Source of the DNA: Pseudomonadota bacterium
GTDB taxonomy: Bacteria > Pseudomonadota > Alphaproteobacteria > UBA9219 > RGZA01
DNA: 32,075 bases
Reading direction: 5' to 3'
Assembly (NCBI GenBank): GCA_016195205.1
Contig: JACQAB010000066.1
Location: 1 to 32,075, forward strand
Shown here: one piece after another, positions 1-32,075 of the stretch
Layout of the letters: each line of letters opens with the position of its first letter
How positions within the stretch are numbered: the stretch's first letter is position 1
Made by a program: the position numbers and the translations under genes
Notes under the pieces: generated by a model
What the model saw: the letters and a program-made list of their open reading frames with translations, nothing else
Databases searched by the model: none
Told to the model about the DNA's origin: nothing

Positions 1-346
1 CGCGCAATGGCGCCACGCGGATGGGCTTGGATACCGTGGCGACTATGGCCAGGCCCAGCCCCTGGCCGATCTCCTGCGCCGAGGCCAGCACGCGCGCATC
101 AAAGCCGCTGATCAGCACCACGTTTCCCGGATATTTTTCGCGCCCCAGAAAGCGCAGTTGTTCGATGCCGTCGGATTTTCCCAGCTGCAGATCCAGCATG
201 ATCACGTCGGGGCGGCGGGCGCGGTAATGTTCCTGAAATTCGGATTCCGTCACGGTGGTCTCGGCCGTCCAGCCGCGATCGCGCGCCACCATGGAAAGCA
301 GCGCCGTCATTCCCCGGTCATCATCCAGCACAAGCAAGTGCAGCAT
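1..346 (-). CDS. Response regulator receiver (REC) domain protein, N-terminal part only; the C-terminus runs off the left edge
   Basis: Absent from the ORF track because it is truncated. Reverse-strand translation from the ATG (complement of 344-346) gives MLHLLVLDDDRGMTALLSMVARDRGWTAETTVTESEFQEHYRARRPDVIMLDLQLGKSDGIEQLRFLGREKYPGNVVLISGFDARVLASAQEIGQGLGLAIVATVSKPIRVAPLR. It has the acidic DDD pocket, an acceptor-like Asp in IMLDLQL and the SKP lysine of CheY-like receivers. Confidence 0.8.
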   Translation of the reverse strand, partial: MLHLLVLDDDRGMTALLSMVARDRGWTAETTVTESEFQEHYRARRPDVIMLDLQLGKSDGIEQLRFLGREKYPGNVVLISGFDARVLASAQEIGQGLGLAIVATVSKPIRVAPLR

Positions 347-931
347 CTTGGGGCTCCGGTTTTTCTGTCACGGCATCCTAGAAAAAAAGGATGCCGATGC
401 AAATAACCGCTTAAAATTCTTGACTTTCCGCGAATAATTATGGCAAGAATGCTATTATGCGTTATCGTGATTTATCTTTTCTGAATATCGATAGCTCCCT
501 TGTTTGCAAGGGTTTGCGCCTCGGCCGGCTTGAAGTCGCCTATCGAGGTCGCCGCTAAGGCGCTCCTTACTCCTGAACACATACCCCTGCATTATCGCGC
601 CGCCTGCGGCACCGGTGACCTTGATTAGCCTTTCCCGTGCGTATTCGCCTGCGGCCCTTGCCCGGGCATCACGGAAGGATCACCGGGAACGGGTGAGGAA
701 GGCGGCGCGTAAGCTTGCCGCGCGCATTCCATAAATATGCAGGAAAAGATGCGCCGAGCGGCGAAGCCTGAAGGTGACGTGCCGGGCGAGGGTGCCGGTT
801 TCCATGATCAAATCTCTTTAAAAATGGGGTTCCACTATCGCGCTATCCGTACGTTAAAAAGCGGGAGGGTTTCAACCCTTAAAATAGTTTCCACCCGCAA
901 AAAGCGGCGGGTTAACCATGCCGTTTATATA

Positions 932-2176
932 TTAAGGGGTGGGATAACCCGCATCGCCGGGGTCGTTTAAGGATGGGGTTGAATCTTCATTCAAGACGGC
1001 CGGCGCGAAATAGTAACTGGGCAGGCCGTCCTTGTCTTTCGTCGTGTACAAAAGCGGCAGGGCCTGCCGGCTTATCGTCTCTTCGCCGCAGGTGATAAAC
1101 AGCAGAGCGGTCGGCTTGTATTGCTTTGTTAAATCCTGGACCTGCGTGCCCTGGGGGTAAGACGCATCCTTCGGCGCGGCATCCCGTTTGCGCCCGTCCT
1201 GGGCCAGGCCCAGCAAGCGCACCAGCGCCACGCAATGCTCATAGCCTTTTTTCTCGATGCTTGACGCCAGGGCGATGGTGTTGGGGTCATCGCGGTCATA
1301 AATCATATAAATGGCCTTCATGTTTTGTTGCGCCAGCTTGGCCAGCACCGGGCGCAACTGGCCGAAGGCGCCGGAAAAGAAATCGCCCTCATACCCCATG
1401 ATCTTGCGATTTTTCCAGTCAGGAAGGCTCTGGATCAAGTTCAGGGCAATGCGCGGCACCGCGGCGGAGGTCATTTCCTTCATCGATTCCTCAAAACGTT
1501 TCGATGAAATTTCGGTGTTTTTTGTCTGGGCATCCTGATGTCCGTCGCGAAAAAGAAACATCGGTTGCGAAAAAACATTGCCGCGGTTAGCGGCGCGCGT
1601 GTGGCAATCGACGCAGGCATTAATCTCTTTTTGCGACATCACACCCCACAAGCCGGTGCTGTCTTTATCCTGGGTCACGCGCGGATCGGGATTGATGAAA
1701 CGAAGATAGGTCCAGCCGTCCGACCCCACTTTTTTATGTTTGGGATCCCACAACATCACCATAAAGCGGTTCAGGCGGTTGGCCGACATCAGGCTGGTGG
1801 GCAGGGCCAAATCTTCCTCGGCCGGATAGACCAGCTTGCCGAACATGGCGCCCACGGGGTACTCGGTGCGATGATTCAAAAGGGTTTCCCACGCCAGGTC
1901 GTTGGCGTAAGTCAGGCGAATTTCGCGCACATCCTGGCGCCAGCGCGCCGAGACGAAATGCCATTTTTTCCAGAAATCGGCGAAACGGTCAGGAGGAATA
2001 TCCATCGCCGCCTTGGCGGCTTCCGGCTGATTAAAAATGATTTCCGGAAAATCCTTGGTGGGTTTGATCGGGGCGGCGCCGCTAGGGGGCGGCAGGTCCG
2101 CCCAGGCAGCCGACGTTAATAGGAGAAGAACAACAAACAGGGAGAGCGGGGATTTTTTTAAATTCCGGATAGACAC
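932..2176 (-). CDS. Secreted c-type heme protein: cytochrome P460-like N-terminal domain fused to an unknown C-terminal domain of about 200 aa
   Basis: 414-aa ORF with a GTG start and signal peptide MSIRNLKKSPLSLFVVLLLLTSAAWA. It has a single CXXCH heme motif (INACVDCHTRAANRGNVFSQP) preceded by GWTYLRF, the layout I remember for cytochrome P460 domains. I do not recognise the C-terminal half. Confidence 0.7.
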   Translation of the reverse strand: MSIRNLKKSPLSLFVVLLLLTSAAWADLPPPSGAAPIKPTKDFPEIIFNQPEAAKAAMDIPPDRFADFWKKWHFVSARWRQDVREIRLTYANDLAWETLLNHRTEYPVGAMFGKLVYPAEEDLALPTSLMSANRLNRFMVMLWDPKHKKVGSDGWTYLRFINPDPRVTQDKDSTGLWGVMSQKEINACVDCHTRAANRGNVFSQPMFLFRDGHQDAQTKNTEISSKRFEESMKEMTSAAVPRIALNLIQSLPDWKNRKIMGYEGDFFSGAFGQLRPVLAKLAQQNMKAIYMIYDRDDPNTIALASSIEKKGYEHCVALVRLLGLAQDGRKRDAAPKDASYPQGTQVQDLTKQYKPTALLFITCGEETISRQALPLLYTTKDKDGLPSYYFAPAVLNEDSTPSLNDPGDAGYPTP

Positions 2177-2206
2177 GGCATGGATCCCCCAAGAACGATC
2201 AACACG

Positions 2207-2632
2207 CTACTGAGCTGGTGGCTTTTTTAAGCCGCCGTGCTCGCGAATCATGCCTGAGATGACCTGTTCGCATTCCGTAGGTTCGTGCCGCGTTCCGTCT
2301 GACGTCTTTCCAACCGGCGGAGCCTTTCTTACTGGCCACGACACCCCTGTGTCGCAATAGGCCAGCCGCACTTTGGCCATGGCATCGGTTTCTTTTTTCT
2401 GGCAGGCCTCGATATCCTTCATCGTGGTCGCTTGCTGAATGCAGGACACCACCTCCTGAAGCCGGTCAAGCCGTTCCTGCCGGCTTTGCAGTGCCAACTC
2501 CCGCGCCGTCTCAAAATCCTCGGGGCGGTTGTAAATTTTCACGTCTTTAAACGGGTTGTTTCCTTCGGCATGAAGCGGCGCGCCGGCCAGCATGGCGAGG
2601 GATAAAAAGGCAAAAGCGAGCGACTTTTTCAT
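2207..2632 (-). CDS. Small secreted 4-Cys protein, tandem paralog 1 (unknown function)
   Basis: 141 aa with SD AGGAGAGG upstream of the ATG and signal peptide MKKSLAFAFLSLAMLAGAPLHA. It is clearly homologous to the next ORF (APLHAEGNxPFKDxKxY...LAYCDTGVSW...PTEC). Confidence 0.7.
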   Translation of the reverse strand: MKKSLAFAFLSLAMLAGAPLHAEGNNPFKDVKIYNRPEDFETARELALQSRQERLDRLQEVVSCIQQATTMKDIEACQKKETDAMAKVRLAYCDTGVSWPVRKAPPVGKTSDGTRHEPTECEQVISGMIREHGGLKKPPAQ

Positions 2633-2653
2633 CGGAAACCTCTCCTAACACTT

Positions 2654-3097
2654 CTACTCGGTGGCGCCCTGTGTTTGGCCATCCCCTAAGCCACTCCGTC
2701 TCTTTTTGATATTTTCAATGGCCTGCAGGGCCTTCTGGCATTCGGTGGGCGGCTTCTTCTTTCCATTCTTTTTGCTGCCCTTACGTGCGTCGAGGTACAG
2801 CCACGACACCCCCGTATCACAATAAGCCAGCCGGATTTTGGCCGTATAATCGGCCTCGGTTTCCTGGCAGGCATAAATATCGTCCATCGCTTTCGCCTGC
2901 CGGATGCACGTCATCACATCCTTGATCCGGTCCATCCGTTCCACGCGATTTTGGAGCGCCAGCTGTTTCGCGACCTCGAAATCCTTGGGGTGGCCATACA
3001 TTTTTATGTCTTTGAATGGATCATTCCCTTCGGCATGAAGCGGCGCAGCCGCAAGCACGGCGAGAAATAAAAAGGCGGAAAGGATCCAGTTTCTCAT
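2654..3097 (-). CDS. Small secreted 4-Cys protein, tandem paralog 2 (unknown function)
   Basis: 147 aa with a GAGGG SD and signal peptide MRNWILSAFLFLAVLAAAPLHA. It aligns with 2207-2632 over about 100 aa, with four conserved Cys. Confidence 0.7.
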   Translation of the reverse strand: MRNWILSAFLFLAVLAAAPLHAEGNDPFKDIKMYGHPKDFEVAKQLALQNRVERMDRIKDVMTCIRQAKAMDDIYACQETEADYTAKIRLAYCDTGVSWLYLDARKGSKKNGKKKPPTECQKALQAIENIKKRRSGLGDGQTQGATE

Positions 3098-3242
3098 GAG
3101 GCCCTCATGGCACAGGTCGGGTTAGAGGTTGGGCATCAGGACAAAGACGCAACCCATCTTGTCTTCATCGTATACCACCCGCGAATAAACGCAAGATGTC
3201 ACACGAATTACTCAAGCGAAACGACGCGCGGGAGCGCGCACG

Positions 3243-4256
3243 TTATTCTGTGGAGTCGTCAGCCTGGTCATCCCCATCCTTACCATCATCGGCGCAGCAC
3301 CACGGAGGAACCGTGCTGGCACTGGTAGAGGCTACCGACGTAAGCAAGGGCACGGGTGCTTCCGAACAGGTCAGCGTGAAAGTTGTGGGAGTCCACAACA
3401 CAATCGTTGTCGAGCCCGAGCGCGGGAAACCCGAAGCGTCCGGTCCCCAGCCTGCCGGCGAGACGCTGCAGGACAGCGTGGCGCCAGGAACGAAGGGCTC
3501 GATGTACCAACTGATCGTTATCGGCGATCCTTCTTCAACCACCGGGGTGTTCGTCGAAAGGATAAGATCCGGGCTGTAACGGAATTTGGTGTTCCAGGTT
3601 AAAACGCCAGGGGGCGTGGCATCAAGATCACCGGCTTGCCATTGCAGCAAAGACATCATCGACGTCGAGCCGCTGTGGCAGGTAAAATTCGGACCCGCCA
3701 CCGCCGGATCCGGAGAGAGAGATACCCCCGTCCGGCCATAAACATTCGGGTTGTTCACATTGATTTGGGTGCAACCGCCGAAGGGCGGCATAACGGCCGT
3801 GGTAGCCGGCGCGCCGTTGTCACTATAAGGGACGGCGCAATGAATCAGGTGAATCGAGCCGTTCAGCAGGTCCGGCGCGGCGGCCAGGAACTTTGTCCAT
3901 TCAATGGACGATTTAAAAGGCACAAAAACTTGCGTGCTACTGTTGTTATCGACCCAGCGGCAAATATTCCATGCCTCAATCGGCGCAATCGCGGCGGACG
4001 TATTTGCGTTGGCGCCGCAGTAATCGGACCCGGCGCAAAGACCCAGACCCTTGATGGAGGACACGGAAGTAAGATAGCCGCCGCCCCCTCCGCCGGGGCA
4101 ACCGACCAGATCTGAAGTTGAAGTCCCCGACAAATTGCATTCATAGGGAATGGTGTTGGCCGCGGCCAAAAACGGCGTGGACAGGGATGCCGAAACGGCA
4201 GCAGCGGCCCAACATAGCAGACCCGCAGTCTTTGACCGGCGTGGGGGTTTCTTCAT
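3243..4256 (-). CDS. Secreted Cys-rich protein with a C-terminal Ig-like segment (unknown function)
   Basis: 337 aa with an N-terminal signal-like segment (MKKPPRRSKTAGLLCWAAAAVSASLSTPFLAAA) and a Gly run (CPGGGGGGY). The C-terminal pattern ITISWYIEP...ATLSCSVSPAGWG...GSTTIVLWTPTTFTLTCSE resembles bacterial Ig-like SxW...C...YTLTC modules. The tail is acidic. Confidence 0.6.
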   Translation of the reverse strand: MKKPPRRSKTAGLLCWAAAAVSASLSTPFLAAANTIPYECNLSGTSTSDLVGCPGGGGGGYLTSVSSIKGLGLCAGSDYCGANANTSAAIAPIEAWNICRWVDNNSSTQVFVPFKSSIEWTKFLAAAPDLLNGSIHLIHCAVPYSDNGAPATTAVMPPFGGCTQINVNNPNVYGRTGVSLSPDPAVAGPNFTCHSGSTSMMSLLQWQAGDLDATPPGVLTWNTKFRYSPDLILSTNTPVVEEGSPITISWYIEPFVPGATLSCSVSPAGWGPDASGFPRSGSTTIVLWTPTTFTLTCSEAPVPLLTSVASTSASTVPPWCCADDGKDGDDQADDSTE

Positions 4257-4486
4257 GCGATACTGTCAGACTTTCTAGAAATCTTCCGTCAGACTACTGG
4301 CAAAAGCTTAATAGTTTCTTATTTTTCAATAAGATGCTGTTCAAATGCCGGGCAGTTTTCTCAAGCTATTCCACGTCTTAATTTTCCGCACCGGGCGATC
4401 TTAATTTGTCATTAAGCTTAGCGCCCGATGATCGCGAACAATCTCCAGCAGCGGCCCCTTATATTGAGAAGGCAAGCAGCCGTCTC

Positions 4487-5374
4487 ATGTCTCTCCCCTC
4501 CCTATCTTTTTCCGACAACAATCACTGGCGGTTTGGCTGGGGCGATGGACTTTATAATTTTCAAAACCAGTATCGGCCGCTGTGGGTCACGTTCGGGCCG
4601 TGCCGCTATTTCCCCCAAACGTTTGACGTTGAAATCGCGGTGGCCGCCCGGAAAATTGCCGAAGCCGCCACGAAACCCATCTATGTTGCGATGAGCGGGG
4701 GTATCGATTCTGAACTCGTGGCGCGCACCATGCTGCAGGAACGCATCCCCTTTACCCCGCTCATTGCGCAATTCGAGAATGATTACAATAAAGACGATAT
4801 TGCCTATGCCCTCGATTTCTGCCGGCGGCATAACCTGACGCCGGAGATTGTAAAGCTCGACATTATTGCTTTTTTTAAAGACAGCATTCACACCCCCTAT
4901 ATCCTGGCCAACTGCGCCCACCTCATGCAGATGCATCTGATGCGGCACGCCGCCCGTCTGGGCGGCATGGCTGTCATCGCCGTCGGCGAGCAGCGCTATG
5001 CAATCGAAGATGGAAAGGTTTTTGTTCCGGTCCCCATCGAGCGCATTGCCGTGACCCATTTCATGCAGGCCGAAGGCGTAGAAGGCGTTTCGGCTTTTTA
5101 TTGCTACACCCCCGAGATGATGTTGAGCCTGCTGCGCGAGGCCAAGGCGCACGGCTTCGGTGAGGTAAGCGAATTCGCCCACAACATCAAGGAAGATATT
5201 TACCGCAAATTCTGGCCGGATTTATCGCCCCGGCCGAAATATTCCGGGTTTGAAAATGTTCTCGAGCATCGAAGAGCCGCCCAAAAAAAACTGCACAAGA
5301 AATATGGCCCGATGCTTATCAAATTTATGATCCCGCTTGATGAACTGGAACTTCAACTTTCCAAGGGGTTATAG
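4487..5374 (+). CDS. PP-loop ATP pyrophosphatase (adenine nucleotide alpha-hydrolase superfamily), specificity unknown
   Basis: SGGxDS PP-loop motif in KPIYVAMSGGIDSELVARTM. The ORF-track start at 4406 is a TTG; I prefer the first ATG at 4487 (MSLPSLSF...), but the start is uncertain. First gene after an AT-rich divergent intergenic region. Confidence 0.75.
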   Translation: MSLPSLSFSDNNHWRFGWGDGLYNFQNQYRPLWVTFGPCRYFPQTFDVEIAVAARKIAEAATKPIYVAMSGGIDSELVARTMLQERIPFTPLIAQFENDYNKDDIAYALDFCRRHNLTPEIVKLDIIAFFKDSIHTPYILANCAHLMQMHLMRHAARLGGMAVIAVGEQRYAIEDGKVFVPVPIERIAVTHFMQAEGVEGVSAFYCYTPEMMLSLLREAKAHGFGEVSEFAHNIKEDIYRKFWPDLSPRPKYSGFENVLEHRRAAQKKLHKKYGPMLIKFMIPLDELELQLSKGL

Positions 5375-5381
5375 TTACACC

Positions 5382-6413
5382 ATGGGCCTTCTTCTTCATC
5401 ACGGCATGGTCGGCGTCGACACTCTTCCCCTTAAGCCCATTTTTCCGCGGGTCTACCCCTTCACGCAAATGGTCAACCGCGTCCTGCTGGATCAGATTGA
5501 TCCTTTTCATTACACGCTTTGCTGCGAGCCCATCGCCGATATTCTTAAGCTTCCCTCCACCCGCAAAAGCTTCGGCGAAGTGGCGGAAGAACGCGCCCAT
5601 GAAATGAAGGCCTATGACGGGCCGCTCTACATTATGTACAGCGGCGGCGTCGACTCCTCCTCGGCGGTGGTGGCATTTCTAAGAACCTGGTCGCCCGAAG
5701 AACTGAAACGCGTTCATATCCTGGCCTCGCATCACAGCGTCAGCGAATTCCCCGAGCTCTGGAACGTCATCGTCGACAAATTCAAGGGACGCATTCTTCC
5801 CTCTTTCCGGCACATCGAATATTACTGCGACCGCGGCTATGTGGTCACCGGTGAGCATGGCGACCAGCTTTTCGGCTCGGACATCATCCGCAACATTTTC
5901 CACATGCATGGCGATGAAGCCATCCACCAGCCCTGGCAACAGGTCATGCCCGGCATCTATGCCAAGATTTTTCCGCCCGAGATCGTGGGCGGTTTCCTCA
6001 CCCGCTACGAACAAACGCTTAGCGCCTGCCCGTTCCCGATACGGACAAGCTTTGACTGGATCTGGTGGTTCAACTTCACCAACAAATGGCAGCACGTGAA
6101 ATACCGCCTGCTGTCCAATAAGCCCTGGCGCAATGCCAGGGAATCCTTCAAGAAGATCAAACATTTTTATGATACGCCGGGGTGGCAGCGCTGGAGCCTC
6201 GACAATCACGATAAAAAAATCGGCAAGCTCTACGAATCCTACAAACTGGCGGCCAAAGAATATATCGTTGGCGCAACCGGATTTTCCGATTACATTCGAA
6301 AGCCCAAGGTGGGTAGCCTGTTTCAGATCTGGCGCTGTACGGGCTTTTACGAAGCCACCGATACGTCGTTTAAACATCTTACCCGCGAAGAAGCCCTGGA
6401 GTATGTGCGATGA
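5382..6413 (+). CDS. Second, divergent PP-loop ATP pyrophosphatase, specificity unknown
   Basis: SGGxDS motif in GPLYIMYSGGVDSSSAVVAFL, preceded by a helix as in Asn-synthetase-C-like domains. Alternative starts at 5337 (TTG) and 5340 (ATG) would overlap the previous gene by 35-38 nt. The stop overlaps the next start (ATGA at 6410-6413). Confidence 0.75.
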   Translation: MGLLLHHGMVGVDTLPLKPIFPRVYPFTQMVNRVLLDQIDPFHYTLCCEPIADILKLPSTRKSFGEVAEERAHEMKAYDGPLYIMYSGGVDSSSAVVAFLRTWSPEELKRVHILASHHSVSEFPELWNVIVDKFKGRILPSFRHIEYYCDRGYVVTGEHGDQLFGSDIIRNIFHMHGDEAIHQPWQQVMPGIYAKIFPPEIVGGFLTRYEQTLSACPFPIRTSFDWIWWFNFTNKWQHVKYRLLSNKPWRNARESFKKIKHFYDTPGWQRWSLDNHDKKIGKLYESYKLAAKEYIVGATGFSDYIRKPKVGSLFQIWRCTGFYEATDTSFKHLTREEALEYVR

Positions 6414-7003
6414 GTGTTTGCATCTATCTTTTCCGCGAGCGCATCATCTACTGGACACCGCAAACGCTTTTTAACAAACCCGCCAGCGTGGGCAGGACAA
6501 AATGGTACATCATCAATGAGGCTGCGCCCATTCCCCTGAATGAAATGGTCCAGCGCGGCAACGTGGGCTATACCCAGCAGGAAGGCTTTTACACCGTGGA
6601 GGGCGACTCGCCCGCGGACTGGGACGAGCGCATCAATCTGGTCAAGAAAATCCAGATTATCGGCGGGCTGAACACCCTGGCGAACAACCACAAATCAAAA
6701 TACACCGACAATTCGCTGGGTCAGGCGCTGGCCGACATTCTGCTGCTGGATGAAATCCGCGAATACCGCCGTACCAACAGCCTGGAAAACTGCGCCATTA
6801 TCACGTCGCTGCTCGAAACCAGCGAAGCCCGGCTCACGCCCGACGCCCTGGTCACCAAATTATGGCTGCAATACGAGTCTTACCGCACCGTGATCGCCTA
6901 TTTAAACCACCTGGAATCCAGTGTCCGGCAATTGCTGAAAGACGACCATTTCGACAAGGCCAATGAACTGCTCGGCAGCGAGCTGGAGAAGCTGAGAACC
7001 TAG
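6410..7003 (+). CDS. Hypothetical protein, translationally coupled to the second PP-loop gene
   Basis: 197-aa ORF whose start overlaps the upstream stop (ATGA). The sequence is protein-like with no motif I recognise, and the C-terminal half looks helical. Confidence 0.6.
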   Translation: MSVCIYLFRERIIYWTPQTLFNKPASVGRTKWYIINEAAPIPLNEMVQRGNVGYTQQEGFYTVEGDSPADWDERINLVKKIQIIGGLNTLANNHKSKYTDNSLGQALADILLLDEIREYRRTNSLENCAIITSLLETSEARLTPDALVTKLWLQYESYRTVIAYLNHLESSVRQLLKDDHFDKANELLGSELEKLRT

Positions 7004-7125
7004 GGTCTGTCCTCATAAACAGCCGGAAAGACGCGAGCGTAAACAAAGGCCTACCCTATAAAGGAATTATCAATTTTTATGTCGCAAACATAGGCCTGGC
7101 CCCTGCTCCCGGGGCAGGAGGCAAA

Positions 7126-7806
7126 ATGGACGACCTAAGAATGAGCCAGAACACCCGCGCGCCCCAGCAAACCGAGGCGCAGAAAAAGTTCGGCGTCGAA
7201 TATTACCACCCGGGGCAGCAGGTCATCTCAGGTTCACGCGACGGCGATCTTTACACCTACACCACCTATATCGGCACGTATCTGGTGAACGTGGAAAAAG
7301 GCGACTGCGCCTATACCTACGACGGCAAGGGCATGGCGCATGTGCAGCCGGGCCCCTGCAAGATTCAGTCTACTCTTATCACCACCGTGATCCGCGGCTA
7401 TGCGCCGGCCCTGCGCTCGACCGCGGTGGGCCGCTCCACCTATCTGCCTTATGTGAATGGCTGCTCGACCCGCCAGGTGTTCACGCCCGACCGCATTGGC
7501 GATCCCACGCTTCAGCTGCTGCATATGCCGCCGCATAGCAGCGAACAGGTGCATCACATCCATTCCACCGCGCGGGTGGTGCATGTGCTGGAGGGGCGCG
7601 GGCGCTCGCTGGTCGGCATGGAGCAATGGGTGGAAAAGCAGGAGCTGGTGCCGGGAATGTCGATCATTCTGCATCCCATGTGCCCGCATCATTTTGAAAC
7701 GGACGATAATTCGCTGCTGGTGCTGCCGCTGCATATCTTCAGCTCGCCACCCGGCGGAACCGAATTCGACCATCCCATGTTCAACGGGACGCACCGGATT
7801 GGATAA
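7126..7806 (+). CDS. Cupin-fold metalloprotein (unknown function)
   Basis: 226 aa with SD AGGAGG 5 nt upstream of the ATG. Two-motif cupin signature: HHIHSTARVVHVLEGRG (HxH...E...G) and VPGMSIILHPMCPHHFET (PxG...H). Confidence 0.7.
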   Translation: MDDLRMSQNTRAPQQTEAQKKFGVEYYHPGQQVISGSRDGDLYTYTTYIGTYLVNVEKGDCAYTYDGKGMAHVQPGPCKIQSTLITTVIRGYAPALRSTAVGRSTYLPYVNGCSTRQVFTPDRIGDPTLQLLHMPPHSSEQVHHIHSTARVVHVLEGRGRSLVGMEQWVEKQELVPGMSIILHPMCPHHFETDDNSLLVLPLHIFSSPPGGTEFDHPMFNGTHRIG

Positions 7807-7922
7807 GTTTCCAGCTTGAGCTAAAAAGAGAATGGCCGCGCCACGCGTAGCTGCGGCAGGAAGCCCGTCTTCGCCCTTCGGGCTACGCCGGGCACGCTTC
7901 GCGCGCTACCGCTTGCGAAGCG

Positions 7923-7967
7923 TGGTGGACAATACAGGGCTCGAACCTGTGACCCGCTGATTAAGAG
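7923..7967 (-). repeat. Orphan 3' half of tRNA-Lys (CCA end to anticodon loop); att-like direct repeat
   Basis: tggtggacaatacagggctcgaacctgtgacccgctgattaagag matches 15448-15492 at 44 of 45 positions (hand alignment). The adjacent sequence cannot supply a D-arm or the 5' acceptor strand, so this is not a functional tRNA. Confidence 0.85.
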
Positions 7968-8131
7968 CCCCGCCCATAGCTTTCTATAATTTTTCGATTT
8001 CAATCTCAACAATTTGATTCAGTTCGATAAAGGGAAGAATCGCCTATCCCGTTTGTTCTCTAAAAATCCCTCGGAAACCCGCCTTTTCTTGGCACGATTA
8101 CACGGAAATTACACTGAGTTTTTTGAAGTGA

Positions 8132-8569
8132 TTAGGATTTATACTTTAGGAGCTTAGCCCTGATGAAATGAGCCAGCGACAGCTTGCCGGGGCCGAAGCA
8201 CAGGAGGGTGGCCAGCAGCATCGCCCAGTAGAAATGCTCCATGTTGCTGTCATAGGTGAACTGGATGACGGCAACCATCGCCAGCATCGGCAGGGTGGCA
8301 AGTCGCGCTCCAAGTCCCAGCACCAGCAGCACCGGGCAAGCCAACTCGAAACTGGTGGCAAATAGCGCCGCAAGTGAAGGCGGCAGCAAGGGAACGTGAT
8401 ATTCTTCCTTGAAGAGATAGAGAGTGTTACCCCAATCCTCTATCTTCACCATGCCGGATTGCCAGAAAATCTTGGCCATCCATAGCCTTGCCGCCAAAAG
8501 AACGAGATTTCCCAATTCCTGCAACATGGCTAGGATGCGGGTGGCGGCTTTGACGCAGGCTGGATGCAT
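8132..8569 (-). CDS. DoxX family membrane protein
   Basis: Multi-TM protein with a DoxX-like sequence (LLAARLWMAKIFWQSGMVKI...ELACPVLLVLGLGARLATLPMLAMVAVIQF). The ORF-track start at 8623 lies upstream of the predicted ECF promoter's transcription start, so I prefer the ATG at 8569 (MHPACVKAATR...). Confidence 0.8.
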   Translation of the reverse strand: MHPACVKAATRILAMLQELGNLVLLAARLWMAKIFWQSGMVKIEDWGNTLYLFKEEYHVPLLPPSLAALFATSFELACPVLLVLGLGARLATLPMLAMVAVIQFTYDSNMEHFYWAMLLATLLCFGPGKLSLAHFIRAKLLKYKS

Positions 8570-8609
8570 GGCGCGGTTTCCCTTCGCGTCGTTCGTTATC
8601 TTTAGTTCC

Positions 8610-8636
8610 TTCGGTTTAGGCATCGTTTTGGTTACA
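8610..8636 (-). promoter_or_regulatory. ECF (SigF/ECF16-like) promoter motif TGTAACC-N16-CGAA upstream of DoxX
   Basis: The minus strand reads aTGTAACCaaaacgatgcctaaacCGAAgg with an exact 16-nt spacer. It is one of three identical-architecture motifs in the window. Confidence 0.6.
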
Positions 8637-9199
8637 TGAATACGGAAAAGAACCCTTTAAATCCTGAAACCGGGAATGAACGGCTGGAAATCCTCATGTC
8701 TCTTGCTCTTGCGGGAGACAGAAAGGCCTATGAGCGGGTTTTGCGCCTTGTTAGCCAGCGGTTAACCGTTTTTCTTGGCCGGAAGCTCCCCGCCAAAGAC
8801 CGCGACGATGTGATGCAGGAGATTTTGCTTTCCATTCATAAGGCCCGCCATACCTACGATCCGGCCAGGCCGCTGATGCCCTGGGTTATGGCCATTGCCC
8901 GCTACCGGATGCATGACCATTGGCGGCGGCATTACGGCCATTCTTTCGATGAAATGGCCGATATTGAGGATTTAAAAAATATTTTGAGCACGGACATAAC
9001 CGAAACCCTTCATGGTAACGAAGATATAAGAAGGATACTTGTGACCTTGCCGGAGCGGCAGCAGGTAATCCTTGAATTGATGTACCGGCAGGACAAAAGC
9101 GTGCGGGAGGTTGCCAAACAGTTAAAAATGAGCGTTTCGGCGGTGAAAGTCGCGGCGCACCGGAGCTACAAGATTTTCCGCAAACATCTGAAAGCGTAG
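8636..9199 (+). CDS. ECF-type RNA polymerase sigma-70 factor (SigF/ECF16-like)
   Basis: 187 aa. Region 2 (DDVMQEILLSIHKARHTYDPARPLMPWVMAIARYRMHDHWRR) and region 4 HTH (LPERQQVILELMYRQDKSVREVAKQLKMSVSAVKVAAHRS). It is followed 5 nt later by a DUF1109-type anti-sigma. An alternative start exists at 8696. Confidence 0.85.
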   Translation: MNTEKNPLNPETGNERLEILMSLALAGDRKAYERVLRLVSQRLTVFLGRKLPAKDRDDVMQEILLSIHKARHTYDPARPLMPWVMAIARYRMHDHWRRHYGHSFDEMADIEDLKNILSTDITETLHGNEDIRRILVTLPERQQVILELMYRQDKSVREVAKQLKMSVSAVKVAAHRSYKIFRKHLKA

Positions 9200-9204
9200 A
9201 AGAA

Positions 9205-9843
9205 ATGTCGAAAACCGATGAAACCATAGGCAGTATTTTAGCTACGGCTACGCCGGTTAAAACAGCGCAGCCCATGCGCCTTTTGCTGGGCTGGCTTGCC
9301 GTGACGGTGGTGGGAACGTTTTTGATGGTGCTGTTCATGGCTCCCCGTGATGATCTTGCCCTGCAACTGGCCTCGCCATTGTTCCTTGCGGAAACAATTC
9401 TCTTGATAGCCCTGATTGTCACTTCGGCATTTGTCGCAGTCTGCCTCTGCTTTCCCGATATGTGTCAAAGGCATTGGATGCTTTATGCGCCGCTCCTGCC
9501 GCTGGCGGCTTATTCTGCGCTGCTCGGCTACCAACTCGTGCATCCGGAAATGGTGGCGCTGCCTGCCGTTAAGATGGGCGGCGTTGATTGCGCCTTATGC
9601 ATCAGCATGTTTGCCGTTATTCCGGGGTTCTGGATGTTTCATATCTTGCACCGCCATGCCACCACCCACCCGATCCTTGCCGGGGCCGTATCCCTGCTAA
9701 CAGCGTCGAGCATCGGGCACCTGGTGCTTAAATTCGTGGAAAAAAACGATGCTATCTCGCATCTGGCCTTATGGCATTTCCTGCCGATCTTGCTGCTGGC
9801 GGCTGTTGGCGCCTTTTTGGGCAGGAAATTTTTATCTTGGTAG
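9205..9843 (+). CDS. DUF1109 / NrsF-like membrane anti-sigma factor
   Basis: 212 aa with about six predicted TM segments and several Cys residues, sitting directly downstream of the ECF sigma. This is the standard partner arrangement of the SigF-NrsF type. Confidence 0.7.
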   Translation: MSKTDETIGSILATATPVKTAQPMRLLLGWLAVTVVGTFLMVLFMAPRDDLALQLASPLFLAETILLIALIVTSAFVAVCLCFPDMCQRHWMLYAPLLPLAAYSALLGYQLVHPEMVALPAVKMGGVDCALCISMFAVIPGFWMFHILHRHATTHPILAGAVSLLTASSIGHLVLKFVEKNDAISHLALWHFLPILLLAAVGAFLGRKFLSW

Positions 9844-9845
9844 CG

Positions 9846-9872
9846 TGTAACCGCTTTCTCTCAGGGCACGAA
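9846..9872 (+). promoter_or_regulatory. ECF promoter motif TGTAACC-N16-CGAA upstream of the precursor peptide gene
   Basis: cgTGTAACCgctttctctcagggcaCGAAtag with an exact 16-nt spacer. It lies about 60 nt upstream of the ATG at 9932. Confidence 0.65.
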
Positions 9873-9931
9873 TAGAAAATTATGCAGGCACTCTTCGCTT
9901 GCCGTTAACAACCATCCTCAAGGAGAAAATC

Positions 9932-10204
9932 ATGAATAAGACCGTTCTATGCGCCGCTTTGGCGGGGGTTTTGGCCGCTGGTATGGCCGGAAGCGCTTAT
10001 GCCGCCGACATGCCCAACAAGGAAAAATGTTACGGCATCGCCAAGGCAGGAAAAAATGACTGCAAATCCATGAGCGGCTCGCACTCCTGTGCCGGTCATT
10101 CCACGAAGAACTATGATCCGGGCGATTTCAAGGTGGTCAACAAAGGCCAGTGCGAAAAGCTGGGCGGCTCTCTGGCAGCCCCCGAAGCAGCTCCGGCTGA
10201 GTAA
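9932..10204 (+). CDS. DUF2282-type secreted 4-Cys precursor peptide (bufferin/GigA-like)
   Basis: 90 aa with SD AAGGAGA 5 nt upstream of the ATG at 9932 (the ORF track extends to a TTG at 9899). Signal peptide MNKTVLCAALAGVLAAGMAGSAYA, then EKCYGIAKAGKNDCKSMSGSHSCAGHS...NKGQCEKLGG, which matches the DUF2282 signature as I remember it. Confidence 0.85.
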   Translation: MNKTVLCAALAGVLAAGMAGSAYAADMPNKEKCYGIAKAGKNDCKSMSGSHSCAGHSTKNYDPGDFKVVNKGQCEKLGGSLAAPEAAPAE

Positions 10205-10217
10205 GGCTTTTGGAAGG

Positions 10218-10240
10218 GCATGGCCTGAACAGGGCCATGT
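10218..10240 (+). terminator. Hairpin between the precursor and MNIO genes (possible partial terminator or attenuator)
   Basis: GCATGGCC tgaacag GGCCATGt followed by ctttccggcttt. An 8-bp stem including one G-U pair; the U-tract is poor. Confidence 0.3.
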
Positions 10241-10255
10241 CTTTCCGGCTTTATC

Positions 10256-11122
10256 ATGAATCATTCTGCTTATCCTTATCTTGGCTTCGGGCTTGGCCTT
10301 CGCGCCCCGCATTATGAACAGGTTTTGCGCGAACAGCCTGATGTGGACTGGTTCGAGATCATCTCGGAAAATTTCATCGATGCCCATCAAGGCTATTGGG
10401 ATTATCTTGCCGATCTGCGCTGTGATTACCCGCTGGTGATGCATGGTGTTTCACTGTCCATCGGCAGCCCCGATCCATTGAACCAGGAATATCTGCGCAA
10501 ACTAAAAAAACTGGCGGATTTTATAAAACCGGCATGGCTTTCCGATCATCTTTGCTTCACCGGGCTGGGCGGCCATAACACCCACGATCTGTTGCCTTTG
10601 CCCTATACGCAGGAAGCCCTGCGCCATGTCATTGCGCGTGTGGACGAGGCGCAGGAGCGCCTTGGGCGCGTCATCGTACTTGAAAATCCCTCGACCTATT
10701 TTGAATACCGGCAATCCGAACTGGCGGAGTGGGATTTTTTGCGCGAGTTGGCGAAAGCCACCGGCTGCGGGATTTTGCTGGATGTGAACAATGTTTACGT
10801 CAGCGCCTTCAATCACGGTTTTGATCCGAAAACCTATATCGACGCCATTCCCGCCGAAGCCATCGCCCAAATCCATCTGGCCGGACACAAGAATAAGGGA
10901 ACGCATATCGTCGACACGCATGACGCGCCCGTGATTGAGGATGTATGGGGTTTATACGCCACCACCATCGCGCAAAAAGGCAGTATCAGCACGCTGATCG
11001 AGTGGGATGAAAATATCCCGCCGTTGGCAACCCTGCTTGCTGAAATGGAGAAGGCCCGCGCATTTATTCAAAACAAAACTCCCTCCAAACGCGCCCGTCA
11101 TGACTTACACGAATATGCTTGA
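10256..11122 (+). CDS. DUF692 family MNIO enzyme (MbnB/BufB-like)
   Basis: 288 aa. LGFGLGLRAPHYEQVL...VDWFEIISENF...LVMHGVSLSIGS...PAWLSDHLCFTG...VLENPSTY...LLDVNNVYVSAFNHGFD...IAQIHLAGH is the characteristic DUF692 TIM-barrel pattern. Confidence 0.9.
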   Translation: MNHSAYPYLGFGLGLRAPHYEQVLREQPDVDWFEIISENFIDAHQGYWDYLADLRCDYPLVMHGVSLSIGSPDPLNQEYLRKLKKLADFIKPAWLSDHLCFTGLGGHNTHDLLPLPYTQEALRHVIARVDEAQERLGRVIVLENPSTYFEYRQSELAEWDFLRELAKATGCGILLDVNNVYVSAFNHGFDPKTYIDAIPAEAIAQIHLAGHKNKGTHIVDTHDAPVIEDVWGLYATTIAQKGSISTLIEWDENIPPLATLLAEMEKARAFIQNKTPSKRARHDLHEYA

Positions 11123-11885
11123 GAAAGTGCAGGATTCCATCATCAGCGGCGATGCCGGGGTTGCGGCCCCGTTGGTGCGGCCAAACCCACGGCTTTCAGC
11201 CTCCGCGTTGCTTGGTATTTATATCGAAGGCTACCGGATAAGGCTTTCGCAGGCGGTGCGCTCCGATTATCCCTGTCTTGCCCATTATCTGGGTGAAGAG
11301 CGGATGAATGGGCTGGTTGCCGCCTATGTGAAAAAAACGCCTTCGTGTTCCTATAATCTCGATCACTACCCCTTCGCCTTCCGCCGTTTTGTCGCACAAG
11401 CTTGTGAGGATGAAGCCGCCCATGCGCTGGCGGAACTGGAAGGCGTGATGGCAGAAGTCTTTATGCTGCCGGAAAGCGCGCCGATGGATTTTGAAAGCTT
11501 TGGCAGCCTCGATGCCGAAAGCCTTGGCCGTATGAGCTTTGCATTACGTTCTGCCGGGATGCTCATCCGGCTTGCCTATGACGCGGAAGCTTATTTACAG
11601 GCCTACAAAAAGGGCGAAGCAGAAAAAGATATTCAGAAACGCCCGGCCCATCTCTACCTTTACCGGCACGATAACGAAGTGAAGCGGCAGCAACTTGAGA
11701 TAGCCGAATATCAGGTGTTAAGCGCCCTTGGCCACGGAGAAAGTTTCAGCGCCGCTATTGAAACGGCGCTGGCTTCGCACATTTACGCTGCCGCTGCCTT
11801 GGCAGAAAAAATCCGGTCGTGGCTGCCGAAATGGATCGGGCAGGGCTTCTTCGCCCATACGGAAAGGGTGAAAAAATCGGTGTAA
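11100..11885 (+). CDS. DUF2063 domain protein (MNIO partner, BufC-like)
   Basis: Follows and overlaps the DUF692 gene. N-terminal pattern LLGIYIEGYRIRLSQAVRSDYPCLAHYLGEERMNGLVAAYVKKTP fits DUF2063. The start is ambiguous (11100 or 11115); the track start at 11007 would overlap by 116 nt. Confidence 0.75.
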   Translation: MTYTNMLEKVQDSIISGDAGVAAPLVRPNPRLSASALLGIYIEGYRIRLSQAVRSDYPCLAHYLGEERMNGLVAAYVKKTPSCSYNLDHYPFAFRRFVAQACEDEAAHALAELEGVMAEVFMLPESAPMDFESFGSLDAESLGRMSFALRSAGMLIRLAYDAEAYLQAYKKGEAEKDIQKRPAHLYLYRHDNEVKRQQLEIAEYQVLSALGHGESFSAAIETALASHIYAAAALAEKIRSWLPKWIGQGFFAHTERVKKSV

Positions 11886-11907
11886 CCAAGCGGGCCGTGC
11901 CGCCGAA
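11881..11907 (+). promoter_or_regulatory. ECF promoter motif TGTAACC-N16-CGAA upstream of the small Cys ORF and mer-like genes
   Basis: gTGTAACCaagcgggccgtgccgcCGAAtaa with an exact 16-nt spacer. It overlaps the TAA stop of the DUF2063 gene. Confidence 0.6.
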
Positions 11908-11969
11908 TAACAATGAAAGGCCATGCGATATGGCTTGAGAAAACCATACCAATCCAAGGGAGAAAGTTC

Positions 11970-12098
11970 ATGTCCATGATGTGCAAATCCGGCGCGTGCC
12001 GAGCCAAGAGTGGCCCCTGCATCCATGAAAAACTGATGCTGGCGATGATGGTTATAGCCATCCCGCTTTTAGGACATTTCGCGTTTCACTGGTTTTAA
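11970..12098 (+). CDS. 42-aa Cys-rich membrane-anchored peptide (hypothetical)
   Basis: SD AAGGGAGA upstream of the ATG at 11970. MSMMCKSGACRAKSGPCIHEKLMLAMMVIAIPLLGHFAFHWF has three N-terminal Cys plus one TM helix. The track ORF begins earlier at 11913 without an SD. Confidence 0.45.
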   Translation: MSMMCKSGACRAKSGPCIHEKLMLAMMVIAIPLLGHFAFHWF

Positions 12099-12110
12099 CA
12101 AAAATCCATC

Positions 12111-12461
12111 ATGACGCCGCAACTGGGTTGGAAGGAATCGCTTTTTGGAAGCGTATTGGCAGCCATAGGAGCTTCTCTATGCTGTGTCGCTCCTTTGGCG
12201 CTTCTGGCCGTGGGTATTAGCGGGGCCTGGATTGGTTCCCTGACGGCGTTTGAGCCTTACCGCCCCGTTTTCGTGGGCCTGACGCTGCTGTTTCTTGGTG
12301 TGGCTTTTCACAAGCTATATTTTGCGCCCAAAACTTGCGTTCCCGGTAGCCCTTGCGCCGACCCCCGCACCGCCAAGCGTCAGCGCCTGGTATTCTGGAT
12401 TGTAGCGCCGCTTTTGCTTGGTCTGCTCGCCGCGCCCTGGCTTGCCCCGTTATTTTATTGA
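12111..12461 (+). CDS. merT: MerT-like metal (mercuric ion) transport membrane protein
   Basis: 116 aa. A CC pair in the first TM (AAIGASLCCVAPLALLAVGISGAWIGSLTAFEPYRPVF) and a second Cys pair (KTCVPGSPC) line up closely with canonical MerT as I remember it. Confidence 0.85.
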   Translation: MTPQLGWKESLFGSVLAAIGASLCCVAPLALLAVGISGAWIGSLTAFEPYRPVFVGLTLLFLGVAFHKLYFAPKTCVPGSPCADPRTAKRQRLVFWIVAPLLLGLLAAPWLAPLFY

Positions 12462-12474
12462 AAGGAGAGACACC

Positions 12475-12753
12475 ATGCGCCGATTGTTGCTAACCATCAT
12501 GTTCGTTCTGCTATCTTTCGCCGCCAGCGCGGCGGTTCCGCAAACGCTTACCCTCGATGTGCAAAAAATGACTTGCCCTGTTTGTCCATTCACGGTTAGC
12601 GCAGCCCTTGAGAAAGTGCCCGGTGTAACGAAAGCAAATGTTGATTTTTGGGATAAAACCGCGACGGTGACTTTCGATCCTGATAAAACCAACGCCGAGG
12701 CCCTTATCAAGGCCACCACGGAGGCGGGGTATCCATCCTCGGTGAAGCCATAG
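12475..12753 (+). CDS. merP: MerP-like periplasmic heavy-metal-binding (HMA) protein
   Basis: SD AAAGGAGAG upstream of the ATG at 12475, signal peptide, MTCPVCPFTV metal-binding motif, and a C-terminal ATTEAGYPSSVKP nearly identical to the canonical MerP end. Confidence 0.85.
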   Translation: MRRLLLTIMFVLLSFAASAAVPQTLTLDVQKMTCPVCPFTVSAALEKVPGVTKANVDFWDKTATVTFDPDKTNAEALIKATTEAGYPSSVKP

Positions 12754-12771
12754 GAATTGTTCACAGAAAAA

Positions 12772-12999
12772 ATGTCTGTAAAATCCCAATCCACCATCAC
12801 CTGCCCGCATTGCGGCTACCAGAAAACGGAGATCATGCCGGTGGATAGCTGCCAGTTTTTCTATGATTGTCAGGGCTGTCAGGCCGTGCTGCGTCCCAAA
12901 CAGGGAGATTGCTGCGTGTTCTGCTCTTACGGTTCTGTGCCCTGCCCGCCGGTGCAGCAAGCCCGTGCTTTGGAAAGTAATGAGCGGGGCAAGCTATGA
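12772..12999 (+). CDS. GDCCVxC domain protein (small Cys-rich, mer-associated family)
   Basis: CPHCGY...[34 protein letters not shown] contains the GDCCVxC signature. The start is either ATG 12772 or TTG 12757. The stop overlaps the next start (ATGA at 12996-12999). Confidence 0.75.
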
Positions 13000-15344
13000 G
13001 AAGGACCGGTTTTTTTATAGTATGGGCGTCGATCGTGATCTCTATGGCGGCCCATGCAATGGAACCGGAAAAACAAAAACCTAATCGCCTGATTAACGAA
13101 ACCAGCCCTTATCTGCTGCAACACGCCTATAATCCGGTGGAGTGGTATCCGTGGGGCGAAGAAGCTTTTGCCAAGGCGCGCAAGGAAAACAAGCCTATCT
13201 TGCTCAGCATCGGCTATTCCACCTGCTACTGGTGCCATGTGATGGAGCGCGAGACATTCGAGAACGAGGCCATCGCCAAGCTGATGAATGATTCCATCAT
13301 CAGCATCAAGATCGACCGCGAACAGCGCCCGGATGTGGATGAAATCTATATGACCGCCACCCAACTGATGACGCAAAGCGGCGGCTGGCCAAACAATGTG
13401 TTCGTCACGCCCGATCTCAAGCCATTCTTCGCCGGAACTTATTTTTCGCCCGAAGATACGTCTTATCGTCCTGGCTTTGCGACGCTCATCAAGCACATCC
13501 ACGAGGAATGGACAAAAAACCCGGAAGCAATCAAGGAACAGGCGGAGCGTGTGCGCGCCGCGATTGTTTCCTTCAAGCAGGGGGAAAGCCATCAGGTTGC
13601 CACGGCCTTACCGGATCAAAACACTGTCCAAACCCTGCTCGATCATTTTCGGAATAATTACGATAGCCATCTGGGCGGTTTTTATCAGGCCCCGAAATTT
13701 CCCAATGAAGATGCCCTGCTGTTCCTGCTGGCGGCTTACCGGATGAACAATGATGCCCGTGCCTTGGAGATGGCGCAGTTCACGCTCACTAAAATGGCCG
13801 AGGGCGGGATTTACGATCAGGTCGGCGGCGGGTTCCACCGCTATTCCACCGACGCCGAATGGCGCATCCCGCATTTTGAAAAGATGCTTTACAATCAGGC
13901 CCTGCTTGGCCGTGCCTATACGGAACTTTATTCTTTCTCGAACGCGCCTCTTGACCGCGGCATCGCGGCCAGCACCTTCGATTTCGTGTTGAGAGATATG
14001 ACCCATCCGGAGGGTGGCCTTTACTCGGCGCTGGATGCCGAAACGGATGGAGCGGAAGGCGCTTCTTACGCCTGGACGGAAGCGGAGTTGCAGAAAATCC
14101 TCGATCAAAAATCCTATGTCTGGCTGAGCCGGTATTACGGCTTGGCCGACATTCCCCACATACCGGGGCACAAGAACACCGACGGGAAAATCCTTTATCT
14201 GAAACAGCCGGTTGCCAAAATCGCGGCGGCGGAAAAAGTCTCATCCGAGCAAGTCCTTGCCCGGATGCAACCTATCATGGATACCCTGCGCAAGGCCCGC
14301 GATAAACGGCAACAGCCGCGTCTGGACGACAAGATCATCACCGCCTGGAATGGTTTGATGATCGACAGCCTGGCCCGCGCCGGGATGGAGTTAAAAGAGG
14401 AAAAATATACGGAAGCCGCAAAGAAAGCGGCGGATTTCGTGCTGGCCCATCTGCGCACCCCGGACGGGGAGTTGCTGCGCATGTGGCGCGGCGGCAAGGC
14501 CCAGACTCCTGCGTTCTTTGAAGATTACAGCTTCCTTATTCAAGGGCTGGTTTCTACTTATCACGCGACGAAAGACGGGCGCTATCTTGCCGAGGCGGAA
14601 AAACTTGCGCAAAAGGCCAAGGAAATATTCTGGGATAAGGAAGGCGGAGGGTACTTCTATACCGATGGGAATGAGGCGTTGCTGGTGCGCATGAAAAACG
14701 CCGAAGATTCGGCCATTCCTTCCGGCAATGCCATCATGGCACAGGTCCTTCTGGACTTATACGAACTTACGGGCAAGGCCGAATGGAAACAGCAGGCGGA
14801 AGATATGCTCAAGGCCTTCGGCATGGCGATAGAAGCCAATCCCCGAAGCTATACCCATTTGGTGCATGCCTTGCTGCGTCTGGATCACGCCGCGCCGGTA
14901 GCCGACACAACCAGCATGCAGAATGTTGCGGTCGCAGCCGATAAGGACGCCATGTCAACCATGACATGGGTGAAAGTCAGCGTTCCTGAAAACGCGGTCA
15001 AACGTAACACTGATCAGCTTCGCGTGACGGCGGAACTGGATGTTGCTCCCGGCTGGCATGTTAATGCCAATCCCGCCAGCCTGGATTTTCTGGTTTCCAC
15101 CTCGGCGGATTTACGCGAAGATTCAGGAGCGCTGGTCATAAAAGCTGTCCATTACCCCGAAGCCACGGCTATGACAACCCCGTTGGGTCATATTAAAATC
15201 TATGAAGGAAAGATTCTCATCTCCATAGAGGCGCGAGCGCCCAAGGACGCAAAAAATCTCCGCCTTCTTGTCCGGGCGCAAGCCTGCAAGGACACCACCT
15301 GCCTTGCTCCGTCGGACTGGGTGATTAAGTTGCCGGGATCATGA
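12996..15344 (+). CDS. Periplasmic thioredoxin-fold DUF255 (YyaL-like) protein with a C-terminal DsbD-N-like domain
   Basis: 782 aa with signal peptide [43 protein letters not shown] is the DUF255 CxxC thioredoxin motif. The C-terminus ([19 protein letters not shown]...[18 protein letters not shown]) resembles the DsbD N-terminal/ScsB-type Ig-fold domain. Confidence 0.85.
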
Positions 15345-15447
15345 AAAATTTTATTAAGCTCGACACAAAAAGTGTTGCCCCGGATGTTGCCCAGAGGAGG
15401 GGCTGATTTGCATCAACCCCTCAAAATCGGCGTAACCTATTGAAAAA

Positions 15448-15523
<76 letters not shown>

Positions 15524-15527
15524 GCTC

Positions 15528-15616
15528 GTCTTTAGCGACAGGTTTCTGCGGTTCCCGCAACCACCGGTCGCCTTCTTTAGCGATAGGCTCTGCGCTTACC
15601 GCGCAACCGCCGATCG
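15528..15616. repeat. Two tandem imperfect repeats of about 42 nt flanking the tRNA 5' side
   Basis: ctttagcgacaggtttctgcggttcccgcaaccaccggtcg and ctttagcgataggctctgcgcttaccgcgcaaccgccgatcg. The second unit resembles the reverse complement of the 39-nt element found in hemF and pheT. Confidence 0.5.
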
Positions 15617-15687
15617 TTTAAAGAAGCGCTGTTCTAGCGCCTTGCGCACGGGCTGTAAATGCTTTTAAACCGTGGTAAATTCCGGGC

Positions 15688-16617
15688 ATGAACCAGCTGC
15701 GTCTTAAACCGACCCCGCAAAGTCTGCCCACGCCCGCGCAGAAACAGCGTGCCGCGTGTTGGTTCACGGAATTACAGGGGCAATTCTGCGTGGCGCTGGA
15801 AGAGATCGAGCAGGAATATGCCACACAAAAAGGTGGAGCGGTACAAAAATTCCAACGCAAGGATTGGATCCGTGAAACCCACGATAACGTGCCCGGCGGT
15901 GGCGGCAACATGGCCCTGCTCAAAGGCCAGGTATTCGAAAAGGCCGGCGTGAATGCGTCGGAAGTGTTCGGGCAATTTTCAAAAGAGTTTCGCGCACAAA
16001 TCCCGGGTGCCGATGGCGCAGTCGCGGTTGCGCGAAGCGCAGAGCAGTCGCGCCAAGAATATGAAGACGGCGCGTTCTGGGCCGCCGGAATCAGCCTGGT
16101 GGTGCATCCGCGCAACCCGAAAATTCCCGCAGTGCATATGAACACGCGGCACATCGCCACGCGTTTTGGCTGGTTCGGCGGCGTGGCTGATCTGAATCCG
16201 GTTTTCCCCGATGCGCAGGATGTTGAAGCCTTCCACGCCGCGCTGGGGCGCGTTTGCGGCACCGACACCCCCGCCTGGAAAAAGGAATGCGATGAATATT
16301 TCACCATCAAACACCGCAAAAAGCCGCGCGGCGCGGGCGGGGTGTTTTTTGACGATCTGAACCGCGGCGACTGGGAGGCTGATTTCGCTTTGGTCCAGGC
16401 CCTGGGCGAGGCGGTGCTAAAGGCCTATCCGGCCATCGCGCGGCGGCATTTGTTTGAAAGTTACACGCCGGAAGAACGCGAGGCGCAACTGGTGTGGCGC
16501 GGGCATTATGCCGAGTTCAACCTGGTCTATGACCGCGGCACCAAATTCGGGCTGATGACCGGCGGCAATGTCGACGCCGTGCTCATGTCCCTGCCGCCCG
16601 AGGCCAAGTGGCTTTAG
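15688..16617 (+). CDS. hemF: Oxygen-dependent coproporphyrinogen III oxidase
   Basis: 309 aa with GGGGNMALLKGQVFEKAGVN, ISLVVHPRNPKIPAVHMNTRH, RGAGGVFFDDL and YAEFNLVYDRGTKFGL, all typical HemF motifs. It carries an extra segment of about 16 aa (see the repeat at 16016-16054). Confidence 0.95.
   Translation: MNQLRLKPTPQSLPTPAQKQRAACWFTELQGQFCVALEEIEQEYATQKGGAVQKFQRKDWIRETHDNVPGGGGNMALLKGQVFEKAGVNASEVFGQFSKEFRAQIPGADGAVAVARSAEQSRQEYEDGAFWAAGISLVVHPRNPKIPAVHMNTRHIATRFGWFGGVADLNPVFPDAQDVEAFHAALGRVCGTDTPAWKKECDEYFTIKHRKKPRGAGGVFFDDLNRGDWEADFALVQALGEAVLKAYPAIARRHLFESYTPEEREAQLVWRGHYAEFNLVYDRGTKFGLMTGGNVDAVLMSLPPEAKWL
16016..16054 (+). repeat. 39-nt GC-rich element copy inside hemF, in-frame
   Basis: gcgcagtcgcggttgcgcgaagcgcagagcagtcgcgcc matches the reverse complement of 24255-24293 at 38/39 and 21478-21516 at 36/39 (hand alignment). 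It encodes AVAVARSAEQSR in the loop between the conserved IPGA and FWAAGISL. Confidence 0.8.
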
Positions 16618-16623
16618 GTCCCA

Positions 16624-17148
16624 TCAGATAACCGGTACGCCGCCCGTTTTTGGCGGGTTATAGCCCGGAAACAACCCGCCCTGGGAGCGGGTAAAATCAA
16701 CGCGCTCGGGACCGTAGGGAAATATTTCACTTACCAGTTCCAGAACGAGGGAAAGCTGAACATCCGGCAGAGCCTGTTTGTTCGTGAGCGTGGCCCTCAA
16801 CTGTTCCAGTGTTTTTTTCAGCACCTTGCTAGGCGTAGTTGCCGAGGCCCGGAAAACAGGAAGCGCATCGCGCAATGCGTAAAAAGGAATGCGGGTGCTG
16901 CTGAAACGGCGTTTATTCTCATAGGTGGAAAGAAAAACTTCCTGGTTTCTGACTCCAATTTTCAGGGTAAGAAGCCGGTCGGTATGACCGGTGGGAATGC
17001 GCCGTATTTCCGTCAATGCGCTTTTCTTCAACGCTTGTATGGCCGGTTCATCGACAACAATTTTTGCCGCAGCAAGATATTTCCAGACGCTGGGAAGGAT
17101 TTCGATGTCTTCTATGGGTATGGCGGTAGTCGCGCTGGCTTTCGGCAT
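16624..17148 (-). CDS. Hypothetical protein
   Basis: The ORF is 178 aa from a TTG. A GGAG SD lies 6 nt upstream of the ATG at 17148 (MPKASATT...). No recognisable motifs. It is convergent with hemF, 6 nt apart. Confidence 0.5.
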   Translation of the reverse strand: MPKASATTAIPIEDIEILPSVWKYLAAAKIVVDEPAIQALKKSALTEIRRIPTGHTDRLLTLKIGVRNQEVFLSTYENKRRFSSTRIPFYALRDALPVFRASATTPSKVLKKTLEQLRATLTNKQALPDVQLSLVLELVSEIFPYGPERVDFTRSQGGLFPGYNPPKTGGVPVI

Positions 17149-17230
17149 TTTTTGCTCCAAATGAATTGACTATGCCGGGAAAATTAAACGAAACCCAGCG
17201 GCTCGTAAACAGTCTTAATCATTCCAAAAA

Positions 17231-18097
17231 TTAACGGTCTACTTCTTTAAGTTTCGGGCCCAAATCCTCGCGGCGGTCGCGGAAAAACCCAAACGAAGCG
17301 CGGCATTGGCGCAGGAAATCAAGGTCGAAGCGCTGGGTGATCACGCCTTCCTGGATGCCATCCAACTCGGCTACTACCTCACCACGCTGGTCGCAAATGA
17401 AAGACGACCCATAATAGCTTTGCGCCTGGCCAGAAATTTTTTCGGTGCCCACGCGGTTCGCCGCCGCCACCGGCATGGCGTTGCTGACGGCATGGCCCTG
17501 CATGGCGCGCCGCCAGGGATCGCGCGTGTCTAAACCGGCGTCCTGCGGTTCGGAACCGATCGCCGTGGGGTAAAGCAGAATTTCCGCGCCGAGCAACGCC
17601 ATGCCGCGCGCGCATTCCGGAAACCACTGGTCCCAGCAGATGCCCACGCCCACCGCGCCATGCGCCGTGTTCCACACCTTGTAGCCCGTGTTGCCCGGGC
17701 GGAAATAAAATTTCTCGCAATAGCCCGGCCCGTCGGGGATATGGCTTTTGCGGTAAACGCCCATCAGCGCGCCATCGGCGTTCAGCATCGCCACGCTGTT
17801 ATAGTAATGCGGGCCGTCGCGCTCAAAAATCGACACCGGCACGGCCAACTTCAACGCCTTGGCCACCGGCTGCAGTTTTTGCACCGCCGGATGCTCCGCC
17901 GCGGGATAGGCCTGGGCAAACCATTTTTCATCCTGCGTGACGCAGAAATAGGGGCCCTGAAACAGCTCGGGCGGCAGCGCGATTTGCGCGCCGGCCTTGG
18001 CGGTCTTCTCCAGGTAATGCTCGACCTTGGCGATGTTAGCGTTCATGTCTTCGCCAAAACGCGCCTGGATAACGCCGAGGGTAAGGGTTCTTGTCAT
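17231..18097 (-). CDS. aguB: N-carbamoylputrescine amidase (nitrilase/CN-hydrolase superfamily)
   Basis: 288 aa with the catalytic context GVGICWDQWFPE, LPPELF and YRKSHIP. It is adjacent to and co-directional with agmatine deiminase. Confidence 0.9.
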   Translation of the reverse strand: MTRTLTLGVIQARFGEDMNANIAKVEHYLEKTAKAGAQIALPPELFQGPYFCVTQDEKWFAQAYPAAEHPAVQKLQPVAKALKLAVPVSIFERDGPHYYNSVAMLNADGALMGVYRKSHIPDGPGYCEKFYFRPGNTGYKVWNTAHGAVGVGICWDQWFPECARGMALLGAEILLYPTAIGSEPQDAGLDTRDPWRRAMQGHAVSNAMPVAAANRVGTEKISGQAQSYYGSSFICDQRGEVVAELDGIQEGVITQRFDLDFLRQCRASFGFFRDRREDLGPKLKEVDR

Positions 18098-18106
18098 GGG
18101 AGTAAT

Positions 18107-18160
18107 GAGTAGTGAGTAATGAGGAGTGAATCAATACTCACTCCTCATTACTCACTACTC
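18107..18160. repeat. Perfect 23-bp-stem hairpin in the aguA-aguB spacer
   Basis: gagtagtgagtaatgaggagtga / atcaatac / tcactcctcattactcactactc. The arms are exact reverse complements and are internally repetitive (GAGTAATGAG twice). The aguA stop codon (complement of 18155-18157) lies inside the right arm. Confidence 0.85.
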
Positions 18161-19213
18161 GGGCTCCTGCTGCGTGATGCAATGAAACGAGCCGCCGCCG
18201 CTTAAAATCGCATGCGAGGGCAAACCCACCACCTCGCGCCCCGGGAACAGGGGCTTCAGCGCCGACACCGCCTCCTTGCCGCGCGCGTTATACACCGGCA
18301 CCACCACGGTTTTATTGCCGATGATGAAATTCATATGGCTGGCGGCCTGCAGTTCCGGCACCTCGCTGTCGATCCGACCCGGCGAGGGAATGGTGATCAC
18401 CTCCAGATTCATGCCGCGCAGCGCGGTTTCAATTTCTTTCAAGACTGCGGCGTTCGGGTCATCCGCGCCGCTGGCGTGCTGGCAGACCACTTTGCCGGGG
18501 GCGACAAAGCGCGCCAGGTTGTCGATATGCCCGTCGGTGTGGTCGGCGGGCAAGCCGCGCTCGAGCCACAGGATTTTCTCGAAGCCCAGCGCGGTTTTCA
18601 GCGCTTCAGTGGCAGCAGTTTCCGTCCAGCCCTTGTTGCGGTTGGGATTCAGCAGGCATTGGCGGGTGGTGAGGCACAGGCCGTTGCCGTCAAATTCCAG
18701 CGAACCGCCTTCAAGAATGAAATCATGCTTTTGCGTTGGAATATTTGCGGCAGCGGCGATTTTTTCATTCACGCTTTCATCGCCCGGGTAAATAAATTTC
18801 CCGCCCCAGCCGTTGAATTTGAATAGATGCGCAATGGGGGCTGAGGGGCTAGGGGGCTGGGGGGCTGGCAAATCCAATTTTCCCCGAGCCCCCAAGCCCC
18901 CGAGTCCCCGAGTCCCGAATATTGGCCCTGTATCGCGCAGCCAGGTATCGCCATAGGGAATTTCAAAAATTTCGGCGATACCCTTCAATCTTTCCTTGGC
19001 GCTTTGCAGCCCGCCGCCGCAGGCCAGCACTTTTACGTGATCGCCGCCTGACAAGGCGCGGATCATGGCTTCCACCTCGTCCTGCGCCCCTGAAAGCGCC
19101 TCGAACCACGCCTCAGGGTCCCACGGCCAGGCCGTCCAGATGGCCTTATGCGGGGCCCATTCAGCGGGGATGGACGCAGGCGAAGACGGGTTCTGTTTCA
19201 GCGCGGGTTGCAT
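18155..19213 (-). CDS. aguA: Agmatine deiminase
   Basis: 352 aa with WLRDTGPIF, FNGWGGK, HTDGHIDN and the C-terminal GGGSFHCITQQEP catalytic Cys motif. It carries an in-frame repeat insertion (18836-18916). Confidence 0.9.
   Translation of the reverse strand: MQPALKQNPSSPASIPAEWAPHKAIWTAWPWDPEAWFEALSGAQDEVEAMIRALSGGDHVKVLACGGGLQSAKERLKGIAEIFEIPYGDTWLRDTGPIFGTRGLGGLGARGKLDLPAPQPPSPSAPIAHLFKFNGWGGKFIYPGDESVNEKIAAAANIPTQKHDFILEGGSLEFDGNGLCLTTRQCLLNPNRNKGWTETAATEALKTALGFEKILWLERGLPADHTDGHIDNLARFVAPGKVVCQHASGADDPNAAVLKEIETALRGMNLEVITIPSPGRIDSEVPELQAASHMNFIIGNKTVVVPVYNARGKEAVSALKPLFPGREVVGLPSHAILSGGGSFHCITQQEPE
18836..18916. repeat. G-tract/C-tract palindromic element inserted in-frame in aguA
   Basis: gggggctgaggggctagggggctggggggctgg-caaatccaattttc-cccgagcccccaagcccccgagtccccgagtccc is 81 nt (27 codons). 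It encodes GTRGLGGLGARGKLDLPAPQPPSPSAP between the conserved RDTGPIF and FNGWGGK. Confidence 0.8.
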
Positions 19214-19224
19214 TTAAAGACCGA

Positions 19225-19644
19225 TCAGAGCGTGGCCATGATCTGTTTTTTCGCTCTGTATACCGTGGCCAGGTTAGAAAACCCCTCCCGGTTGCTTACG
19301 TCAAGCGCGTTGGCAACCTCGACCGGTGTGGCATTAGAAGTGATTGCGACCGCCAGCCGGTGCGGTGGCCATCCCTTAGCAAGCAGAAACCGGGCATTGG
19401 TCTCAGCTCGGTCAAGTACCCTCCGTAACGCGGCCGCCTGGGCACTGTCCCGGCTCACCAGATATGCTTTCTGGCCCAAGGCAAACGCCCTGGTTTTAAG
19501 CCACGGCCCCAGCCTGCCGGCTTCATAGCGAAGATATTCTCCCCAGTGGCTGCGTCCTTCGAAAACCATCACGTTGGAGGTGACGCAGAACAGGCTTGTC
19601 AGCCTGGCAAAATCCTTATCGGTGCGATTATTTCTTACATCCAT
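19225..19644 (-). CDS. Hypothetical protein (possible C-terminal HTH)
   Basis: 139 aa with SD AGGAGA 5 nt upstream of the ATG. The stop lies 11 nt before the aguA start. No family recognised. Confidence 0.55.
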   Translation of the reverse strand: MDVRNNRTDKDFARLTSLFCVTSNVMVFEGRSHWGEYLRYEAGRLGPWLKTRAFALGQKAYLVSRDSAQAAALRRVLDRAETNARFLLAKGWPPHRLAVAITSNATPVEVANALDVSNREGFSNLATVYRAKKQIMATL

Positions 19645-19733
19645 ATAGCTCTCCTGAAATGCCGGACGAACTTATGGCCTGACTCAACCTGGGGTCAATC
19701 TGAATTATGAGCTTTATACCTTCAAATAGAATA

Positions 19734-19818
19734 GTCATGCCCGCGTAGGCGGGTATCCACGAAAGCCACAGGCTACGGCTTCTGGCCTATCGTGGACCCC
19801 CGCCTACGCGGGGGTGAC
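19734..19818. repeat. Palindromic REP/MITE-like element of about 85 bp
   Basis: gtcatgCCCGCGTAGGCGGGtatCCACGA...TCGTGGacccCCGCCTACGCGGGggtgac. The arms are about 23 nt and nearly perfect. It is intergenic, between the hypothetical gene and the decarboxylase. Confidence 0.7.
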
Positions 19819-19857
19819 ATTGCTTGTGGGGAGGGCTCCCTTAAATGGCAGATATTT

Positions 19858-21273
19858 TTAGAATCCCACCAAGCTTGGCGCGGATTTGCCGTCGCCGTCG
19901 AAGGTGGGCTCGCTTTCCTGCCAGAAGCCCGGCGTGGAAAGCAGCGGGGCGTCGCGCACTTCGACCGGATGGGCCGAGGCGCCGAAGCCGTTGAAGCTGG
20001 ACTGCAGCGCGGCGCTGTAGCCGCCGGTCTGGCCGATTTCGATCCAGTCGCCTTCTTCCACGTCGGCGGGCAGGCTGACGGGCACCTTCAGCGCGTCGAT
20101 GCTGTCGCAGGTTGGGCCCAGCAGGGTGAACTTGGCCATTTTGCTTGAGGGCGTGGGCGCGTCGGGGCGGATCAGGCGCACCGGATAGGTGAGGCGGCTG
20201 ATGCTGGCGTCGAACAAGCCGCCGTATAAACCGTCATTGATGTAAAGCCGGTTTTCCTTGCGCAGATCCACCTTCACCACCAGCGAGCCCGATTCCTGCA
20301 CCAAAGCGCGGCCCGGTTCGCACCACAGCTTGGTTTTCTTGGGCAGCTTCAGGGCTTCGGCGCCCAGGGTGATGGCCTGCATGTAGGAGGCCAGCGAAGG
20401 CGGGGTCAGCCCCGTGAAGCTTACGGGGAAGCCGCCGCCGACATCGACGATGTCGGGGTTGACTCGTGCCAATTGGATCACCTCGCCCACCTGGGCCAGG
20501 GCGGTGGCATAGGCCTCGGGGTTCATCGTTTGCTGGCCCACATGGAAGGCAATGCCGAAGCGCGCGGCCACCTTGCGCGCTTGCGACAGCAATTCCGCCG
20601 CCAGGGGGTTGGCCGCGCCGAATTTGCCCGCGAGGGAATGAAACGCGTGCCCGCCCGAAACCGCCAGGCGCACGATGATGCCCAGGTCTTTGGCGCCGCG
20701 GGTTTCTTCCAGCAGCTTGAACAGCTCCGCCGGACTATCAATCACGAAGTCGCGCACGCCGTAGTGGAAATAGCTTTTGCGGATGGCCTCGCGGCTTTTG
20801 ACCGGATGCATGAAGTGCATCCGCGCCTTGGGGCAAAGCCCGGCCACCAGTTCCACCTCGGCCAGGCTCGCCACGTCAAAGTGGCGCAGGCCCGAGGCCC
20901 AAAGCTGGCGGATCACCAGCGGCGTGGGGTTGGCCTTCACCGCATACATGACGGTGCCGGGGAAATGGCTGAGGAACCATTGGACCGCTGAGTGGATCAC
21001 ATGGCGGCGCACCAGATGGGTGGGTTTTTCGGGGCGGGCCTCGGCCACATAGGCCTGGGTGGCTTCGTAAGACAGGCCGGTACTGCTGCCCAACGGCAGC
21101 GGACGGGAAAGCGCCCTGGCAGCCAAAGCGGCGCGGCGGCTGCCCGAAGGCGCGGAAACGCCCGGCTCAGGCCCGGAGGGCATGAGGTTTTCAGAAGATG
21201 AATCGTAGAAGCGGCTGGACCCTTCCGGTCCAGGAGGCTCTGATTCGTAAACAGGCAGGGATTTGTCGCCCAT
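19858..21273 (-). CDS. Group IV (alanine-racemase-fold) PLP-dependent ornithine/arginine/lysine decarboxylase
   Basis: PLP-lysine motif VMYAVKANP, GGGFPV and the C-terminal LLGPTCDSID motif. SD AGGAGA lies 6 nt upstream of the ATG at 21273; the track start at 21291 is a TTG. There is a long low-complexity N-terminal extension. Confidence 0.85.
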   Translation of the reverse strand: MGDKSLPVYESEPPGPEGSSRFYDSSSENLMPSGPEPGVSAPSGSRRAALAARALSRPLPLGSSTGLSYEATQAYVAEARPEKPTHLVRRHVIHSAVQWFLSHFPGTVMYAVKANPTPLVIRQLWASGLRHFDVASLAEVELVAGLCPKARMHFMHPVKSREAIRKSYFHYGVRDFVIDSPAELFKLLEETRGAKDLGIIVRLAVSGGHAFHSLAGKFGAANPLAAELLSQARKVAARFGIAFHVGQQTMNPEAYATALAQVGEVIQLARVNPDIVDVGGGFPVSFTGLTPPSLASYMQAITLGAEALKLPKKTKLWCEPGRALVQESGSLVVKVDLRKENRLYINDGLYGGLFDASISRLTYPVRLIRPDAPTPSSKMAKFTLLGPTCDSIDALKVPVSLPADVEEGDWIEIGQTGGYSAALQSSFNGFGASAHPVEVRDAPLLSTPGFWQESEPTFDGDGKSAPSLVGF

Positions 21274-21477
21274 CTGGTGTCTCCTCATCAATCGGTACCG
21301 GACTTAAGGCATCCGGCCGCCAACCAACTAAAAGAGACGCGTCGCCACATAAACGCCAGAGGGCCAGGGGTACGTGCGCGTTCGAAGTTATTAAATAAGC
21401 TCCATTCATGAAAATTCAATAAAAATTTTGGGTGGAGAGACATTTTTTTGTGAATCCACCCGGGTGTGTCCCCATGG

Positions 21478-21516
21478 GCGCAGTCGCGGTTATGCGAAGC
21501 GCAGAGCAGCCGCGCC
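21478..21516 (+). repeat. Intergenic copy of the 39-nt GC-rich element
   Basis: gcgcagtcgcggttatgcgaagcgcagagcagccgcgcc matches the hemF copy at 36/39. Confidence 0.75.
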
Positions 21517-21661
21517 CGAGTGGTTGTGCATGAGCCGTCAGGCGAGAGCACAGAGCGAATGGCGTGAAAAAATGAAGTGCAAAAAACCCCGTGAGAGAAG
21601 GATTTCTTGCTTCAACAGCTCCGCGTCTTAGAGAAAAATTTTTCCTCAAGCGCTGCCCGGA

Positions 21662-21765
21662 TTCCCCTCCCCTTGCCCTCCTTCGCTAAAGCTAAGGAGG
21701 GTCTGGGCGAACCCGTCCGCCGAAGCTTTGGCGGAGGCGGAAGGGAGGAGCTAGGGGAGAGGGGT
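21662..21765. repeat. Composite palindromic element; its parts recur inside pheT
   Basis: The outer arms begin tcccctccccttgccctccttcgc, identical over 24 nt to 24723-24746. The interior 21677-21737 is the reverse complement of 24520-24580 with few mismatches, including a near-identical stretch of about 50 nt. Confidence 0.7.
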
Positions 21766-21948
21766 GGAGCGTGACGTTTCTCAAAGCCCTACCGTTTAAG
21801 CTCGCCGCAATCTTCTGACCCTACCCCTTTATCCCCTCCCTCAGAGGGAGGGGAAATAATTTTTCCAGACGGGCTCCTTAACAAAAAATTTCCATGCCGC
21901 CGCGCGCCGACTCTGAAAATTTTCTTGTAAAAACCCTTTATAAATAGC

Positions 21949-22299
21949 ATGATTCTTACCGTGCCAGCGACTCCTCCCGTCAGCACACCGCCCTTTCAGC
22001 GCGGCCCTCTTTCGCGCCAGGCCCCTCTTTCTCACTTTTGGACCATCCAAGACAGTTCCGGTCGGCTGCTGGCCGAATATCTCGCCGCCTCGCAGTTGGA
22101 TGTCGCCTATAAAGTCGCCCCTGGGCATTATGACCGGTTCCGGTTGGAGGTTTCTTCCTCCTATCGCAAGCTTTTTGAGCGCGCCCTGGGTCTGGTCCTC
22201 GCGCGCCATGCCTGGCAAATCGTCCAGGTGTCGGCGCGCCGGGCCAAACAGTGCCGGTCCGCGCAGGCCGCCGCCGATCCCTCCGCCCCCCATCTTTAG
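21949..22299 (+). CDS. Hypothetical protein (weak call)
   Basis: 116-aa ORF with GC-rich third positions and a protein-like middle (HFWTIQDSSGRLLAEYLAASQLDVAYKVAPGHYDRFRLEV). It has no SD, and the opposite-strand 185-aa ORF looks like R/G/P-rich noise. Confidence 0.35.
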   Translation: MILTVPATPPVSTPPFQRGPLSRQAPLSHFWTIQDSSGRLLAEYLAASQLDVAYKVAPGHYDRFRLEVSSSYRKLFERALGLVLARHAWQIVQVSARRAKQCRSAQAAADPSAPHL

Positions 22300-22335
22300 C
22301 GGGCGAGTCGGCCGGGCGAAAGCGCCTGCCCTCAT

Positions 22336-22383
22336 CCATGTCATCCCGGGCGAGCGGCAGCTGTGAGACCCGGGATGACATGG
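22336..22383. repeat. Perfect 15-bp inverted repeat (ccatgtcatcccggg / cccgggatgacatgg)
   Basis: The arms are at 22336-22350 and 22369-22383 with an 18-nt loop. It is related to the gtcatccc...gggat motif inside pheT at 24441-24469. Confidence 0.75.
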
Positions 22384-22609
22384 GTGGCCCCGCGCCAAGT
22401 TTCGGGGGGCTTGTTAGCTTGCCGAACTTTTCGATTTTCAGGATATTAACGAATGCGGCGTTGAAATCGTTAAAATTTACGGAGGCGTTTCATGTCGCAG
22501 TGCACGGAAACTTTTCTTGTTAACCATAAGAATTCGCTTGTGAGAACTGCAAAACTTGTTCTAGGGTTTTTTTCACTTTATCAATCCCTTTATCTTTTAG
22601 GAGAACAAC

Positions 22610-22843
22610 ATGCTTTCCATGGGCCGACACAAAGATGCTTTTGCTATCTTCGACACCGGAAAAGGTGGCGAACAAGTTATTATTGAAAATGGCATTCCCA
22701 ATGGTAGGGAAGCTGCGGCGGCTCTGGCAGCAAGAATGGCCACTACGGCAACAAGACCAGGCACACAAGGTCCGAACGCACAAAGCATGAATGGCGCCAC
22801 ACACCGTTTTGCTCCTCGTCCCGGCGCGCCCGGCGTACGTTAA
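22610..22843 (+). CDS. Hypothetical small protein (weak call)
   Basis: 77 aa with SD TAGGAGA 6 nt upstream of the ATG. No motif recognised. It overlaps a 64-aa ORF in another frame (22492-22686) that also has a good SD. Confidence 0.35.
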   Translation: MLSMGRHKDAFAIFDTGKGGEQVIIENGIPNGREAAAALAARMATTATRPGTQGPNAQSMNGATHRFAPRPGAPGVR

Positions 22844-23423
22844 ATTTCAATTCCCGATGTCGCTCCTGCCGCTGATGCGCGGCGGAGTGATGTTCCCCTG
22901 ATAAGTTTTCCGACTCGGCTTTTGATTAGCCTTTGTTCGCACGCCGAGTCGTGCCTGGGGGTCTAAGGGCCTGAATCGGTGGCTTTTTACCACCCCCTGA
23001 TAAACCCTGAATTGTTTCATTTCCGGACTGGACGAGCTTGTGGATAAAGTGTAATTTTTGCCGCAGTGCACGCAAAGTTTCTTTGTCGATCACAGGAATA
23101 TTCTTGTTTGTGCAGGAAAATTTGATCTAGGATTCCGCCACATTATATTTCCCCGTGACCGGGAGAAGGCCGTGTATTTAGGATTTCCGAAAAGAACTGT
23201 TGTCGGTGGCGGCGTCTTTGACGATGTTACCAGCTTTCGCTCCCGGCCCAGGCCAAACGAGGCCCCCATGGATACAAGCCTTGAACCAGCCAGGGTGAGT
23301 CGCGCGATGTCCGGGGCCGCCACCATCTCGGGCATGAGGTCCGGCGAAATAAATGGGCCTGCCTCCGTCACTTTCCATGCTCCGCGCCCTTCTCTCTTTC
23401 CCTCTCCCTTCATCCGCTAAAAT

Positions 23424-26138
23424 TTATTTTCTTAAAACCGCTCCCGCCGCCCTGTGCGCCGCGGCGATGATTTTTTCCGACAGCGCTTCCAGCTCCGCTT
23501 CCGTTAGCGTCTTCTCACGCGGCTGAAAACGCACTTCCAGCGCCAGCGATTTCTGCCCCGGCGCGACATTCGCGCCCTCGTACACGTCAAATACCTCCAC
23601 CCCGGCGATCAGCTGGCGTTCCACGGCGCGGATGGCCTTGACCAGCTTTTCAGCCTCCACCCCCCTGTCCAGCACGAAGGCGAAGTCGCGCCGCACTGGC
23701 TGCAGGTCGGGCAGCTCGAGCAGCGGCCTGGCCGGGCCGGTTTCTTTTAGCGGCGGCAGGGCCTCGAAAAACACCTCAAACCCGGCGGTGGCCGTTTTCA
23801 CTTCCAGCTTCTTCAGGATCGCCGGATGGAGTTCTCCGAAATGAGCCAGCACCGTGGCGCCCAGCTTGAGCACGCCCGAACGGCCGGGGTGATACCAGGC
23901 GGGCGCCTCGGCCACCGCCTGAAGGCCGCCCAGCGGAACCCCCACCGCTTCCAGCGCCGCCAGCGCGTCGGCCTTGGCGTCGAACAGGTCTACCGCGCGC
24001 GGCTCCACCGCCCAGTGGCGCGGCACGGCGAGGCCTGTGCGTAAGCCCGAGGCAGCCATGATCTGCCCCTCGGGCGCGGCGGAGCGGTAGATCGAGCCTA
24101 CCTCGAACAGGGCGGTGTCGGCAAAGCCGCGATCGGCGTTGCGCCGTGCGGCCATCAGCAGGTTGGGAAGAATACTGCCGCGCATGGCGTCCAGCTCGGC
24201 GCTGATGGGGTTCTGCAGAAGAATAGGTTGCGGCTCGCTCTGCGCTCTTATCTCGGCGCGACTACTCTGCGCTTCGCGCAACCGCGACTGCGCTGGCAAC
24301 CGCTCGCTCGCTAAAAAAAGCTTGGCAATAACGGACGGCATGAACGACCAGGTAACCACCTCCAGCAGCCCCCGGGCTGCCAGGGCCTTGCGCGCCGACT
24401 CGCGGCGGCGTTGTTGCAAATTCCATCCAAAAGAAACACCGTCATCCCAGCGCATGCTGGGATCCATGGCCACCGCCTTTCTGCCGGATAGGTTTCTGCC
24501 ATGGATGCCAGCCTTTCCGCCTTCGCTAAAGCTTCGGCGGACGGGCTCGCCCAGACCCTCCGTAGCTTTAGCGAAGGAGGGCGCTGGCATGACATTGCTA
24601 GATGGCAAAGACAGTGCCGGAATTTGATCAAATCCCCTCAGGCGTAAAATCTCTTCCACGCAGTCGGCCTCGCCCTCCAGGTCGGGGCGGGAGGAGGGAA
24701 ATGTTACCTCGAACCCTTCTTCTCCCCTCCCCTTGCCCTCCTTCGCCAAGGCTACGGAGGGCAGGGGGAGGGGAAATCCGGTCTTGCGTTTCACTTCACA
24801 GCCAACGGCTTCCAGTAATTTCTTTTGTTCGTCAGGAGGCACATCCAGCCCGCCGAAACTTTTGCAGCGCGTGGCGCGCAGGAACACGGTGCGGCTTGTA
24901 TCGGGCAGAACGCCGGCCACGATCACCTCGCTGGCCTCGCCGCCACAGGCTTCAAGGATAAGCTGGGTGGCCCACTCGGTCATTTCCACCATGATGGCGG
25001 GGTCGACGCCGCGCTCAAACCGCGTGCGGGCGTCGCTGATGATCTGCAATTTGCGCCCGGCGCGCGCAGTGCGCACGGGATCGAAAGTGGCGCATTCCAA
25101 AAACACTTCGGTGGTCATCTCGGTGCAGCCGGTCTCCATACCGCCCATGATGCCGGCGATGGCCAGGGCTTTTTCATCGTCGGCGATGATGGTGATGCTT
25201 TCATCCAGCACATATTCCTTGCCGTTCAGGGCCAGGAGCTTCTCCCCCGCACGGGCGGGGCGGGCATGCACATCGCCCTTCACCTTGGCGGCGTCGAACA
25301 CATGCAGCGGGCGGGCGGCATCAAATGTCAGATAGTTGGTAATATCGACTAGCGCCGAGATGGGCCGCAGGCCAATCGCTTTCAGCTTGCGCTGCAGGGC
25401 CTCAACCGATGGGCCATTTTTCAAGCCACGAAGGGTGCGGCCAATGAAGTAAGGGCAGGCGTTTTTGTCGGCGGGGCCGAAATCCAGTTTGATGCCGCGC
25501 GGGCTTTTGAATTTGCCTTTCACCGGCTGGGTTTTGCGCGGTTTCAGCCTGCCCAGGCCCGAAGCTGCCAGATCGCGCGCGATGCCGTAAACGCCGAAGC
25601 AATCGGGGCGGTTGGGGGTGAGCTTCACCTCGAACACCGCGTCATCCAGCTCCTGGGTGTCGACGAAAGATTTTCCCACCGGCGCGTCGGCGGGGAGTTC
25701 GATAATCCCTTCATGCTCTTCGCTGAGCAGCAGCTCTTTGGCCGAGCACAGCATGCCGCGCGATTCCACCTCACGGATTTTCGAGATTTTCAGCACCGTG
25801 CCGCTGGCCGGGATCACCGTGCCGGGCGCGGCGAACACGCCCTTCATGCCCGCACGGGCATTGGGGGCGCCACATACCACCTGAACTTTTTCGCGCCCTG
25901 TGTCGACGATGCACAGCTTCAGCCGGTCGGCATTGGGATGTTTCTCGGTGCTTTCCACATAGGCCACGATGAACGGCGCCAACGCCGCCACCGGGCTGGA
26001 AAGGCTTTCCACCTCCAGGCCCAGCCAGGTGAGCTTTTCGGCGATTTCCTTGGCGGAAGCCGTGGTTTCGAGGTGTTCCTTAAGCCAGGAGAGGGTGAAT
26101 TTCATGGAGTCCCGTTTTAACCTTATAGCCCGTTGCAC
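23424..26138 (-). CDS. pheT: Phenylalanine--tRNA ligase beta subunit
   Basis: 904 aa. N-terminal tRNA-binding domain (MKFTLSWLKEHL...HPNADRLKLCIVD), B3/4 and B5 regions, NPISAELDAMRGSILPNLL and a C-terminal anticodon-binding-like domain. It is roughly 100 aa longer than the beta subunits I remember, which is accounted for by three repeat insertions. Confidence 0.95.
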   Translation of the reverse strand: MQRAIRLKRDSMKFTLSWLKEHLETTASAKEIAEKLTWLGLEVESLSSPVAALAPFIVAYVESTEKHPNADRLKLCIVDTGREKVQVVCGAPNARAGMKGVFAAPGTVIPASGTVLKISKIREVESRGMLCSAKELLLSEEHEGIIELPADAPVGKSFVDTQELDDAVFEVKLTPNRPDCFGVYGIARDLAASGLGRLKPRKTQPVKGKFKSPRGIKLDFGPADKNACPYFIGRTLRGLKNGPSVEALQRKLKAIGLRPISALVDITNYLTFDAARPLHVFDAAKVKGDVHARPARAGEKLLALNGKEYVLDESITIIADDEKALAIAGIMGGMETGCTEMTTEVFLECATFDPVRTARAGRKLQIISDARTRFERGVDPAIMVEMTEWATQLILEACGGEASEVIVAGVLPDTSRTVFLRATRCKSFGGLDVPPDEQKKLLEAVGCEVKRKTGFPLPLPSVALAKEGKGRGEEGFEVTFPSSRPDLEGEADCVEEILRLRGFDQIPALSLPSSNVMPAPSFAKATEGLGEPVRRSFSEGGKAGIHGRNLSGRKAVAMDPSMRWDDGVSFGWNLQQRRRESARKALAARGLLEVVTWSFMPSVIAKLFLASERLPAQSRLREAQSSRAEIRAQSEPQPILLQNPISAELDAMRGSILPNLLMAARRNADRGFADTALFEVGSIYRSAAPEGQIMAASGLRTGLAVPRHWAVEPRAVDLFDAKADALAALEAVGVPLGGLQAVAEAPAWYHPGRSGVLKLGATVLAHFGELHPAILKKLEVKTATAGFEVFFEALPPLKETGPARPLLELPDLQPVRRDFAFVLDRGVEAEKLVKAIRAVERQLIAGVEVFDVYEGANVAPGQKSLALEVRFQPREKTLTEAELEALSEKIIAAAHRAAGAVLRK
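24255..24293 (-). repeat. 39-nt GC-rich element inside pheT, in-frame, in a different frame from hemF
   Basis: The reverse complement matches hemF 16016-16054 at 38/39. It encodes AQSRLREAQSSRA within ...FLASERLPAQSRLREAQSSRAEIRAQSEPQPILLQNPIS. Confidence 0.8.
24441..24580. repeat. Block of two palindromic elements inside pheT, in-frame
   Basis: gtcatcccagcgcatgctgggatccatgg (24441-24469) plus ccttcgctaaagcttcggcgg...ccgtagctttagcgaaggagg (24520-24580). Together they encode about APSFAKATEGLGEPVRRSFSEGGKAGIHGRNLSGRKAVAMDPSMRWDDG. Confidence 0.75.
24723..24774. repeat. 52-nt palindromic element inside pheT, in-frame
   Basis: tcccctccccttgccctcc-ttcgccaaggctac-ggagggcagggggagggga encodes about FPLPLPSVALAKEGKGRGE. 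Confidence 0.75.
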
Positions 26139-26173
26139 AGGCCGTTGCCTGACCTTATCCTAAGGAGCGATTC

Positions 26174-26686
26174 ATGCACACTCCCCAATCCGAACCACAA
26201 TCCCGCGCCGGTTCTTTGAACTGGGCCGCCTGCTCTTTATTCCTGAAAAGAGGCATGCCCTTGCTCTCTCGCGCCCTGCCTGATGGCCGTCATGACAGCC
26301 GTCAAGAAACGGTAGCCGCCTATCTTCTTTCCAGATTTGCGCGCGCGACACCCTCGATGGACACACGGCTGGTAAACGCCCTGGCCGGAGGCGAAGCCGC
26401 TTGCCGCTATTTCCGCGCCAACGGCAACAAGGCGACCGTCGTCGGCTGGTTCAGGCCAAAAGATTGTGCTCCCATAGCCGTCGCTGTCACCAGCAAGGGC
26501 AACAGGGCTTTCTGGTGGCACACCGACACTGCACCGGAAAGCCGGAGCGATATTCCCTTTGGCCAGCGCGGGCAGATTTATGAAATTGGCCACAAACAGG
26601 CGGCATGGAATCCCCACGCGGAACGAACCGCAGCCATTCTTCGCAGTGTTTTCTTCCCATCAGCCAAAATTACCACGCCTCATTAA
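26174..26686 (+). CDS. Hypothetical protein, paralog A
   Basis: 170 aa with a strong SD AAGGAG 6 nt upstream of the ATG. It is homologous to the next locus (ALP...SR...CRYFRANGNKATVVGWF...FWWHTD...TAAILRSVF). Confidence 0.55.
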   Translation: MHTPQSEPQSRAGSLNWAACSLFLKRGMPLLSRALPDGRHDSRQETVAAYLLSRFARATPSMDTRLVNALAGGEAACRYFRANGNKATVVGWFRPKDCAPIAVAVTSKGNRAFWWHTDTAPESRSDIPFGQRGQIYEIGHKQAAWNPHAERTAAILRSVFFPSAKITTPH

Positions 26687-26702
26687 AACAAAGGAGACTT
26701 CC

Positions 26703-27100
26703 ATGTATGCTTCAGATGCCCTGCCCCGTTCCAGAGTGCTTTTTCGTGAAGCCTTTACGTCTCTTCGTCTTGGCCTCGGACAAAATATGTCCGCAGCGTC
26801 ACCCTTCCTGTGGACTCGGCCTATTGCCGGGTTTTCTCGGACAACGGCCAGGCCGTGATCACCGGCTGGATGGATGCCGGCGACGGTATTGGCGTGATGC
26901 TGAGGCCGGGTGGGCCGTCTTTCTGGTTTTGGACCGACAATCATCCACGCAGCCTTGAAGATCTTCCCGAACTTGGCTCAAAACGCCTTATGGCGCTTGA
27001 CGGCCCTTCGGCCCATGGTCACGCCACCGCCATGGCCACCATCCTGAGACAACGCTTCGCCAGACGTTTTCCCGAACTCGCGCCCGGCCGCGCGAACTAA
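26703..27100 (+). pseudogene. Paralog B of 26174-26686, interrupted by a frameshift near 26800-26812
   Basis: A strong SD AAGGAGA precedes the ATG at 26703 (frame 0: MYASDALPRSRVLFREAFTSLRLGLGQNMSAASP...). This part is homologous to the paralog A N-terminus but stops at 26858. The homologous C-terminal part (DSAYCRVFSDNGQAVITGWM...FWFWTDN...MATILRQRF) is in the -1 frame (26810-27100). Confidence 0.45.
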
Positions 27101-27232
27101 TCTTGCGGACGACAGGCACTTTGCTACACAACGACGGCGTCCCACCCGCCGCGCCCGGCTGGATGGATTTAAACCAGCGGCCTCATCCCCTGGCCGAAGC
27201 CGCGGATCAAGTCGTCCGCCAGTCTTTTGCCA

Positions 27233-28492
27233 CTAGGTAATCACCACCGCGCGGAAATCATTCACATTGGTGCGCGTTGGGCCGGTGACGATGAGATCGC
27301 CCAGCTTCTCGAAAAATCCATAGGCGTCATTATTGGCCAGGTGATCGGCGGGCTTCAGCCCGGCCGTTTTGGCGCGCGCCAGCGTATCGGCCAGGAAAAT
27401 CGCCCCGGCGTTATCCTCGCTGCCGTCAATGCCGTCGGTGTCGCAGGCGATGCCGGAAATCCTTGCATGGCCCTGCGCGGCTATCGCCAAAGCCAGCAGG
27501 AATTCGGCGTTGCGCCCGCCGCGCCCGCTGCCCTTCAGCGTCACCGTGGTTTCCCCGCCCGACAGCAGCACGCAAGGCGCGAGTGCAGGTTGGCCATGCT
27601 CGGCCACTTGAAAGGCAATTCCCGCCATGGCCTTGGCCACTTCGCGCGCCTCGCCCTCAATCCGGTGGCCCAGGATGACCGGTGTTATCCCGTGCTGCCG
27701 CGCATAAGCCGCCGCGGCTTCCAACGCATCCTGCGGCCTTGCAATCAGGATATTTTCGGCACGCGCCAGGCAGGCATCGCCGGGCTTCACGCTTTCGCTT
27801 GCGGCTTTTTCCAGATGCGCGCTTACCGCCTTCGGCACGCTCAAAGCGTATTTGCGGATGACCGCCTTGGCGTTTTCCAGCGTGGTCGGATCAGCCACCG
27901 TGGGGCCCGAGCCCACCACCGCCGGGTCATCCCCCGGCACGTCGGAAATAATCAGCGTGACGATTTTCGCCTTGCCCGCCGCGCGCGCCAGCCGTCCTCC
28001 GGAGATGGCCGACAGGTGCTTGCGCACGCAATTCATCTCGTCAATCGGCGCGCCGCAGGACAACAAGCTCTTATTCACCGCGCGCAGGTCGTTCATGCTC
28101 AACCCCTCCGCCGGGCAGCTGAGCAGCGCCGAAGCCCCGCCCGACATCAGGCATAAAAGCAAATCCTCCGCGCCCAGCCCGCCCGCCAGTTTCAGCATGC
28201 GCCGCGCGGCCTTCTCGCCATTGTCGTCGGGCATGGGGTGACCCGATTGCATGACCTCGATCTTCTGCGTGGGCAATTCGTGCTTATAACGGGTGACGAC
28301 AAGGCCGCCGATCTTGCCACGCCAATGCGCCTCGGTGGTTTTAGCCATGGCGGCCGCGGCCTTGCCCGCGCCCAGCACCAGGGTACGGCCTTTCGGCGCT
28401 TGCGGCAGATGCGGCGGCAGCGTTTTTTCCGCGCTGACGGATGACAGCGCGGCATGGAAGATGCCGGTGAGAAAGGAGCGTGGTTCGGTCAT
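27233..28492 (-). CDS. Glycerate kinase, DUF4147/MOFRL family (often annotated as hydroxypyruvate reductase)
   Basis: 419 aa with VLGAGKAAAAMA, LLSGGETTVTLKGSGRGGRNAEFLLALA and ACDTDGIDG, the motifs characteristic of this family. Confidence 0.9.
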   Translation of the reverse strand: MTEPRSFLTGIFHAALSSVSAEKTLPPHLPQAPKGRTLVLGAGKAAAAMAKTTEAHWRGKIGGLVVTRYKHELPTQKIEVMQSGHPMPDDNGEKAARRMLKLAGGLGAEDLLLCLMSGGASALLSCPAEGLSMNDLRAVNKSLLSCGAPIDEMNCVRKHLSAISGGRLARAAGKAKIVTLIISDVPGDDPAVVGSGPTVADPTTLENAKAVIRKYALSVPKAVSAHLEKAASESVKPGDACLARAENILIARPQDALEAAAAYARQHGITPVILGHRIEGEAREVAKAMAGIAFQVAEHGQPALAPCVLLSGGETTVTLKGSGRGGRNAEFLLALAIAAQGHARISGIACDTDGIDGSEDNAGAIFLADTLARAKTAGLKPADHLANNDAYGFFEKLGDLIVTGPTRTNVNDFRAVVIT

Positions 28493-28499
28493 GAAACAA

Positions 28500-28570
28500 G
28501 TGATTGGTTTTTAGTGATTAGTTTTTAGTGGAATAACATCACTAACCACCAATCACTAAAAACTAATCAC
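28500..28570. repeat. Hairpin with a 31-bp imperfect stem filling the pheS-glycerate kinase spacer
   Basis: gtgattggtttttagtgattagtttttagtg / gaataacat / cactaaccaccaatcactaaaaactaatcac pairs at 27 of 31 positions (hand count). The arms are tandem GTGATTRGTTTTTA words. The last pheS codons and the stop lie in the right arm. Confidence 0.8.
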
Positions 28571-29657
28571 CCAACACTGAAAACCCATAATGCCGCAGCC
28601 AGCGCAAATCGGCCTCGAAGAAGGTTCTTAAATCGGGAATGCCGTATTTCAGCATCGCCAGGCGCTCGACGCCCATGCCGAAGGCGAAACCCTGGTATTT
28701 GGCAGGGTCGATGTTGCAATTGTTCAGCACCTTGCCATGCACCATGCCGCAGCCCAGCACCTCCAGCCAGTCGTCGCCCTCGCCGATTTTTATTTTGCCG
28801 CCGGGGCGTGAGCAGCCGATATCAACCTCGGCCGAAGGCTCGGTGAACGGGAAGTAAGACGGGCGGAAACGCACCTTCAAATCGGGCACGCCGAAAAAAC
28901 CGCGCAGGAAATCCATCAGCACGCCCTTCAGATGGCCCATATGGGTAGTCTCGTCGATCACCAAGCCTTCCACCTGATGGAACATGGGAGCGTGGGTCTG
29001 GTCGAAATCGCGGCGGAACACGCGTCCCGGCGCCAGGATGCGGATCGGCGGCTTGCTTTGCAGCATGGTGCGCACTTGGACGGGAGAAGTGTGAGTGCGA
29101 AGAACCATGGGGGCTTGGGGGCTTGGGGACTCGGGGTTCGAGCTTTCCAACCCCCCAGCCCCCGAGTCCCCCAGCCCCAGATAAAACGTATCCTGCATCT
29201 GGCGCGCCGGATGGTCAGGCGGCATGTTCAAGGCCGCAAAGTTATAAAAATCGCTCTCGATGTCGGGGCCTTCGGCAACGCTGAAACCCAGCGGCGACAG
29301 CAGCGCCACGATATCGGCGATGGTGCGGGAAATGGGGTGGATCGCGCCCTTGTCTTCCGGGCGCACACTTAAAGTGACATCGGCTTTTTCCGACATCAGC
29401 CGCGCATCCAGCGCCGCCGTGCCCAGCTTGGCCTTGCGCGCCTCGATCAAATTTTCCAGCTCGGACTTCAGCACGTTGATGCGCGCGCCGAAATCCTTGC
29501 GCTCGGTTTCCGGCAGGGTGCCCAGCGTTTTCAGAAGCTCGGTGACGCGGCCCTTTTTGCCCAGGGCCGACACGCGCGCCTCTTCCAGCGCGGCGATGTC
29601 ATTCGCGGCCTCGACGGCCTGCTGGACTTCGGATTTAAGGGTGGAGAGGTCCGTCAT
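28563..29657 (-). CDS. pheS: Phenylalanine--tRNA ligase alpha subunit
   Basis: 364 aa with ALGKKGRVTELLKTLG, HPARQMQDTFY, LRTHTSPVQVRTM, FHQVEGLV, FRPSYFPFTEPS and GFAFGMGVERLAML. It carries an in-frame repeat between DTFY and LRTHTSPVQ. Confidence 0.95.
   Translation of the reverse strand: MTDLSTLKSEVQQAVEAANDIAALEEARVSALGKKGRVTELLKTLGTLPETERKDFGARINVLKSELENLIEARKAKLGTAALDARLMSEKADVTLSVRPEDKGAIHPISRTIADIVALLSPLGFSVAEGPDIESDFYNFAALNMPPDHPARQMQDTFYLGLGDSGAGGLESSNPESPSPQAPMVLRTHTSPVQVRTMLQSKPPIRILAPGRVFRRDFDQTHAPMFHQVEGLVIDETTHMGHLKGVLMDFLRGFFGVPDLKVRFRPSYFPFTEPSAEVDIGCSRPGGKIKIGEGDDWLEVLGCGMVHGKVLNNCNIDPAKYQGFAFGMGVERLAMLKYGIPDLRTFFEADLRWLRHYGFSVLGD
29109..29178. repeat. G-tract/C-tract palindromic element inserted in-frame in pheS
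   Basis: gggggcttgggggcttggggactcgggg-ttcgagctttccaa-ccccccagcccccgagtcccccagcccc encodes GLGDSGAGGLESSNPESPSPQAP. It belongs to the same family, orientation and reading frame as the aguA copy. Confidence 0.8.
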
Positions 29658-29660
29658 GGC

Positions 29661-29728
29661 GGGACTGGGGACTGGGGACTGGGAACTTGAGAAACTTTAC
29701 TAGTCCCCAGTCCCTGATCCCTAGTCCC
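29661..29728. repeat. Inverted arrays of the heptamer GGGACTG in the rplT-pheS spacer
   Basis: gggactggggactggggactggg-aacttgagaaactttac-tagtccccagtccctgatccctagtccc. It ends 4 nt upstream of the pheS ATG, and a T-run follows on the + strand only. Confidence 0.8.
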
Positions 29729-29732
29729 TTTT

Positions 29733-30107
29733 TTAGGCGGCTTTCTTTTGGCTTTTCAGCGCTTCGCCGGCTTTCTGGGCGAGAGCGGCGAAGTTCTGCG
29801 GCTCGGCGATGGCGATTTCGGCCAGCATCTTGCGGTTCAGCGTCACCCCGGCCAGCTTCAGCCCGTTCATGAGGCGGGCATAGGTCAACCCGTGCTGGCG
29901 CGCACCGGCGTTGATGCGCACGATCCACAGCTTGCGGAACTCGCGCTTGCGGTTGCGGCGGTCACGGTAGGCATAGCGCAGGGCCTTTTCGACCTTCTCG
30001 ATGGCGATGCGGAAGCAGGTGCTGGCGCGGCCGCGATAGCTTTTGCCCAGCTTGACCATTTTGCGGTGACGGGCGTGGGTGGTGACGCCGCGTTTTACTC
30101 TGGCCAT
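29733..30107 (-). CDS. rplT: 50S ribosomal protein L20
   Basis: [29 protein letters not shown]...[25 protein letters not shown] is canonical L20. SD AAGGAGA upstream. Confidence 0.95.
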
Positions 30108-30126
30108 GGTTTTCTCCTTGAAATTA

Positions 30127-30200
30127 GGGGCTGAGGGGCTGGGGGACTCGGGGGGATTAAACTTTTTCTCAACCCCTTAGCCCCTGAGTCCCTTAGCCCC
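30127..30200. repeat. G-tract/C-tract palindromic element in the rpmI-rplT spacer
   Basis: ggggctgaggggctgggggactcgggggg-attaaactttttctcaa-ccccttagcccctgagtcccttagcccc uses the same word family as the copies inside aguA and pheS. Confidence 0.8.
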
Positions 30201-30205
30201 GATGT

Positions 30206-30406
30206 TTAGTCGTTGCGTAAAAAATGACGGATGATGTTGTCGCCGTCGGTTTTGAACAGCACCTTGGTGCCGCGCGCCTTGCGCTTCATGTCCTGCGGGC
30301 GCTTGCGCATGCCGTGACGCTTGCGGCTGTGCTGGGCTTTGACTTTGCCGGTGGCCGTGATTTTAAAACGCTTCTTGGCCCCGGAATGGGTTTTTAACTT
30401 GGGCAT
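30206..30406 (-). CDS. rpmI: 50S ribosomal protein L35
   Basis: [36 protein letters not shown] is canonical L35. SD GGAGA upstream. Confidence 0.95.
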
Positions 30407-30618
30407 TTGGTTCTCCGTATAAGGGTCAATCGGAACGTCAGGCAGCCCTGCCTGAGGCGTTACCGAAGGCCGCTGTCATAGCAAAAACCCGGCCTTAAGG
30501 GCAAGCGCCTTGAAAAAGAAGGGGTTAGGCAGCGGGCGTTAACGAATAATCTCCCGTCCCGTTATGCCTTCTTTAAACAAGGTTTTTTAAAATCGGGGTC
30601 CAAATAAGGGAGGTCCTT

Positions 30619-30738
30619 GTGCGTCATGTTTTTATCACCTTGCTTTTCGCTCTGGCCATGGTTGCCGGCAATTTTTCCGGCATGTCGGCCGATGCGGGCG
30701 TGAAGCATCATTCTTCTCATCACAGCCATATCCGCTAA
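30619..30738 (+). CDS. Possible 39-aa secreted His-rich peptide (speculative small ORF)
   Basis: A GTG start 5 nt after a strong SD AAGGGAGG. (M)RHVFITLLFALAMVAGNFSGMSADAGVKHHSSHHSHIR has a signal-peptide-like N-terminus and a His/Ser-rich tail. It is below the ORF-track size cutoff. Confidence 0.3.
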   Translation: MRHVFITLLFALAMVAGNFSGMSADAGVKHHSSHHSHIR

Positions 30739-30753
30739 TTAATCTGCCGCGGT

Positions 30754-32075
30754 TTAGGCGATTTTCACGATCTTGGCCCCGGCGGGTTTTTCTTCCACGC
30801 CAATCGCCTCATGCGCGGCAAAGGCCGCGGCGGTGACGATGTCCGACACCGTGGCGCCCATGCCCACGATCTGCGCCGGATGCTCAAGGCCCTGCAGCAA
30901 CGGGCCGATCACCGTGCCCTGCTTGGCCACCATCACCTTCTGCAAAAGCTTGGCGGCGATGTTCGCGGTCTGCAGGCTGGGCATCAGCAGCACATTAGCC
31001 GGCCCTTTCAGGCGCGAGAAGGGATAAAGCCGCTTCATCAAATCGTAATCCAGGGCCACGTCGGGCGCCATTTCACCCTCGTATTCAAAACCTACTTCCA
31101 ACTCGTCCAGCTTGGCCACGGTTTCGCGCATGAAGGCGGCGCGTTCGTCATGCACCTGACCGAAGGTGGAATAGGAAAGGATCGCCACACGCGGCGTCTG
31201 CCCCATGCGTTCGGCGAAGGCGGCCGAGCGCATGGCGATTTCGGCCATACGTCCGGCGCTGACCGCCGGCCCCACCGCCGTATCGGCCAGGAAAATAGTG
31301 CGGTTCGGCATAATGCACACTGAAATGCCGAAGGCCGAATGCGGCCCGCGCGCGTCGATGGATTTTTTAATGTCGTCATAGCAGACCGCGAAATTGCGGC
31401 TGAGACCAGTGACCATGGCGTCGGCGTCGCCATGCGCCACCATGCAGGCGGCAAATACATTGCGCTGCTGGTTGACCATGCGCTGGCAGTCGCGCAGCAA
31501 CAGCCCGCGGCGTTGCAGGCGCTTGAACAAGAATTCGGTATAGCGCGTGTTATGCGCGGAAAGCCGGGCGTTGTGAATCTCGATGCCCTCGCCGGTGATC
31601 AGGCCCATCTGGTGCACGCGTTCTTTCACCACTTCTTCGCGCGCGATCAGCACCGGCGTGCCATAACCCGCGTCACGGAAGGCAATGGCGGCGCGGATCA
31701 TGCGCTCTTCCTCGCCCTCGGCAAACACCACCCTTTGAGGGTTGTTGCGCAACCGCGTGAAAATCAGCTCCAGCGTGTCGGCGGTGGGATCGAGGCGCGC
31801 GCGCAGCGCCGTGCGGAAGGCTTTTTCGTTTTCGATCTTCTTGCGCGCCACGCCGCTGGCTACCGCCGCCTTGGCCACCGCGGTAGGTATTTCGACGATC
31901 AGGCGCGGATCAAACGGCACCGGGATGATGTATTCCGGCCCATAGCGCAACCGCTTGCCATAGGCGGCATCGACCTCGTCGGGCACGTCTTCGCGAGCGA
32001 GAGCCGCCAAAGCCTTGGCGGCAGCCAGCTTCATGTCGTCGTTGATGGTGCGGGCGCGCACATCCAAAGCGCCGC
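30754..32075 (-). CDS. maeB: NADP-dependent malic enzyme, C-terminal part (end of the NAD-binding domain plus the phosphate-acetyltransferase-like domain); the N-terminus is off-window
   Basis: [22 protein letters not shown]... then [16 protein letters not shown]...LIAREE...DADAMVTG...GPLLQGL is typical of the MaeB PTA-like domain. The M at 32067 in the track is an internal TTG; the frame stays open to the window edge. Confidence 0.9.

Follow-up and report, generated by a model that had tools for sequence, protein, structure and literature searches.

A Buf1-type bufferin cluster whose own SigF/NrsF-type switch also appears to drive a neighbouring mer-like operon

In Caulobacter vibrioides, the buf1ABCD genes (CCNA_03363-03366, or CC3254-CC3257) adjoin sigF-nrsF (CC3253-CC3252) (PMC3511200; PMC11626156, Fig. 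1A), and the sequence bound by sigmaF, GTAACC-N16-CGAA, was mapped experimentally (PMC3511200). BufB and BufC of this organism install two 5-thiooxazoles (-4 Da each) in the precursor peptide, which is exported by Sec and binds Cu(I) with a KD of ~7e-20 M; DoxX is dispensable for bufferin function (PMC11626156). A Buf1 cluster type 'with sigma factor and NrsF genes' was catalogued by Leprevost et al. (Microb Genom 2025; PMC12452194, Fig. 3d), whose survey found further conserved genes 'in extremely low proportions' and reports MerC-bufferin fusions, a published connection between bufferins and mercury (PMC12452194). The oxazolin/HvfABC-type and methanobactin (MbnABC) systems likewise use an MNIO and a partner protein to make copper-binding heterocycles from peptide cysteines. 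Modules of the order MerR-merT-merP-GDCCVxC, with or without genes for DUF255 and a CDF transporter, are common in metagenomes, often beside Tn3-family transposases.

We analysed a 32,075-nt stretch of DNA (the window) from an uncultured MAG, in which the locus is known from sequence alone. ORF checking and profile-HMM searches, from which the gene identities were computed directly, found six genes where the first-pass annotation had placed them and assigned all of them to the families it had named (DUF2282, DUF692/MNIO, DUF2063, DoxX, DUF1109 and ECF). Judged by these matches, the locus is an ordinary Buf1-type bufferin cluster (DUF2282-MNIO-DUF2063-DoxX, gig/bufferin) whose ECF sigma factor is SigF-like and whose anti-sigma factor is of NrsF type, and the core identification in that annotation was right. 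The gene set is the one found in Caulobacter: a DUF2282 peptide with four cysteines and a Sec signal, an MNIO, a DUF2063 protein, DoxX, an ECF sigma and a DUF1109 anti-sigma. The architecture is exactly that of the Leprevost class with sigma factor and NrsF genes. A regulator embedded in the cluster had been thought undescribed; it is already present in Caulobacter (PMC3511200; PMC11626156, Fig. 1A) and in the catalogued Buf1 type (PMC12452194), and its novelty is further countered by the order doxX<>sigma-nrsF-bufA-bufB-bufC, which is identical in four distinct related Alphaproteobacteria MAG loci (L003, L005, L006 and L009). The explanation that best fits the whole, and that we consider likely, is a Buf1 cluster with its own SigF/NrsF-type switch, three promoters and a mer-like operon, lying in an island.

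The precursor gene bufA1 (9932-10204, + strand) encodes 90 amino acids matching PF10048 (DUF2282/BufA1; 82.5 bits) and 60-70% identical to BufA of relatives. As had been read from the sequence earlier, its N-terminus is Sec-like, with K3, a hydrophobic core and then AYA|AD (predicted cut A24|A25), and its core carries four cysteines (Cys33, Cys44, Cys53 and Cys74). The maturase gene bufB (10256-11122, +) encodes an MNIO (DUF692; PF05114, 366 bits) that passes the NCBIfam MNIO_BufB equivalog cutoff (372.1 against 310) and falls below the curated cutoffs of other MNIOs (HvfB, 249 against 360; MbnB, 64 against 325); its closest solved structure is 3BWW (E = 1.6e-42). The locus also differs from the HvfABC and MbnABC systems in its precursor, which is DUF2282 and not an EGKCG-repeat peptide or MbnA. 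The gene for the DUF2063 partner, bufC (11115-11885, +; PF09836, 51.9 bits; weak NGO1945_C match), overlaps the bufB stop, as annotated; the overlap is 8 nt, and starting at ATG 11100, as relatives do, would make it 23 nt. Between bufA and bufB lies a 17-bp, GC-rich hairpin (10210-10248, +), a putative attenuator or mRNA stabiliser, with a dG of -29.4 compared with -12.7 +/- 2.8 in shuffles. Comparable hairpins, differing in sequence, occur in L002, L003, L005, L006 and L009; the structure probably increases the amount of precursor relative to enzyme. Carrying the thiooxazole chemistry and copper binding over from the Caulobacter work, we expect that BufB and BufC would act in the cytoplasm and turn Cys44 and Cys53, the central pair of BufA cysteines, into 5-thiooxazoles, that the modified peptide would be exported by Sec and its signal peptide cleaved off, and that the 66-residue product, with a Cys33-Cys74 disulfide, would chelate copper in the periplasm.

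The bufD-like doxX gene is divergent from the rest of the cluster, as the annotation had it, at 8132-8623 (-). That 163-aa ORF is, however, over-extended, because a sigmaF-type promoter lies within its first 14 codons. The corrected start, ATG 8569, has the ribosome-binding site AAGGGA 9 nt ahead and gives a product of 145 aa (8132-8569, -; PF07681 DoxX, 58.6 bits), which fits the relatives (143-154 aa). In Caulobacter, in contrast, doxX is the last gene of the operon, whereas here it has a sigmaF-type promoter of its own.

The ECF sigma gene (8636-9199, +; Sigma70_r2 and Sigma70_r4_2; TIGR02937, 75.8 against a cutoff of 42.9) is followed after 5 nt by nrsF (9205-9843, +), which encodes a NrsF/DUF1109 membrane anti-sigma factor. 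Its match to PF06532 (110.5 bits) spans positions 4-204 of the 204-position profile; on the NCBIfam NrsF equivalog model the protein scores only 40.7 bits, where the cutoff is 300. Unlike in Caulobacter, the protein bears a conserved CxxC near 130 (C129-x2-C132) and has no cysteine near position 181, the place of Caulobacter C181; its sensing chemistry may differ from that of the Caulobacter protein. By analogy with NrsF release in that organism, membrane NrsF would keep the ECF sigma inactive in the resting state, and periplasmic metal stress acting on NrsF, probably at C129-x2-C132, would free the sigma to fire three GTAACC-N16-CGAA promoters.

The promoter consensus is identical to that of Caulobacter (PMC3511200; PMC11626156), and direct computation found three exact matches to it in the 32-kb window (0.02 expected; 0 of 100 shuffles gave three), all correctly oriented and 40-90 nt ahead of a start codon. 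These three perfect matches to the Caulobacter sigmaF consensus support the stress control of the locus that the first-pass annotation had proposed. The first (8610-8635, -), whose -35 box abuts the sigma gene start codon, would drive doxX, and the motif lies at the equivalent place in L003, L005, L006, L009 and L012. The second (9847-9872, +), 60 nt before the bufA ATG, would drive bufA-bufB-bufC; it is kept in L003, L006, L009, L011, L012 and L014, and L005 has it with a single mismatch. The third (11882-11907, +), which has no counterpart in the Caulobacter locus, overlaps the bufC stop codon and would drive a second, five-gene operon made up of a small ORF and the mer-like genes. In L009 the motif occupies the equivalent site (11593-11618), ahead of a homologous small ORF, merT, merP and a GDCCVxC gene. 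The loci with orthologous promoter motifs are related Alphaproteobacteria/Rickettsiales MAG loci. In a further difference from Caulobacter, a search allowing 2 mismatches found no such motif ahead of the sigma gene itself.

The second operon begins with an ORF (11970-12098, +) that has an AAGGGAG ribosome-binding site and encodes a 42-aa, Cys-rich, single-TM protein (MSMMCK...C...C-x-HE...GHFAFHWF). It has no match in Pfam or NCBIfam and belongs to an unannotated family: its 15 representative homologues (40-54 aa) share invariant C5, C10, C17 and H19, and relatives occur in other buf1/ECF or merTP loci. Next come genes for a MerT-like inner-membrane thiophilic-metal transporter (12111-12461, +; PF02411, 115.7 bits; 116 against the NCBIfam MerT equivalog, under its cutoff of 150), with a CC pair (C24, C25) and C76/C82; for MerP, a metal-binding HMA-domain protein of the periplasm that carries an MTCPVC motif (12475-12753, +; TIGR02052, 112.7 against 92.55; PF00403); for a Cys-rich GDCCVxC-domain protein without signal peptide, predicted to be cytoplasmic (12772-12999, +; NF041374, 105.1 against 40); and for an exported thioredoxin-like DUF255 protein of DsbH type with a C-terminal DsbD_N domain, a putative thiol oxidoreductase (12996-15344, +; PF03190, 245.8 bits; PF11412, 36.8 bits), whose ATGA start overlaps the GDCCVxC gene stop.

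The order merT, merP, GDCCVxC, DUF255 is that of the MerR modules, at 60-73% protein identity (67-73% for MerT), and both keep the four canonical MerT cysteines and the MerP CxxC. A GDCCVxC gene follows merT-merP in ~65 of 80 MerT-anchored metagenomic loci, making this a widespread unit, and DUF255 holds the equivalent position in L160, L161, L166 and L168. Ahead of merT-merP-GDCCVxC, 56 of 75 loci carry a divergent Hg-type MerR (TIGR02051 above cutoff in L095 and L106). MerR is absent from the window and from L009, and in both the sigmaF-type promoter, here with the small Cys-rich membrane ORF, appears to take its place. MerA is missing from the MerR modules and from the operon described here alike, and neither kind therefore counts as a canonical mer resistance operon; neither MerA nor MerB was found in the window. 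The link between the cluster and a mer-like module, which the first-pass annotation had put forward as undescribed, is thus real, and it is stronger than had been thought because the module bears a sigmaF-type promoter instead of MerR. It is also rare (1 of 88 BufB-anchored loci; 2 loose cases among 80 MerT-anchored loci) and recurrent, in the window and L009. We found no description in the literature of a bufferin cluster linked to a mer-like module with a sigmaF-type promoter, and no mention of the merT-merP-GDCCVxC operon or the 42-aa ORF in the Leprevost survey (PMC12452194).

The rarity of this linkage could mean that the mer-like genes are an independent neighbour, with a chance or vestigial third motif; a different promoter or read-through would then account for their transcription, and they would have no functional connection to the bufferin. 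The triad is mostly self-standing, MerR-controlled and often on Tn3-family transposons, and unrelated genes follow bufC in three of the closest buf1 loci. Yet an exact 10-base, fixed-spacing motif is hardly expected in the window, L009 has it at the same junction despite differing surrounding sequence, precisely these two loci lack MerR, the normal regulator, and the small ORF after the motif is also found in other buf1/ECF clusters; we regard independence as very unlikely. A system mainly for mercury or another soft metal, in which the bufferin chelates Hg(II), Cd or Au and MerP/MerT pass the metal to GDCCVxC, is somewhat less improbable, still unlikely. In its favour are the close identity of MerT to that of Hg-type-MerR modules, the MerP score above the equivalog cutoff, induction of Caulobacter sigmaF by Cd and chromate (PMC3511200), induction of gig operons by gold, and MerC-Buf1 fusions in mercury clusters (PMC12452194). 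The sole characterised Buf1, however, is Cu-induced and binds Cu with femto- to zeptomolar affinity (PMC11626156), the window has no MerA or MerB, and metal specificity cannot be revealed by sequence. The regulon also contains DoxX and the thioredoxin-fold DUF255 protein with its DsbD_N domain, redox proteins that would suit a response primarily to oxidative or thiol stress. DUF692/DUF2063 genes belong to the Neisseria Ecf/MsrAB regulon, and Bradyrhizobium has EcfF/OsrA. Caulobacter sigmaF itself was first tied to peroxide survival in stationary phase (PMC3511200). However, Kohler et al. saw no induction of its regulon by H2O2, tBOOH, paraquat or diamide (PMC3511200), and the non-regulatory products here are all Cys-rich, metal-binding or thiol-redox (MerT, MerP, GDCCVxC, BufA, DUF255). 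An oxidative rather than a metal response is therefore quite improbable.

The locus differs from that of Caulobacter, finally, in sitting between tRNA-Lys repeats. An intact tRNA-Lys(CTT) (15448-15523, -; ARAGORN; Rfam 73.3 bits) is a putative integration site and proximal att, and a displaced 3' half from anticodon loop to CCA (7923-7969, -) is a putative distal att. The half-copy repeats 15448-15492 directly over 45-47 nt, differing at one position, and the window contains exactly two copies of its 38-mer core (0 expected). A second tRNA gene as island boundary was rejected: the window has one tRNA gene, and the 47-nt half-copy at the other edge was not called as a tRNA by ARAGORN or Rfam. 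The enclosed 7.5 kb has a GC content of 0.533, compared with 0.598 in the right and 0.556 in the left flank, and a GC3 of 0.58-0.70 in its genes, compared with 0.69-0.81 in housekeeping genes. The earlier picture of a tRNA-bounded island stands, then, as to one intact tRNA-Lys, a displaced 3'-half repeat and lower GC, and fails as to a tRNA gene at the second boundary; the island has no integrase. Because all regulon genes lie between the intact tRNA and the half-copy, they were probably acquired together as a 7.5-kb island, a mobility that is our own proposal. It is possible, if rather doubtful, that the half-copy is instead a relic of, for example, an older lost element unrelated to the buf genes, and the cluster ordinary chromosomal DNA: no integrase, excisionase or transposase was found between the repeats, the GC difference from the left flank is modest, and no tRNA lies within 10 kb of any of six related buf loci. 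Against this, the repeats enclose almost nothing but the regulon genes (they lie 162 nt past the doxX and 103 nt past the DUF255 stop codon), a 47-nt direct repeat of a tRNA 3' half is the classic footprint of tRNA-site integration, and GC3 of the enclosed genes is clearly below that of the right-hand housekeeping genes.

A bufferin cluster with a dedicated switch has been described before, and the modest novelty here is the extension of its regulon: a mercury-type metal-uptake operon next to the cluster appears to be under the bufferin switch as well. Without MerA, Hg import would be harmful unless the GDCCVxC sink suffices. We propose that the mer-like operon would take thiophilic ions (Hg, possibly Cu(I), Cd or Au) out of the periplasm and deliver them to a cysteine sink in the cytoplasm, and would also hold periplasmic thiols in the right redox state.

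All six open reading frames that the first-pass annotation had picked out at this locus are present, and in Pfam and NCBIfam profile searches each fits the family it had been given. The bufA gene (9932-10204) encodes a 90-aa protein that matches PF10048 (DUF2282/BufA1) with 82.5 bits against a cutoff of 22.4; by inspection its N-terminus is Sec-like (K3, hydrophobic residues 4-21 and a predicted cut between AYA and AD), and its core cysteines, Cys33, 44, 53 and 74, align with CysI-IV of the BufA proteins of relatives. The MNIO that follows matches PF05114 with 366 bits. It scores 372.1 against the NCBIfam BufB equivalog (NF050167, MNIO_BufB; cutoff 310) and below the cutoffs of all other NCBIfam MNIO equivalogs (HvfB, ApyH, MbnB and ChrH), and is therefore placed specifically in the bufferin branch. 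In PDB sequence searches its nearest solved structure was the DUF692 protein 3BWW, the MbnB structures being distant; BufA and BufC found no match in such searches. The bufC gene lies directly after bufB, whose stop codon it overlaps, and its product matches PF09836 (DUF2063) with 51.9 bits (cutoff 27.2) and scores 33 with the HvfC equivalog, below the cutoff of 142. DoxX (PF07681, 58.6 bits; 50 with the HvfX model, below its cutoff of 80) is encoded divergently and is not co-linear with the buf genes. A 163-aa version of the doxX reading frame was rejected as over-extended, a sigmaF-type promoter motif being located within its first codons. We set the start at the ATG at 8569, because an AAGGGA ribosome-binding site precedes it and the resulting length of 145 aa is in line with that of relatives (143-154 aa).

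The window makes up one whole MAG contig of 32,075 bp. The closest BufB relatives, 68-71% identical, come from alphaproteobacterial metagenome-assembled genomes (MAGs), followed at lower identity by MAGs labelled Rickettsiales; a search for identical BufB sequences returned only a 1.5-kb contig, which added no gene context. Since tblastn with single window proteins lacked the sensitivity to find BufA, DoxX and sigma of distant taxa in the 80 genome loci, architecture frequencies were taken from the published survey and not from these searches. By gene content and profile matches the locus is a bufferin cluster of the Buf1 type, a member of a recently published kind, as had been read from the sequence at first pass.

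Much of this organization has been described. In Caulobacter, sigF-nrsF adjoin and control a DUF2282-DUF692-DUF2063-DoxX operon, and the sigmaF-binding sequence, GTAACC-N16-CGAA, was mapped by 5'-RACE (PMC3511200). Leprevost et al. found that this operon produces bufferin 1, in which BufB and BufC install two 5-thiooxazoles (-4 Da each); the peptide is exported by Sec, has a very high affinity for both Cu(II) and Cu(I), and does not need DoxX for its function (PMC11626156). The 2025 survey by Leprevost et al. reports sigma and NrsF genes in Buf1 clusters, modification of the central cysteines of Buf1 with the outer pair forming a disulfide, and MerC-bufferin fusions in mercury clusters (PMC12452194). 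The first-pass annotation had taken the regulator inside the cluster to be undescribed. It is not new, because the Caulobacter layout (PMC3511200) and the Buf1 survey (PMC12452194) already have sigma and NrsF in the cluster; moreover, the exact order, with doxX on the minus strand and sigma-nrsF-bufA-bufB-bufC on the plus strand, is found again in four related but distinct MAG loci among those fetched for comparison (L003, L005, L006 and L009). What the locus contributes to bufferin biology is thus small, for its set of genes, its embedded SigF/NrsF pair and its promoter consensus have all been published. The elements that appear new from the comparisons made here, none of them very surprising, are an ECF-promoter-driven mer-like operon without MerR, a family of small cysteine-rich proteins, and boundaries formed by tRNA-Lys repeats. 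As a separate observation, the alphaproteobacterial MAG GCA_028866275.1 carries two complete sigma-nrsF-buf1 clusters, L002 on contig 9 and L009 on contig 13, with different layouts: one is co-linear and has a PAP2 gene and GTAACT-type motifs, and the other is divergent and has a mer-like operon and GTAACC motifs.

The ECF sigma factor of the window has both Sigma70_r2 and r4_2 matches, and nrsF starts 5 nt after its gene. NrsF covers the whole PF06532 (DUF1109) profile with 110.5 bits and scores 40.7 bits with the NCBIfam equivalog NF042994, far below the cutoff of 300; judged by these scores it is a family member by Pfam and not a close orthologue. A C129-x2-C132 pair is conserved in its clade and no cysteine occurs at 133-212, so that, compared by residue number with C131/C181 of Caulobacter NrsF, the detail of sensing may be different.

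The exact motif GTAACC-N16-CGAA occurs three times in the 32-kb window against 0.02 expected, and none of 100 shuffles gave three. All three copies are within the locus and in productive orientation: one 5' of doxX (8635-8610, minus strand), one between nrsF and bufA (9847-9872, plus strand) and one overlapping the bufC stop codon (11882-11907, plus strand). The motif is present at the orthologous doxX/bufA sites of L003, L005 (with one mismatch), L006, L009, L011, L012 and L014, and exact matches number only 11 across 1.36 Mb of fetched genome loci. The more distant small-ORF loci L170-L177 gave no sigmaF-type motif, and ECF factors of other specificity are presumably at work there. In front of the sigma gene itself no such motif was found at up to two mismatches and with spacers of 15-17 nt. 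A motif with a 17-nt spacer inside the sigma genes of relatives was dismissed as a coding coincidence, as it lies in conserved coding sequence and is missing from the window. We also observed that the -35 box of the doxX promoter abuts or overlaps the divergent sigma start codon (8630-8638 in the window, 8367-8371 in L003, 8364-8365 in L005 and 7856-7863 in L009). The sigma gene's own promoter must therefore sit in the doxX leader or 5' coding region, where no sigmaF-type motif for it was found.

Between bufA and bufB lies a GC-rich hairpin of 17 bp (10210-10248, plus strand) with a dG of -29.4, compared with -12.7 for shuffled sequences. Its structure is kept in five related loci (L002, L003, L005, L006 and L009), but its sequence is not. 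The hairpin is probably an attenuator or an mRNA-stabilising element, and is likely to determine how much precursor is made per enzyme.

Behind the third motif are five closely spaced plus-strand genes: a 42-aa ORF with a strong ribosome-binding site (11970-12098), merT (12111-12461), merP (12475-12753), a gene for a GDCCVxC-domain protein (12772-12999), and a gene for an exported 782-aa DUF255 thioredoxin-fold protein with a C-terminal DsbD_N domain (12996-15344), which starts at an ATGA overlapping the stop codon of the GDCCVxC gene. MerT has a Pfam score of 115.7 bits and reaches 116 with its NCBIfam equivalog, below the cutoff of 150; MerP scores 112.7 with TIGR02052 (cutoff 92.55), and the GDCCVxC protein is above its cutoff. 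MerT retains the CC pair and the C76/C82 pair, and MerP retains MTCPVC. The same junction is found in L009, from another alphaproteobacterial MAG, where a homologous small ORF comes after the motif at the end of bufC, and then merT, merP and a GDCCVxC ORF that had not been called; this triad is followed by a cation-efflux gene in L009 and by the DUF255 gene in the window. The linkage between buf genes and a mer-like module that had been proposed at first pass is thus borne out in both genomes, though it is rare: it was seen in 1 of 88 BufB-anchored loci, and a MerT-anchored metagenome scan gave two MerR-controlled modules with a BufB homologue a few kb away.

In that scan merT-merP-GDCCVxC proved to be a widespread unit, found in this order in about 65 of 80 loci, with the DUF255 gene next in four of them. 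A divergent MerR gene precedes the unit in 56 of the 75 loci with enough upstream DNA (the MerR proteins of L095 and L106 are above the cutoff of the Hg-type MerR equivalog), and a Tn3-family transposase is often beside it. Among L090-L169 (for example L115 9666-10860 and L160 306-3962), we noted MerR-merT-merP-GDCCVxC without MerA as a very common and nearly invariant metagenome module, in many cases bordered by a Tn3-family transposase or a CDF transporter. The window shares MerT and MerP with the canonical mer operon, but not its regulator or reductase: MerR was absent from the window and L009 in tblastn searches (two MerR queries on the window), and no pyridine-nucleotide-disulfide oxidoreductase that could be MerA was present among the 30 of 62 window ORFs of at least 120 aa picked as likely genes and scanned with Pfam. 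With no MerA in the window, the operon is therefore not a canonical mer resistance operon. The gene order and promoter motifs are most simply read as the capture of a mercury-type transport and sequestration module by the SigF-type regulon through exchange of the module's promoter. Literature searches on the GDCCVxC protein, and on NrsF together with MerT, found nothing relevant.

The product of the 42-aa ORF belongs to no Pfam or NCBIfam family, and a word-index homologue search with it found nothing. An exhaustive HMMER search, however, gave 15 representative homologues of 40-54 aa with full-length matches. The family, which we call MSMMCK after the start of the window protein, has invariant M1, S2, C5, C10, G15, C17 and H19 and one hydrophobic (TM) helix after the Cys/His part, and most members end in GH-x-x-FHWF. 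Members are encoded ahead of merT-merP in L009 (11676-11807) and just ahead of it in L176 (190-324); between a divergent sigma-nrsF pair and bufA-bufB-bufC-doxX in L170 (1432-1560); just 5' of an ECF sigma gene, a 90-aa ORF and a BufA gene in L177 (68-199); next to a BufA1 gene on the contig of P0124; and 5' of bufA, behind a variant of the motif, in L002 (about 9316). Conservation and gene context mark MSMMCK out as a genuine family of small proteins that lacks annotation and is linked to buf1/ECF and MerT loci, and it merits its own family model. Two more families of small membrane proteins, neither of them in the window, were seen in related buf1 clusters. The first has 46-51 aa, with C...C...C-x-PC and a TM helix, and the second 79 aa, with CPxC inside a TM segment; their genes are at 9117-9266 and 9277-9516 in L009, 4077-4217 and 4222-4461 in L170, and 11692-11847 in L002, and those in L009 and L002 sit behind sigmaF-type motifs.

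A tRNA followed by a displaced repeat of its 3' half is the classic footprint of integration into a tRNA gene. On the minus strand of the window, an intact tRNA-Lys(CTT) gene (15448-15523) is followed after 7.5 kb by a 47-nt copy of its 3' half (7923-7969), which has one mismatch and extends from the anticodon loop through CCA, and the two repeats bracket exactly the genes from doxX through the DUF255 gene. The first-pass annotation had proposed a tRNA-bounded island, and the repeats and a distinct GC content uphold it in part, but there is one tRNA gene and not two, and no integrase. A second tRNA gene was rejected: one was all that ARAGORN and Rfam gave, even when 7700-8200 was scanned in E-value mode, and repeat search identified the other boundary as the tRNA fragment. 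GC content is 0.533 inside the island and 0.598 in the right flank, which consists of housekeeping genes (hemF, agmatine deiminase, pheST, pta and others); against the left flank (0.556) the difference is small. GC3 is 0.58-0.70 for island genes and 0.69-0.81 for housekeeping genes. The repeats enclose no integrase or recombinase gene, searches with Pfam, PHROGs and PADLOC revealed none in the left flank, the window holds no third copy of the repeat, and no tRNA was found near six related buf loci. Past acquisition of a tRNA-Lys-bounded island is likely; its present mobility is unproven.

The left flank itself contains six consecutive ORFs of 141-358 aa (2207-7003) with no Pfam, PADLOC or convincing PHROGs match, and for the uncharacterised ORFs across 2207-7806 PADLOC and PHROGs gave nothing usable. 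Two adjacent ORFs, 4406-5374 and 5337-6413, have PP-loop-like signatures (SGGVDSS; weak asparagine synthase, LarE and TilS matches). Possibly the 2207-7003 ORFs form an uncharacterised block, with a biosynthetic or accessory role, that adjoins the island. Further out, a minus-strand gene (932-2176) encodes a 414-aa protein with a cytochrome P460 domain (58.8 bits). Cytochrome P460 is unusual beyond nitrifiers and methanotrophs, and this protein may hint at the physiology of the organism.

The locus is best explained by the Caulobacter model with one extra operon. NrsF would hold the sigma factor at the membrane until metal stress frees it, and the freed sigma would fire all three GTAACC-N16-CGAA promoters. 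By analogy with Caulobacter, BufB and BufC would turn Cys44 and Cys53 of BufA into thiooxazoles; the peptide would be exported by Sec, a Cys33-Cys74 disulfide would form, and the mature 66-residue peptide would, again as in Caulobacter, buffer periplasmic copper. MerP, MerT and the GDCCVxC protein could together carry soft metal ions inward and sequester them in the cytoplasm, with the DUF255/DsbD_N protein servicing periplasmic thiols. A fuller proposal, which we consider rather unlikely as a whole, is that this is a self-contained, integrase-less 7.5-kb tRNA-Lys island whose genes make up a single two-armed ECF regulon. One arm would be the bufferin as a periplasmic thiooxazole metallophore, and the other MerR-less MerP/MerT import into a cytoplasmic GDCCVxC cysteine sink, equipped with a dedicated periplasmic DUF255/DsbD_N reductase and the new 42-aa Cys3-His membrane protein.

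Because the sigmaF promoter consensus of Caulobacter carries over unchanged to distant uncultured Alphaproteobacteria, members of the regulon can be recognised straight from the sequence. The tRNA-Lys repeats suggest that whole bufferin regulons can be transferred in one piece. The merT-merP-GDCCVxC operon with an ECF promoter instead of MerR, found in two MAGs, is a concrete, testable hint that bufferin systems may be linked to the import and sequestration of metal as well as to metals besides copper. Should the two arms work together, bufferins would be more than passive periplasmic buffers and would stand at the start of a capture-and-import detoxification pathway, possibly one for Hg or other soft metals, and the MSMMCK protein would be an unrecognised accessory part of bufferin and MerT systems.

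Follow-up and report, generated by a model that had tools for sequence, protein, structure and literature searches.

A predicted SigF-type (ECF16) regulon joining doxX, a bufferin cluster and a mer-like operon in an uncultured proteobacterium

The window, by which we mean the whole stretch of DNA analysed here, is one 32 kb contig of a metagenome-assembled genome, and the background of the motif described below was counted within it. It carries genes for an ECF sigma factor and its anti-sigma factor, a bufferin cluster, a divergent doxX gene and a set of mer-like and thioredoxin-like genes (Table 1). The sigF product passes the TIGR02937 sigma70-ECF model (75.8 bits, cut-off 42.9), possesses regions 2 and 4 only, as is characteristic of group-4 sigma factors, and is 37-65% identical to the sigma factors of relatives, each of which has nrsF next downstream. 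In the window nrsF starts 6 nt past the sigF stop codon, as expected of a cognate downstream anti-sigma gene. With the NCBIfam equivalog NF042994, whose cut-off is 300, the encoded NrsF scores only 40.7 and is therefore to be seen as a distant member of its family. The first sensor cysteine of NrsF is present (C129 equivalent, conserved in 96% of 56 relatives); near the second position (C179/C181) neither the window nor its clade has a cysteine, in an alignment without a characterised NrsF as anchor. Since the window protein appears to lack the second sensor cysteine of the characterised NrsF/OsrA proteins, the inducing signal may differ.

Table 1. Features of the predicted SigF regulon in the window
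Feature	Position	Strand	Basis
doxX (BufD-like), 145 aa, ATG 8569	8132..8569	-	Pfam DoxX, 58.6 bits
P(doxX), putative SigF/ECF16-type promoter	8610..8636	-	exact match; -35 TGTAACC 8636-8630, -10 CGAA 8613-8610
sigF, SigF/ECF16-type ECF sigma factor, 187 aa	8636..9199	+	Pfam Sigma70_r2 and Sigma70_r4_2
Decayed internal motif ATAACC-N17-CGAA in sigF, ~185 nt upstream of nrsF	8996..9022	+	one mismatch, 17-nt spacer
nrsF, six-helix membrane anti-sigma factor (DUF1109)	9205..9843	+	Pfam PF06532 NrsF, 110.5 bits, full length
P(bufA), putative SigF-type promoter	9846..9872	+	exact match
bufA, Buf1-type bufferin precursor (DUF2282), signal peptide and four core Cys	9932..10204	+	Pfam DUF2282, 82.5 bits
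Strong hairpin between bufA and bufB	10210..10248	+	~-31 kcal/mol; fold z-score -5.75
bufB, MNIO enzyme (DUF692, MbnB/TglH/ChrH family)	10256..11122	+	Pfam, 366 bits
bufC, DUF2063 partner with NGO1945_C-like C-terminal domain	11100..11885	+	Pfam DUF2063, 51.9 bits
P3, putative SigF-type promoter	11881..11907	+	exact match; -35 includes bufC stop codon
sm42, 42-aa Cys/His-rich single-helix membrane peptide	11970..12098	+	homologues in relatives
MerT-like inner-membrane thiophilic-metal transporter	12111..12461	+	Pfam MerT, 115.7 bits
MerP-like periplasmic HMA-domain metal-binding protein	12475..12753	+	TIGR02052 MerP, 112.7 bits, cut-off 92.55; Pfam HMA
GDCCVxC-domain Cys-rich protein	12757..12999	+	NF041374, 105 bits
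Exported DUF255 thioredoxin-like protein, C-terminal DsbD_N	12996..15344	+	Pfam Thioredox_DsbH, 245.8 bits; DsbD_N, 36.8 bits

The gene composition agrees with that of the Buf1 clusters described previously (PMC12452194), in which DoxX and SigF/NrsF are frequent accessories, and the MNIO (DUF692) gene is followed by that of the DUF2063 partner. BufA has an ...AYA/AD signal-peptide cleavage motif and cysteines in EKCYG, NDCKS, HSCAG and GQCEK, as befits a bufferin precursor, and AAGGAG lies 7 nt ahead of its ATG. The hairpin between bufA and bufB is found at the same position in four relatives (L081, L005, L161 and L001) and likely acts as an attenuator or stabiliser setting the precursor-to-enzyme ratio, probably by favouring precursor over enzymes. 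The DoxX product shows a weak match to an HvfX-family RiPP maturation protein.

Downstream of bufC, sm42 has no Pfam or NCBIfam match and represents a family without existing annotation, which comprises 15 representative clusters with invariant M1, S2, C5, C10, G15, C17 and H19; its homologues in L001, L149 and L161 all lie in a sigF/buf locus. GDCCVxC homologues come after sm42 in L149 and L161, and a DUF255-DsbD_N homologue (65% identical) is encoded 4 kb away from the corresponding cluster of L161. In the window this third unit ends with the DUF255 gene, the start of which overlaps the stop of the gene before it. The MerT-like protein scores 116 bits with the NCBIfam MerT model, below the equivalog cut-off of 150. 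From 11907 to the tRNA-Lys gene at 15448 there is no gene for MerA or MerR, and the unit does not qualify as a mer operon; judged by its gene content, it would work like the uptake front end of a mer system and not like a mercury-resistance operon.

As an earlier sequence-only reading had claimed, the window contains exactly three copies of TGTAACC-N16-CGAA, against 0.015 expected (Poisson P(>=3) = 6e-7); 0 of 100 dinucleotide-preserving shuffles have any. Its claim that no further GTAACC has CGAA at this spacing was likewise borne out, scans for GTAACC-N15-17-CGAA and GTAAC-N16-19-CGAA returning nothing in the window beyond these three copies; when two mismatches are allowed, 6 sites are found where 6.1 are expected, and the additional ones, at 6268, 14266 and 16636, are at chance level. 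All three copies are oriented toward the adjacent downstream gene. From the end of CGAA to the start codon we measured 40 nt for doxX (ATG 8569), 59 nt for bufA (ATG 9932) and 62 nt for the Cys-rich sm42 (ATG 11970), in agreement with the first estimates of about 40, 60 and 62 nt, and the third site does overlap the DUF2063 stop codon, with TAA 11883-11885 inside its -35 element. At positions not selected by the search, a T precedes GTAACC at 3/3 window sites (88% in the family) and follows CGAA at 2/3 (80% in the family), in line with the family consensus. The sequence-only reading had also preferred 8569 to 8623 as the start of doxX. We adopt this correction, because ATG 8623 is part of the promoter spacer and precedes the predicted transcription start, which falls between both ATGs; moreover, AAGGGA precedes ATG 8569 as a Shine-Dalgarno sequence and the resulting N-terminus is colinear with the homologues in L004 and L005.

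The promoter type that the sequence-only reading named for this motif, SigF/ECF16, is correct. The sigmaF-binding sequence is GTAACC-N16-CGAA (Kohler et al. 2012, PMC3511200), and the ECF16 consensus of Staron et al. is quoted as tGTAACc-N16-CGAA (PMC3420878; also PMC8315932), to which the three window copies conform exactly. In a sample of 80 loci with BufB homologues (1.23 Mb), the exact motif has 6 copies, each ahead of bufA or doxX and all in 4 loci (L002-L005) with nrsF or sigF-nrsF, and 0 copies in the 75 loci without sigF-nrsF. In a second sample of 80 metagenomic sigF loci, it stands ahead of bufA, doxX, msrA/msrB and genes for Met-rich peptides, which are known ECF16 targets. The site between the nrsF stop and bufA is found at the same position in L002-L005, L081, L082, L112 and others. 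Between divergent doxX and sigF, a minus-strand motif is also present in L004, L005, L081, L083 and L116, with a GTAACT variant in L003 and L112, and 51 of 73 related loci have a sigmaF-dependent unit divergent from and directly upstream of sigF. The three-promoter layout is repeated in two other genomes, with the third site on or just after the stop of bufC or fused bufBC (L001:11591 and L161:14195-14170) and an sm42 homologue under its own promoter. This distribution, with the motif at orthologous positions in relatives, lends support to the proposed co-regulation of the doxX, RiPP and mer-like units. We consider it highly probable that the ECF16-type sigma factor encoded by sigF recognises all three sites as promoters and that these drive the three units together, and the ECF16 regulon in the window appears real and well-supported.

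Other explanations have to be weighed against this. That the three matches are a product of chance, or of coding sequence or composition, without regulatory role is barely conceivable, even with site 3 partly within the last bufC codons and site 1 within the open frame of the longer doxX ORF call. Against it stand the very low expectation and the empty shuffles, the presence of a gene 40-62 nt in front of each site and the conservation of the positions in distant relatives with unrelated spacer sequences; the shuffles and the motif distribution in related loci effectively refute it. A more serious but still improbable explanation holds that only sites 1 and 2 are promoters and that sm42-merTP-trx is mainly transcribed by read-through from P(bufA), which would leave a two-unit regulon. 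No terminator-like element separates bufC and sm42, the equivalents in L149 lie inside one long operon behind a single site, and L081, the closest relative, lacks the third unit altogether. Site 3 nevertheless matches at 11 of 11 positions, and L001 and L161 retain the motif at the bufC stop despite different downstream genes. Moreover, the strong hairpin past bufA would lower read-through, and an internal promoter would therefore be useful.

The sites could also be genuine promoters recognised, entirely or in part, by an ECF16 paralogue from another part of the genome, as cross-talk has been suggested between the Bradyrhizobium paralogues EcfF and EcfS (PMC3420878), and our view covers one 32 kb contig of the genome. 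The motif, however, tracks the adjacent sigF-nrsF pair across 160 loci, and in several relatives the divergent promoter and the start codon of sigF are physically interlocked, which makes such a paralogue, in our estimate, somewhat less likely still than read-through.

All characterised ECF16 members are positively autoregulated through a sigmaF-type promoter that precedes sigF (PMC3511200, PMC4436054, PMC8315932, PMC3420878), which is typical ECF16 behaviour, not a defining criterion. A scan of the 350 nt ahead of sigF, with up to 2 mismatches allowed, found no plus-strand motif in the window, L081, L082 or L161, and only 3/73 related loci have a plus-strand sigmaF-type motif upstream of sigF; it is present in the Cupriavidus and Rhizobium plasmid loci. 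The window gene has no Shine-Dalgarno sequence before its ATG, which abuts the -35 element of the divergent P(doxX), and no recognisable promoter was found for it. The earlier statement that the sigma gene shows no such motif thus stands for this interval, whereas its corollary that the gene is not autoregulated draws on that absence only; window sigF seemingly lacks positive autoregulation. Most relatives have a strongly conserved exact TGTAACC-N17-CGAA at the place of the decayed window motif, inside sigF and upstream of nrsF, where it would drive nrsF. Its conservation is codon-independent, and it is fixed at synonymous sites. Because the window keeps a decayed copy of this element, feedback onto the sigF-nrsF operon is possible.

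In the regulon as we propose it, NrsF would keep the sigma factor at the membrane in the resting state, and a periplasmic thiol-reactive signal, likely copper, another thiophilic metal or an oxidant, would free it. Transcription would then start ~6-9 nt downstream of each CGAA: leftward through doxX; through bufA-bufB-bufC, giving rise to a periplasmic copper-chelating bufferin; and through the operon of sm42, the MerT-like, MerP, GDCCVxC and DUF255/DsbD_N genes, presumably serving thiophilic-metal and thiol-redox handling. More tentatively, at slightly below an even chance, the observations can be joined in one history: this SigF/NrsF clade would have given up positive autoregulation, most members having an intragenic sigmaF-type promoter that transcribes only the anti-sigma gene (pure negative feedback); the window subclade would have let this element decay, and the same sigma factor would have recruited the sm42-MerT/MerP-GDCCVxC-DUF255-DsbD_N module. 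If true, the recruited module would couple bufferin synthesis to a thiophilic metal's transport or redox handling. The seeming lack of self-activation would depart from the autoregulation usual among ECF sigma factors, and in relatives the anti-sigma gene has a conserved candidate promoter inside sigF. The genes of this module, which recur beside bufferin clusters elsewhere, may reveal bufferin partners in the cell.

In Caulobacter, bufferin clusters are known to be under SigF/NrsF control via GTAACC-N16-CGAA, and the window would add an uncultured lineage of proteobacteria. The orthologous DUF2282-DUF692-DUF2063-DoxX operon of Caulobacter is a direct SigF target, with a transcription start mapped by 5'RACE 61 nt ahead of the start codon (Kohler et al. 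2012, PMC3511200), and SigF/NrsF regulate buf1 and buf2 (Leprevost et al. 2024, PMC11626156). The regulon of C. crescentus/vibrioides comprises CC3254-3257 (buf1ABCD), CC2907-2905 (buf2) and CC2748, and the system responds to copper and heavy-metal stress (PMC3511200, PMC11626156). Both loci share the ECF sigma factor with DUF1109/NrsF, the motif, the DUF2282-DUF692-DUF2063 and DoxX targets and a leader of ~60 nt ahead of bufA. However, doxX stands fourth in the Caulobacter buf1 operon, whereas in the window it is divergent with its own promoter; Caulobacter has a sigmaF-type promoter upstream of sigF and a second conserved NrsF cysteine, C181, neither with an apparent counterpart in the window, and lacks both sm42 and the MerT/MerP/GDCCVxC/DUF255 unit. 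The systems of Azospira suillum (SigF-NrsF/yedY1Z1-mrpX), Brucella melitensis (BcrS-AbcS/bcrXQP) and Bradyrhizobium japonicum (EcfF-OsrA) share the ECF16 consensus of the window (PMC4436054, PMC8315932, PMC3420878) and, like window doxX, have a sigmaF-dependent operon divergent directly upstream of sigF. Their targets, in contrast, are methionine sulfoxide reductases and Met-rich peptides in chlorine/oxygen species defence, not bufferin or mer-like genes, and they are autoregulated by a plus-strand promoter upstream of sigF, the member of the pair that the window lacks; the Cupriavidus and Rhizobium plasmid loci have the same pair.

With the classical mer operons (Tn21/Tn501 merRTPAD), the third unit shares the T-P gene order, its transporter belonging to the MerT family and its MerP scoring above the TIGR02052 cut-off. 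It differs in having no MerA reductase, MerR regulator or mer operator and in its predicted control by an ECF sigma factor instead, and it has the sm42, GDCCVxC and DUF255/DsbD_N genes in addition. The gold-induced (GIG) operons of Cupriavidus metallidurans and Legionella pneumophila (PMC5413113) reportedly carry the DUF2282-DUF692-DUF2063-DoxX set under copper/gold induction; to our knowledge, no mer-like unit has been described for them. The SigF-type regulator and the core of its target set were known before; the window adds as new the third operon and the apparent lack of self-activation at sigF.

Within the window, TGTAACC-N16-CGAA was found as three exact matches, at 8610-8636 (-), 9846-9872 (+) and 11881-11907 (+), the ends of whose CGAA elements lie 40, 59 and 62 nt from the start codons at 8569 (doxX), 9932 (the precursor gene bufA) and 11970 (the small peptide gene sm42), respectively; in the third site, the TAA within TGTAACC doubles as the stop codon of bufC, the DUF2063 gene. 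The sequence-only reading had listed the same sites and distances, and our pattern scan reproduced both. The background of the motif was estimated from shuffled sequences and 1.8 Mb of related loci. With 11 fixed bases and two strands, 0.015 matches are expected in the 32,075 nt (P(>=3) ~6e-7), and 100 dinucleotide-preserving shuffles contained none. The looser patterns GTAACC-N15-17-CGAA and GTAAC-N16-19-CGAA recovered the same three window sites only, and allowing two mismatches added chance-level matches, all outside the cluster.

The six genes from doxX to the DUF2063 gene constitute a Buf1-type bufferin (copper-peptide) cluster with SigF/NrsF regulators, an arrangement described in Caulobacter (PMC11626156) and in a survey of MNIO enzymes (PMC12452194). 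The window makes up an entire contig of an NCBI MAG, and its BufB has its best matches, at 71%, in L001, from an uncultured alphaproteobacterial MAG, and in L081, a metagenome contig and the closest relative (L numbers denote related loci fetched for comparison). The genes of the third unit, which follows the third site, are closely packed: they are spaced by 12, 13 and 3 nt, and the last two overlap by 4 nt. An Rfam search of window positions 7000-16000 returned no structured RNA except the tRNA-Lys.

Coordinates of the genes and elements in the window and of their counterparts in related loci
Feature	Locus	Position	Strand	Basis or remark
doxX	window	8132-8569/8623	-	Pfam/NCBIfam
ECF sigma factor (sigF)	window	8636-9199		Pfam/NCBIfam
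NrsF/DUF1109 anti-sigma factor (nrsF)	window	9205-9843		Pfam/NCBIfam
DUF2282 precursor (bufA), signal peptide and four Cys	window	9932-10204		Pfam/NCBIfam
MNIO/DUF692 enzyme (bufB)	window	10256-11122		Pfam/NCBIfam
DUF2063 partner (bufC)	window	11100-11885		Pfam/NCBIfam
42-aa Cys-rich membrane peptide (sm42)	window	11970-12098	+	
MerT-family protein	window	12111-12461		Pfam/NCBIfam
MerP	window	12475-12753		Pfam/NCBIfam
GDCCVxC-domain protein	window	12757-12999		Pfam/NCBIfam
Exported DUF255 thioredoxin-like protein, 782 aa, with DsbD_N domain	window	12996-15344		Pfam/NCBIfam
tRNA-Lys	window	15448-15523	-	after third unit
Intragenic sigF element	window	8996-9022	+	also in about 55 loci beyond those listed
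Intragenic sigF element	L004	8649-8675		
Intragenic sigF element	L005	2417-2443		
Intragenic sigF element	L084	3398-3424		
sm42 copy	L001	9304-9435		
sm42 copy	L149	11666-11794		
sm42 copy	L161	13994-14113	-	
~51-aa peptide	L161	17618-17773	+	between SigF-type promoter and doxX
~51-aa peptide	L001	11680-11835	+	between SigF-type promoter and doxX

Kohler et al. 2012 (PMC3511200) identified GTAACC-N16-CGAA as the sigmaF-binding sequence, mapped by 5'RACE a transcription start that lies 61 nt before the DUF2282 gene CC3254 and demonstrated the SigF dependence of CC3254-3257 (DUF2282, DUF692, DUF2063 and DoxX); the ECF16 consensus is elsewhere quoted as tGTAACc-N16-CGAA (PMC3420878) or (T/C)GTAAC-N17-CGAA (PMC8315932). 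The promoter type was thus named correctly in the sequence-only reading. We compared 80 loci from GTDB genomes that encode BufB homologues (1.23 Mb). They contain six exact copies of the motif, always in L002-L005, which also encode NrsF or SigF-NrsF, and always either directly before bufA or between doxX and sigF on the opposite strand; none of the 75 BufB loci without sigF-nrsF contains it. The fifth sigF-bearing locus, L001, carries three copies of TGTAACT-N16-CGAA: one ahead of an sm42 homologue, one ahead of bufA and one on the stop codon of bufC, ahead of doxX. Searching with a SigF alignment yielded 80 further metagenomic sigF loci (0.56 Mb), where the motif stands before bufA, doxX, msrB-like and msrA genes and genes for Met-rich peptides, the known ECF16 target classes. 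Alignment of 74 unique sites, with only GTAAC[CT]-N16-CGAA imposed, extended the consensus by a T before GTAAC (88%), a T-rich stretch behind it and a T after CGAA (80%); the window sites carry the upstream T in three of three cases and the downstream T in two. The motif thus follows the presence of the sigma factor from locus to locus, and its position is retained even though the spacers differ in sequence, as expected of the cognate promoter of this sigma factor, and we consider it highly probable that the three window sites are SigF-type promoters. The sigF-nrsF locus of a Pantoea plasmid (L166) yielded no motif under the pattern used, so NrsF-linked sigma factors are not all covered by this consensus.

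The promoter before doxX also bears on the start of this gene, which the sequence-only reading had placed at 8569 rather than 8623. We support this choice, since the ATG at 8623 falls within the 16-nt promoter spacer, upstream of any plausible transcription start. The ATG at 8569 comes about 33 nt after the predicted start, has AAGGGA in front of it and yields a protein whose N-terminus aligns colinearly with those of the L004 and L005 proteins, which themselves start downstream of their promoters.

In the window, L081, L082 and L161, the 350 nt before sigF contain no plus-strand copy of the motif even when two mismatches are allowed, in line with the earlier remark that the sigma gene itself has no such site. 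Among 73 related loci with enough upstream sequence, a divergent minus-strand site was seen in 51 and a plus-strand site in only three; canonical loci of Cupriavidus and Rhizobium plasmids have both. The characterised ECF16 systems, in contrast, are autoregulated in four of four cases. The sigF ATG of the window abuts the divergent -35 element (GGTTACATG, 8630-8638), likewise in L005 (2072-2080) and L083, and it lies 1-9 nt from this element in L003 (8228-8239), L112, L081 and L004. No Shine-Dalgarno sequence precedes the window ATG, and a sigma-70 promoter scan gave chance-level matches only, none of them upstream of sigF; the sigF mRNA is possibly leaderless.

A related element was found inside sigF itself. 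In 58 sigF genes (57 from related loci and that of the window) the linker between regions 2 and 4 encodes a V/I-T-E motif, and in 56 of these the DNA reads exactly NNT GTA ACC GAA ... NNC GAA, which is TGTAACC-N17-CGAA, the exceptions being the window (ATA for GTA) and L101 (ACT and TAT). Conservation of the protein could produce such a pattern, yet Val is written as GTA in 57 of 57 genes, whereas GTA accounts for 15% of Val codons in the rest of these genes; in 56 of 58 genes a T closes the codon ahead of it, whichever of D, N, H, Y, P, A, G or F is encoded, and in 57 of 58 a C closes the codon ahead of the second Glu, whichever of Y, N, S, G or H is encoded, while adjacent Ser codons vary freely. 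Coding constraint was therefore rejected as the cause: synonymous and amino-acid-variable sites are fixed within the motif and neighbouring synonymous sites are free, which indicates selection on the DNA and not on the protein. This codon pattern is most simply read as a candidate sigmaF-dependent promoter for nrsF, some 200 nt ahead of that gene, which, if true, would provide negative feedback without positive autoregulation; our search of the ECF16 literature found no description of an intragenic sigF promoter. The element reads ATAACC in the window, GAAACC in L081 and AAAACC in L082, and it is gone in L161; the window copy is a decayed one of uncertain activity.

For the third unit, no counterpart was found in the literature searched, and its best support is L161, a locus with three exact sites that was reached because it encodes a DUF255 homologue with 65% identity to the window protein. 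One precedes a 51-aa Cys peptide and doxX, another precedes bufA and a fused bufBC, and the last immediately follows bufBC and stands ahead of genes for a 39-aa sm42 homologue, an HMA/MerP-like protein, a GDCCVxC protein and a 125-aa membrane protein (CC-x2-P); the DUF255-DsbD_N gene is found 4 kb off, beside an RND pump and an integrase. The bufB-bufC fusion (L161:14202-15851, -) encodes a 549-aa product (MbnB_TglH_ChrH and HvfC_N). In L149, sm42 and the GDCCVxC gene lie between bufA and bufB in one long operon with a single site, so that accessory metal/redox genes are embedded within the bufferin cluster; the order after GTAACT-N16-CGAA (L149:9704-14072) is HMA protein, 125-aa ORF, bufA, 51-aa ORF, CMD-family (AhpD-like) protein, 84-aa ORF, sm42, GDCCVxC, bufB, bufC, doxX.

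The sm42 peptide represents a real protein family without existing annotation. A word-index protein search gave no match; a full HMMER scan of 1.8 billion proteins returned 15 representative clusters of 39-54 aa, with invariant M1, S2, C5, C10, G15, C17 and H19 (start M-S-x-M-C) and, after the Cys part, one hydrophobic membrane helix ending in GHxxFHWF. All four copies with visible context lie in sigF/bufferin loci, two of them behind their own SigF-type promoter. A second family of Cys-rich membrane peptides, about 51 aa long (C-[SA]-T-G-A-C-G-x2-I-C-S-P-C, then a helix), has no copy in the window.

The mer-like genes could suggest a mercury-resistance operon, but this was rejected, as the unit encodes neither MerA nor MerR. 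An obligatory link of the DUF255 protein to the system was likewise ruled out by its homologues in L162 (Methylobacter) and L163 (a 'Rickettsiales' MAG), near which there are neither buf, mer or sigF genes nor a motif placed as a promoter. Because L081 lacks the third unit and these homologues have unrelated neighbours, the unit is an accessory that some lineages have brought into the regulon. It might serve the uptake or hand-over of a thiophilic metal and keep periplasmic thiols reduced.

Around the cluster, G+C is 51-54% at ~4-16 kb compared to 56-65% in the flanks, the low-G+C stretch ending at the tRNA-Lys. The nearest homologues of the DUF255 protein (64-65%) include proteins named from Methylococcaceae (Gammaproteobacteria), whereas the buf genes are closest to the named alphaproteobacterial MAG (L001). 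Together, this G+C dip and these diverging affinities suggest that ~4000-16000 is a mosaic, horizontally acquired region. At 4406-7806 it also contains three consecutive plus-strand ORFs of 322, 358 and 197 aa, with no Pfam family or a sub-threshold Asn_synthase match only, and after them a 226-aa cupin protein, directly before the doxX end of the cluster.

The sigma factor would be sequestered by NrsF, as family membership suggests. A periplasmic thiol-reactive signal, most likely copper in view of the bufferin context, would release it, and it would then start transcription at the three promoters, as the comparison with related loci supports. Between bufA and bufB lies a hairpin (10210-10248, +; 15-bp perfect, 17 pairs in the scan, ~-31 kcal/mol, z = -5.75), and of five relatives compared at this position, four have strong hairpins of unrelated sequence there (L081, L005, L161 and L001), some with a U-run behind them. 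The window hairpin probably acts as an attenuator or stabiliser raising expression of the precursor over that of the enzyme, by which precursor mRNA would exceed enzyme mRNA, and the promoter on the bufC stop would restore transcription for the downstream unit.

NrsF of the window has C129, conserved in 96% of 56 relatives, and extra Cys at positions 80, 82, 87 and 132. The characterised proteins NrsF, OsrA and AbcS reportedly have a second conserved, functional sensor cysteine, whereas the clade of the window appears to have none at that position and conserves an N-D-x3-H motif instead. The reading of an ECF regulon of three units proved essentially right. Judged by sequence comparison, its core is a further case of a known system in which an ECF16 SigF/NrsF pair controls a Buf1 cluster and DoxX; its variant features are the missing autoregulatory promoter, the mer-like/sm42/GDCCVxC/DUF255 unit and the division into three separately promoted units.

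Follow-up and report, generated by a model that had tools for sequence, protein, structure and literature searches.

A putative sigmaF-dependent unit joins a mercury-type MerT-MerP-GDCCVxC cassette to a Buf1 bufferin gene cluster

In mer operons of the Tn501/Tn21 type (merRTPADE, e.g., pMOL28), merT and merP lie in that order under a mer operator and MerR, and MerA, MerD and MerE are encoded with them. Cells that import Hg(II) but have no reductase should become more sensitive to it. MerA-less cassettes with the arrangement MerR<>MerT-MerP-GDCCVxC are found in numerous bacteria from soil and water (Nitrosospira, Vogesella, Bradyrhizobium, Stenotrophomonas, and others); these carry a divergent, Hg-type MerR. 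Bufferins are periplasmic copper chelators controlled by SigF/NrsF (PMC11626156). Known Buf1 clusters of this kind, exemplified by Caulobacter CCNA_03363-66 and the gig operons of Cupriavidus and Legionella, comprise a DUF2282 precursor, an MNIO maturase, a DUF2063 partner, DoxX, an ECF sigma factor with NrsF, and the site GTAACC-N16-CGAA, which was defined experimentally as the sigmaF site in Caulobacter (Kohler, 2012; PMC3511200). The first descriptions of bufferin clusters date from 2024-25, and such clusters reportedly have almost no accessory genes; surveys report extra conserved genes “in extremely low proportions” and note fusions of MerC with bufferins, but make no mention of the unit presented here (PMC12452194).

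The window (the whole stretch of DNA analysed, 32,075 nucleotides) contains every one of these Buf1 components, with DoxX and SigF/NrsF close to the precursor, maturase and partner genes (Table 1). The features of the BufA1 precursor agree with those of published bufferins (PMC11626156). The Cys-derived RiPP that an earlier sequence-based note had placed beside the mer-like genes is a Buf1 bufferin, tied to them both physically and by promoter type. Unlike known Buf1 clusters, DoxX is divergent with a promoter of its own, and a third sigmaF promoter would drive five extra genes. As this promoter arrangement puts the doxX site inside the longest open reading frame, the true DoxX start is probably M19 of that frame (8569); the homologue in a close relative, locus L098, was called at 142 aa. 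Positions 11882-15344 form the third transcription unit of the cluster (DoxX | ECF-NrsF-BufA-BufB-BufC) and encode, in order, a 42-aa Cys/Met peptide, MerT, MerP, a nine-Cys GDCCVxC protein and an exported thioredoxin/DsbD-like protein. On balance, and judged from sequence, the unit is best explained as a sigmaF (ECF)-dependent transcription unit at the 3′ end of the Buf1 cluster.

Table 1. Features of the bufferin cluster and the adjoining mer-like unit, in window coordinates.
Feature	Position	Strand	Evidence or remark
DoxX (BufD-like)	8132..8569	-	PF07681 58.6 bits
sigmaF-type promoter reading into doxX	8610..8635	-	exact GTAACC-N16-CGAA match
ECF sigma factor (sigmaF-like)	8636..9199	+	Sigma70_r2, Sigma70_r4_2, Sigma70_ECF matches
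NrsF-type anti-sigma factor	9205..9843	+	PF06532 110.5 bits
sigmaF-type promoter 5′ of bufA	9847..9872	+	exact GTAACC-N16-CGAA match
BufA1 bufferin precursor (DUF2282)	9932..10204	+	PF10048 82.5 bits; Sec signal peptide, four-Cys core
Hairpin between precursor and maturase genes	10210..10248	+	17-bp stem
BufB, MNIO-family bufferin maturase	10256..11122	+	NF050167 372 bits (cutoff 310)
BufC (DUF2063/HvfC-like partner protein)	11100..11885	+	PF09836 51.5 bits; weak NGO1945_C match
sigmaF-type promoter of the module	11882..11907	+	exact GTAACC-N16-CGAA match; -35 element overlaps bufC stop codon
42-aa Cys3/Met/His-rich single-pass membrane peptide	11970..12098	+	one hydrophobic helix, three Cys
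MerT-family inner-membrane transporter	12111..12461	+	PF02411 115.7 bits (cutoff 32.9)
MerP, periplasmic HMA-fold metal-binding protein	12475..12753	+	TIGR02052 111.8 bits (cutoff 92.55)
GDCCVxC-domain protein	12772..12999	+	NF041374 105.1 bits (cutoff 40); soluble, nine Cys
782-aa exported three-part protein	12996..15344	+	Thioredox_DsbH/DUF255 (PF03190) 245.8 bits; DsbD_N (PF11412) 36.8 bits (cutoff 25)
tRNA-Lys(CTT)	15448..15523	-	right edge of module

The genes, motifs and overlaps described in the earlier note were all found in place, and its ECF-type upstream motif proved to be an exact sigmaF site. The window has three exact copies of GTAACC-N16-CGAA, one each ahead of doxX, bufA and the gene for the 42-aa peptide, all intergenic and correctly oriented; chance alone would give about 0.06 in 2 x 32 kb. 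A scan of the window at ≤1 mismatch returned no such motif 5′ of the ECF sigma gene itself. The sites before doxX and bufA recur in L098, in a distant relative (L002) and in L089, and the third also precedes the peptide gene in five related loci (L098, L002/L003, L088-L090); between the window and L098 its -35 and -10 elements are identical and its spacer has diverged. In line with the note, which saw no MerR operator, no inverted repeat of that type precedes merT (11860-12120), and these observations support control of the cassette by ECF (sigmaF-type) regulation rather than by MerR. Since the unit is placed behind the bufferin operon with its own copy of the operon's promoter, a mercury-type uptake cassette that normally answers to MerR would here have come under the control of a general response to metal stress.

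The reported absence of MerR, MerA, MerD and MerE also holds within the 32-kb window. BLASTP with pMOL28 references and iterated HMMs gave no match to any of the four among all window ORFs of ≥28 aa, and scanning the larger plausible ORFs (mostly ≥110 aa) with Pfam gave none either. What distinguishes the unit from a Tn501/Tn21-type operon is the lack of these genes and of the operator, an ECF-type promoter, and a GDCCVxC protein in the place of MerA. Shared with such operons are the merT-merP order, a MerT of about 50% identity with both Cys pairs, and a MerP with a signal peptide, a GMTCxxC-type loop and an AGYPSSVK tail. The canonical character claimed for both proteins is borne out by the CC pair at residues 24/25 in TM1 and the second pair C76/C82 of MerT, and by the MTCPVC (CxxC) and AGYPSSVKP motifs of MerP; the NCBIfam equivalog score of MerT is 116 bits, below the cutoff of 150. 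MerT shares 70-75% identity with its homologues in cassettes under MerR and falls in a clade found in MerR<>MerT-MerP-GDCCVxC contexts, free of MerA within 6 kb.

The MerA-less cassettes are close counterparts: the same three genes stand in the same order, canonical MerA is likewise absent, and the window proteins are 72-73% (MerT) and 61-65% (GDCCVxC) identical to theirs. They differ in having neither the small peptide, nor a DUF255/DsbD_N gene, nor a bufferin link; in the window, a sigmaF promoter and the peptide gene stand in place of MerR. GDCCVxC is annotated in NCBIfam (NF041374) and a search of the published literature found no paper on it. The protein is predicted to have no TM segment and no signal peptide, each of its nine cysteines is ≥99% conserved across 86 sequences, and its N-terminal half is zinc-ribbon-like, with weak zinc-ribbon matches. 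At least 546 GDCCVxC loci are present in the species-genome collection. A mer-like operon context was seen in 32 of 80 sampled (~40%), typically MerR<>MerT-MerP-GDCCVxC without canonical MerA. A Pfam survey of upstream neighbours at 46 non-mer loci with a usable upstream ORF gave no common partner; GDCCVxC therefore occurs in mer-like operons or alone. The lack of MerA, which the earlier note had treated as an anomaly, is accordingly the usual state of such cassettes. Its suggestion that the module may have been repurposed survives as regards regulation (sigmaF for MerR, the bufferin link, conservation), but the missing MerA is no sign of it. All 25 adjacent MerRs examined retain the three Hg(II)-ligand cysteines (Cys82, Cys117, Cys126), so the default substrate of the cassette is Hg(II) and not necessarily another soft metal, as had been suggested. 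In only five loci (L017, L025, L069, L075, L083), the MerT/MerP-GDCCVxC genes are directly adjoined by a gene for a 447-aa non-canonical flavoprotein, a pyridine-nucleotide disulfide oxidoreductase; at four of these loci it separates MerT/MerP from GDCCVxC. The flavoprotein has an N-terminal CxxxxC; these “MerA-like” matches were rejected as canonical MerA, being 28-33% identical and without the C-terminal CC pair or NmerA.

The last gene of the unit encodes the 782-aa protein that had been described as a signal-peptide-bearing CYWCH thioredoxin with a DsbD-N-like domain and ATGA coupling, and each of these features was recovered. Its ATG overlaps the GDCCVxC stop codon (12996-12999), and a signal peptide of 21 residues (cleavage |ME) precedes a DUF255/DsbH-type thioredoxin, an alpha/alpha barrel and a DsbD-alpha/ScsB-alpha-like Ig domain. 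The CYWC of the thioredoxin motif is conserved among homologues and a C-terminal CxxxxC is invariant in 49 of them. Residues 23-612 match PDB 7TKV (E = 9e-100). A PDB sequence search with the C-terminal domain gave non-significant matches only, and fold comparison was decisive instead: in the AF2 model (pLDDT 87.8), the top 19 Foldseek matches of the predicted domain are all ScsB-alpha (6C29) or DsbD-alpha. Like DsbD (alpha, gamma) and the ScsB/ScsC reductases, the protein links a periplasmic Ig-fold Cys-pair domain (6C29, 1JPE, 3PFU, 6DNV) to a CxxC domain of thioredoxin fold, and its setting is one of metal stress. Unlike them it has the DUF255/DsbH thioredoxin with its alpha/alpha barrel, the thioredoxin comes first and the Ig domain last, the Cys spacing is CxxxxC, and the DsbD_TM membrane beta domain is absent, both from the protein and from the window; nor does the window encode a membrane electron donor of the DsbD-beta or CcdA type. 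Its closest relatives are from Methylococcaceae, and relatives adjoin heavy-metal RND pumps or GDCCVxC genes. The DUF255/DsbD_N family is widespread, with variable neighbours and often in unrelated contexts. An intrinsic partnership with the cassette, implied when the protein was counted as a built-in part of the module, was rejected since close homologues lie in unrelated or RND-pump contexts; the coupling, documented in the window and the closely related L098 alone, could be recent. A literature search on DUF255/YyaL found no bacterial functional study.

The 42-aa peptide (MSMMCKSGACRAKSGPCIHEKLMLAMMVIAIPLLGHFAFHWF), preceded by a Shine-Dalgarno sequence GGGAGA 6 nt 5′ of its ATG, has the three cysteines, single TM helix and strong ribosome-binding site noted earlier. 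A word-indexed protein search with the peptide as query gave no match; its family was recovered by a metagenome pattern scan and an exhaustive phmmer search. By sequence, it is a member of an unannotated small-protein family recurring in bufferin clusters. In L092, L094 and L105, homologues directly precede an ECF sigma gene or lie within ~800 bp on its 5′ side, and in L089 the peptide is present while the mer and DUF255 genes are absent. Gene order in L098 is identical to the window, including the ATGA overlap, whereas L002 has the peptide, MerP-like, GDCCVxC and MerT-like genes rearranged behind the same promoter, so the association with the bufferin cluster made in the earlier note is conserved in relatives, and the full arrangement is known from one narrow lineage and one rearranged relative. 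Crude pN/pS between the window and L098 is 0.11-0.35 for the peptide (0.34), MerT, MerP and GDCCVxC; the 0.73 obtained for the DUF255 gene refers to its first 81 codons, signal peptide included.

With an importer encoded and no reductase in the window, what might the unit do? We favour, somewhat cautiously, a bufferin-associated peptide, an Hg(II)-type MerT-MerP-GDCCVxC cassette and an exported thiol-disulfide oxidoreductase that together serve soft-metal transfer. The unit likely shuttles a thiophilic metal out of the periplasm to a Cys9 acceptor in the cytosol, and meanwhile maintains periplasmic thiols in the reduced state. Envelope metal stress would free the sigma factor from NrsF and the bufferin would chelate periplasmic metal; in parallel, MerP would capture thiophilic ions, i.e., Hg(II) and perhaps also Cu(I), Au or Cd, and pass them through the Cys pairs of MerT to the GDCCVxC protein, an acceptor or sink that would substitute for NmerA/MerA. 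The exported oxidoreductase may keep periplasmic metal-binding thiols reduced or repair disulfides formed by metal catalysis, in the manner of ScsB/ScsC under copper stress.

The cassette could instead serve ordinary Hg resistance, feeding Hg(II) to a reductase elsewhere (canonical MerA or the short MerA-like flavoprotein), with GDCCVxC acting as a trans-acting NmerA or a substitute for the C-terminal CC, and sigmaF representing a mere swap of regulator. MerT and MerP are canonical in sequence, their relatives are under Hg-type MerR, the 447-aa flavoprotein adjoins such genes in its five loci and GDCCVxC has a CC pair; a reductase elsewhere in the genome stays conceivable, as import alone should sensitise cells and the window spans only 32 kb. 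Most MerR-MerT-MerP-GDCCVxC loci, however, have no reductase within 2.5-6 kb and the window has none, which makes this reading rather unlikely. Copper handling, in which unit and bufferin would move Cu(I) from periplasm to cytoplasm for detoxification or for cuproenzyme supply in a methanotroph relative, is improbable. Bufferins and SigF regulons do respond to Cu (PMC11626156), the head of the peptide abounds in the typical Cu(I) ligands Met, Cys and His, the 782-aa protein has its closest relatives in Methylococcaceae and its DsbD-alpha-like domain is structurally nearest to ScsB-alpha of a copper-tolerance system, and a Ralstonia merRTP cluster lies beside cop genes; but MerP passes the MerP equivalog cutoff and not that of CopZ, the MerRs of sister cassettes are of the three-Cys Hg type rather than the CueR type, and a stress sigma factor would be an odd controller of an acquisition system.

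That the oxidoreductase and MerP attend to mature Buf1, either to its redox state or to the loading and unloading of its metal, a possible role raised in the earlier note that gained no support here, is very improbable: Buf1 requires one periplasmic disulfide and two modified cysteines (PMC11626156) and the unit shares location and promoter type with bufABC, yet Caulobacter makes functional Buf1 without such genes (PMC11626156), most Buf1 clusters lack them (PMC12452194), L089 has the peptide with neither mer nor DUF255 genes, and the cassette exists independently of bufferins. Least probable of all is a regulatory role, with GDCCVxC, the small peptide or both sensing metal and modulating the ECF sigma/NrsF switch instead of taking part in transport. 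In Methylobacter marinus and M. luteus, GDCCVxC lies directly 3′ of an ECF sigma gene, where an anti-sigma factor is expected, and peptide homologues lie near ECF sigma genes as described above; against this, at least 24 GDCCVxC loci are in MerR operons without a sigma factor, and NrsF is already encoded in the window. A bolder extension of the favoured soft-metal transfer, doubtful at present, would make bufferin and unit one relay, with metal caught by, or in competition with, the thiooxazole peptide passing via MerP/MerT to the cytosolic Cys9 acceptor, and the DsbD-alpha-type reductase and the Cys/Met/His peptide as obligatory helpers. If true, it would represent RiPP-coupled, reductase-free removal or acquisition of soft metals (Hg, Cu, Au) in methanotroph relatives, and would account for the job of the widespread MerA-less cassettes.

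What appears new here is sigmaF control replacing MerR, the joining of the cassette to a bufferin cluster, and the addition of an exported DUF255 thioredoxin with a DsbD-alpha/ScsB-alpha-like domain. A compact, conserved example under a different regulator offers a handle on Hg(II) import without reduction, and for metal bioaccumulation the cassette might serve as a natural module. The SigF/bufferin regulon may take in an importer of the mercury type along with a periplasmic reductase and a small peptide family that had gone unnoticed, which would suggest roles beyond copper chelation. At the right edge of the unit, G+C rises to the right of the tRNA-Lys gene.

Around the module lie the genes of a Buf1 bufferin cluster. 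DoxX is on the minus strand; the others encode an ECF sigma factor, NrsF, a DUF2282 precursor that has a Sec signal and a core with four Cys, a BufB MNIO maturase (NF050167, 372 bits; cutoff 310) and a DUF2063 partner. Bufferins of the Buf1 type, RiPPs that chelate copper in the periplasm, are controlled by SigF/NrsF (PMC11626156), and the Caulobacter sigmaF-binding sequence, GTAACC-N16-CGAA, was defined by 5'-RACE and reporter fusions (PMC3511200). At up to one mismatch the window holds three matches to this sequence, all exact, intergenic and facing a gene; with ten specified bases, about 0.06 exact matches would be expected by chance on the two strands of 32 kb. The -35 element of the site facing the peptide gene overlaps the bufC stop codon. 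Given these neighbours and the three motifs, the module is the third sigmaF unit of the bufferin locus; it is bounded by a tRNA-Lys gene, past which G+C is higher. The identities of its parts are clear, its sigmaF promoter is exact and conserved, and we hold this structural and regulatory account with high confidence.

Features of the module and its promoters, with related genes at comparison loci (L) and protein handles (P)
Feature	Position	Strand	Details
sigmaF motif toward doxX	8635..8610	-	exact match
sigmaF motif toward bufA	9847-9872	+	exact match
sigmaF motif of the module, toward the peptide gene	11882-11907	+	GTAACCAAGCGGGCCGTGCCGCCGAA, exact GTAACC-N16-CGAA
Small peptide, 42 aa	11970-12098	+	MSMMCKSGACRAKSGPCIHEKLMLAMMVIAIPLLGHFAFHWF
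MerT	12111-12461	+	PF02411, 115.7 bits; Cys 24/25 and 76/82
MerP	12475-12753	+	TIGR02052, 111.8, above cutoff 92.55
GDCCVxC protein	12772-12999	+	NF041374, 105 bits, cutoff 40
782-aa protein	12996-15344	+	DUF255 part and C-terminal DsbD_N
tRNA-Lys(CTT)	15448-15523		boundary between low- and high-G+C parts
Peptide copies	window 11970-12098; L002 15484-15365(-); L086-L095; L098 4006-4137; L104 1432-1560; P0241-P0255
447-aa pyridine-nucleotide disulfide oxidoreductase	L017 7479-8822; L025 8634-9980; L069 8637-9983; L075 612-2111; L083 6844-8187

The earlier note had described a MerT-MerP-GDCCVxC-thioredoxin module read from an ECF-type promoter; profile matches and reading of the sequence recover all of its parts, motifs and coordinates, with five genes in one orientation and operon-like packing. 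The 42-aa peptide has the three Cys and single hydrophobic helix ascribed to it, and a Shine-Dalgarno sequence (GGGAGA) 6 nt 5' of its start, while the stop of the GDCCVxC gene does overlap the ATG of the 782-aa gene as ATGA. MerT scores 116 against the NCBIfam MerT equivalog, under its cutoff of 150, and MerP carries a signal peptide, the MTCPVC motif and an AGYPSSVKP tail. The absences that the note reported also stand: MerR, MerA, MerD and MerE were not detected in the window ORFs of at least 28 aa or in the plausible larger ORFs, most of at least 110 aa, of the 32-kb window, and an exact sigmaF site takes the place of a MerR operator, with no operator-like dyad 5' of merT. The module thus works with mer parts yet lacks MerR, its operator and MerA, all looked for on the 32-kb contig, and is not a member of a canonical mer operon.

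Is the missing MerA a peculiarity of this window? The window MerT is approximately 50% identical to the Tn501-type protein; with a large beta- and gammaproteobacterial clade of 115-aa MerT proteins it shares 70-75% identity. In each clade context examined, from Nitrosospira (L099) and Vogesella (L101-L103), the layout is MerR<>MerT-MerP-GDCCVxC and MerA is absent within 6 kb; in Ralstonia an AhpD-like protein replaces GDCCVxC. Species genomes hold at least 546 GDCCVxC loci, of which 80 were retrieved. Mer-like genes lie within 2.5 kb in 32 of these (MerT 26, MerR 24, MerP 19), and at least two others encode a MerC-like membrane protein, L004 (which contains MerR) and L054 (as a fusion); the other 46 with a usable upstream ORF have no common upstream neighbour. 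A canonical MerA adjoins GDCCVxC in none of the 80, and one locus (L018) has a separate Tn501-like mer operon about 7 kb away. These MerA-less sister cassettes make the missing reductase a characteristic of the cassette type, not an oddity of the window. All 25 MerRs beside GDCCVxC cassettes keep Cys82, Cys117 and Cys126 (Tn501 MerR numbering), the established Hg(II) ligands, and are therefore Hg-type sensors. Hg(II) is thus the ancestral signal of the MerT-MerP-GDCCVxC cassette, and the window cassette descends from Hg-type, MerA-less ancestors; the change in the window lineage is one of regulator, a sigmaF promoter having replaced MerR and its operator.

On a Ralstonia solanacearum megaplasmid (L084, 7524-9015), merR-merT-merP encodes a MerT 72-74% identical to that of the window and is followed by an AhpD/CMD-family CxxC protein, not GDCCVxC or MerA; copABCD and copRS adjoin. 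The 447-aa flavoprotein found in five of the 80 GDCCVxC loci, within or directly beside MerT/MerP-GDCCVxC operons, has an N-terminal CALRGC but no C-terminal CC pair or NmerA; it could be a minimal Hg(II) reductase for which the CC pair of GDCCVxC serves in trans.

Gene calls in the fetched loci came from our own ORF heuristics, BLAST and HMMs. A close relative, the 5.3-kb metagenomic contig L098, repeats the eleven genes of the window in unchanged order, with the ATGA overlap, all three exact motifs and proteins 78-95% identical to those of the window; the -35 hexamer and -10 tetramer of the promoter are unchanged and the 16-nt spacer has diverged. Crude counts of pN/pS between the two are 0.34 for the peptide, 0.35 for MerT, 0.25 for MerP and 0.11 for GDCCVxC, so purifying selection acts on all four genes, even the one of 42 codons. 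In the far more distant L002 (BufB 58% identical) the order is ECF-NrsF-BufA-BufBC (fused), sigmaF motif, 39-aa peptide, HMA/MerP-like protein, GDCCVxC and a MerT-like protein of 125 aa (CC ... CPx8C), with DoxX divergent and a DUF255/DsbD_N homologue 2.8 kb off behind an RND pump. In the Buf1 loci L088-L090, BufC is followed by the sigmaF motif and the peptide and no mer-like genes come afterwards. Promoter plus peptide thus form the conserved core, and the mer-type genes are an add-on in two lineages; among the loci compared, the window and L098 alone have the DUF255 gene joined to the unit.

The 42-aa peptide belongs to a real family, for which neither Pfam nor NCBIfam has a model. Loci yielded thirteen copies, and an exhaustive search of 1.84 billion proteins gave 15 representatives (50%-identity clusters). 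Members have 39-54 aa, an MS[ML]MC-x-C-x-G[ML]C[IG]HEK head (or MS[ML]MC..C..G[ML]CIHEK), a TM helix and often a GHxxFHWF end; from the charge distribution and the positive-inside rule, the Cys/Met/His head is probably cytoplasmic. The peptide gene opens or closes Buf1/MNIO clusters in the window, L098, L002, L088-90, L086/87/93 and L104, immediately precedes ECF sigma genes or lies up to about 800 bp upstream of them in L092, L094 and L105, and is near CcdA with thioredoxin (L092/94) or near a redoxin (L106). In L092 (6719-9643) and L094 (6710-8829) it sits between divergent CcdA (DsbD_TM) and periplasmic thioredoxin genes, followed in L092 by a secreted SoxA/TsdA-type cytochrome (NPCA repeats), an ECF sigma factor and a zf-HC2 anti-sigma factor.

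The GDCCVxC protein is soluble and has no TM segment or signal peptide. Its nine Cys, in a pattern beginning TCPxC...C..FY.C..C..., are each at least 99% conserved in 86 sequences, its N-terminal half weakly resembles C4 zinc ribbons, and a literature search found no paper mentioning the family. Because its gene always follows those of Hg importers (MerT/MerP or MerC-like), we infer that it acts as an acceptor in the cytosol.

The 782-aa protein begins with an AxA-type signal peptide (21 residues, then ME), and signal peptides or anchors also occur in homologues whose called start lies far enough upstream. Residues 23-612, with CYWCH inside, match the solved DUF255 protein 7TKV (E = 9e-100), and the C-terminus matches DsbD_N (36.8 bits, cutoff 25). 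In the AlphaFold model of residues 609-782 (mean pLDDT 87.8) this part is predicted to resemble ScsB-alpha (6C29) and DsbD-alpha (1JPE, 3PFU, 6DNV and others), which take structural ranks 1-19; all 49 homologues (25-62% identity) keep its Cys pair (CKDTTC). The architecture predicts a thiol-disulfide oxidoreductase that is exported, has two redox centres and lacks a membrane module, and the window encodes no electron donor for it. Its nearest functional analogues are DsbD, in which electrons pass from gamma to alpha, and the ScsB/ScsC system, which repairs copper-damaged envelope thiols. The family is very large, the architecture is common to most of the best-scoring homologues listed, and the closest relatives (about 65% identity) are from Methylococcaceae. 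Homologues lie beside heavy-metal RND pumps (L002, L096), in an island with SMBP and with GDCCVxC 4.6 kb away (L001), or among housekeeping genes (L097 and the P0048 contig). Two GDCCVxC-seeded loci (L045, L058) have a DUF255 homologue within 10 kb, an association that is suggestive only.

How might these parts work together? Envelope metal stress would release the sigma factor from NrsF, bufferin would chelate periplasmic metal, and MerP and MerT would carry thiophilic ions into the cell, to GDCCVxC; the exported oxidoreductase would keep MerP/MerT thiols reduced or repair metal-catalysed disulfides, and the peptide would offer a membrane-proximal thiol/thioether site. We consider this transport-and-sequestration mechanism evenly balanced between right and wrong, and structure, regulation and mechanism together are slightly favoured as the best overall explanation. 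It is unlikely that the module instead feeds a reductase encoded elsewhere in the genome, and improbable that its traffic is specific to copper. That the unit services the bufferin is less probable still. Least likely is that GDCCVxC or the peptide acts in regulation, an idea suggested by Methylobacter marinus A45 (L047, 9158-10204) and M. luteus (L055, 9158-10204), where the GDCCVxC gene directly follows an ECF sigma gene in the expected anti-sigma position and might encode a Cys-rich anti-sigma factor or sensor; an MNIO-DUF2063-DoxX cluster lies 1.2 kb beyond it in L047.

Among known systems, the window locus is a member of the Buf1/SigF type with extra genes. Published bufferin surveys note additional conserved genes only "in extremely low proportions" and MerC-bufferin fusions in mercury-related clusters, with no mention of MerT/MerP, GDCCVxC, DUF255 or the peptide. 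The module is not categorically new and is known so far from a narrow lineage; the locus brings together MerA-less mer cassettes and bufferin regulons, both of them poorly understood, and reveals a new small-protein family.

G+C is about 0.51-0.585 in 1-15523 versus about 0.56-0.65 in 15524-32075, which carries housekeeping genes (hemF, speA/aguA/aguB-like, pheST, rplT), and the part left of tRNA-Lys(CTT) may have been inserted there as an island. Recombinase and phage-like genes occupy the site after the peptide gene in L088/L089. In 932-7806 several ORFs lack a Pfam match (2207-2632, 2654-3097, 3243-4256, 6410-7003), adjacent ORFs at 4406-5374 and 5337-6413 give weak PP-loop/Asn-synthase-like matches, a cupin lies at 7126-7806, and 932-2176 encodes a 414-aa protein with a cytochrome P460 domain. 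The sigma gene itself has no sigmaF motif 5' of it at up to one mismatch. In 8569-8636, the sigmaF promoter of doxX falls within the longest ORF of that gene and abuts the ATG of the sigma gene, the longest doxX and sigma ORFs being 12 bp apart; doxX probably starts at 8569. Between bufA and bufB, a hairpin (10210-10248) with a 17-bp stem and then a weak T run is probably an attenuator that fixes the precursor:maturase ratio.

Follow-up and report, generated by a model that had tools for sequence, protein, structure and literature searches.

The agmatine deiminase gene of an uncultured alphaproteobacterial lineage carries, within its reading frame, a palindromic element that most homologues lack, and this raises the question of what the element is, how it came to lie there, and whether it serves the enzyme whose coding sequence it extends. 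We examined it in the context of the whole stretch of DNA that was analyzed (32,075 nt, referred to here as the window) and of relatives found in other assemblies. The host gene and the element are as follows:

18155..19213, minus strand: aguA-like agmatine deiminase open reading frame, 352 aa, with a match to PF04371 and an intact frame
18836..18916, no strand assigned: family A hairpin in aguA, 81 nt, equal to 27 codons on the minus strand

An in-frame hairpin within aguA

Both arms of the element are tandem arrays. Tandem Repeats Finder reports a G-rich arm with 4.1 copies of GGGGGCTG (18836-18868) and a C-rich arm with 4.5 copies of TCCCCGAG (18881-18916), separated by an AT-rich spacer of about 13-14 nt (listed as 18869-18880); on the plus strand, the letters at 18836-18916 are GGGGGCTGAGGGGCTAGGGGGCTGGGGGGCTGG / CAAATCCAATTTT / CCCCGAGCCCCCAAGCCCCCGAGTCCCCGAGTCCC. 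Folded as RNA of the mRNA strand, the element reaches -56.2 kcal/mol (z = -3.2, with 1 of 200 shuffles as good), and folded as DNA it has z = -3.9. A preliminary description of this DNA had recognized a G-rich arm, an AT-rich loop, and a C-rich arm, and the sequence, the tandem arrays, and the folding relative to shuffles all confirm that architecture. The sequence of the element also matches the G-quadruplex motif (G3+N1-7)x4 on both strands. Sense and antisense versions of the hairpins are equal in folding energy and in G-U pair counts, and because both strands fold equally well there is no RNA-strand-specific signal and the palindrome is one at the DNA level. The sole Rfam match at the gathering threshold is a tRNA-Lys, so the hairpins belong to no described RNA family.

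Translation of the minus-strand open reading frame gives the predicted peptide GTRGLGGLGARGKLDLPAPQPPSPSAP, flanked by RDTGPIF and (IAHLFK)FNGWGGK, and thus agrees with the earlier placement of the element between RDTGPIF and FNGWGGK. The coding frame is free of stops over the 27 codons, and two of the three sense frames have none. The insertion is in frame, as had been claimed, but the figure of exactly 27 codons depends on the boundaries chosen in the preliminary description. From the stop-free frame and a length divisible by three, we infer that the aguA copy is transcribed and translated, and the enzyme is presumably still active. Predicted tryptic peptides of the inserts include GLGGLGAR and LDLPAPQPPSPSAPIAHLFK.

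The insert extends a loop of the deiminase fold

AguA matches PF04371 with E = 1e-98, above the cutoff, and its TIGR03380 score of 229.7 is below the equivalog cutoff of 381.8, so that the AguA match holds at the family level only; the neighboring aguB scores above the equivalog cutoff of TIGR03381. All columns that are invariant in a 23-sequence alignment are kept in AguA, including Cys345, His225, and Asp94. The profile alignment of AguA is split into two stretches.

Of the 120 closest homologues, 115 have 10-16 aa between the two motifs and the window AguA has 34 aa, and the net excess of 19 to 24 aa bears out the initial estimate of a loop about 19 aa longer. When AguA is aligned to PDB entries 1xkn and 6nib, the insert falls in a gap. 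The AlphaFold (AF2) model has a mean pLDDT of 84.7 and TM scores of 0.8-0.85 to solved agmatine deiminases in a Foldseek search (2jer, 6nib, and 1xkn); the blocks covering residues 101-120 average a pLDDT of 45-53, residues 105-120 are below 50, and this low-scoring segment lies between strands 98-101 and 126-132. The insert is therefore modeled at low confidence and is predicted to be a disordered loop, and the suggestion that it is tolerated as a surface loop finds support in the coincidence of the extra residues with the low-confidence loop of the model.

Hairpins of the same type elsewhere in the window

Further copies, for which a search had been proposed, are present nearby; the 32-kb window contains three GGGGCT-type copies and, filling three further gene junctions, three hairpins built of heptamers or 14-mers. 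Those additional to the aguA copy, together with the second host gene, are:

28499..28584, no strand assigned: 14-mer hairpin at the pheS 3' end, AGTGATTAGTTTTT / ATCACTAAAAACCA
28563..29657, minus strand: pheS open reading frame, 364 aa, above the TIGR00468 cutoff, containing the second family A copy
29108..29178, no strand assigned: family A hairpin in pheS, in frame, TGGGGGCT x3.6 / CCAGCCCC x4.0
29661..29729, no strand assigned: heptamer hairpin filling the rplT-pheS junction, GGGACTG x3.9 / CTAGTCC x4.3
30126..30200, no strand assigned: family A hairpin in the rpmI-rplT intergenic region, AGGGGCTG / CCCCTGAG
18100..18160, no strand assigned: heptamer hairpin filling the aguA-aguB junction, GAGTAAT/GAGTAGT versus TCACTAC

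The word GGGGCTNNGGGGCTNNGGG, with up to two mismatches, occurs 13 times in the window versus 0.2 expected, and all 13 occurrences are inside the three GGGGCT-type elements, the spacers of which are mutually unrelated. The aguA and pheS copies are wholly intragenic. The pheS copy is stop-free in all six frames, and the PheS loop in which it lies (DTFY..RTHTSP) has 27 aa in the window versus 11-12 aa in 77 of the 120 homologues listed. Four of the six tandem-unit hairpins are intergenic or near a stop codon, and two of these overlap the stop: the hairpin at 18100-18160, with 23-nt arms that are 100% complementary, overlaps the aguA stop codon, and the 14-mer hairpin overlaps the final codons and stop of pheS. 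The heptamer hairpin at 29661-29729 comes to within 3 nt of the pheS ATG. In intergenic copies, more of the frames contain stops than in the aguA and pheS copies.

Two regularities hold throughout this series. The G-rich arm comes first in all six window hairpins and in 26 of 27 overall (p = 4e-7), and the arms have median unit numbers of 4.0 and 4.4 over 28 hairpins. Eight of the 12 G4 motifs of the window fall within the tandem-unit hairpins. No consistent target-site duplication was seen at four G-tract copies in the window (aguA, pheS, rpmI-rplT, and rplT-pheS) or at orthologous filled/empty pairs, and the 27 window open reading frames scanned gave no transposase-like Pfam match, with no IS in the window.

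Other palindromic families in pheT and hemF

In-frame palindromic repeats are not confined to this type. At least six are found within 32 kb in four housekeeping genes (aguA, pheS, pheT, and hemF), and the additional families, B, C, and D, are represented by the following features:

23424..26138, minus strand: pheT open reading frame with three in-frame inserts, 904 aa versus 794-802 aa in five relatives
24717..24776, minus strand: family C palindrome in pheT, in frame, 20 aa, FPLPLPSVALAKEGKGRGEE
24414..24563, minus strand: composite palindromic insert in pheT, 50 aa, family C stem-loops plus GGATCCCAGCATGCGCTGGGATGAC
24228..24314, minus strand: nested in-frame insert in pheT, element D with termini GCGAGCGAGCGGTTG ... 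CAGAGCGAGCCGCAA
16015..16062, plus strand: family B element in hemF, GGCGCAGTCGCGGTTGCGCGAAGCGCAGAGCAGTCGCGCC, in frame, 16 aa, GAVAVARSAEQSRQEY
21477..21516, plus strand: intergenic family B copy upstream of a decarboxylase gene
21662..21745, plus strand: family C composite copy in an intergenic region, complementary to the pheT copy at 93% over 71 nt

The three inserts add 94 aa to PheT, and a single one adds 16 aa to HemF. Two of the pheT inserts, the family C palindrome at 24717-24776 (dG -46, z -8) and the composite at 24414-24563, which is likewise in frame, are missing from five relatives. The third is itself compound, with a family B copy (24256-24293) nested in the center of element D; element D without the nested copy is the in-frame pheS insert of the relative L228, with termini identical to those in the pheT of the window.

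Occupation of the same loops in relatives

PheS of the window is nearest to that of uncultured Alphaproteobacteria, with about 65% identity to Rhodospirillales-type sequences (Rhodospirillales, Dongiaceae, and Arenibaculum). In relatives, the aguA and pheS loops occupied in the window also hold hairpins, with different units. The few relatives with a long aguA loop carry either nucleotide hairpins of their own, with different units, or decayed remnants, and we did not find the arrangement that the preliminary description had named as evidence against it, in which distant orthologues share the protein segment without the nucleotide palindrome.

Several comparisons bear on how these sites change. 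In Logan run SRR22388241, an aguA locus (L002) and a pheS locus (L225) share one element, including the spacer ATRAAAAAAATT, and the two loci are probably from one organism. The sisters L003 and L225 (87.7% amino acid identity in PheS) have different elements at one pheS site, which represents an element replacement, and filled and empty pheS sites at 88-90% nucleotide identity differ by in-frame palindromes of 45 and 51 nt. The closest relative, L227 (80.7% in PheS), has neither the insert nor a hairpin in 21 kb, so that the history requires either several gains or several clean losses. A single ancestral insertion was considered and rejected: in neighbor-joining trees built from AguA and from PheS after masking of the loop, filled sites are scattered among empty ones; the trees are not strong enough for gains to be counted against losses.

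Scanning of genome contigs with AguA gave 80 loci (best identity, 59%), none of which has the insert, and tandem-unit hairpins are present at 2 of these 80 loci of other AguA-bearing genomes versus five in the window alone. Metagenome and viral contigs were scanned for GGGGCTNNGGGGCTNNGGGGCT, a word that by itself is unspecific; 120 of the 144 matches have no C-rich partner array, and at least two downstream partner units are found in only three (L139, L143, and L201). The viral contigs contributed 20 matches, none of the GGGGCT type, and gave no sign of a phage association. They yielded one detector call at period 7-9 (L214, the one hairpin with the C-rich arm first) and some doubtful calls at period 6 (L212, L213, and L222).

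Origin of the insert

We consider it likely that the aguA segment belongs to a lineage-specific family of DNA palindromes with dispersed copies, and that it is carried as a tolerated passenger, either selfish or neutral; the elements as a group are tolerated and probably selfish. Each arm would be a short tandem array of about four G-tract units of 7-8 nt, always with the G-rich arm first, and selection would pass only those copies that fall in permissive loops, in frame, and without stops. The aguA copy, with its stop-free frame and its length divisible by three, would lie at the tip of a beta-hairpin, and its predicted product, a disordered loop that is first Gly-rich and then Pro/Ser-rich, would leave the deiminase fold and the catalytic residues untouched. 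That the insert is most likely a passenger rather than a functional domain is suggested because there are more in-frame palindromes, of several families, in pheS, pheT, and hemF, together with intergenic copies at operon junctions. Copies presumably spread by copy-and-paste or ectopic conversion, with slippage altering the length of the arms. Nested copies, filled and empty sites, and element replacement all point to mobility, but the case is circumstantial, since neither a transposase nor a terminal signature or target-site duplication could be identified.

An origin of the element in place is unlikely. By this account, a G-rich seed in a flexible loop would be expanded by slipped-strand events and then copied by fold-back or template switching, with the aguA and pheS loops acting as independent hot spots in each lineage; the arms, as simple tandem repeats, could indeed have expanded locally, and they are arrays with variable numbers of units. 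Orthologous sites of relatives that hold different units, pheS loops that differ in length between very close relatives, and the lack of a target-site duplication are all consistent with such events, as are the GGTTCGRG units of L001-L003, which coincide in part with TTCGGN, the conserved Phe-Gly codons of the left boundary, and the G-first polarity, which is expected from fold-back copying of a G-rich 3' end. However, near-identical copies, spacer included, occur in two genes of the same sequencing run and probably of one organism, one unit type recurs at three loci in the window, and the nontandem families B, C, and D nest and share exact termini across genes and genomes, which is not producible by local expansion. 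A selected function is very improbable, whether the hairpin or G-quadruplex acts as an RNA or DNA regulator (as an RNase III or processing site, as a transcription or translation pause, or in setting operon expression ratios) or the Gly/Pro loop serves the enzyme. Neither 115 of the 120 homologues nor the closest relative has the insert; unit, spacer, and peptide are all unconserved between lineages; copies have decayed in L001, L004, and L228; and the equal folding of both strands, the lack of a matching Rfam family, and the predicted disorder of the insert likewise argue against it, even though several diverged lineages have both of these loops occupied, the hairpin is highly stable, the G4 minimum equals the roughly four units of each arm, and intergenic copies lie exactly at stop/start junctions of codirectional genes, as in the Xanthomonas repeats (PMC4692102).

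A palindrome created by short-read assemblers is barely credible as an explanation: such assemblies are prone to errors in palindromes and low-complexity repeats, and the window is itself a contig from a metagenome, but elements of like architecture are found at the same sites in independent NCBI, ENA, JGI, and Logan assemblies, and, unlike with random artifacts, the reading frame of essential genes (pheS and pheT) is always kept. The dispersed-family interpretation does have to accommodate the shared loops, which random insertion followed by selection explains only if very few sites are permissive. It is quite unlikely, but conceivable, that a few permissive loops (in AguA, PheS, PheT, and HemF) are persistently occupied and overwritten by whichever hairpin repeat is current in the genome, which, with the strict G-first polarity and about four units per arm, would suggest structure- or site-directed writing rather than random transposition. 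Insertion might be targeted to existing hairpins or G4s, for example, or templated addition of G-rich repeats might be followed by fold-back synthesis; if true, protein loops would be remodeled by repeats that propagate in a new way. Whatever their origin, the G-first polarity and the number of about four units per arm place two hard constraints on models for it. Inserts of this kind inflate and fragment profile matches, as in AguA, and can mislead the annotation and alignment of metagenome-assembled genomes.

Comparison with known systems

The preliminary description invoked an active family analogous to the Rickettsia RPEs. The RPEs are multicopy palindromic families, many in frame in unrelated housekeeping genes (Ogata et al. 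2000 Science 290:347, via PMC10969869); they are about 100-150 bp long, encode a family-specific conserved peptide, are confined to Rickettsia, and have no known transposase (PMC10969869), and a 2024 review calls the frequency of in-frame palindromic repeats in Rickettsia genes "unusually high" (PMC10969869). The window elements share with them an alphaproteobacterial host, several palindromic families, a stable hairpin, both intergenic and intragenic copies, and in-frame positions in conserved genes as extra peptide segments compatible with the fold. They differ in being 71-81 nt long with arms of tandem 8-nt G-tract units; in that the aguA copy and the pheS copy use different reading frames and encode different peptides; and in their host, an uncultured free-standing lineage rather than Rickettsia. 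The proposal of a multicopy family with in-frame members is thus upheld, whereas RPEs are not its nearest anatomical counterpart and its activity, in the sense of mobility, is deduced indirectly from nested copies, filled and empty sites, and element replacement.

Other short dispersed hairpins fit less well. REP/BIME/REPIN sequences and MITEs (ERIC, Correia, and BOX) are found mainly in the junctions of operons, at times inside genes as in-frame fusions, and they can be nested; a REP measures 20-40 bp, bears a GTAG or CGTC tag, and is accompanied by a cognate RAYT (TnpA_REP), and MITEs are recognized by their terminal inverted repeats, target-site duplications, and parent IS (PMC3733652, PMC3116915, PMC10969869). 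The window elements do not have the length of REPs, no REP tag or RAYT was found in the window (27 open reading frames scanned), there is no consistent duplication or IS there that would mark a MITE, and, in contrast to both groups, the arms are internally tandem-repetitive. The TAACTGA repeats of Beggiatoaceae were rejected as an analogue; these are direct repeats upstream of start codons, with one indirect case (PMC4679880).

The closest known anatomy is that of the convergent pairs of G-rich heptamers in Xanthomonas. GGGAATC in Xanthomonas and GGGGA(C/T)T in Nostoc are G-tract tandem 7-nt repeats, most often four to an array (Rehm et al. 2015, PMC4692102), and in Xanthomonas 70-75 cases are paired convergently, with the G-rich array first and capable of forming a stem-loop. 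Most overlap the stop codon of the gene upstream or lie no more than about 50 bp from it, and the repeats are 89-93% intergenic and are described as underrepresented in coding sequence; that study does not describe entire inverted pairs being translated as part of conserved enzymes (PMC4692102). The elements described here have the same arrangement of about four G-tract units in convergent G-first arrays and the same match to a G-quadruplex motif. They depart from it in that the aguA-type unit is an octamer (GGGGCTNN), with 7-nt versions nearby (29661-29729), and in having several unrelated unit types within one genome. Vioque reportedly described, in 1997 (NAR 25:3471), cyanobacterial STRR heptamer repeats inside the RNase P RNA gene, which may offer a parallel as short tandem repeats that have entered a working gene at a structurally permissive site and left its function intact; compared by description only, the STRR host is an RNA gene in cyanobacteria and the hosts here are protein-coding.

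Colonization of housekeeping genes by in-frame palindromes has been regarded as a peculiarity of Rickettsia, and its occurrence in a distant uncultured alphaproteobacterial lineage implies that the phenomenon is broader than thought and provides a second, independent system for the tolerance, and possible recruitment, of selfish DNA as protein surface loops. In our best reading, the elements combine the behavior of Rickettsia RPEs with the construction of the convergent G-rich heptamer arrays of Xanthomonas, and RPE-like behavior is thereby tied to a poorly understood group, the G-rich 7-8-mer tandem repeats of Xanthomonas and cyanobacteria.

An in-frame palindrome in a loop of agmatine deiminase

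The minus-strand ORF 18155..19213 (352 aa) encodes an agmatine deiminase family protein (AguA; PF04371, E = 1e-98), which scores under the NCBIfam equivalog cutoff, its alignment being split into two stretches. The neighbouring genes are an Orn/DAP/Arg-decarboxylase-like gene on one side and, on the other, an N-carbamoylputrescine amidase gene scoring above its own equivalog cutoff. The nearest non-self homologue of the AguA protein among 5.8 billion proteins searched is 61% identical. The decarboxylase-like ORF (19858-21291) in this polyamine cluster is 477 aa long from a TTG start, versus 440-467 aa in relatives, and comes nowhere near any NCBIfam equivalog cutoff (129 against 298 for lysA-like); candidate substrates are arginine, ornithine or carboxynorspermidine.

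On the plus strand, the element within aguA (18836-18916) reads GGGGGCTGAGGGGCTAGGGGGCTGGGGGGCTGG-CAAATCCAATTTT-CCCCGAGCCCCCAAGCCCCCGAGTCCCCGAGTCCC, and Tandem Repeats Finder resolves its arms into 4.1 units of GGGGGCTG (18836-18868) and 4.5 units of TCCCCGAG (18881-18916). The mRNA-sense fold reaches -56.2 kcal/mol (z -3.2; 1 of 200 shuffles as good), and the DNA fold has z -3.9. With up to two mismatches allowed, the window has 13 occurrences of GGGGCTNNGGGGCTNNGGG where 0.2 would be expected, and each lies within one of three elements. Translation of the ORF gives GTRGLGGLGARGKLDLPAPQPPSPSAP flanked by RDTGPIF and FNGWGGK, the in-frame position reported in the preliminary description, whose remaining description of the element also holds.

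The stretch between these motifs spans 10-16 aa in 115 of the 120 best AguA homologues; in the other five, namely the window protein, P0002, P0010, P0012 and P0109, it spans 25-35 aa. The extra residues fall in gaps relative to PDB 1xkn and 6nib. An AlphaFold2 model built from a 23-sequence alignment (mean pLDDT, 84.7) fits known agmatine deiminase structures at TM 0.8-0.85, and places the insert between strands 98-101 and 126-132 with low confidence (blocks 101-120 average 45-53; residues 105-120 are below 50). All invariant columns of the alignment are kept, including the catalytic-Cys motif FHCITQQ. The short loop in homologues, the PDB gaps, the model and the intact invariant columns together show a genuine in-frame insertion of ∼19-24 aa, predicted to sit at the tip of a beta-hairpin in an apparently functional enzyme. 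This excess over 115 of the 120 best homologues agrees with the ∼19 aa estimated earlier, and the proposed orthologue alignment and structure model find an insert that is rare and loop-borne.

Further tandem-unit hairpins in the window

A search for additional copies, also proposed earlier, found five more hairpins of the same build in the window, one of them in-frame in pheS.

Tandem-unit hairpins other than the aguA element (position: units, location)
29108-29178: TGGGGGCT / CCAGCCCC, within pheS, in-frame
30126-30200: AGGGGCTG / CCCCTGAG, rpmI-rplT junction
29661-29729: GGGACTG / CTAGTCC, whole rplT-pheS spacer, ending 3 nt before the pheS ATG
18100-18160: GAGTAGT / TCACTAC, overlapping the aguA stop
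28499-28584: 14-mer units, overlapping the pheS stop

The PheS DTFY-RTHTSP loop is 27 aa long in the window, versus 11-12 aa in 77 of 120 listed homologues. The pheS copy lacks stop codons in all six frames and the aguA copy is stop-free in two of three sense frames; intergenic copies have TGA or TAG in more frames than either. These elements contain 8 of the window's 12 G-quadruplex motifs. Sense and antisense transcripts fold with equal stability, which points to DNA-level palindromes rather than strand-specific RNA structure. Among orientable tandem-unit hairpins of period 7-9 at all loci examined, the G-rich arm is 5' on both strands in 26 of 27 (binomial p = 4e-7), and the two arms have a median of 4.0/4.4 units.

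The heptamer hairpin (-45 kcal/mol) fills the rplT-pheS spacer, and no Shine-Dalgarno-like sequence is present at the usual position upstream of the pheS ATG (window 29655-29735); translation of pheS would therefore have to start despite this hairpin or under its control. A DUF4147/MOFRL (glycerate kinase-like) gene and more ORFs (27233-28492) separate pheS from pheT; because the pheS-glycerate kinase adjacency recurs in relatives' loci L003 and L227-L231, the split is a feature of the clade, not a rearrangement of this contig.

Other palindromic families

Five relatives have a PheT of 794-802 aa; that of the window is 904 aa long, and the additional residues form three inserts (20, 50 and 24 aa) that none of the five shares. 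The pheT inserts are palindromic DNA (24717-24776, dG -46, z -8; 24414-24563, z -3.2), and hemF has a 16-aa insert (16015-16062); the repeat families behind these inserts also have intergenic copies (21477-21516 and 21662-21745). The 24-aa insert is nested, with a 39-nt element (termini GCGAGCGAGCGGTTG...CAGAGCGAGCCGCAA) enclosing a copy of family B, the hemF and intergenic repeat; the un-nested version, with identical termini, is an in-frame pheS insert in relative L228. The window thus holds at least six in-frame palindromic insertions across four housekeeping genes.

A further palindrome (19734-19818; GTCATGCCCGCGTAGGCGGGTATCCAC ... GTGGACCCCCGCCTACGCGGGGGTGAC, 32-nt arms, 84% complementary) lies between a 139-aa ORF and the decarboxylase gene, and is resembled by motif GGATCCCAGCATGCGCTGGGATGAC (24440-24470) in the 50-aa pheT insert. 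Between a 185-aa ORF and pheT is a 76-nt direct repeat (22493-22568 and 23059-23134; 71% identity) that includes TTGTTAACC / TTGTCGATC-like motifs. Elsewhere, adjacent minus-strand ORFs of 141 and 147 aa (2207-3097) are tandem paralogues (73% nt identity over 298 nt). A 45-nt, 98% identical copy of the 3' part of tRNA-Lys(CTT) (15448-15523, minus strand) lies 7.5 kb off at 7923-7967; together the two resemble the att-type ends of an integrated island. Genes between them encode DoxX, an ECF sigma/NrsF pair, MbnB/DUF692-DUF2063 and a DsbD/thioredoxin-like protein, with no integrase among the scanned ORFs.

Filled, empty and overwritten sites in relatives

DNA encoding the long-loop AguA homologues has hairpins at the same site, with units differing from those of the window.

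Hairpin units in relatives
L002, aguA site: GGTTTCGA x4 / CGCAACCC x3
L003, aguA site: TTCGAGGT x5 / CCCCGCAA x4.4
L001 and L004, aguA site: decayed
L226, pheS loop: GGGACTCG / AGCCCCCC
L003, pheS loop: CTCAGCCC
L001, pheS loop: GGGTATG
L225, pheS loop: GGTTKCGM

Orthologues sharing the segment without a palindrome had been named as the contrary outcome; long-loop relatives instead carry their own or decayed hairpins. The pheS loop is filled in many members of a clade of 69-77% identity. L225 (pheS) and L002 (aguA), from one sequencing run, share the same element, including spacer ATRAAAAAAATT. L003 and L225 have PheS proteins 87.7% identical, yet different elements at the pheS site, so replacement or conversion of the element has taken place at a fixed site. 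Two close-relative pairs (pheS 88-90% nt identity) are distinguished in this loop by palindromic indels, 45 and 51 nt long and both in-frame. L227, the closest relative by PheS (80.7%), lacks the insert in both aguA and pheS, and 21 kb of its sequence is free of hairpins. Among 80 loci from other genomes with AguA, hairpins of this kind are present in only two. Neighbor-joining trees intermix filled and empty sites, compatible with repeated gain or repeated loss.

In the L003 pheS insert (466-500) a perfect CTCAGCCC x4.4 array makes up the C-rich arm, while the G-rich arm is decayed; either homogenisation or unequal decay has acted on the two arms. In the L226 rplT-pheS spacer (9887-9999) one hairpin is nested in another's loop (outer arms AGGGGCT / CTAGCCCC, inner arms GTAGTGA / TCACTAC), the inner unit being identical to that of the window's aguA-aguB hairpin. 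Downstream of aguA, L002 has a hairpin (3747-3821) of AGGGTTT / CCCTAAA units, the plant-type telomere repeat sequence; the match is probably coincidence.

Origin of the elements

We think it likely that the aguA element belongs to a palindromic repeat family that is dispersed and probably selfish, and that it persists in aguA by survivorship, carried in the protein as a disordered passenger. Surviving copies would be limited to permissive loops, in-frame and stop-free; copies may spread by transposing in trans or through ectopic conversion of one by another, with arm length changing through slippage, and the insert would be translated with enzyme activity retained. Purely local slippage and fold-back at hot-spot loops would agree with the polarity and unit diversity, but is improbable given the nesting and the spacers and termini common to different genes. 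A selected function of the RNA, DNA or protein is harder still to credit, as the insert is absent from nearly all homologues, is not conserved, and its copies decay. Independent assemblies and preserved reading frames make an assembly artefact very improbable. The earlier proposal of an element family behaving in the manner of Rickettsia palindromic elements (RPEs) and tolerated in a loop is thus supported, and broadened to pheS, pheT and hemF, with mobility a probable component.

Comparison with known systems

No REP/RAYT or MITE hallmarks were found in the window. In cyanobacteria, STRR repeats reportedly lie within the gene for RNase P RNA (Vioque 1997), a parallel, but one whose host is an RNA gene. 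Convergent G-rich heptamer pairs of Xanthomonas have modally four units, G4 potential and positions near or across stop codons; they are mostly intergenic and under-represented in coding regions (PMC4692102). The aguA element matches them in anatomy, with paired convergent arrays of about four units, but is inside a coding region. RPEs comprise several palindromic families with in-frame, fold-compatible insertions in unrelated genes (PMC10969869), and the window's elements behave in a similar way. Set against the description of RPEs, the aguA element departs from their length and conserved peptide; it is therefore not classed as an RPE. What we describe is RPE-like in-frame invasion of a non-rickettsial alphaproteobacterial clade by other palindromes and by tandem-unit hairpins with the G-rich arm first, surprising and testable in its density of in-frame events, in how the same loops are repeatedly occupied and overwritten, and in its strict polarity.

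Follow-up and report, generated by a model that had tools for sequence, protein, structure and literature searches.

In the 32,075-nucleotide stretch of DNA analysed here (the window), the pheT gene contains, at three sites, a minimum of five small repeat elements, which are all read in frame. The first-pass annotation, made from the sequence alone, had described three independent insertions; the three sites stand, but the elements were undercounted, two of the sites being nested composites. We consider it very probable that pheT was invaded at these three places by several families of small non-autonomous repeats, and tolerated selfish DNA, with selection filtering for frame and location, is the likeliest account of their presence.

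Results

The pheT gene and its host

pheT lies at 23424..26105 on the minus strand and encodes 893 aa from the ATG at 26105, the start that agrees with orthologues by alignment; the open reading frame continues to a GTG at 26138. A length of 904 aa with about 100 extra residues had been proposed: 904 codons are indeed counted from the GTG, but the orthologue-aligned ATG gives 893 aa and an excess of about 93-94 aa over the 119 nearest orthologues, concentrated in three segments. As had been claimed, these segments are made of window repeats, with copies located elsewhere in the window, and they are missing from the syntenic relative L081. Translation confirmed the open frame across all inserts as well as the peptides quoted for them. 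All five PheT Pfam domains (5/5) were found in the product, which matched PheRS beta in the PDB with E 7e-128.

The closest named PheT relatives are from Azospirillum, Skermanella and Magnetospirillum, the GC content is 57%, and a search of genome contigs with the window PheT retrieved relatives of at most 53% identity. The host is an uncultured, Rhodospirillales-like alphaproteobacterium. The gene order rpmI-rplT-pheS-(DUF4147)-pheT is conserved and identical in L081; one other gene and a 1.1-kb spacer lie between pheS and pheT, and the neighbouring pheS is intact. At or close to the insert boundaries, the DNA ceases to align with L081.

Insert 1 is a single long hairpin in the B5 wing

Insert 1 (T3; 24723..24774, minus strand) is a single long hairpin whose outer arms, TCCCCTCCCC(T/C)TG and CAAGGGGAGGGGA, enclose a 27-nt core hairpin, H1 (GCCCTCCTTCGCCAAGGCTACGGAGGG; 24735..24761, plus strand). 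The hairpin formed by 24723-24774 has 25-bp arms, and the insert DNA folds at -23.2 kcal/mol (z -4.7). By alignment the extra codons span approximately 24726-24785, or 19-20 aa (..GFPLPLPSVALAKEGKGRGE..), the edges being approximate at such divergence, and they fall in the beta-hairpin 'wing' of domain B5. The repeat partner proposed earlier was recovered, 24723-24761 matching 21663-21701 at 92%. The H1 pattern has three matches in the window against 0.00 expected; it forms the core both of insert 1 and of the element nested in insert 2, and is found with differing outer arms.

Insert 2 is a REP dimer with a double hairpin nested in one arm

Insert 2 (24441..24593, minus strand) comprises exactly 153 nt, or 51 codons, from GTC to GAC (VMPAPSFAK...SMRWDD), between domain B5 and the catalytic-like module (the B5/B6 linker); when it is removed, the residue count here equals that of L081. 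It folds at -50.3 kcal/mol (z -7.7). The insert had been described as a palindrome plus a 61-nt element at 24441-24580; both components are present, but the end is at 24593 and they are nested rather than adjacent. Its repeat partner was again confirmed, 24512-24582 being the reverse complement of 21675-21745 (71 nt, 93%).

Read on the plus strand, arm A of the T1 dimer (24441..24469) has the tag (C)GTC, whose C is base 24440, the stem ATCCCAGC/GCTGGGAT, the loop GCAT and the tail CCA. A 29-nt spacer (24470..24498) leads to the inner half of arm B (24499..24512; tail and 5' stem, CCATGG ATGCCAGC), and the outer half follows at 24583..24593 (3' stem and tag, GCTGGCAT GAC), with ATGCCAGC pairing with GCTGGCAT at 24583-24590. 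The two stem halves are separated by 70 nt, 66-68 nt of which are 94% identical to an intergenic copy of another element, T2. The interrupted loop (24513..24582, minus strand) holds the 66-nt T2 and the original 4-nt loop, which 4 nt these are being ambiguous. T2 consists of hairpin H1, a 15-nt spacer and an inverted hairpin, H2, and folds at -23.3 kcal/mol (z -4.5). Deleting 66 nt from insert 2 leaves an 87-nt dimer resembling the 85-nt intergenic T1 copy at 19734..19818. The flanks (..AGCAAT / element / GGTGTT..) contain no target-site duplication at this site. Insert 2 is thus a head-to-head dimer of CGTC-1-type REPs, with a 66-nt double hairpin nested in the loop of one arm.

CGTC-1 REPs mostly form head-to-head dimers with the tags outside and spacers of 20-100 bp, in tens to thousands of units per genome (PMC3733652). 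The tag is CGTC, with variants TGTC and CCTC; arm A in pheT has CGTC and arm B TGTC, and the intergenic T1 copy has AGTC and TGTC. Stems of 8 bp with complementary A-T at positions one and two, enclosing a 4-nt loop, were found in ATCCCAGC-GCAT-GCTGGGAT, in ATGCCAGC-(interrupted)-GCTGGCAT and in a further T1 stem-loop, ATGCCCGC-GTAG-GCGGGTAT. The tail CCA follows every T1 arm as CCATGG or CCACGA. Tags are outermost in all dimers, with spacers of 27 nt (19734-19818), 29 nt (pheT) and 38 nt (relative L206). Judged by sequence, the T1 arms have all described features of CGTC-1 REPs.

Insert 3 is a dispersed repeat between the arms of another

Insert 3 (24243..24314, minus strand) lengthens a B6-module loop by 24 codons, as judged by alignment (LASERLPAQSRLREAQSSRAEIRA); counting both T6 arms as inserted, the element DNA spans approximately 24227-24313, again with approximate edges. 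Its core, T4 (GCGCAGTCGCGGTTGCGCGAAGCGCAGAGTAGTCGCGCC; 24255..24293, minus strand), is a 39-nt non-palindromic dispersed repeat with three matches at no more than 3 mismatches in the window against 0.00 expected, and the flanks around the three copies are unrelated. The insert had been equated with a 39-nt element shared with hemF. That match holds, 24251-24293 being the reverse complement of 16016-16058 (43 nt, 95%), but the 39 nt are only the core of a 72-nt insert. The third copy, 21478-21516, is the reverse complement of the pheT copy at 90%. The left T6 arm (TAGCGAGCGAGCGGTTG; 24297..24313, minus strand) matches an insert in pheT and pheS of relative L204 exactly over 17 nt, and the right arm (GCGCAGAGCGAGCCGCAAC; 24227..24245, minus strand) matches a pheT insert of L205 (9309-9389) exactly over 19 nt. 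T4 occurs with or without T6 arms, and insert 3 is a T4 core nested between the arms of T6, another dispersed element. Folding revealed no significant hairpin (z -0.6), and neither T4 nor T6 is a palindrome, so a hairpin-based mechanism is not obviously applicable to this insert.

Further copies in the window

The intergenic T1 copy (19734..19818, plus strand) is an 85-nt head-to-head CGTC-1-type dimer with a 27-nt spacer, lies 40 nt downstream of the ornithine/arginine decarboxylase gene and folds at -36.1 kcal/mol (z -7.5). A T1-related hairpin, GTCATCCCGGG...CCCGGGATGAC, with 18-nt arms that are 94% complementary, occupies the spacer between pheT and the decarboxylase gene (22333..22386, plus strand), which brings T1 within 32 kb to two dimers and one related hairpin. 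The intergenic composite at 21662..21770 (plus strand), a T2 double hairpin enclosed by T3-type outer arms, is the partner both of insert 1 and of the nested T2. T4 recurs in an intergenic region (21478..21516, plus strand) and within hemF (16016..16054, plus strand), where it is in frame (..GAVAVARSAEQSRQ..) in a reading frame unlike that of the pheT copy; a 9-residue gap against a solved HemF falls at this site, and the hemF copy is probably an in-frame insertion. A further palindrome, T5, made of GGGGCTnn octamers, is in frame in pheS (29110..29183, minus strand; ..GLGDSGAGGLESSNPESPSPQAP..; +15 aa relative to L081 pheS) and in aguA of the agmatine deiminase family (18837..18921, minus strand; +19 aa relative to L081). 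In aguA, 18837-18914 has no counterpart in the nucleotide alignment with L081, which is broken at 18836 and 18915. An intergenic T5 copy lies between rplT and rpmI (30119..30205, plus strand). The repeat copies in pheT are separated from those elsewhere by 1-4 substitutions, and the genome appears rich in small repeat elements.

Transposases, RAYTs and ISs were not found in the 32-kb window, nor was a Y1_Tnp domain among the window ORFs scanned. Rfam returned only a tRNA at gathering thresholds and, at E up to 1, only sub-threshold generic hairpin matches (miRNA-precursor-like).

The inserts are absent from orthologues

Peptides homologous to the inserts were found at the insert sites in 0 of the 119 nearest PheT clusters, nor were they present in L081, in line with the first-pass reading. 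Inserts of at least 8 aa of any kind occurred in 12 of the 120 nearest clusters, those of the window in none. A blastn-short search with all element types detected no copies in 83 relatives' loci, so that L081, the syntenic relative, does not have these particular families. The B5 wing loop carries unrelated inserts in at least five lineages, and L018 is a sixth; the very long PheT suspected in L018 from a 3178-nt match proved to be a protein of 833 aa with one 28-aa B5-wing insert. The idea of a linker hotspot holds across lineages only for the B5 wing loop; the other two sites are unique to the window lineage, and insert 2 alone is placed in a linker between domains, the remaining two forming loops inside B5 and B6. 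The recurrence at the B5 wing is explained equally well by tolerance and by targeting.

Comparable elements were seen at other loci. The pheT gene of L206 has an independent insertion of the T1 family with the tag CGTC; in L204, pheT and pheS each carry a T6 insertion; L133 has the same architecture as the 21662..21770 composite; and in another organism, L089, a CGTC dimer has a T2-like double hairpin inside. A regular-expression scan found similar CGTC dimers in other alphaproteobacterial loci.

The enzyme core is conserved

The AF2 model of the window PheT has a mean pLDDT of 85 and its fold matches PheRS beta with E 5e-78. Values below 50 were confined to the inserts and residues 789-798: they extend over residues 499-561 for insert 2 and 600-624 for insert 3, and for insert 1 (residues 441-460) the means of 10-residue blocks fall to 64 and 51. 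The inserts therefore map, as anticipated, to loops of low pLDDT in a PheRS-beta model that is otherwise confident. All residues invariant among 64 orthologues are retained, and over 798 codons dN/dS against L081 pheT is 0.17. Purifying selection acts on an enzyme core that has stayed intact, so that, on sequence and model, the decorated PheRS beta most likely works. An intein, an intron and programmed bypass were rejected: the frames are open, Pfam showed no extra domains in PheT, Rfam no family, and the inserts are of 19-51 aa.

The H1 hairpin occurs widely

Exact H1 lies in more than 120 metagenome contigs at least, among the matches listed, with unrelated flanks and 32-72% GC. Among the same listed matches it is in frame in MnmA, CarA, FtsK, an XerC/D-type recombinase, gamma-glutamyltranspeptidase, acyl-CoA synthetase, a 5'-3' exonuclease and an E2 acyltransferase; it also lies within RNase P RNA and directly 3' of tmRNA and tRNA genes, and one host is a Candidatus Kaiserbacteria (CPR), a different phylum. 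Against 72,556 plasmids there was no match beyond two weak partial ones; H1 has no Rfam family, and its peptides and DNA strings gave no literature matches. Tentatively, the 27-nt H1 (GCCCTCCTTCGCYAARGCTAMGGAGGG) might represent a mini-element of roughly 30 nt, not described before, that spreads horizontally and decorates both proteins and structured RNAs in different bacterial phyla.

Discussion

A probable course of events can be given for each site. The B5 wing loop gained a hairpin of 52-60 nt with H1 as its core. In the B5/B6 linker, an 87-nt CGTC-1-type head-to-head dimer (a REPIN-like doublet) would have arrived first, and a 66-nt double hairpin would later have entered the loop of one REP arm. 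The B6 loop would have received a T6 element with the 39-nt T4 core between its arms. Every piece has a length divisible by three and introduces no stop into the frame of pheT, and each adds a hydrophilic, probably disordered surface loop. Because an essential gene shows only frame-keeping insertions in permissive loops, the in-frame pattern would be a survivorship filter and not a property of the elements. The analysis establishes the insertions themselves, their repeat character, the nesting, the lack of them in relatives and their placement in loops. We infer that the elements are mobile and may be transferred as single-stranded hairpins by an HUH/Y1-type (RAYT-like) or other enzyme; the nesting may reflect a preference for hairpin loops, and the decorated enzyme is presumably active.

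Single-strand (IS200/RAYT-type) transposition leaves no target-site duplications. Their absence at site 2 is therefore also compatible with such transposition, although it would also suit an origin by local replication errors or gene conversion between hairpin-forming sequences (templated insertion, copy-choice). The modular mosaic make-up, with H1 in varied outer arms and T4 with or without T6 arms, would suit this origin too, and the tandem-octamer palindrome T5 could grow by slippage; near-identical copies with unrelated flanks at several loci, and the same families at other sites in other organisms, are better fitted by mobile elements, and we regard a non-transpositional origin as rather unlikely. 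The role of PheT B5, a winged-helix-like domain, is unclear, and different families recur at its wing loop in at least five lineages besides L018, as might be expected if the peptides were functional acquisitions (binding surfaces or regulatory loops) that were positively selected rather than tolerated, an idea also raised for Rickettsia palindromic elements (RPEs; PMC10969869). The B5-wing peptides are mutually unrelated, however, T4 DNA is read in different frames in hemF and pheT, the same DNA is also intergenic, and the segments are predicted to be disordered, which makes this reading very unlikely.

A load of 94 aa is unusually heavy for an essential enzyme, pheS and pheT are parted by another gene and the 1.1-kb spacer, and the visible genome amounts to 32 kb, all of which could fit a decaying or redundant pheT whose inserts persist while another gene supplies the function. 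Against this, the 893-codon frame is intact, the residues invariant in 64 orthologues are all kept, dN/dS is 0.17, the rpmI-rplT-pheS-(DUF4147)-pheT context is that of L081 and the neighbouring pheS is intact; we consider such a copy highly improbable. That a short-read metagenome assembler threaded repeats into an undecorated pheT is extremely improbable: repeats are a classic source of misassembly and the window consists of one metagenome contig of 32 kb, but an artefact would need three sites each to gain a stop-free, multiple-of-three segment with collinear pheT on both sides, the 1-4 substitutions between copies show that the same reads were not collapsed, and the phenomenon recurs in independently assembled relatives (JGI, Logan, NCBI). 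Invasion by small repeats that were tolerated in pheT is thus the reading we carry forward.

In-frame repeat insertion in genes was first described in Rickettsia. RPEs (Ogata et al. 2000, summarised in PMC10969869) are described as adding fold-compatible loops to unrelated housekeeping genes, and the first-pass description of an RPE-like phenomenon is borne out, loop placement at low pLDDT agreeing with descriptions of RPEs and intragenic REPs (PMC10969869, PMC3733652). As with RPEs, palindromic repeats of several families per genome are both intergenic and in frame in housekeeping genes, here pheT, pheS, aguA and probably hemF, and the inserts likewise add fold-compatible loops. RPE-6, RPE-4 and Neisseria dRS3 belong to the CGTC REP superfamily (PMC3733652), which the T1 arms share with RPE-6 and RPE-4. 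In contrast to RPEs, the host is a Rhodospirillales-like environmental bacterium of 57% GC and not Rickettsia, the units measure 27-87 nt against about 100-150, nested composites occupy 2 of 3 sites, and five elements lie in 520 nt of one gene. Beyond the CGTC format, the families here are not reported among RPEs, a distinction drawn without comparing RPE sequences; relatives and GC argue against membership of RPE-1 to RPE-10 or a Rickettsia host, the CGTC-1 format of T1 being the only link.

CGTC-1 REPs are typical of alphaproteobacteria, and intragenic copies are known (Di Nocera et al. 2013, PMC3733652), including some in alphaproteobacterial tRNA synthetase genes; no dedicated transposase is known for CGTC REPs (PMC3733652). 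The present case differs in that one T1 arm hosts a nested foreign element, and the main text of PMC3733652 reports no PheT case; the copy number here is that of 32 kb, two dimers and one related hairpin. Inverted pairs with a spacer that fold as one hairpin, as in REPINs (Bertels and Rainey 2011, PMC3116915), were found in T1 and T2 (-36.1 kcal/mol, z -7.5, and -23.3 kcal/mol, z -4.5), but REPINs are extragenic almost by definition. They are mobilised by RAYT transposases, and a REPIN/RAYT system has a single-copy RAYT (Y1 transposase) gene with REPs on its flanks; no RAYT gene was found in the window. E. coli BIMEs and Neisseria NIMEs (dRS3 flanking other repeats) similarly combine different small repeats, nested at one place, and such a combination of a CGTC dimer with an inner T2-like double hairpin recurs in L089; those clusters are intergenic, whereas the mosaic here is translated within an essential enzyme. 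Bacterial MITEs (Coxiella QMITE1/2, PMC5896051; ERIC, Nezha) are likewise non-autonomous, have terminal inverted repeats, as does T1 with its 29-nt arms, and extend or interrupt ORFs in frame. They differ in that site 2 has no target-site duplication, no IS that could serve as a parent with matching ends lies in the window, and the elements are much shorter than typical MITEs.

In-frame selfish repeats in essential genes are textbook for Rickettsia and listed for some REP-rich genomes. The present data extend the phenomenon to an environmental, GC-rich alphaproteobacterial lineage, and the case is an extreme one: within 520 nt, a single aminoacyl-tRNA synthetase gene still under purifying selection holds five elements from several families, of which two are nested. 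They provide a natural map of permissive sites in PheRS beta, which is of use when the enzyme is to be tagged or engineered: the B5 wing, where at least five lineages were hit independently, the B5/B6 linker and the B6 loop. An element nested in the loop of a REP is direct evidence, at the sequence level, that a small element can have the hairpin of a second one as its target, also in coding DNA. If its tentative status as a mini-element is true, H1 would be a very small mobile hairpin that phyla have in common.

In-frame insertions in pheT

The pheT open reading frame (23424..26138, minus strand) comprises the 904 codons of the first-pass annotation when counted from a GTG, but the ATG at 26105, the start used by orthologues, gives a protein of 893 aa. 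Pfam identified in this protein five PheRS beta domains in the order tRNA_bind, B3_4, B5, tRNA_synthFbeta and FDX-ACB. Among solved structures it is closest to bacterial PheRS beta chains, which are 785-795 aa long (E 7e-128), and three stretches of the window protein are skipped in the alignments with them. The nearest 119 PheT clusters are nearly all 792-806 aa long (68% identity over aligned columns for the closest), and homologues of the three insert peptides, with junction segments such as ..TGFPLPLPSVALAK.., ..SFSEGGK.., ..AVAMDPSMR.. and ..LPAQSR.., were absent at those places from all 119. Repeat-free orthologues with homologous peptides at these sites, on whose absence the first-pass annotation had staked its proposal, were sought and not found. 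A lineage-specific insert of at least 8 aa was present in only 12 of 120 re-aligned clusters, the window protein carrying the largest insert load.

The window shares its gene order (maeB-rpmI-rplT-pheS-DUF4147-pheT-...-decarboxylase-aguA) with the syntenic relative L081, a 1.97-Mb JGI contig reached through PheT cluster P0004. Compared with L081, window pheT has 19/20, 51 and 24 additional codons, and the nucleotide alignment falls into blocks (26126-24990, 24700-24628 and 24218-23424) that end at the borders of the inserts or close to them. Upstream of pheT, after rpmI and rplT, lies pheS (28563..29657). A DUF4147/MOFRL (glycerate-kinase-like) gene stands between pheS and pheT (27233-28492), as in L081, and is followed by 1.1 kb without a convincing gene (26139-27232; 0.33 kb in L081). 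The spacer between pheT and the decarboxylase gene measures 2.1 kb in the window versus 1.2 kb in L081, and several repeat copies lie inside the window spacer.

As noted from the sequence beforehand, the insert DNA consists of repeats present elsewhere in the window, far above shuffled expectation. Positions 24723-24761 match 21663-21701 (92%); in reverse complement, 24512-24582 matches 21675-21745 (71 nt, 93%) and 24251-24293 matches both 16016-16058 (43 nt, 95%) and 21478-21516 (90%). The 39-nt core of the dispersed repeat T4 and the 27-nt pattern of the hairpin H1 were each matched three times, against 0.00 expected in dinucleotide shuffles. The claim of three independent insertions holds for the sites but not for the elements, of which there are at least five, two of the sites being nested.

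Composition of the three inserts

Insert 1 (24723-24774) is a single long hairpin, T3 (DNA fold -23.2 kcal/mol, z -4.7), with H1 (GCCCTCCTTCGCCAAGGCTACGGAGGG) at its centre and outer arms TCCCCTCCCCTT and AGGGGGAGGGGA. The H1 pattern, GCCCTCCTTCGCYAARGCTAMGGAGGG, occurs in the window at 21675-21701, 24556-24582 and 24735-24761. In the intergenic partner of insert 1 (21662-21770) the same outer arms enclose the double hairpin T2 (H1 + H2) rather than H1 alone, an architecture also found in L133, an unrelated metagenome contig.

Insert 2 (24441-24593) measures exactly 153 nt, codons GTC..GAC, and with these removed the residue number at site 2 equals that of L081 exactly. Read on the plus strand, insert 2 opens with GTCATCCCAGCGCATGCTGGGATCCATGG, which a 29-nt spacer separates from CCATGGATGCCAGC; the partner half of this second arm, GCTGGCATGAC, is displaced by 70 nt, consisting of the arm loop and a 66-nt element with 94% identity to intergenic T2 (21675-21742). 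Because the halves of the second arm are split in this way, insert 2 reads as a T1 dimer whose two hairpins are inverted relative to each other, one of them holding a second element within its loop. Without the 66 nt its T1 part is 87 nt long, the uninterrupted intergenic copy at 19734-19818 being 85 nt, and both 87 and 66 are divisible by three, which is a requirement of stepwise insertion into an essential gene. No target-site duplication was visible at insert 2.

The T1 arms match the CGTC-1 REP family feature for feature: a terminal CGTC/TGTC tag, an 8-bp stem starting with AT and closed by a loop of 4 nt, a CCA tail and head-to-head dimers. Such dimers have spacers of 20-100 bp in CGTC-1, in which Neisseria dRS3 and Rickettsia RPE-6 have been placed (Di Nocera et al., PMC3733652). 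The CGTC superfamily is found mostly in alphaproteobacteria, no dedicated transposase has been found for it, and listed intragenic copies include tRNA synthetase genes (Xanthomonas oryzae, Erythrobacter litoralis, Sphingopyxis alaskensis; PMC3733652). An independent T1-family insert, a 99-nt dimer encoding ..MPAKAGIH...DPRLRGDD.., is present in PheT of cluster P0010 (L206, NCBI GCA_048498415.1), where it occupies the wing of the B5 domain; the T1 of the window is located in a linker. In two other organisms, a CGTC-1 head-to-head dimer holds a T2-like double hairpin within its spacer (L089, 4229-4443), and CGTC REPs adjoin a composite of T3 arms and T2 (L133, 1100-1340); from these arrangements, the T1, T2 and T3 families build mosaics outside the window too.

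The T4 core of insert 3 occurs three times in the window, each time between different, unrelated flanks, and forms no significant hairpin (DNA fold z -0.6). Around the pheT copy, the arms TAGCGAGCGAGCGGTTG (24297-24313) and, on the other side, GCGCAGAGCGAGCCGCAAC (24227-24245) both match exactly T6, a different element that L204 carries as an insert in both pheT and pheS, and L205 in pheT. Since the core sits between these arms, the simplest reading of insert 3 is a T6 element that harbours a T4 core. The edges of the insert are approximate, the extent being 72 nt by alignment and up to 87 nt with both arms. T4-like units, GCGCAG-nnn-CGGTTGCG ... GCGCAGAG-nnn-TCGCGCC, explain two more inserts in L204 PheT. 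L204 and L205 derive from related uncultured alphaproteobacteria and have in-frame T6 and T4-like inserts of their own, both in pheS and elsewhere in PheT (L204: 8805-8843 in pheS, 10379-10438 in pheT, 11402-11479 and 12005-12070; L205: 9090-9161 and 9309-9389), and the phenomenon is thus a trait of a clade, not of a single genome.

Repeats in neighbouring genes

A further T4 copy lies in frame (16016-16054) in hemF (coproporphyrinogen oxidase, 15688..16617, plus strand). Solved HemF leaves a 9-residue gap at this position, and the copy is probably an insertion. The reading frame of T4 differs between pheT (AQSRLREAQSSRA) and hemF (GAVAVARSAEQSR), which argues against selection for one particular peptide. 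Separate from T1-T4 is the T5 family, palindromes of tandem GGGGCTnn octamers, found in frame in pheS (29110-29183, +15 aa relative to L081) and in the agmatine deiminase gene aguA (18837-18921, +19 aa relative to L081), and between rplT and rpmI (30119-30205); these palindromes are missing from L081. No copy of any element type was detected in the loci of 83 relatives (~1.4 Mb in total, L081 among them), so these particular families were acquired, or have multiplied, in the window lineage.

Another hairpin family consists of AT-rich intergenic palindromes of 7-nt units adjoining aguA (18100-18160) and pheS (28500-28577), with GAGTAGT/GAGTAAT and GTGATTA/GTTTTTA as units. The tRNA-Lys(CTT) gene and a 45-nt copy of its 3' part (98% identical) lie at either end of a 7.5-kb segment (7923-7967 and 15448-15523), and the arrangement resembles the scar left by an integrated island; no integrase was seen. 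The segment encodes DoxX, an ECF sigma factor with an NrsF anti-sigma factor, MbnB/DUF692, DUF2063, a DUF255 thioredoxin-like protein and a small Cys-rich ORF with a signal peptide (~9929-10204), and presumably resembles a bufferin-type RiPP cluster. A direct repeat of 298 nt (73% identity, spaced 465 nt) is present at 2335-2632 and 2800-3097.

Distribution of H1

The exact H1 pattern was found in at least 120 metagenome contigs. Among the matches listed, the flanks are unrelated and the contigs range from 32 to 72% GC; H1 lies within RNase P RNA in three contigs (L143, L158, L194), directly 3' of tmRNA in four (L122, L151, L152, L173) and 3' of several tRNAs, while for 35 of 123 occurrences the reading frame stays open for 60 codons or more to either side. 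All eight hosts checked are bona fide enzymes (MnmA, 5'-3' exonuclease, AMP-binding ligase, CarA, XerC/D-type recombinase, gamma-glutamyltranspeptidase, FtsK and E2 acyltransferase), and H1 is translated, depending on strand and frame, as PSFAKATEG, PSVALAKEG or LLRQGYGG. The CarA host, the sole named one, is Candidatus Kaiserbacteria, of a phylum other than that of the window organism. IMG/VR gave two hits, 72,556 plasmids no real match, Rfam no family, and in the literature we found no mention of H1.

Consequences for the protein

The AlphaFold2 model of window PheT (65 sequences) has a mean pLDDT of 85. Longer segments below 50 are residues 499-561 (insert 2), 600-624 (insert 3) and 789-798. 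In insert 1 (residues 441-460) the mean of 10-residue blocks falls to 64 and 51, with values below 50 only at residues 449-451 and 456-458. The model places insert 1 between two strands of the B5 hairpin wing, insert 2 between the final helix of B5 and the helix that opens the following module, and insert 3 after helix 591-598. Window pheT looks functional, as the model falls among PheRS beta chains in Foldseek (4p71_A, E 5e-78), all columns invariant in 64 orthologues are kept, and dN/dS against L081 is 0.17 (798 aligned codons; dS near saturation).

Among the 120 nearest clusters, PheT inserts occur at seven places. The B5 wing (Azospirillum residues 438-443) carries unrelated inserts in at least five lineages, including T3 (window), T1 (P0010) and the T5-like PQPPSPQG (P0012/P0021). 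L018 adds a further insert at this loop, of 28 aa (PSPS...GGGEGRGE), and two more inserts lie at positions 453-455. Of the linker hotspot proposed in the first-pass annotation, the B5 wing is thus retained as a permissive loop, supported by alignments that fit tolerance and targeting alike, but sites 2 and 3 were found in no other of the 120 clusters.

Origin of the inserts

What the pheT inserts display directly is insertion, repetition, nesting and location in loops. IS200/RAYT-type transposition leaves no target duplications, and because T1 and T2 are built like REPINs and such duplications are lacking, we infer that the elements would move as single-stranded hairpins, with REPIN/RAYT architecture and IS200/RAYT-type transposition as the model (PMC3116915). 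No IS200/RAYT-type enzyme was found in the window and none is known for CGTC REPs, so that an origin by copy-choice or gene conversion stays a live rival, above all for T4/T6, which are non-palindromic, and for T5, which is built of octamers. The in-frame pattern needs no special property of the elements, as other insertions in an essential gene are lethal and hence unseen.

The likeliest new part of this work is the cross-phylum H1 hairpin, with one named host in another phylum. The first-pass observation is confirmed, its interpretation of the inserts as akin to Rickettsia palindromic elements is supported, and the pheT case, with five or more elements spread over three sites, is an unusually dense new instance of a known phenomenon.

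Follow-up and report, generated by a model that had tools for sequence, protein, structure and literature searches.

A G-rich, tandem-armed palindrome translated in frame within a PheS loop of an uncultured alphaproteobacterial lineage, probably as a tolerated copy of a dispersed repeat

Several families of short repeats in bacterial genomes combine palindromic structure with dispersal, and some of them are found inside genes. The Rickettsia palindromic elements (RPEs) lie in frame in many housekeeping genes, where they encode peptides compatible with the fold of the host protein (Ogata et al. 2000, as summarised in PMC10969869); they are about 100-150 bp long, each family has its own conserved peptide, and about half of the copies are located inside genes. 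A second group consists of G-rich heptamers: GGGAATC in Xanthomonas and GGGGA(C/T)T in Nostoc, the latter a cyanobacterial STRR, which include convergent inverted pairs (Rehm et al. 2015; PMC4692102). These heptamer repeats occur mostly between co-oriented genes and are reported as under-represented in coding regions (PMC4692102). REP sequences and REPINs are a third: REPINs are inverted doublets of ~70-100 nt, extragenic and mobilised by RAYT (Bertels and Rainey 2011; PMC3116915), and they are dispersed and non-autonomous, come in genome-specific "flavours" and form clusters by inserting into or next to each other (PMC3116915). Finally, intragenic MITEs such as the Coxiella QMITE (PMC5896051) show occasional in-frame fusions with host ORFs, and the same is noted for intragenic ERIC, a small non-autonomous repeat, in the work on it that PMC10969869 cites.

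The repeat described here lies on a complete metagenome contig of 32,075 bp with a G+C content of 57% (the whole of this stretch is referred to below as the window). On its minus strand, pheS, the gene for the alpha subunit of phenylalanine--tRNA ligase, occupies 28563..29657 and encodes 364 aa; its identity rests on PDB matches to PheRS alpha chains of bacteria (E-values as low as 3e-114) and on the Pfam domains PF02912 and PF01409. Within pheS is a G-rich/C-rich hairpin repeat of 70 bases (29109..29178, minus strand). A first-pass annotation of this DNA had proposed that a repeat of a family also present in aguA sits in frame in this essential gene and takes up the segment between DTFY and LRTHTSPVQ, and its coordinates, hairpin and encoded peptide were all verified: residues 161-183 of PheS (GLGDSGAGGLESSNPESPSPQAP) are encoded by bases 29109-29177, between the flanks DTFYL and MVLRTHTSPVQ. 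Opposite this insert, the PheS proteins of P. aeruginosa and E. coli have a 20-residue gap.

The element has a simple architecture. Written in plus-strand letters, its G-rich arm (29109..29136) reads GGGGGCTT GGGGGCTT GGGGACTC GGGG, a tandem array of 8-nt units with at least four G-tracts of at least four G each, and its C-rich arm (29147..29178) is made of tandem CCAGCCCC-type units. The arms form an inverted repeat in which 29118-29136 pairs with 29160-29178 (19 nt, 95% complementary), and the RNA of the gene strand has a predicted folding energy of -54 kcal/mol (z = -4.7), a stability reached by none of 200 dinucleotide shuffles. Where 0.12 occurrences of the motif GGGGVCTNGGGG would be expected, the window has 10, so that the repeat in pheS is real and well past chance; all 10 are confined to three loci, namely the copies in aguA, in pheS and between rpmI and rplT.

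The copy in aguA (18836..18916, minus strand) is also in frame. Its host ORF (18155..19213) belongs to the agmatine deiminase family (PAD_porph, E = 1e-98), three of the six frames of the copy lack a stop, and bases 18836-18916 translate as GLGGLGARGKLDLPAPQPPSPSAP, the type of peptide that had been claimed for it. The copy in the rpmI-rplT spacer (30126..30200) has one open frame of six, and a further sibling, with GGGGACT heptamer units, fills the whole spacer between the rplT stop and the pheS start (29661..29729). There are thus four G-rich copies within 32 kb, two of them inside genes (pheS and aguA). In all four the G-rich arm is the 5′ one, as it is in six of six unselected copies when relatives of the window are included. 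Pairwise identity is 72-76% and the order of units is identical, and the pheS and rpmI-rplT copies align without gaps across the whole G-arm; the earlier assignment of the pheS, aguA and rpmI-rplT copies to one repeat family is borne out by this identity and common unit order.

The window also holds hairpins of like architecture that are AT-rich. One, built of AGTGATT/AGTTTTT heptamers (28499..28584, z = -6.5), takes in the final codons of pheS together with its stop and comes to within 6 nt of the next gene; another, built of GAGTAAT/GAGTAGT heptamers (18100..18160, z = -12), extends from the stop of aguA as far as the beginning of a carbon-nitrogen hydrolase gene and has a perfect stem of 23-25 bp. 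Since these AT-rich hairpins cannot form G-quadruplexes, the common feature is the tandem-armed hairpin and not the quadruplex: what these hairpins share is arms built of tandem 7-8-nt units, rather than G-richness itself. Over the window, Rfam at the gathering threshold returned only a tRNA and no match to the hairpins, and a scan for terminators and promoters gave no enrichment, with none of the hairpins qualifying as an intrinsic terminator on the gene strand. Long hairpins are dense, the window having 3.4 of them per 10 kb versus 0.76 per 10 kb in control loci, the control being 1.32 Mb around other alphaproteobacterial pheS genes (PheS at most 65% identical among the matches listed). Neither G-arm-first hairpins nor tandem-armed hairpins were found in these 1.32 Mb, which makes the enrichment specific to the lineage; counts of tandem-armed hairpins are lower bounds because the strict periodicity filter missed copies with mixed 7- and 8-nt units.

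The first-pass annotation had drawn a further conclusion from the two genic copies: that they share an orientation and a reading frame, that the intergenic sibling has a stop codon in that frame, and that only copies with the one open frame and orientation survive in coding regions. This argument did not hold up. With regard to orientation, the loop sequences do not settle the matter: an alignment of the pheS and aguA copies scores slightly higher with one of them flipped (38) than unflipped (32). A G-arm-first palindrome reads G-arm-first on either strand, so that its translation would be Gly-rich and then Pro/Ser-rich whichever way it had inserted. As for the frame, the two copies placed in register are read differently (GG/GAC/TCG in pheS, G/GGA/CTC/G in aguA), and a shared frame is ill-defined in any case: 8 is not a multiple of 3, so successive units pass through all three phases. 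The intergenic sibling at 30126-30200 is in fact open on the gene strand in the frame homologous to the pheS reading, and it is its other five frames that are closed. The pheS copy itself has no stop codon in any of its six frames and any frame or orientation would therefore have been open, which, together with the open homologous frame of the sibling, removes the basis for a survival filter of this kind. More generally, arms of 7- or 8-nt units sample every frame, and "frame bias" is consequently no meaningful test. To be carried in a coding region, a copy needs only stop-free units and a net length divisible by three.

The same pattern is seen in a larger sample. The sample comprises 77 distinct G-arm-first hairpins of metagenomic origin, most of them intergenic; one or more frames are open in 79% of these, three or more in 47% and all six in 12%. 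The units GGGGCTG, GGGGCTT and GGGGACTC, with their complements, contain no stop in any phase, while units with CTAG, CTAA or TTGA are never translatable; openness is a compositional property of many units. The shared peptide pattern that had been pointed out (Gly-rich, then a loop, then Pro/Ser-rich) is present in both genic copies, but its reading as the sign of a functional module falls away, as the pattern appears in every frame of the pheS copy. Runs of G (GGN) followed by runs of C (CCN, NCC) yield it by themselves, and the shared peptide is thus no evidence of a selected module. For annotation this serves as a warning: segments of low complexity that are Gly-rich and then Pro-rich, in proteins from metagenome-assembled genomes of this sort, are read-through repeat DNA and not domains.

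The site in PheS helps to explain how an essential enzyme carries such a sequence. The insert lies in a surface loop that is naturally variable in length: in the T. thermophilus protein, 21 residues separate DTFWL from LLRTHTS (an identical match; 1b70_A residues 143-224), and the E. coli and P. aeruginosa proteins have four or five residues at the position of the loop. In an AlphaFold2 model of the window's PheS, itself only moderate in confidence (mean pLDDT 67), residues 164-180 are predicted as coil with pLDDT <50, between strands at 156-160 and 185-187. The insert sits four residues upstream of the conserved THTS strand. The invariant columns of 36 aligned PheS sequences (among them HPAR, RT.TSPVQ, FHQ.EG, FPFTEPS and GFAFGMG..R) are all intact in the window's protein, in agreement with the earlier suggestion that the insert is tolerated in an essential gene.

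PheS is not the only subunit affected. PheT is 904 aa long in the window versus 794-800 aa in three relatives, and the window's protein has three extra in-frame blocks that come from three other repeat families. One (24717..24776, minus strand), encoding FPLPLPSVALAKEGKGRGEE, is a TCCCCTCCCC...GGGGAGGGGA palindrome with z = -8.7; a second (24423..24587, minus strand) consists of two adjacent palindromic repeats, of the SFAKATEG..RRSFSEGG and KAGIHG..MDPSMRWDDG types. Both are missing from the three relatives. The third block (24234..24314, minus strand; LASERLPAQSRLREAQSSRAEIRAQSE) is a decayed copy of a GAGCGGTTG..CAGAGCGA family that has lost its stable hairpin. The contig is generally permissive to in-frame repeats.

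Comparison with relatives shows that the pheS element is missing from the nearest lineage. The closest relative found is the PheS protein P0003 (77-79% identical), encoded at locus L081 on a 1.97-Mb JGI contig (Ga0606649_0000001). Gene order there matches that of the window (malic enzyme, rpmI, rplT, pheS, a DUF4147 gene, pheT, a decarboxylase and aguA), and the malic enzymes are 85% identical. In the comparison with a relative lacking the insert, as the first-pass annotation had recommended, the L081 loop is APEGGGEP, eight residues versus 23 in the window, and no hairpins of this kind were found across 21 kb of that locus. A neighbor-joining tree of 35 related PheS proteins, built with the loop left out, places the window's PheS as sister to the insert-free P0003, and the protein of another locus with the G-rich element, L084, elsewhere. 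In this set most relatives, along with the sister lineage, are without the insert; the ancestral loop has 8 residues (PGxxGxEP), and there are at least eight separate expansions. L081 keeps the ancestral-like loop consensus and the window has lost it, so that loss in L081 cannot explain the pattern, which is most simply accounted for by independent gains at a permissive site.

The DNA of the loop was compared in eleven relatives, nine of which have an expanded loop, and the expansions prove to be palindromic or repeat-derived, from different families. L085 has a near-perfect hairpin of GGTTGCGA-type 8-mers (z = -11); L084 has a G-rich element that belongs to the window's family, with its loop partly deleted; L083 has a G-arm/C-arm element made of other units (z = -4.5); and L210 has a weaker palindrome (z = -3.1). 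In five others (L086, L087, L088, L209 and L211) the loop is occupied by a different repeat, GAGCGGTTG...CAGAGCGA, which encodes ASERL...QSEP. Recurrence is not limited to pheS: in L083, aguA carries an insert where the window's gene has one, but built from L083's own GAAGGTTC unit. Both the window and L084 have the G-rich family at several loci each. In the rplT-pheS spacer of L084, a GAGTAGT hairpin is nested within the loop of a GGGGCTA hairpin. A conserved regulatory structure in the rplT-pheS spacer was considered and rejected, as the spacer hairpin is absent in L087 and unrelated elements take its place in L086 and L088. The single PheS loop beside the active-site strand acts as a landing pad for several unrelated repeat families, which together provide a natural map of the places at which an essential aminoacyl-tRNA synthetase accepts insertions.

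Beyond these relatives, metagenome contigs were scanned with the pattern GGGGVCTNGGGG, a loop of 3-33 nt, and CCCCNAGBCCCC. The G-rich hairpin class was found on at least 120 contigs, mostly from soil and with 60-70% G+C, and most of the copies listed have no spanning ORF. Genic copies were accepted after a codon-position G+C filter and a Pfam check. Among those verified, one sits in Der/EngA, within the linker that joins its two GTPase domains (L160), and others lie ahead of a PSP1 domain (L113, L170) and beyond the TRCF domain of Mfd (L174); translated copies elsewhere are a small minority. Three other matches were set aside. In the MnmA match (L180) the RRGLGV segment, with its 11 residues, falls short of a full element, and it resembles what we take to be a native MnmA motif. 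The matches with FtsW (L127) and a metallo-beta-lactamase (L120) are located upstream of the domains recognised there and probably fall outside genes.

Taken together, the pheS segment is probably a copy of a dispersed, non-autonomous palindromic repeat that has survived in a permissive loop as a tolerated hitch-hiker. The arms of the repeat are tandem 7-8-nt G-rich units (GGGGCTN / GGGGACTC), with the G-rich arm always 5′, and it appears to reside mostly in intergenic DNA. A copy may have gone into, or taken the place of, the short PheS loop that lies between the strands DTFYL and VLRTHTS; given a net change in length that is a multiple of three and units without stops, it would then be translated as a flexible, Gly/Ser/Pro-rich surface loop, with the enzyme presumably still working. 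Such a copy would persist because the loop tolerates extra residues, and not on account of its frame, its orientation or any function of its peptide; it would be neutral at the level of both protein and RNA. It should carry one cost, in that gain or loss of a single 8-nt unit would shift the frame of an essential gene, though the imperfect units of the pheS copy should make slippage rarer.

Arrival by insertion seems the likely route. The family sharing between the window and L084, the dispersed homologous copies and the nested hairpin of L084, which looks like mobility, all count toward it. A nucleotide-level empty site is out of reach, the nearest relative being only 77-79% identical in PheS, and at the four copies no target-site duplication is visible and no terminal signature or end tag is recognisable. 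No transposase domain was found among the 30 ORFs scanned in the 32-kb contig, and the copies, only 72-76% identical, give no indication of having transposed recently. The ancestral 8-aa loop has been replaced by the insert and not just split by it. The repeated hits at one loop could also reflect targeting or growth in place and not a selective filter.

Growth in place is the idea that the hairpin arose where it stands, through slippage of 7-8-nt units whose arms were kept complementary by template switching in a quasi-palindrome, with no mobile copy involved. It would fit with arms that are tandem arrays, with the absence of target-site duplications, with an ancestral loop that was replaced and not interrupted, and with the finding that the same intergenic and coding sites hold hairpins of different units in different lineages. 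It would not, however, give four loci in the window with a common unit order and gapless register if each had grown independently, nor does it sit well with the same family at several loci in both the window and L084, with a nested hairpin in L084 that resembles an insertion, or with a sister lineage, L081, that has no intermediate stage. On balance we consider growth in place unlikely. Somewhat less plausible still is a functional module, in which the hairpin or an RNA G-quadruplex regulates pheS translation or mRNA stability, or the Gly/Pro loop has a role in PheRS. The high stability of the RNA fold (-54 kcal/mol), a G-arm whose four or more G-tracts recall repeats that form G-quadruplexes in vitro (PMC4692102), the location four residues from the THTS strand, and the related hairpins that flank genes of the same operon all give this some appeal; yet the insert is missing from the sister lineage and most relatives, other lineages have unrelated sequences at the same site, the sequence of the loop is not conserved, and the peptide is of low complexity and disordered in the model.

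Two further explanations concern the history and the reality of the insert. A single ancient insertion, common to the window, L084 and L083 and then lost precisely from L081 and other relatives, would account for how well the inserts of the window and L084 align at one site (DSGAGGLESSNPESPSPQA versus DSGTGGLGDSEPPSPPAAQ). The neighbor-joining tree, though, pairs the window with the insert-free P0003 of L081 and puts L084 elsewhere, a deletion could not restore the ancestral PGxxGxEP type of loop that L081 retains and the window has lost, and many precise losses would be required; we regard this history as very improbable. An assembly artefact at the palindrome is scarcely credible: palindromes and tandem repeats are prone to misassembly and the window is a single metagenome contig, but neither the reading frame nor either of the conserved flanks is disrupted, and comparable inserts occur at the same site in independent assemblies from other samples. 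A tolerated copy of a dispersed repeat is the reading that we carry into the comparison below.

How, then, does the element relate to the systems described above? It resembles RPEs as a short alphaproteobacterial palindrome that forms a hairpin and lies in frame in intact pheS and aguA genes whose conserved residues are kept. It departs from them in its size (70-81 nt) and in its arms of tandem 7-8-nt G-rich units, which set it apart from RPEs as these are described; in the likeness of peptides between copies, which is compositional and arises from different phases of reading; and in its host, which is not Rickettsia but an uncultured lineage of free-living type with 57% G+C. With the heptamer repeats and STRR it shares tandem G-tract units (about four) with spacers of 3-4 nt, and complementary arrays that pair into a potential stem-loop, and the copy at 29661-29729 uses the Nostoc heptamer GGGGACT itself. 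Whereas those repeats are reported as under-represented in coding regions, two of the four copies here lie in coding frames, one of them in an essential gene; its units are mostly of 8 nt (GGGGGCTT, GGGGACTC); and the window also has AT-rich hairpins (GAGTAAT, AGTGATT) that are incapable of forming G-quadruplexes.

Likenesses to the mobile families are looser. As with REPINs, there are dispersed, non-autonomous inverted doublets that form long hairpins and come in genome-specific "flavours", and the nesting in L084 resembles the insertion of one REPIN into another. A REP, however, is an imperfect palindrome of 20-40 nt with an end tag of the GTAG/CGTC type, and the arms here are one-sided tandem arrays with no tag; because these arms are not themselves palindromes, the element is not a REP. 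It is like a MITE in having several dispersed copies (the four G-rich ones in 32 kb, 72-76% identical), but neither target-site duplications nor the defined terminal inverted repeats that bracket the internal region of a MITE are recognisable here. One could go further and suppose that tandem-armed hairpins are a distinct class of small elements and not a variant of RPE, REPIN or MITE, with genome-specific units of 7-9 nt, a fixed polarity and a mechanism of production or movement that targets existing hairpin loops and a few structure-prone sites. This seems to us a doubtful proposition; if it were true, the PheS and AguA loops and the stop-to-start spacers of a clade of uncultured Alphaproteobacteria would be hit again and again through targeting, and not merely through selection on the survivors.

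In sequence design, the closest match to the element is found in the G-rich heptamer inverted repeats and cyanobacterial STRR. In behaviour, it comes closest to the RPEs, even though it is smaller than the size given for them and lacks their conserved peptides. In-frame translated palindromes are already known from Rickettsia, and what is new here is the lineage and the architecture of the repeat: selfish palindromes of the Rickettsia type in housekeeping proteins now extend to an unrelated, uncultured alphaproteobacterial lineage, with a different architecture.

In the window, three intergenic tandem-armed hairpins (palindromes whose two arms are built of tandem 7-8-nt units; 18100-18160, 28499-28584 and 29661-29729) each occupy the entire spacer between co-oriented genes, reaching from the stop of the upstream gene to a point 3-6 nt short of the start codon that follows. 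Two of them include the end of the upstream reading frame. At 18100-18160, the hairpin's first GAGTAGT unit contains the last codon of aguA (GAG) and its TAG stop, and the AT-rich heptamer hairpin at 28499-28584 takes in the final codons of pheS (VLGD) with their TAG stop (28563-28584). The CN-hydrolase, DUF4147 and pheS genes of the window have no visible Shine-Dalgarno sequence in front of them. Once a spacer hairpin folds, its stem is predicted to bring the stop and start codons together, which suggests termination-reinitiation coupling.

The same positions carry other units in related lineages. In the L083 locus, a different, genome-specific 8-nt unit (GAAGGTTC/GGAGGTTC) is found at the intergenic spots (5884-6004, 6224-6358 and 6716-6857 of L083) and the aguA site (within 16237-17319 of L083) that are also occupied in the window. 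The rplT-pheS spacer of another relative, L084 (9887-9998), holds nested elements: a GGGGCTA-heptamer hairpin contains a GAGTAGT-heptamer hairpin in its loop, and the outer hairpin shares its loop start (...CTAGTAAA) with the window's copy. The polyamine gene set (window 17231-21291: a PLP-dependent Orn/Arg decarboxylase, aguA and the CN-hydrolase, likely an N-carbamoylputrescine amidase) lies beside pheST in an arrangement conserved in relatives. Elsewhere in the window, an MbnB/TglH/ChrH-family RiPP-modification enzyme (E = 1e-109) adjoins a DUF2063 protein (10256-11885), with an ECF sigma factor and NrsF anti-sigma factor (8636-9843) just upstream.

Repeat-derived sequence is also translated in pheT (23424..26138, minus strand), whose product exceeds those of three relatives by about 104 aa. 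Three in-frame blocks on the minus strand (24234-24314, 24423-24587 and 24717-24776) account for the excess; they derive from at least three palindromic repeat families other than that of the pheS insert, and the hairpin is still strong in two of the three. A GTCATGCCCGCGTAGGCGGGTATCCA-type palindrome is read there as KAGIHG..MDPSMRWDDG; the same family has an intergenic copy at 19734-19818 of the window, and L083 (7970-8044) and L084 (20666-20736) carry related copies. Among the PheS homologues, P0002 (490 aa, from a 2.8-kb JGI contig) has about 130 catalytic-core residues duplicated internally, which could reflect either an assembly error or a genuine tandem duplication.

The G-rich arm lies on the 5′ side in all six unselected G-rich copies from the window and the related loci L081-L088, and the opposite polarity, with the G-rich arm 3′, was seen in none of the six, although a hairpin of that polarity would be just as stable. 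Among the metagenome contigs listed as matches to a scan for G-arm-first hairpins (L089-L208), hairpins with tandem GGGGACT/GGGGCTN arms abound in those from soil at 60-70% G+C, and many of the metagenome hairpins are built of CTAG-containing units, which are never translatable.
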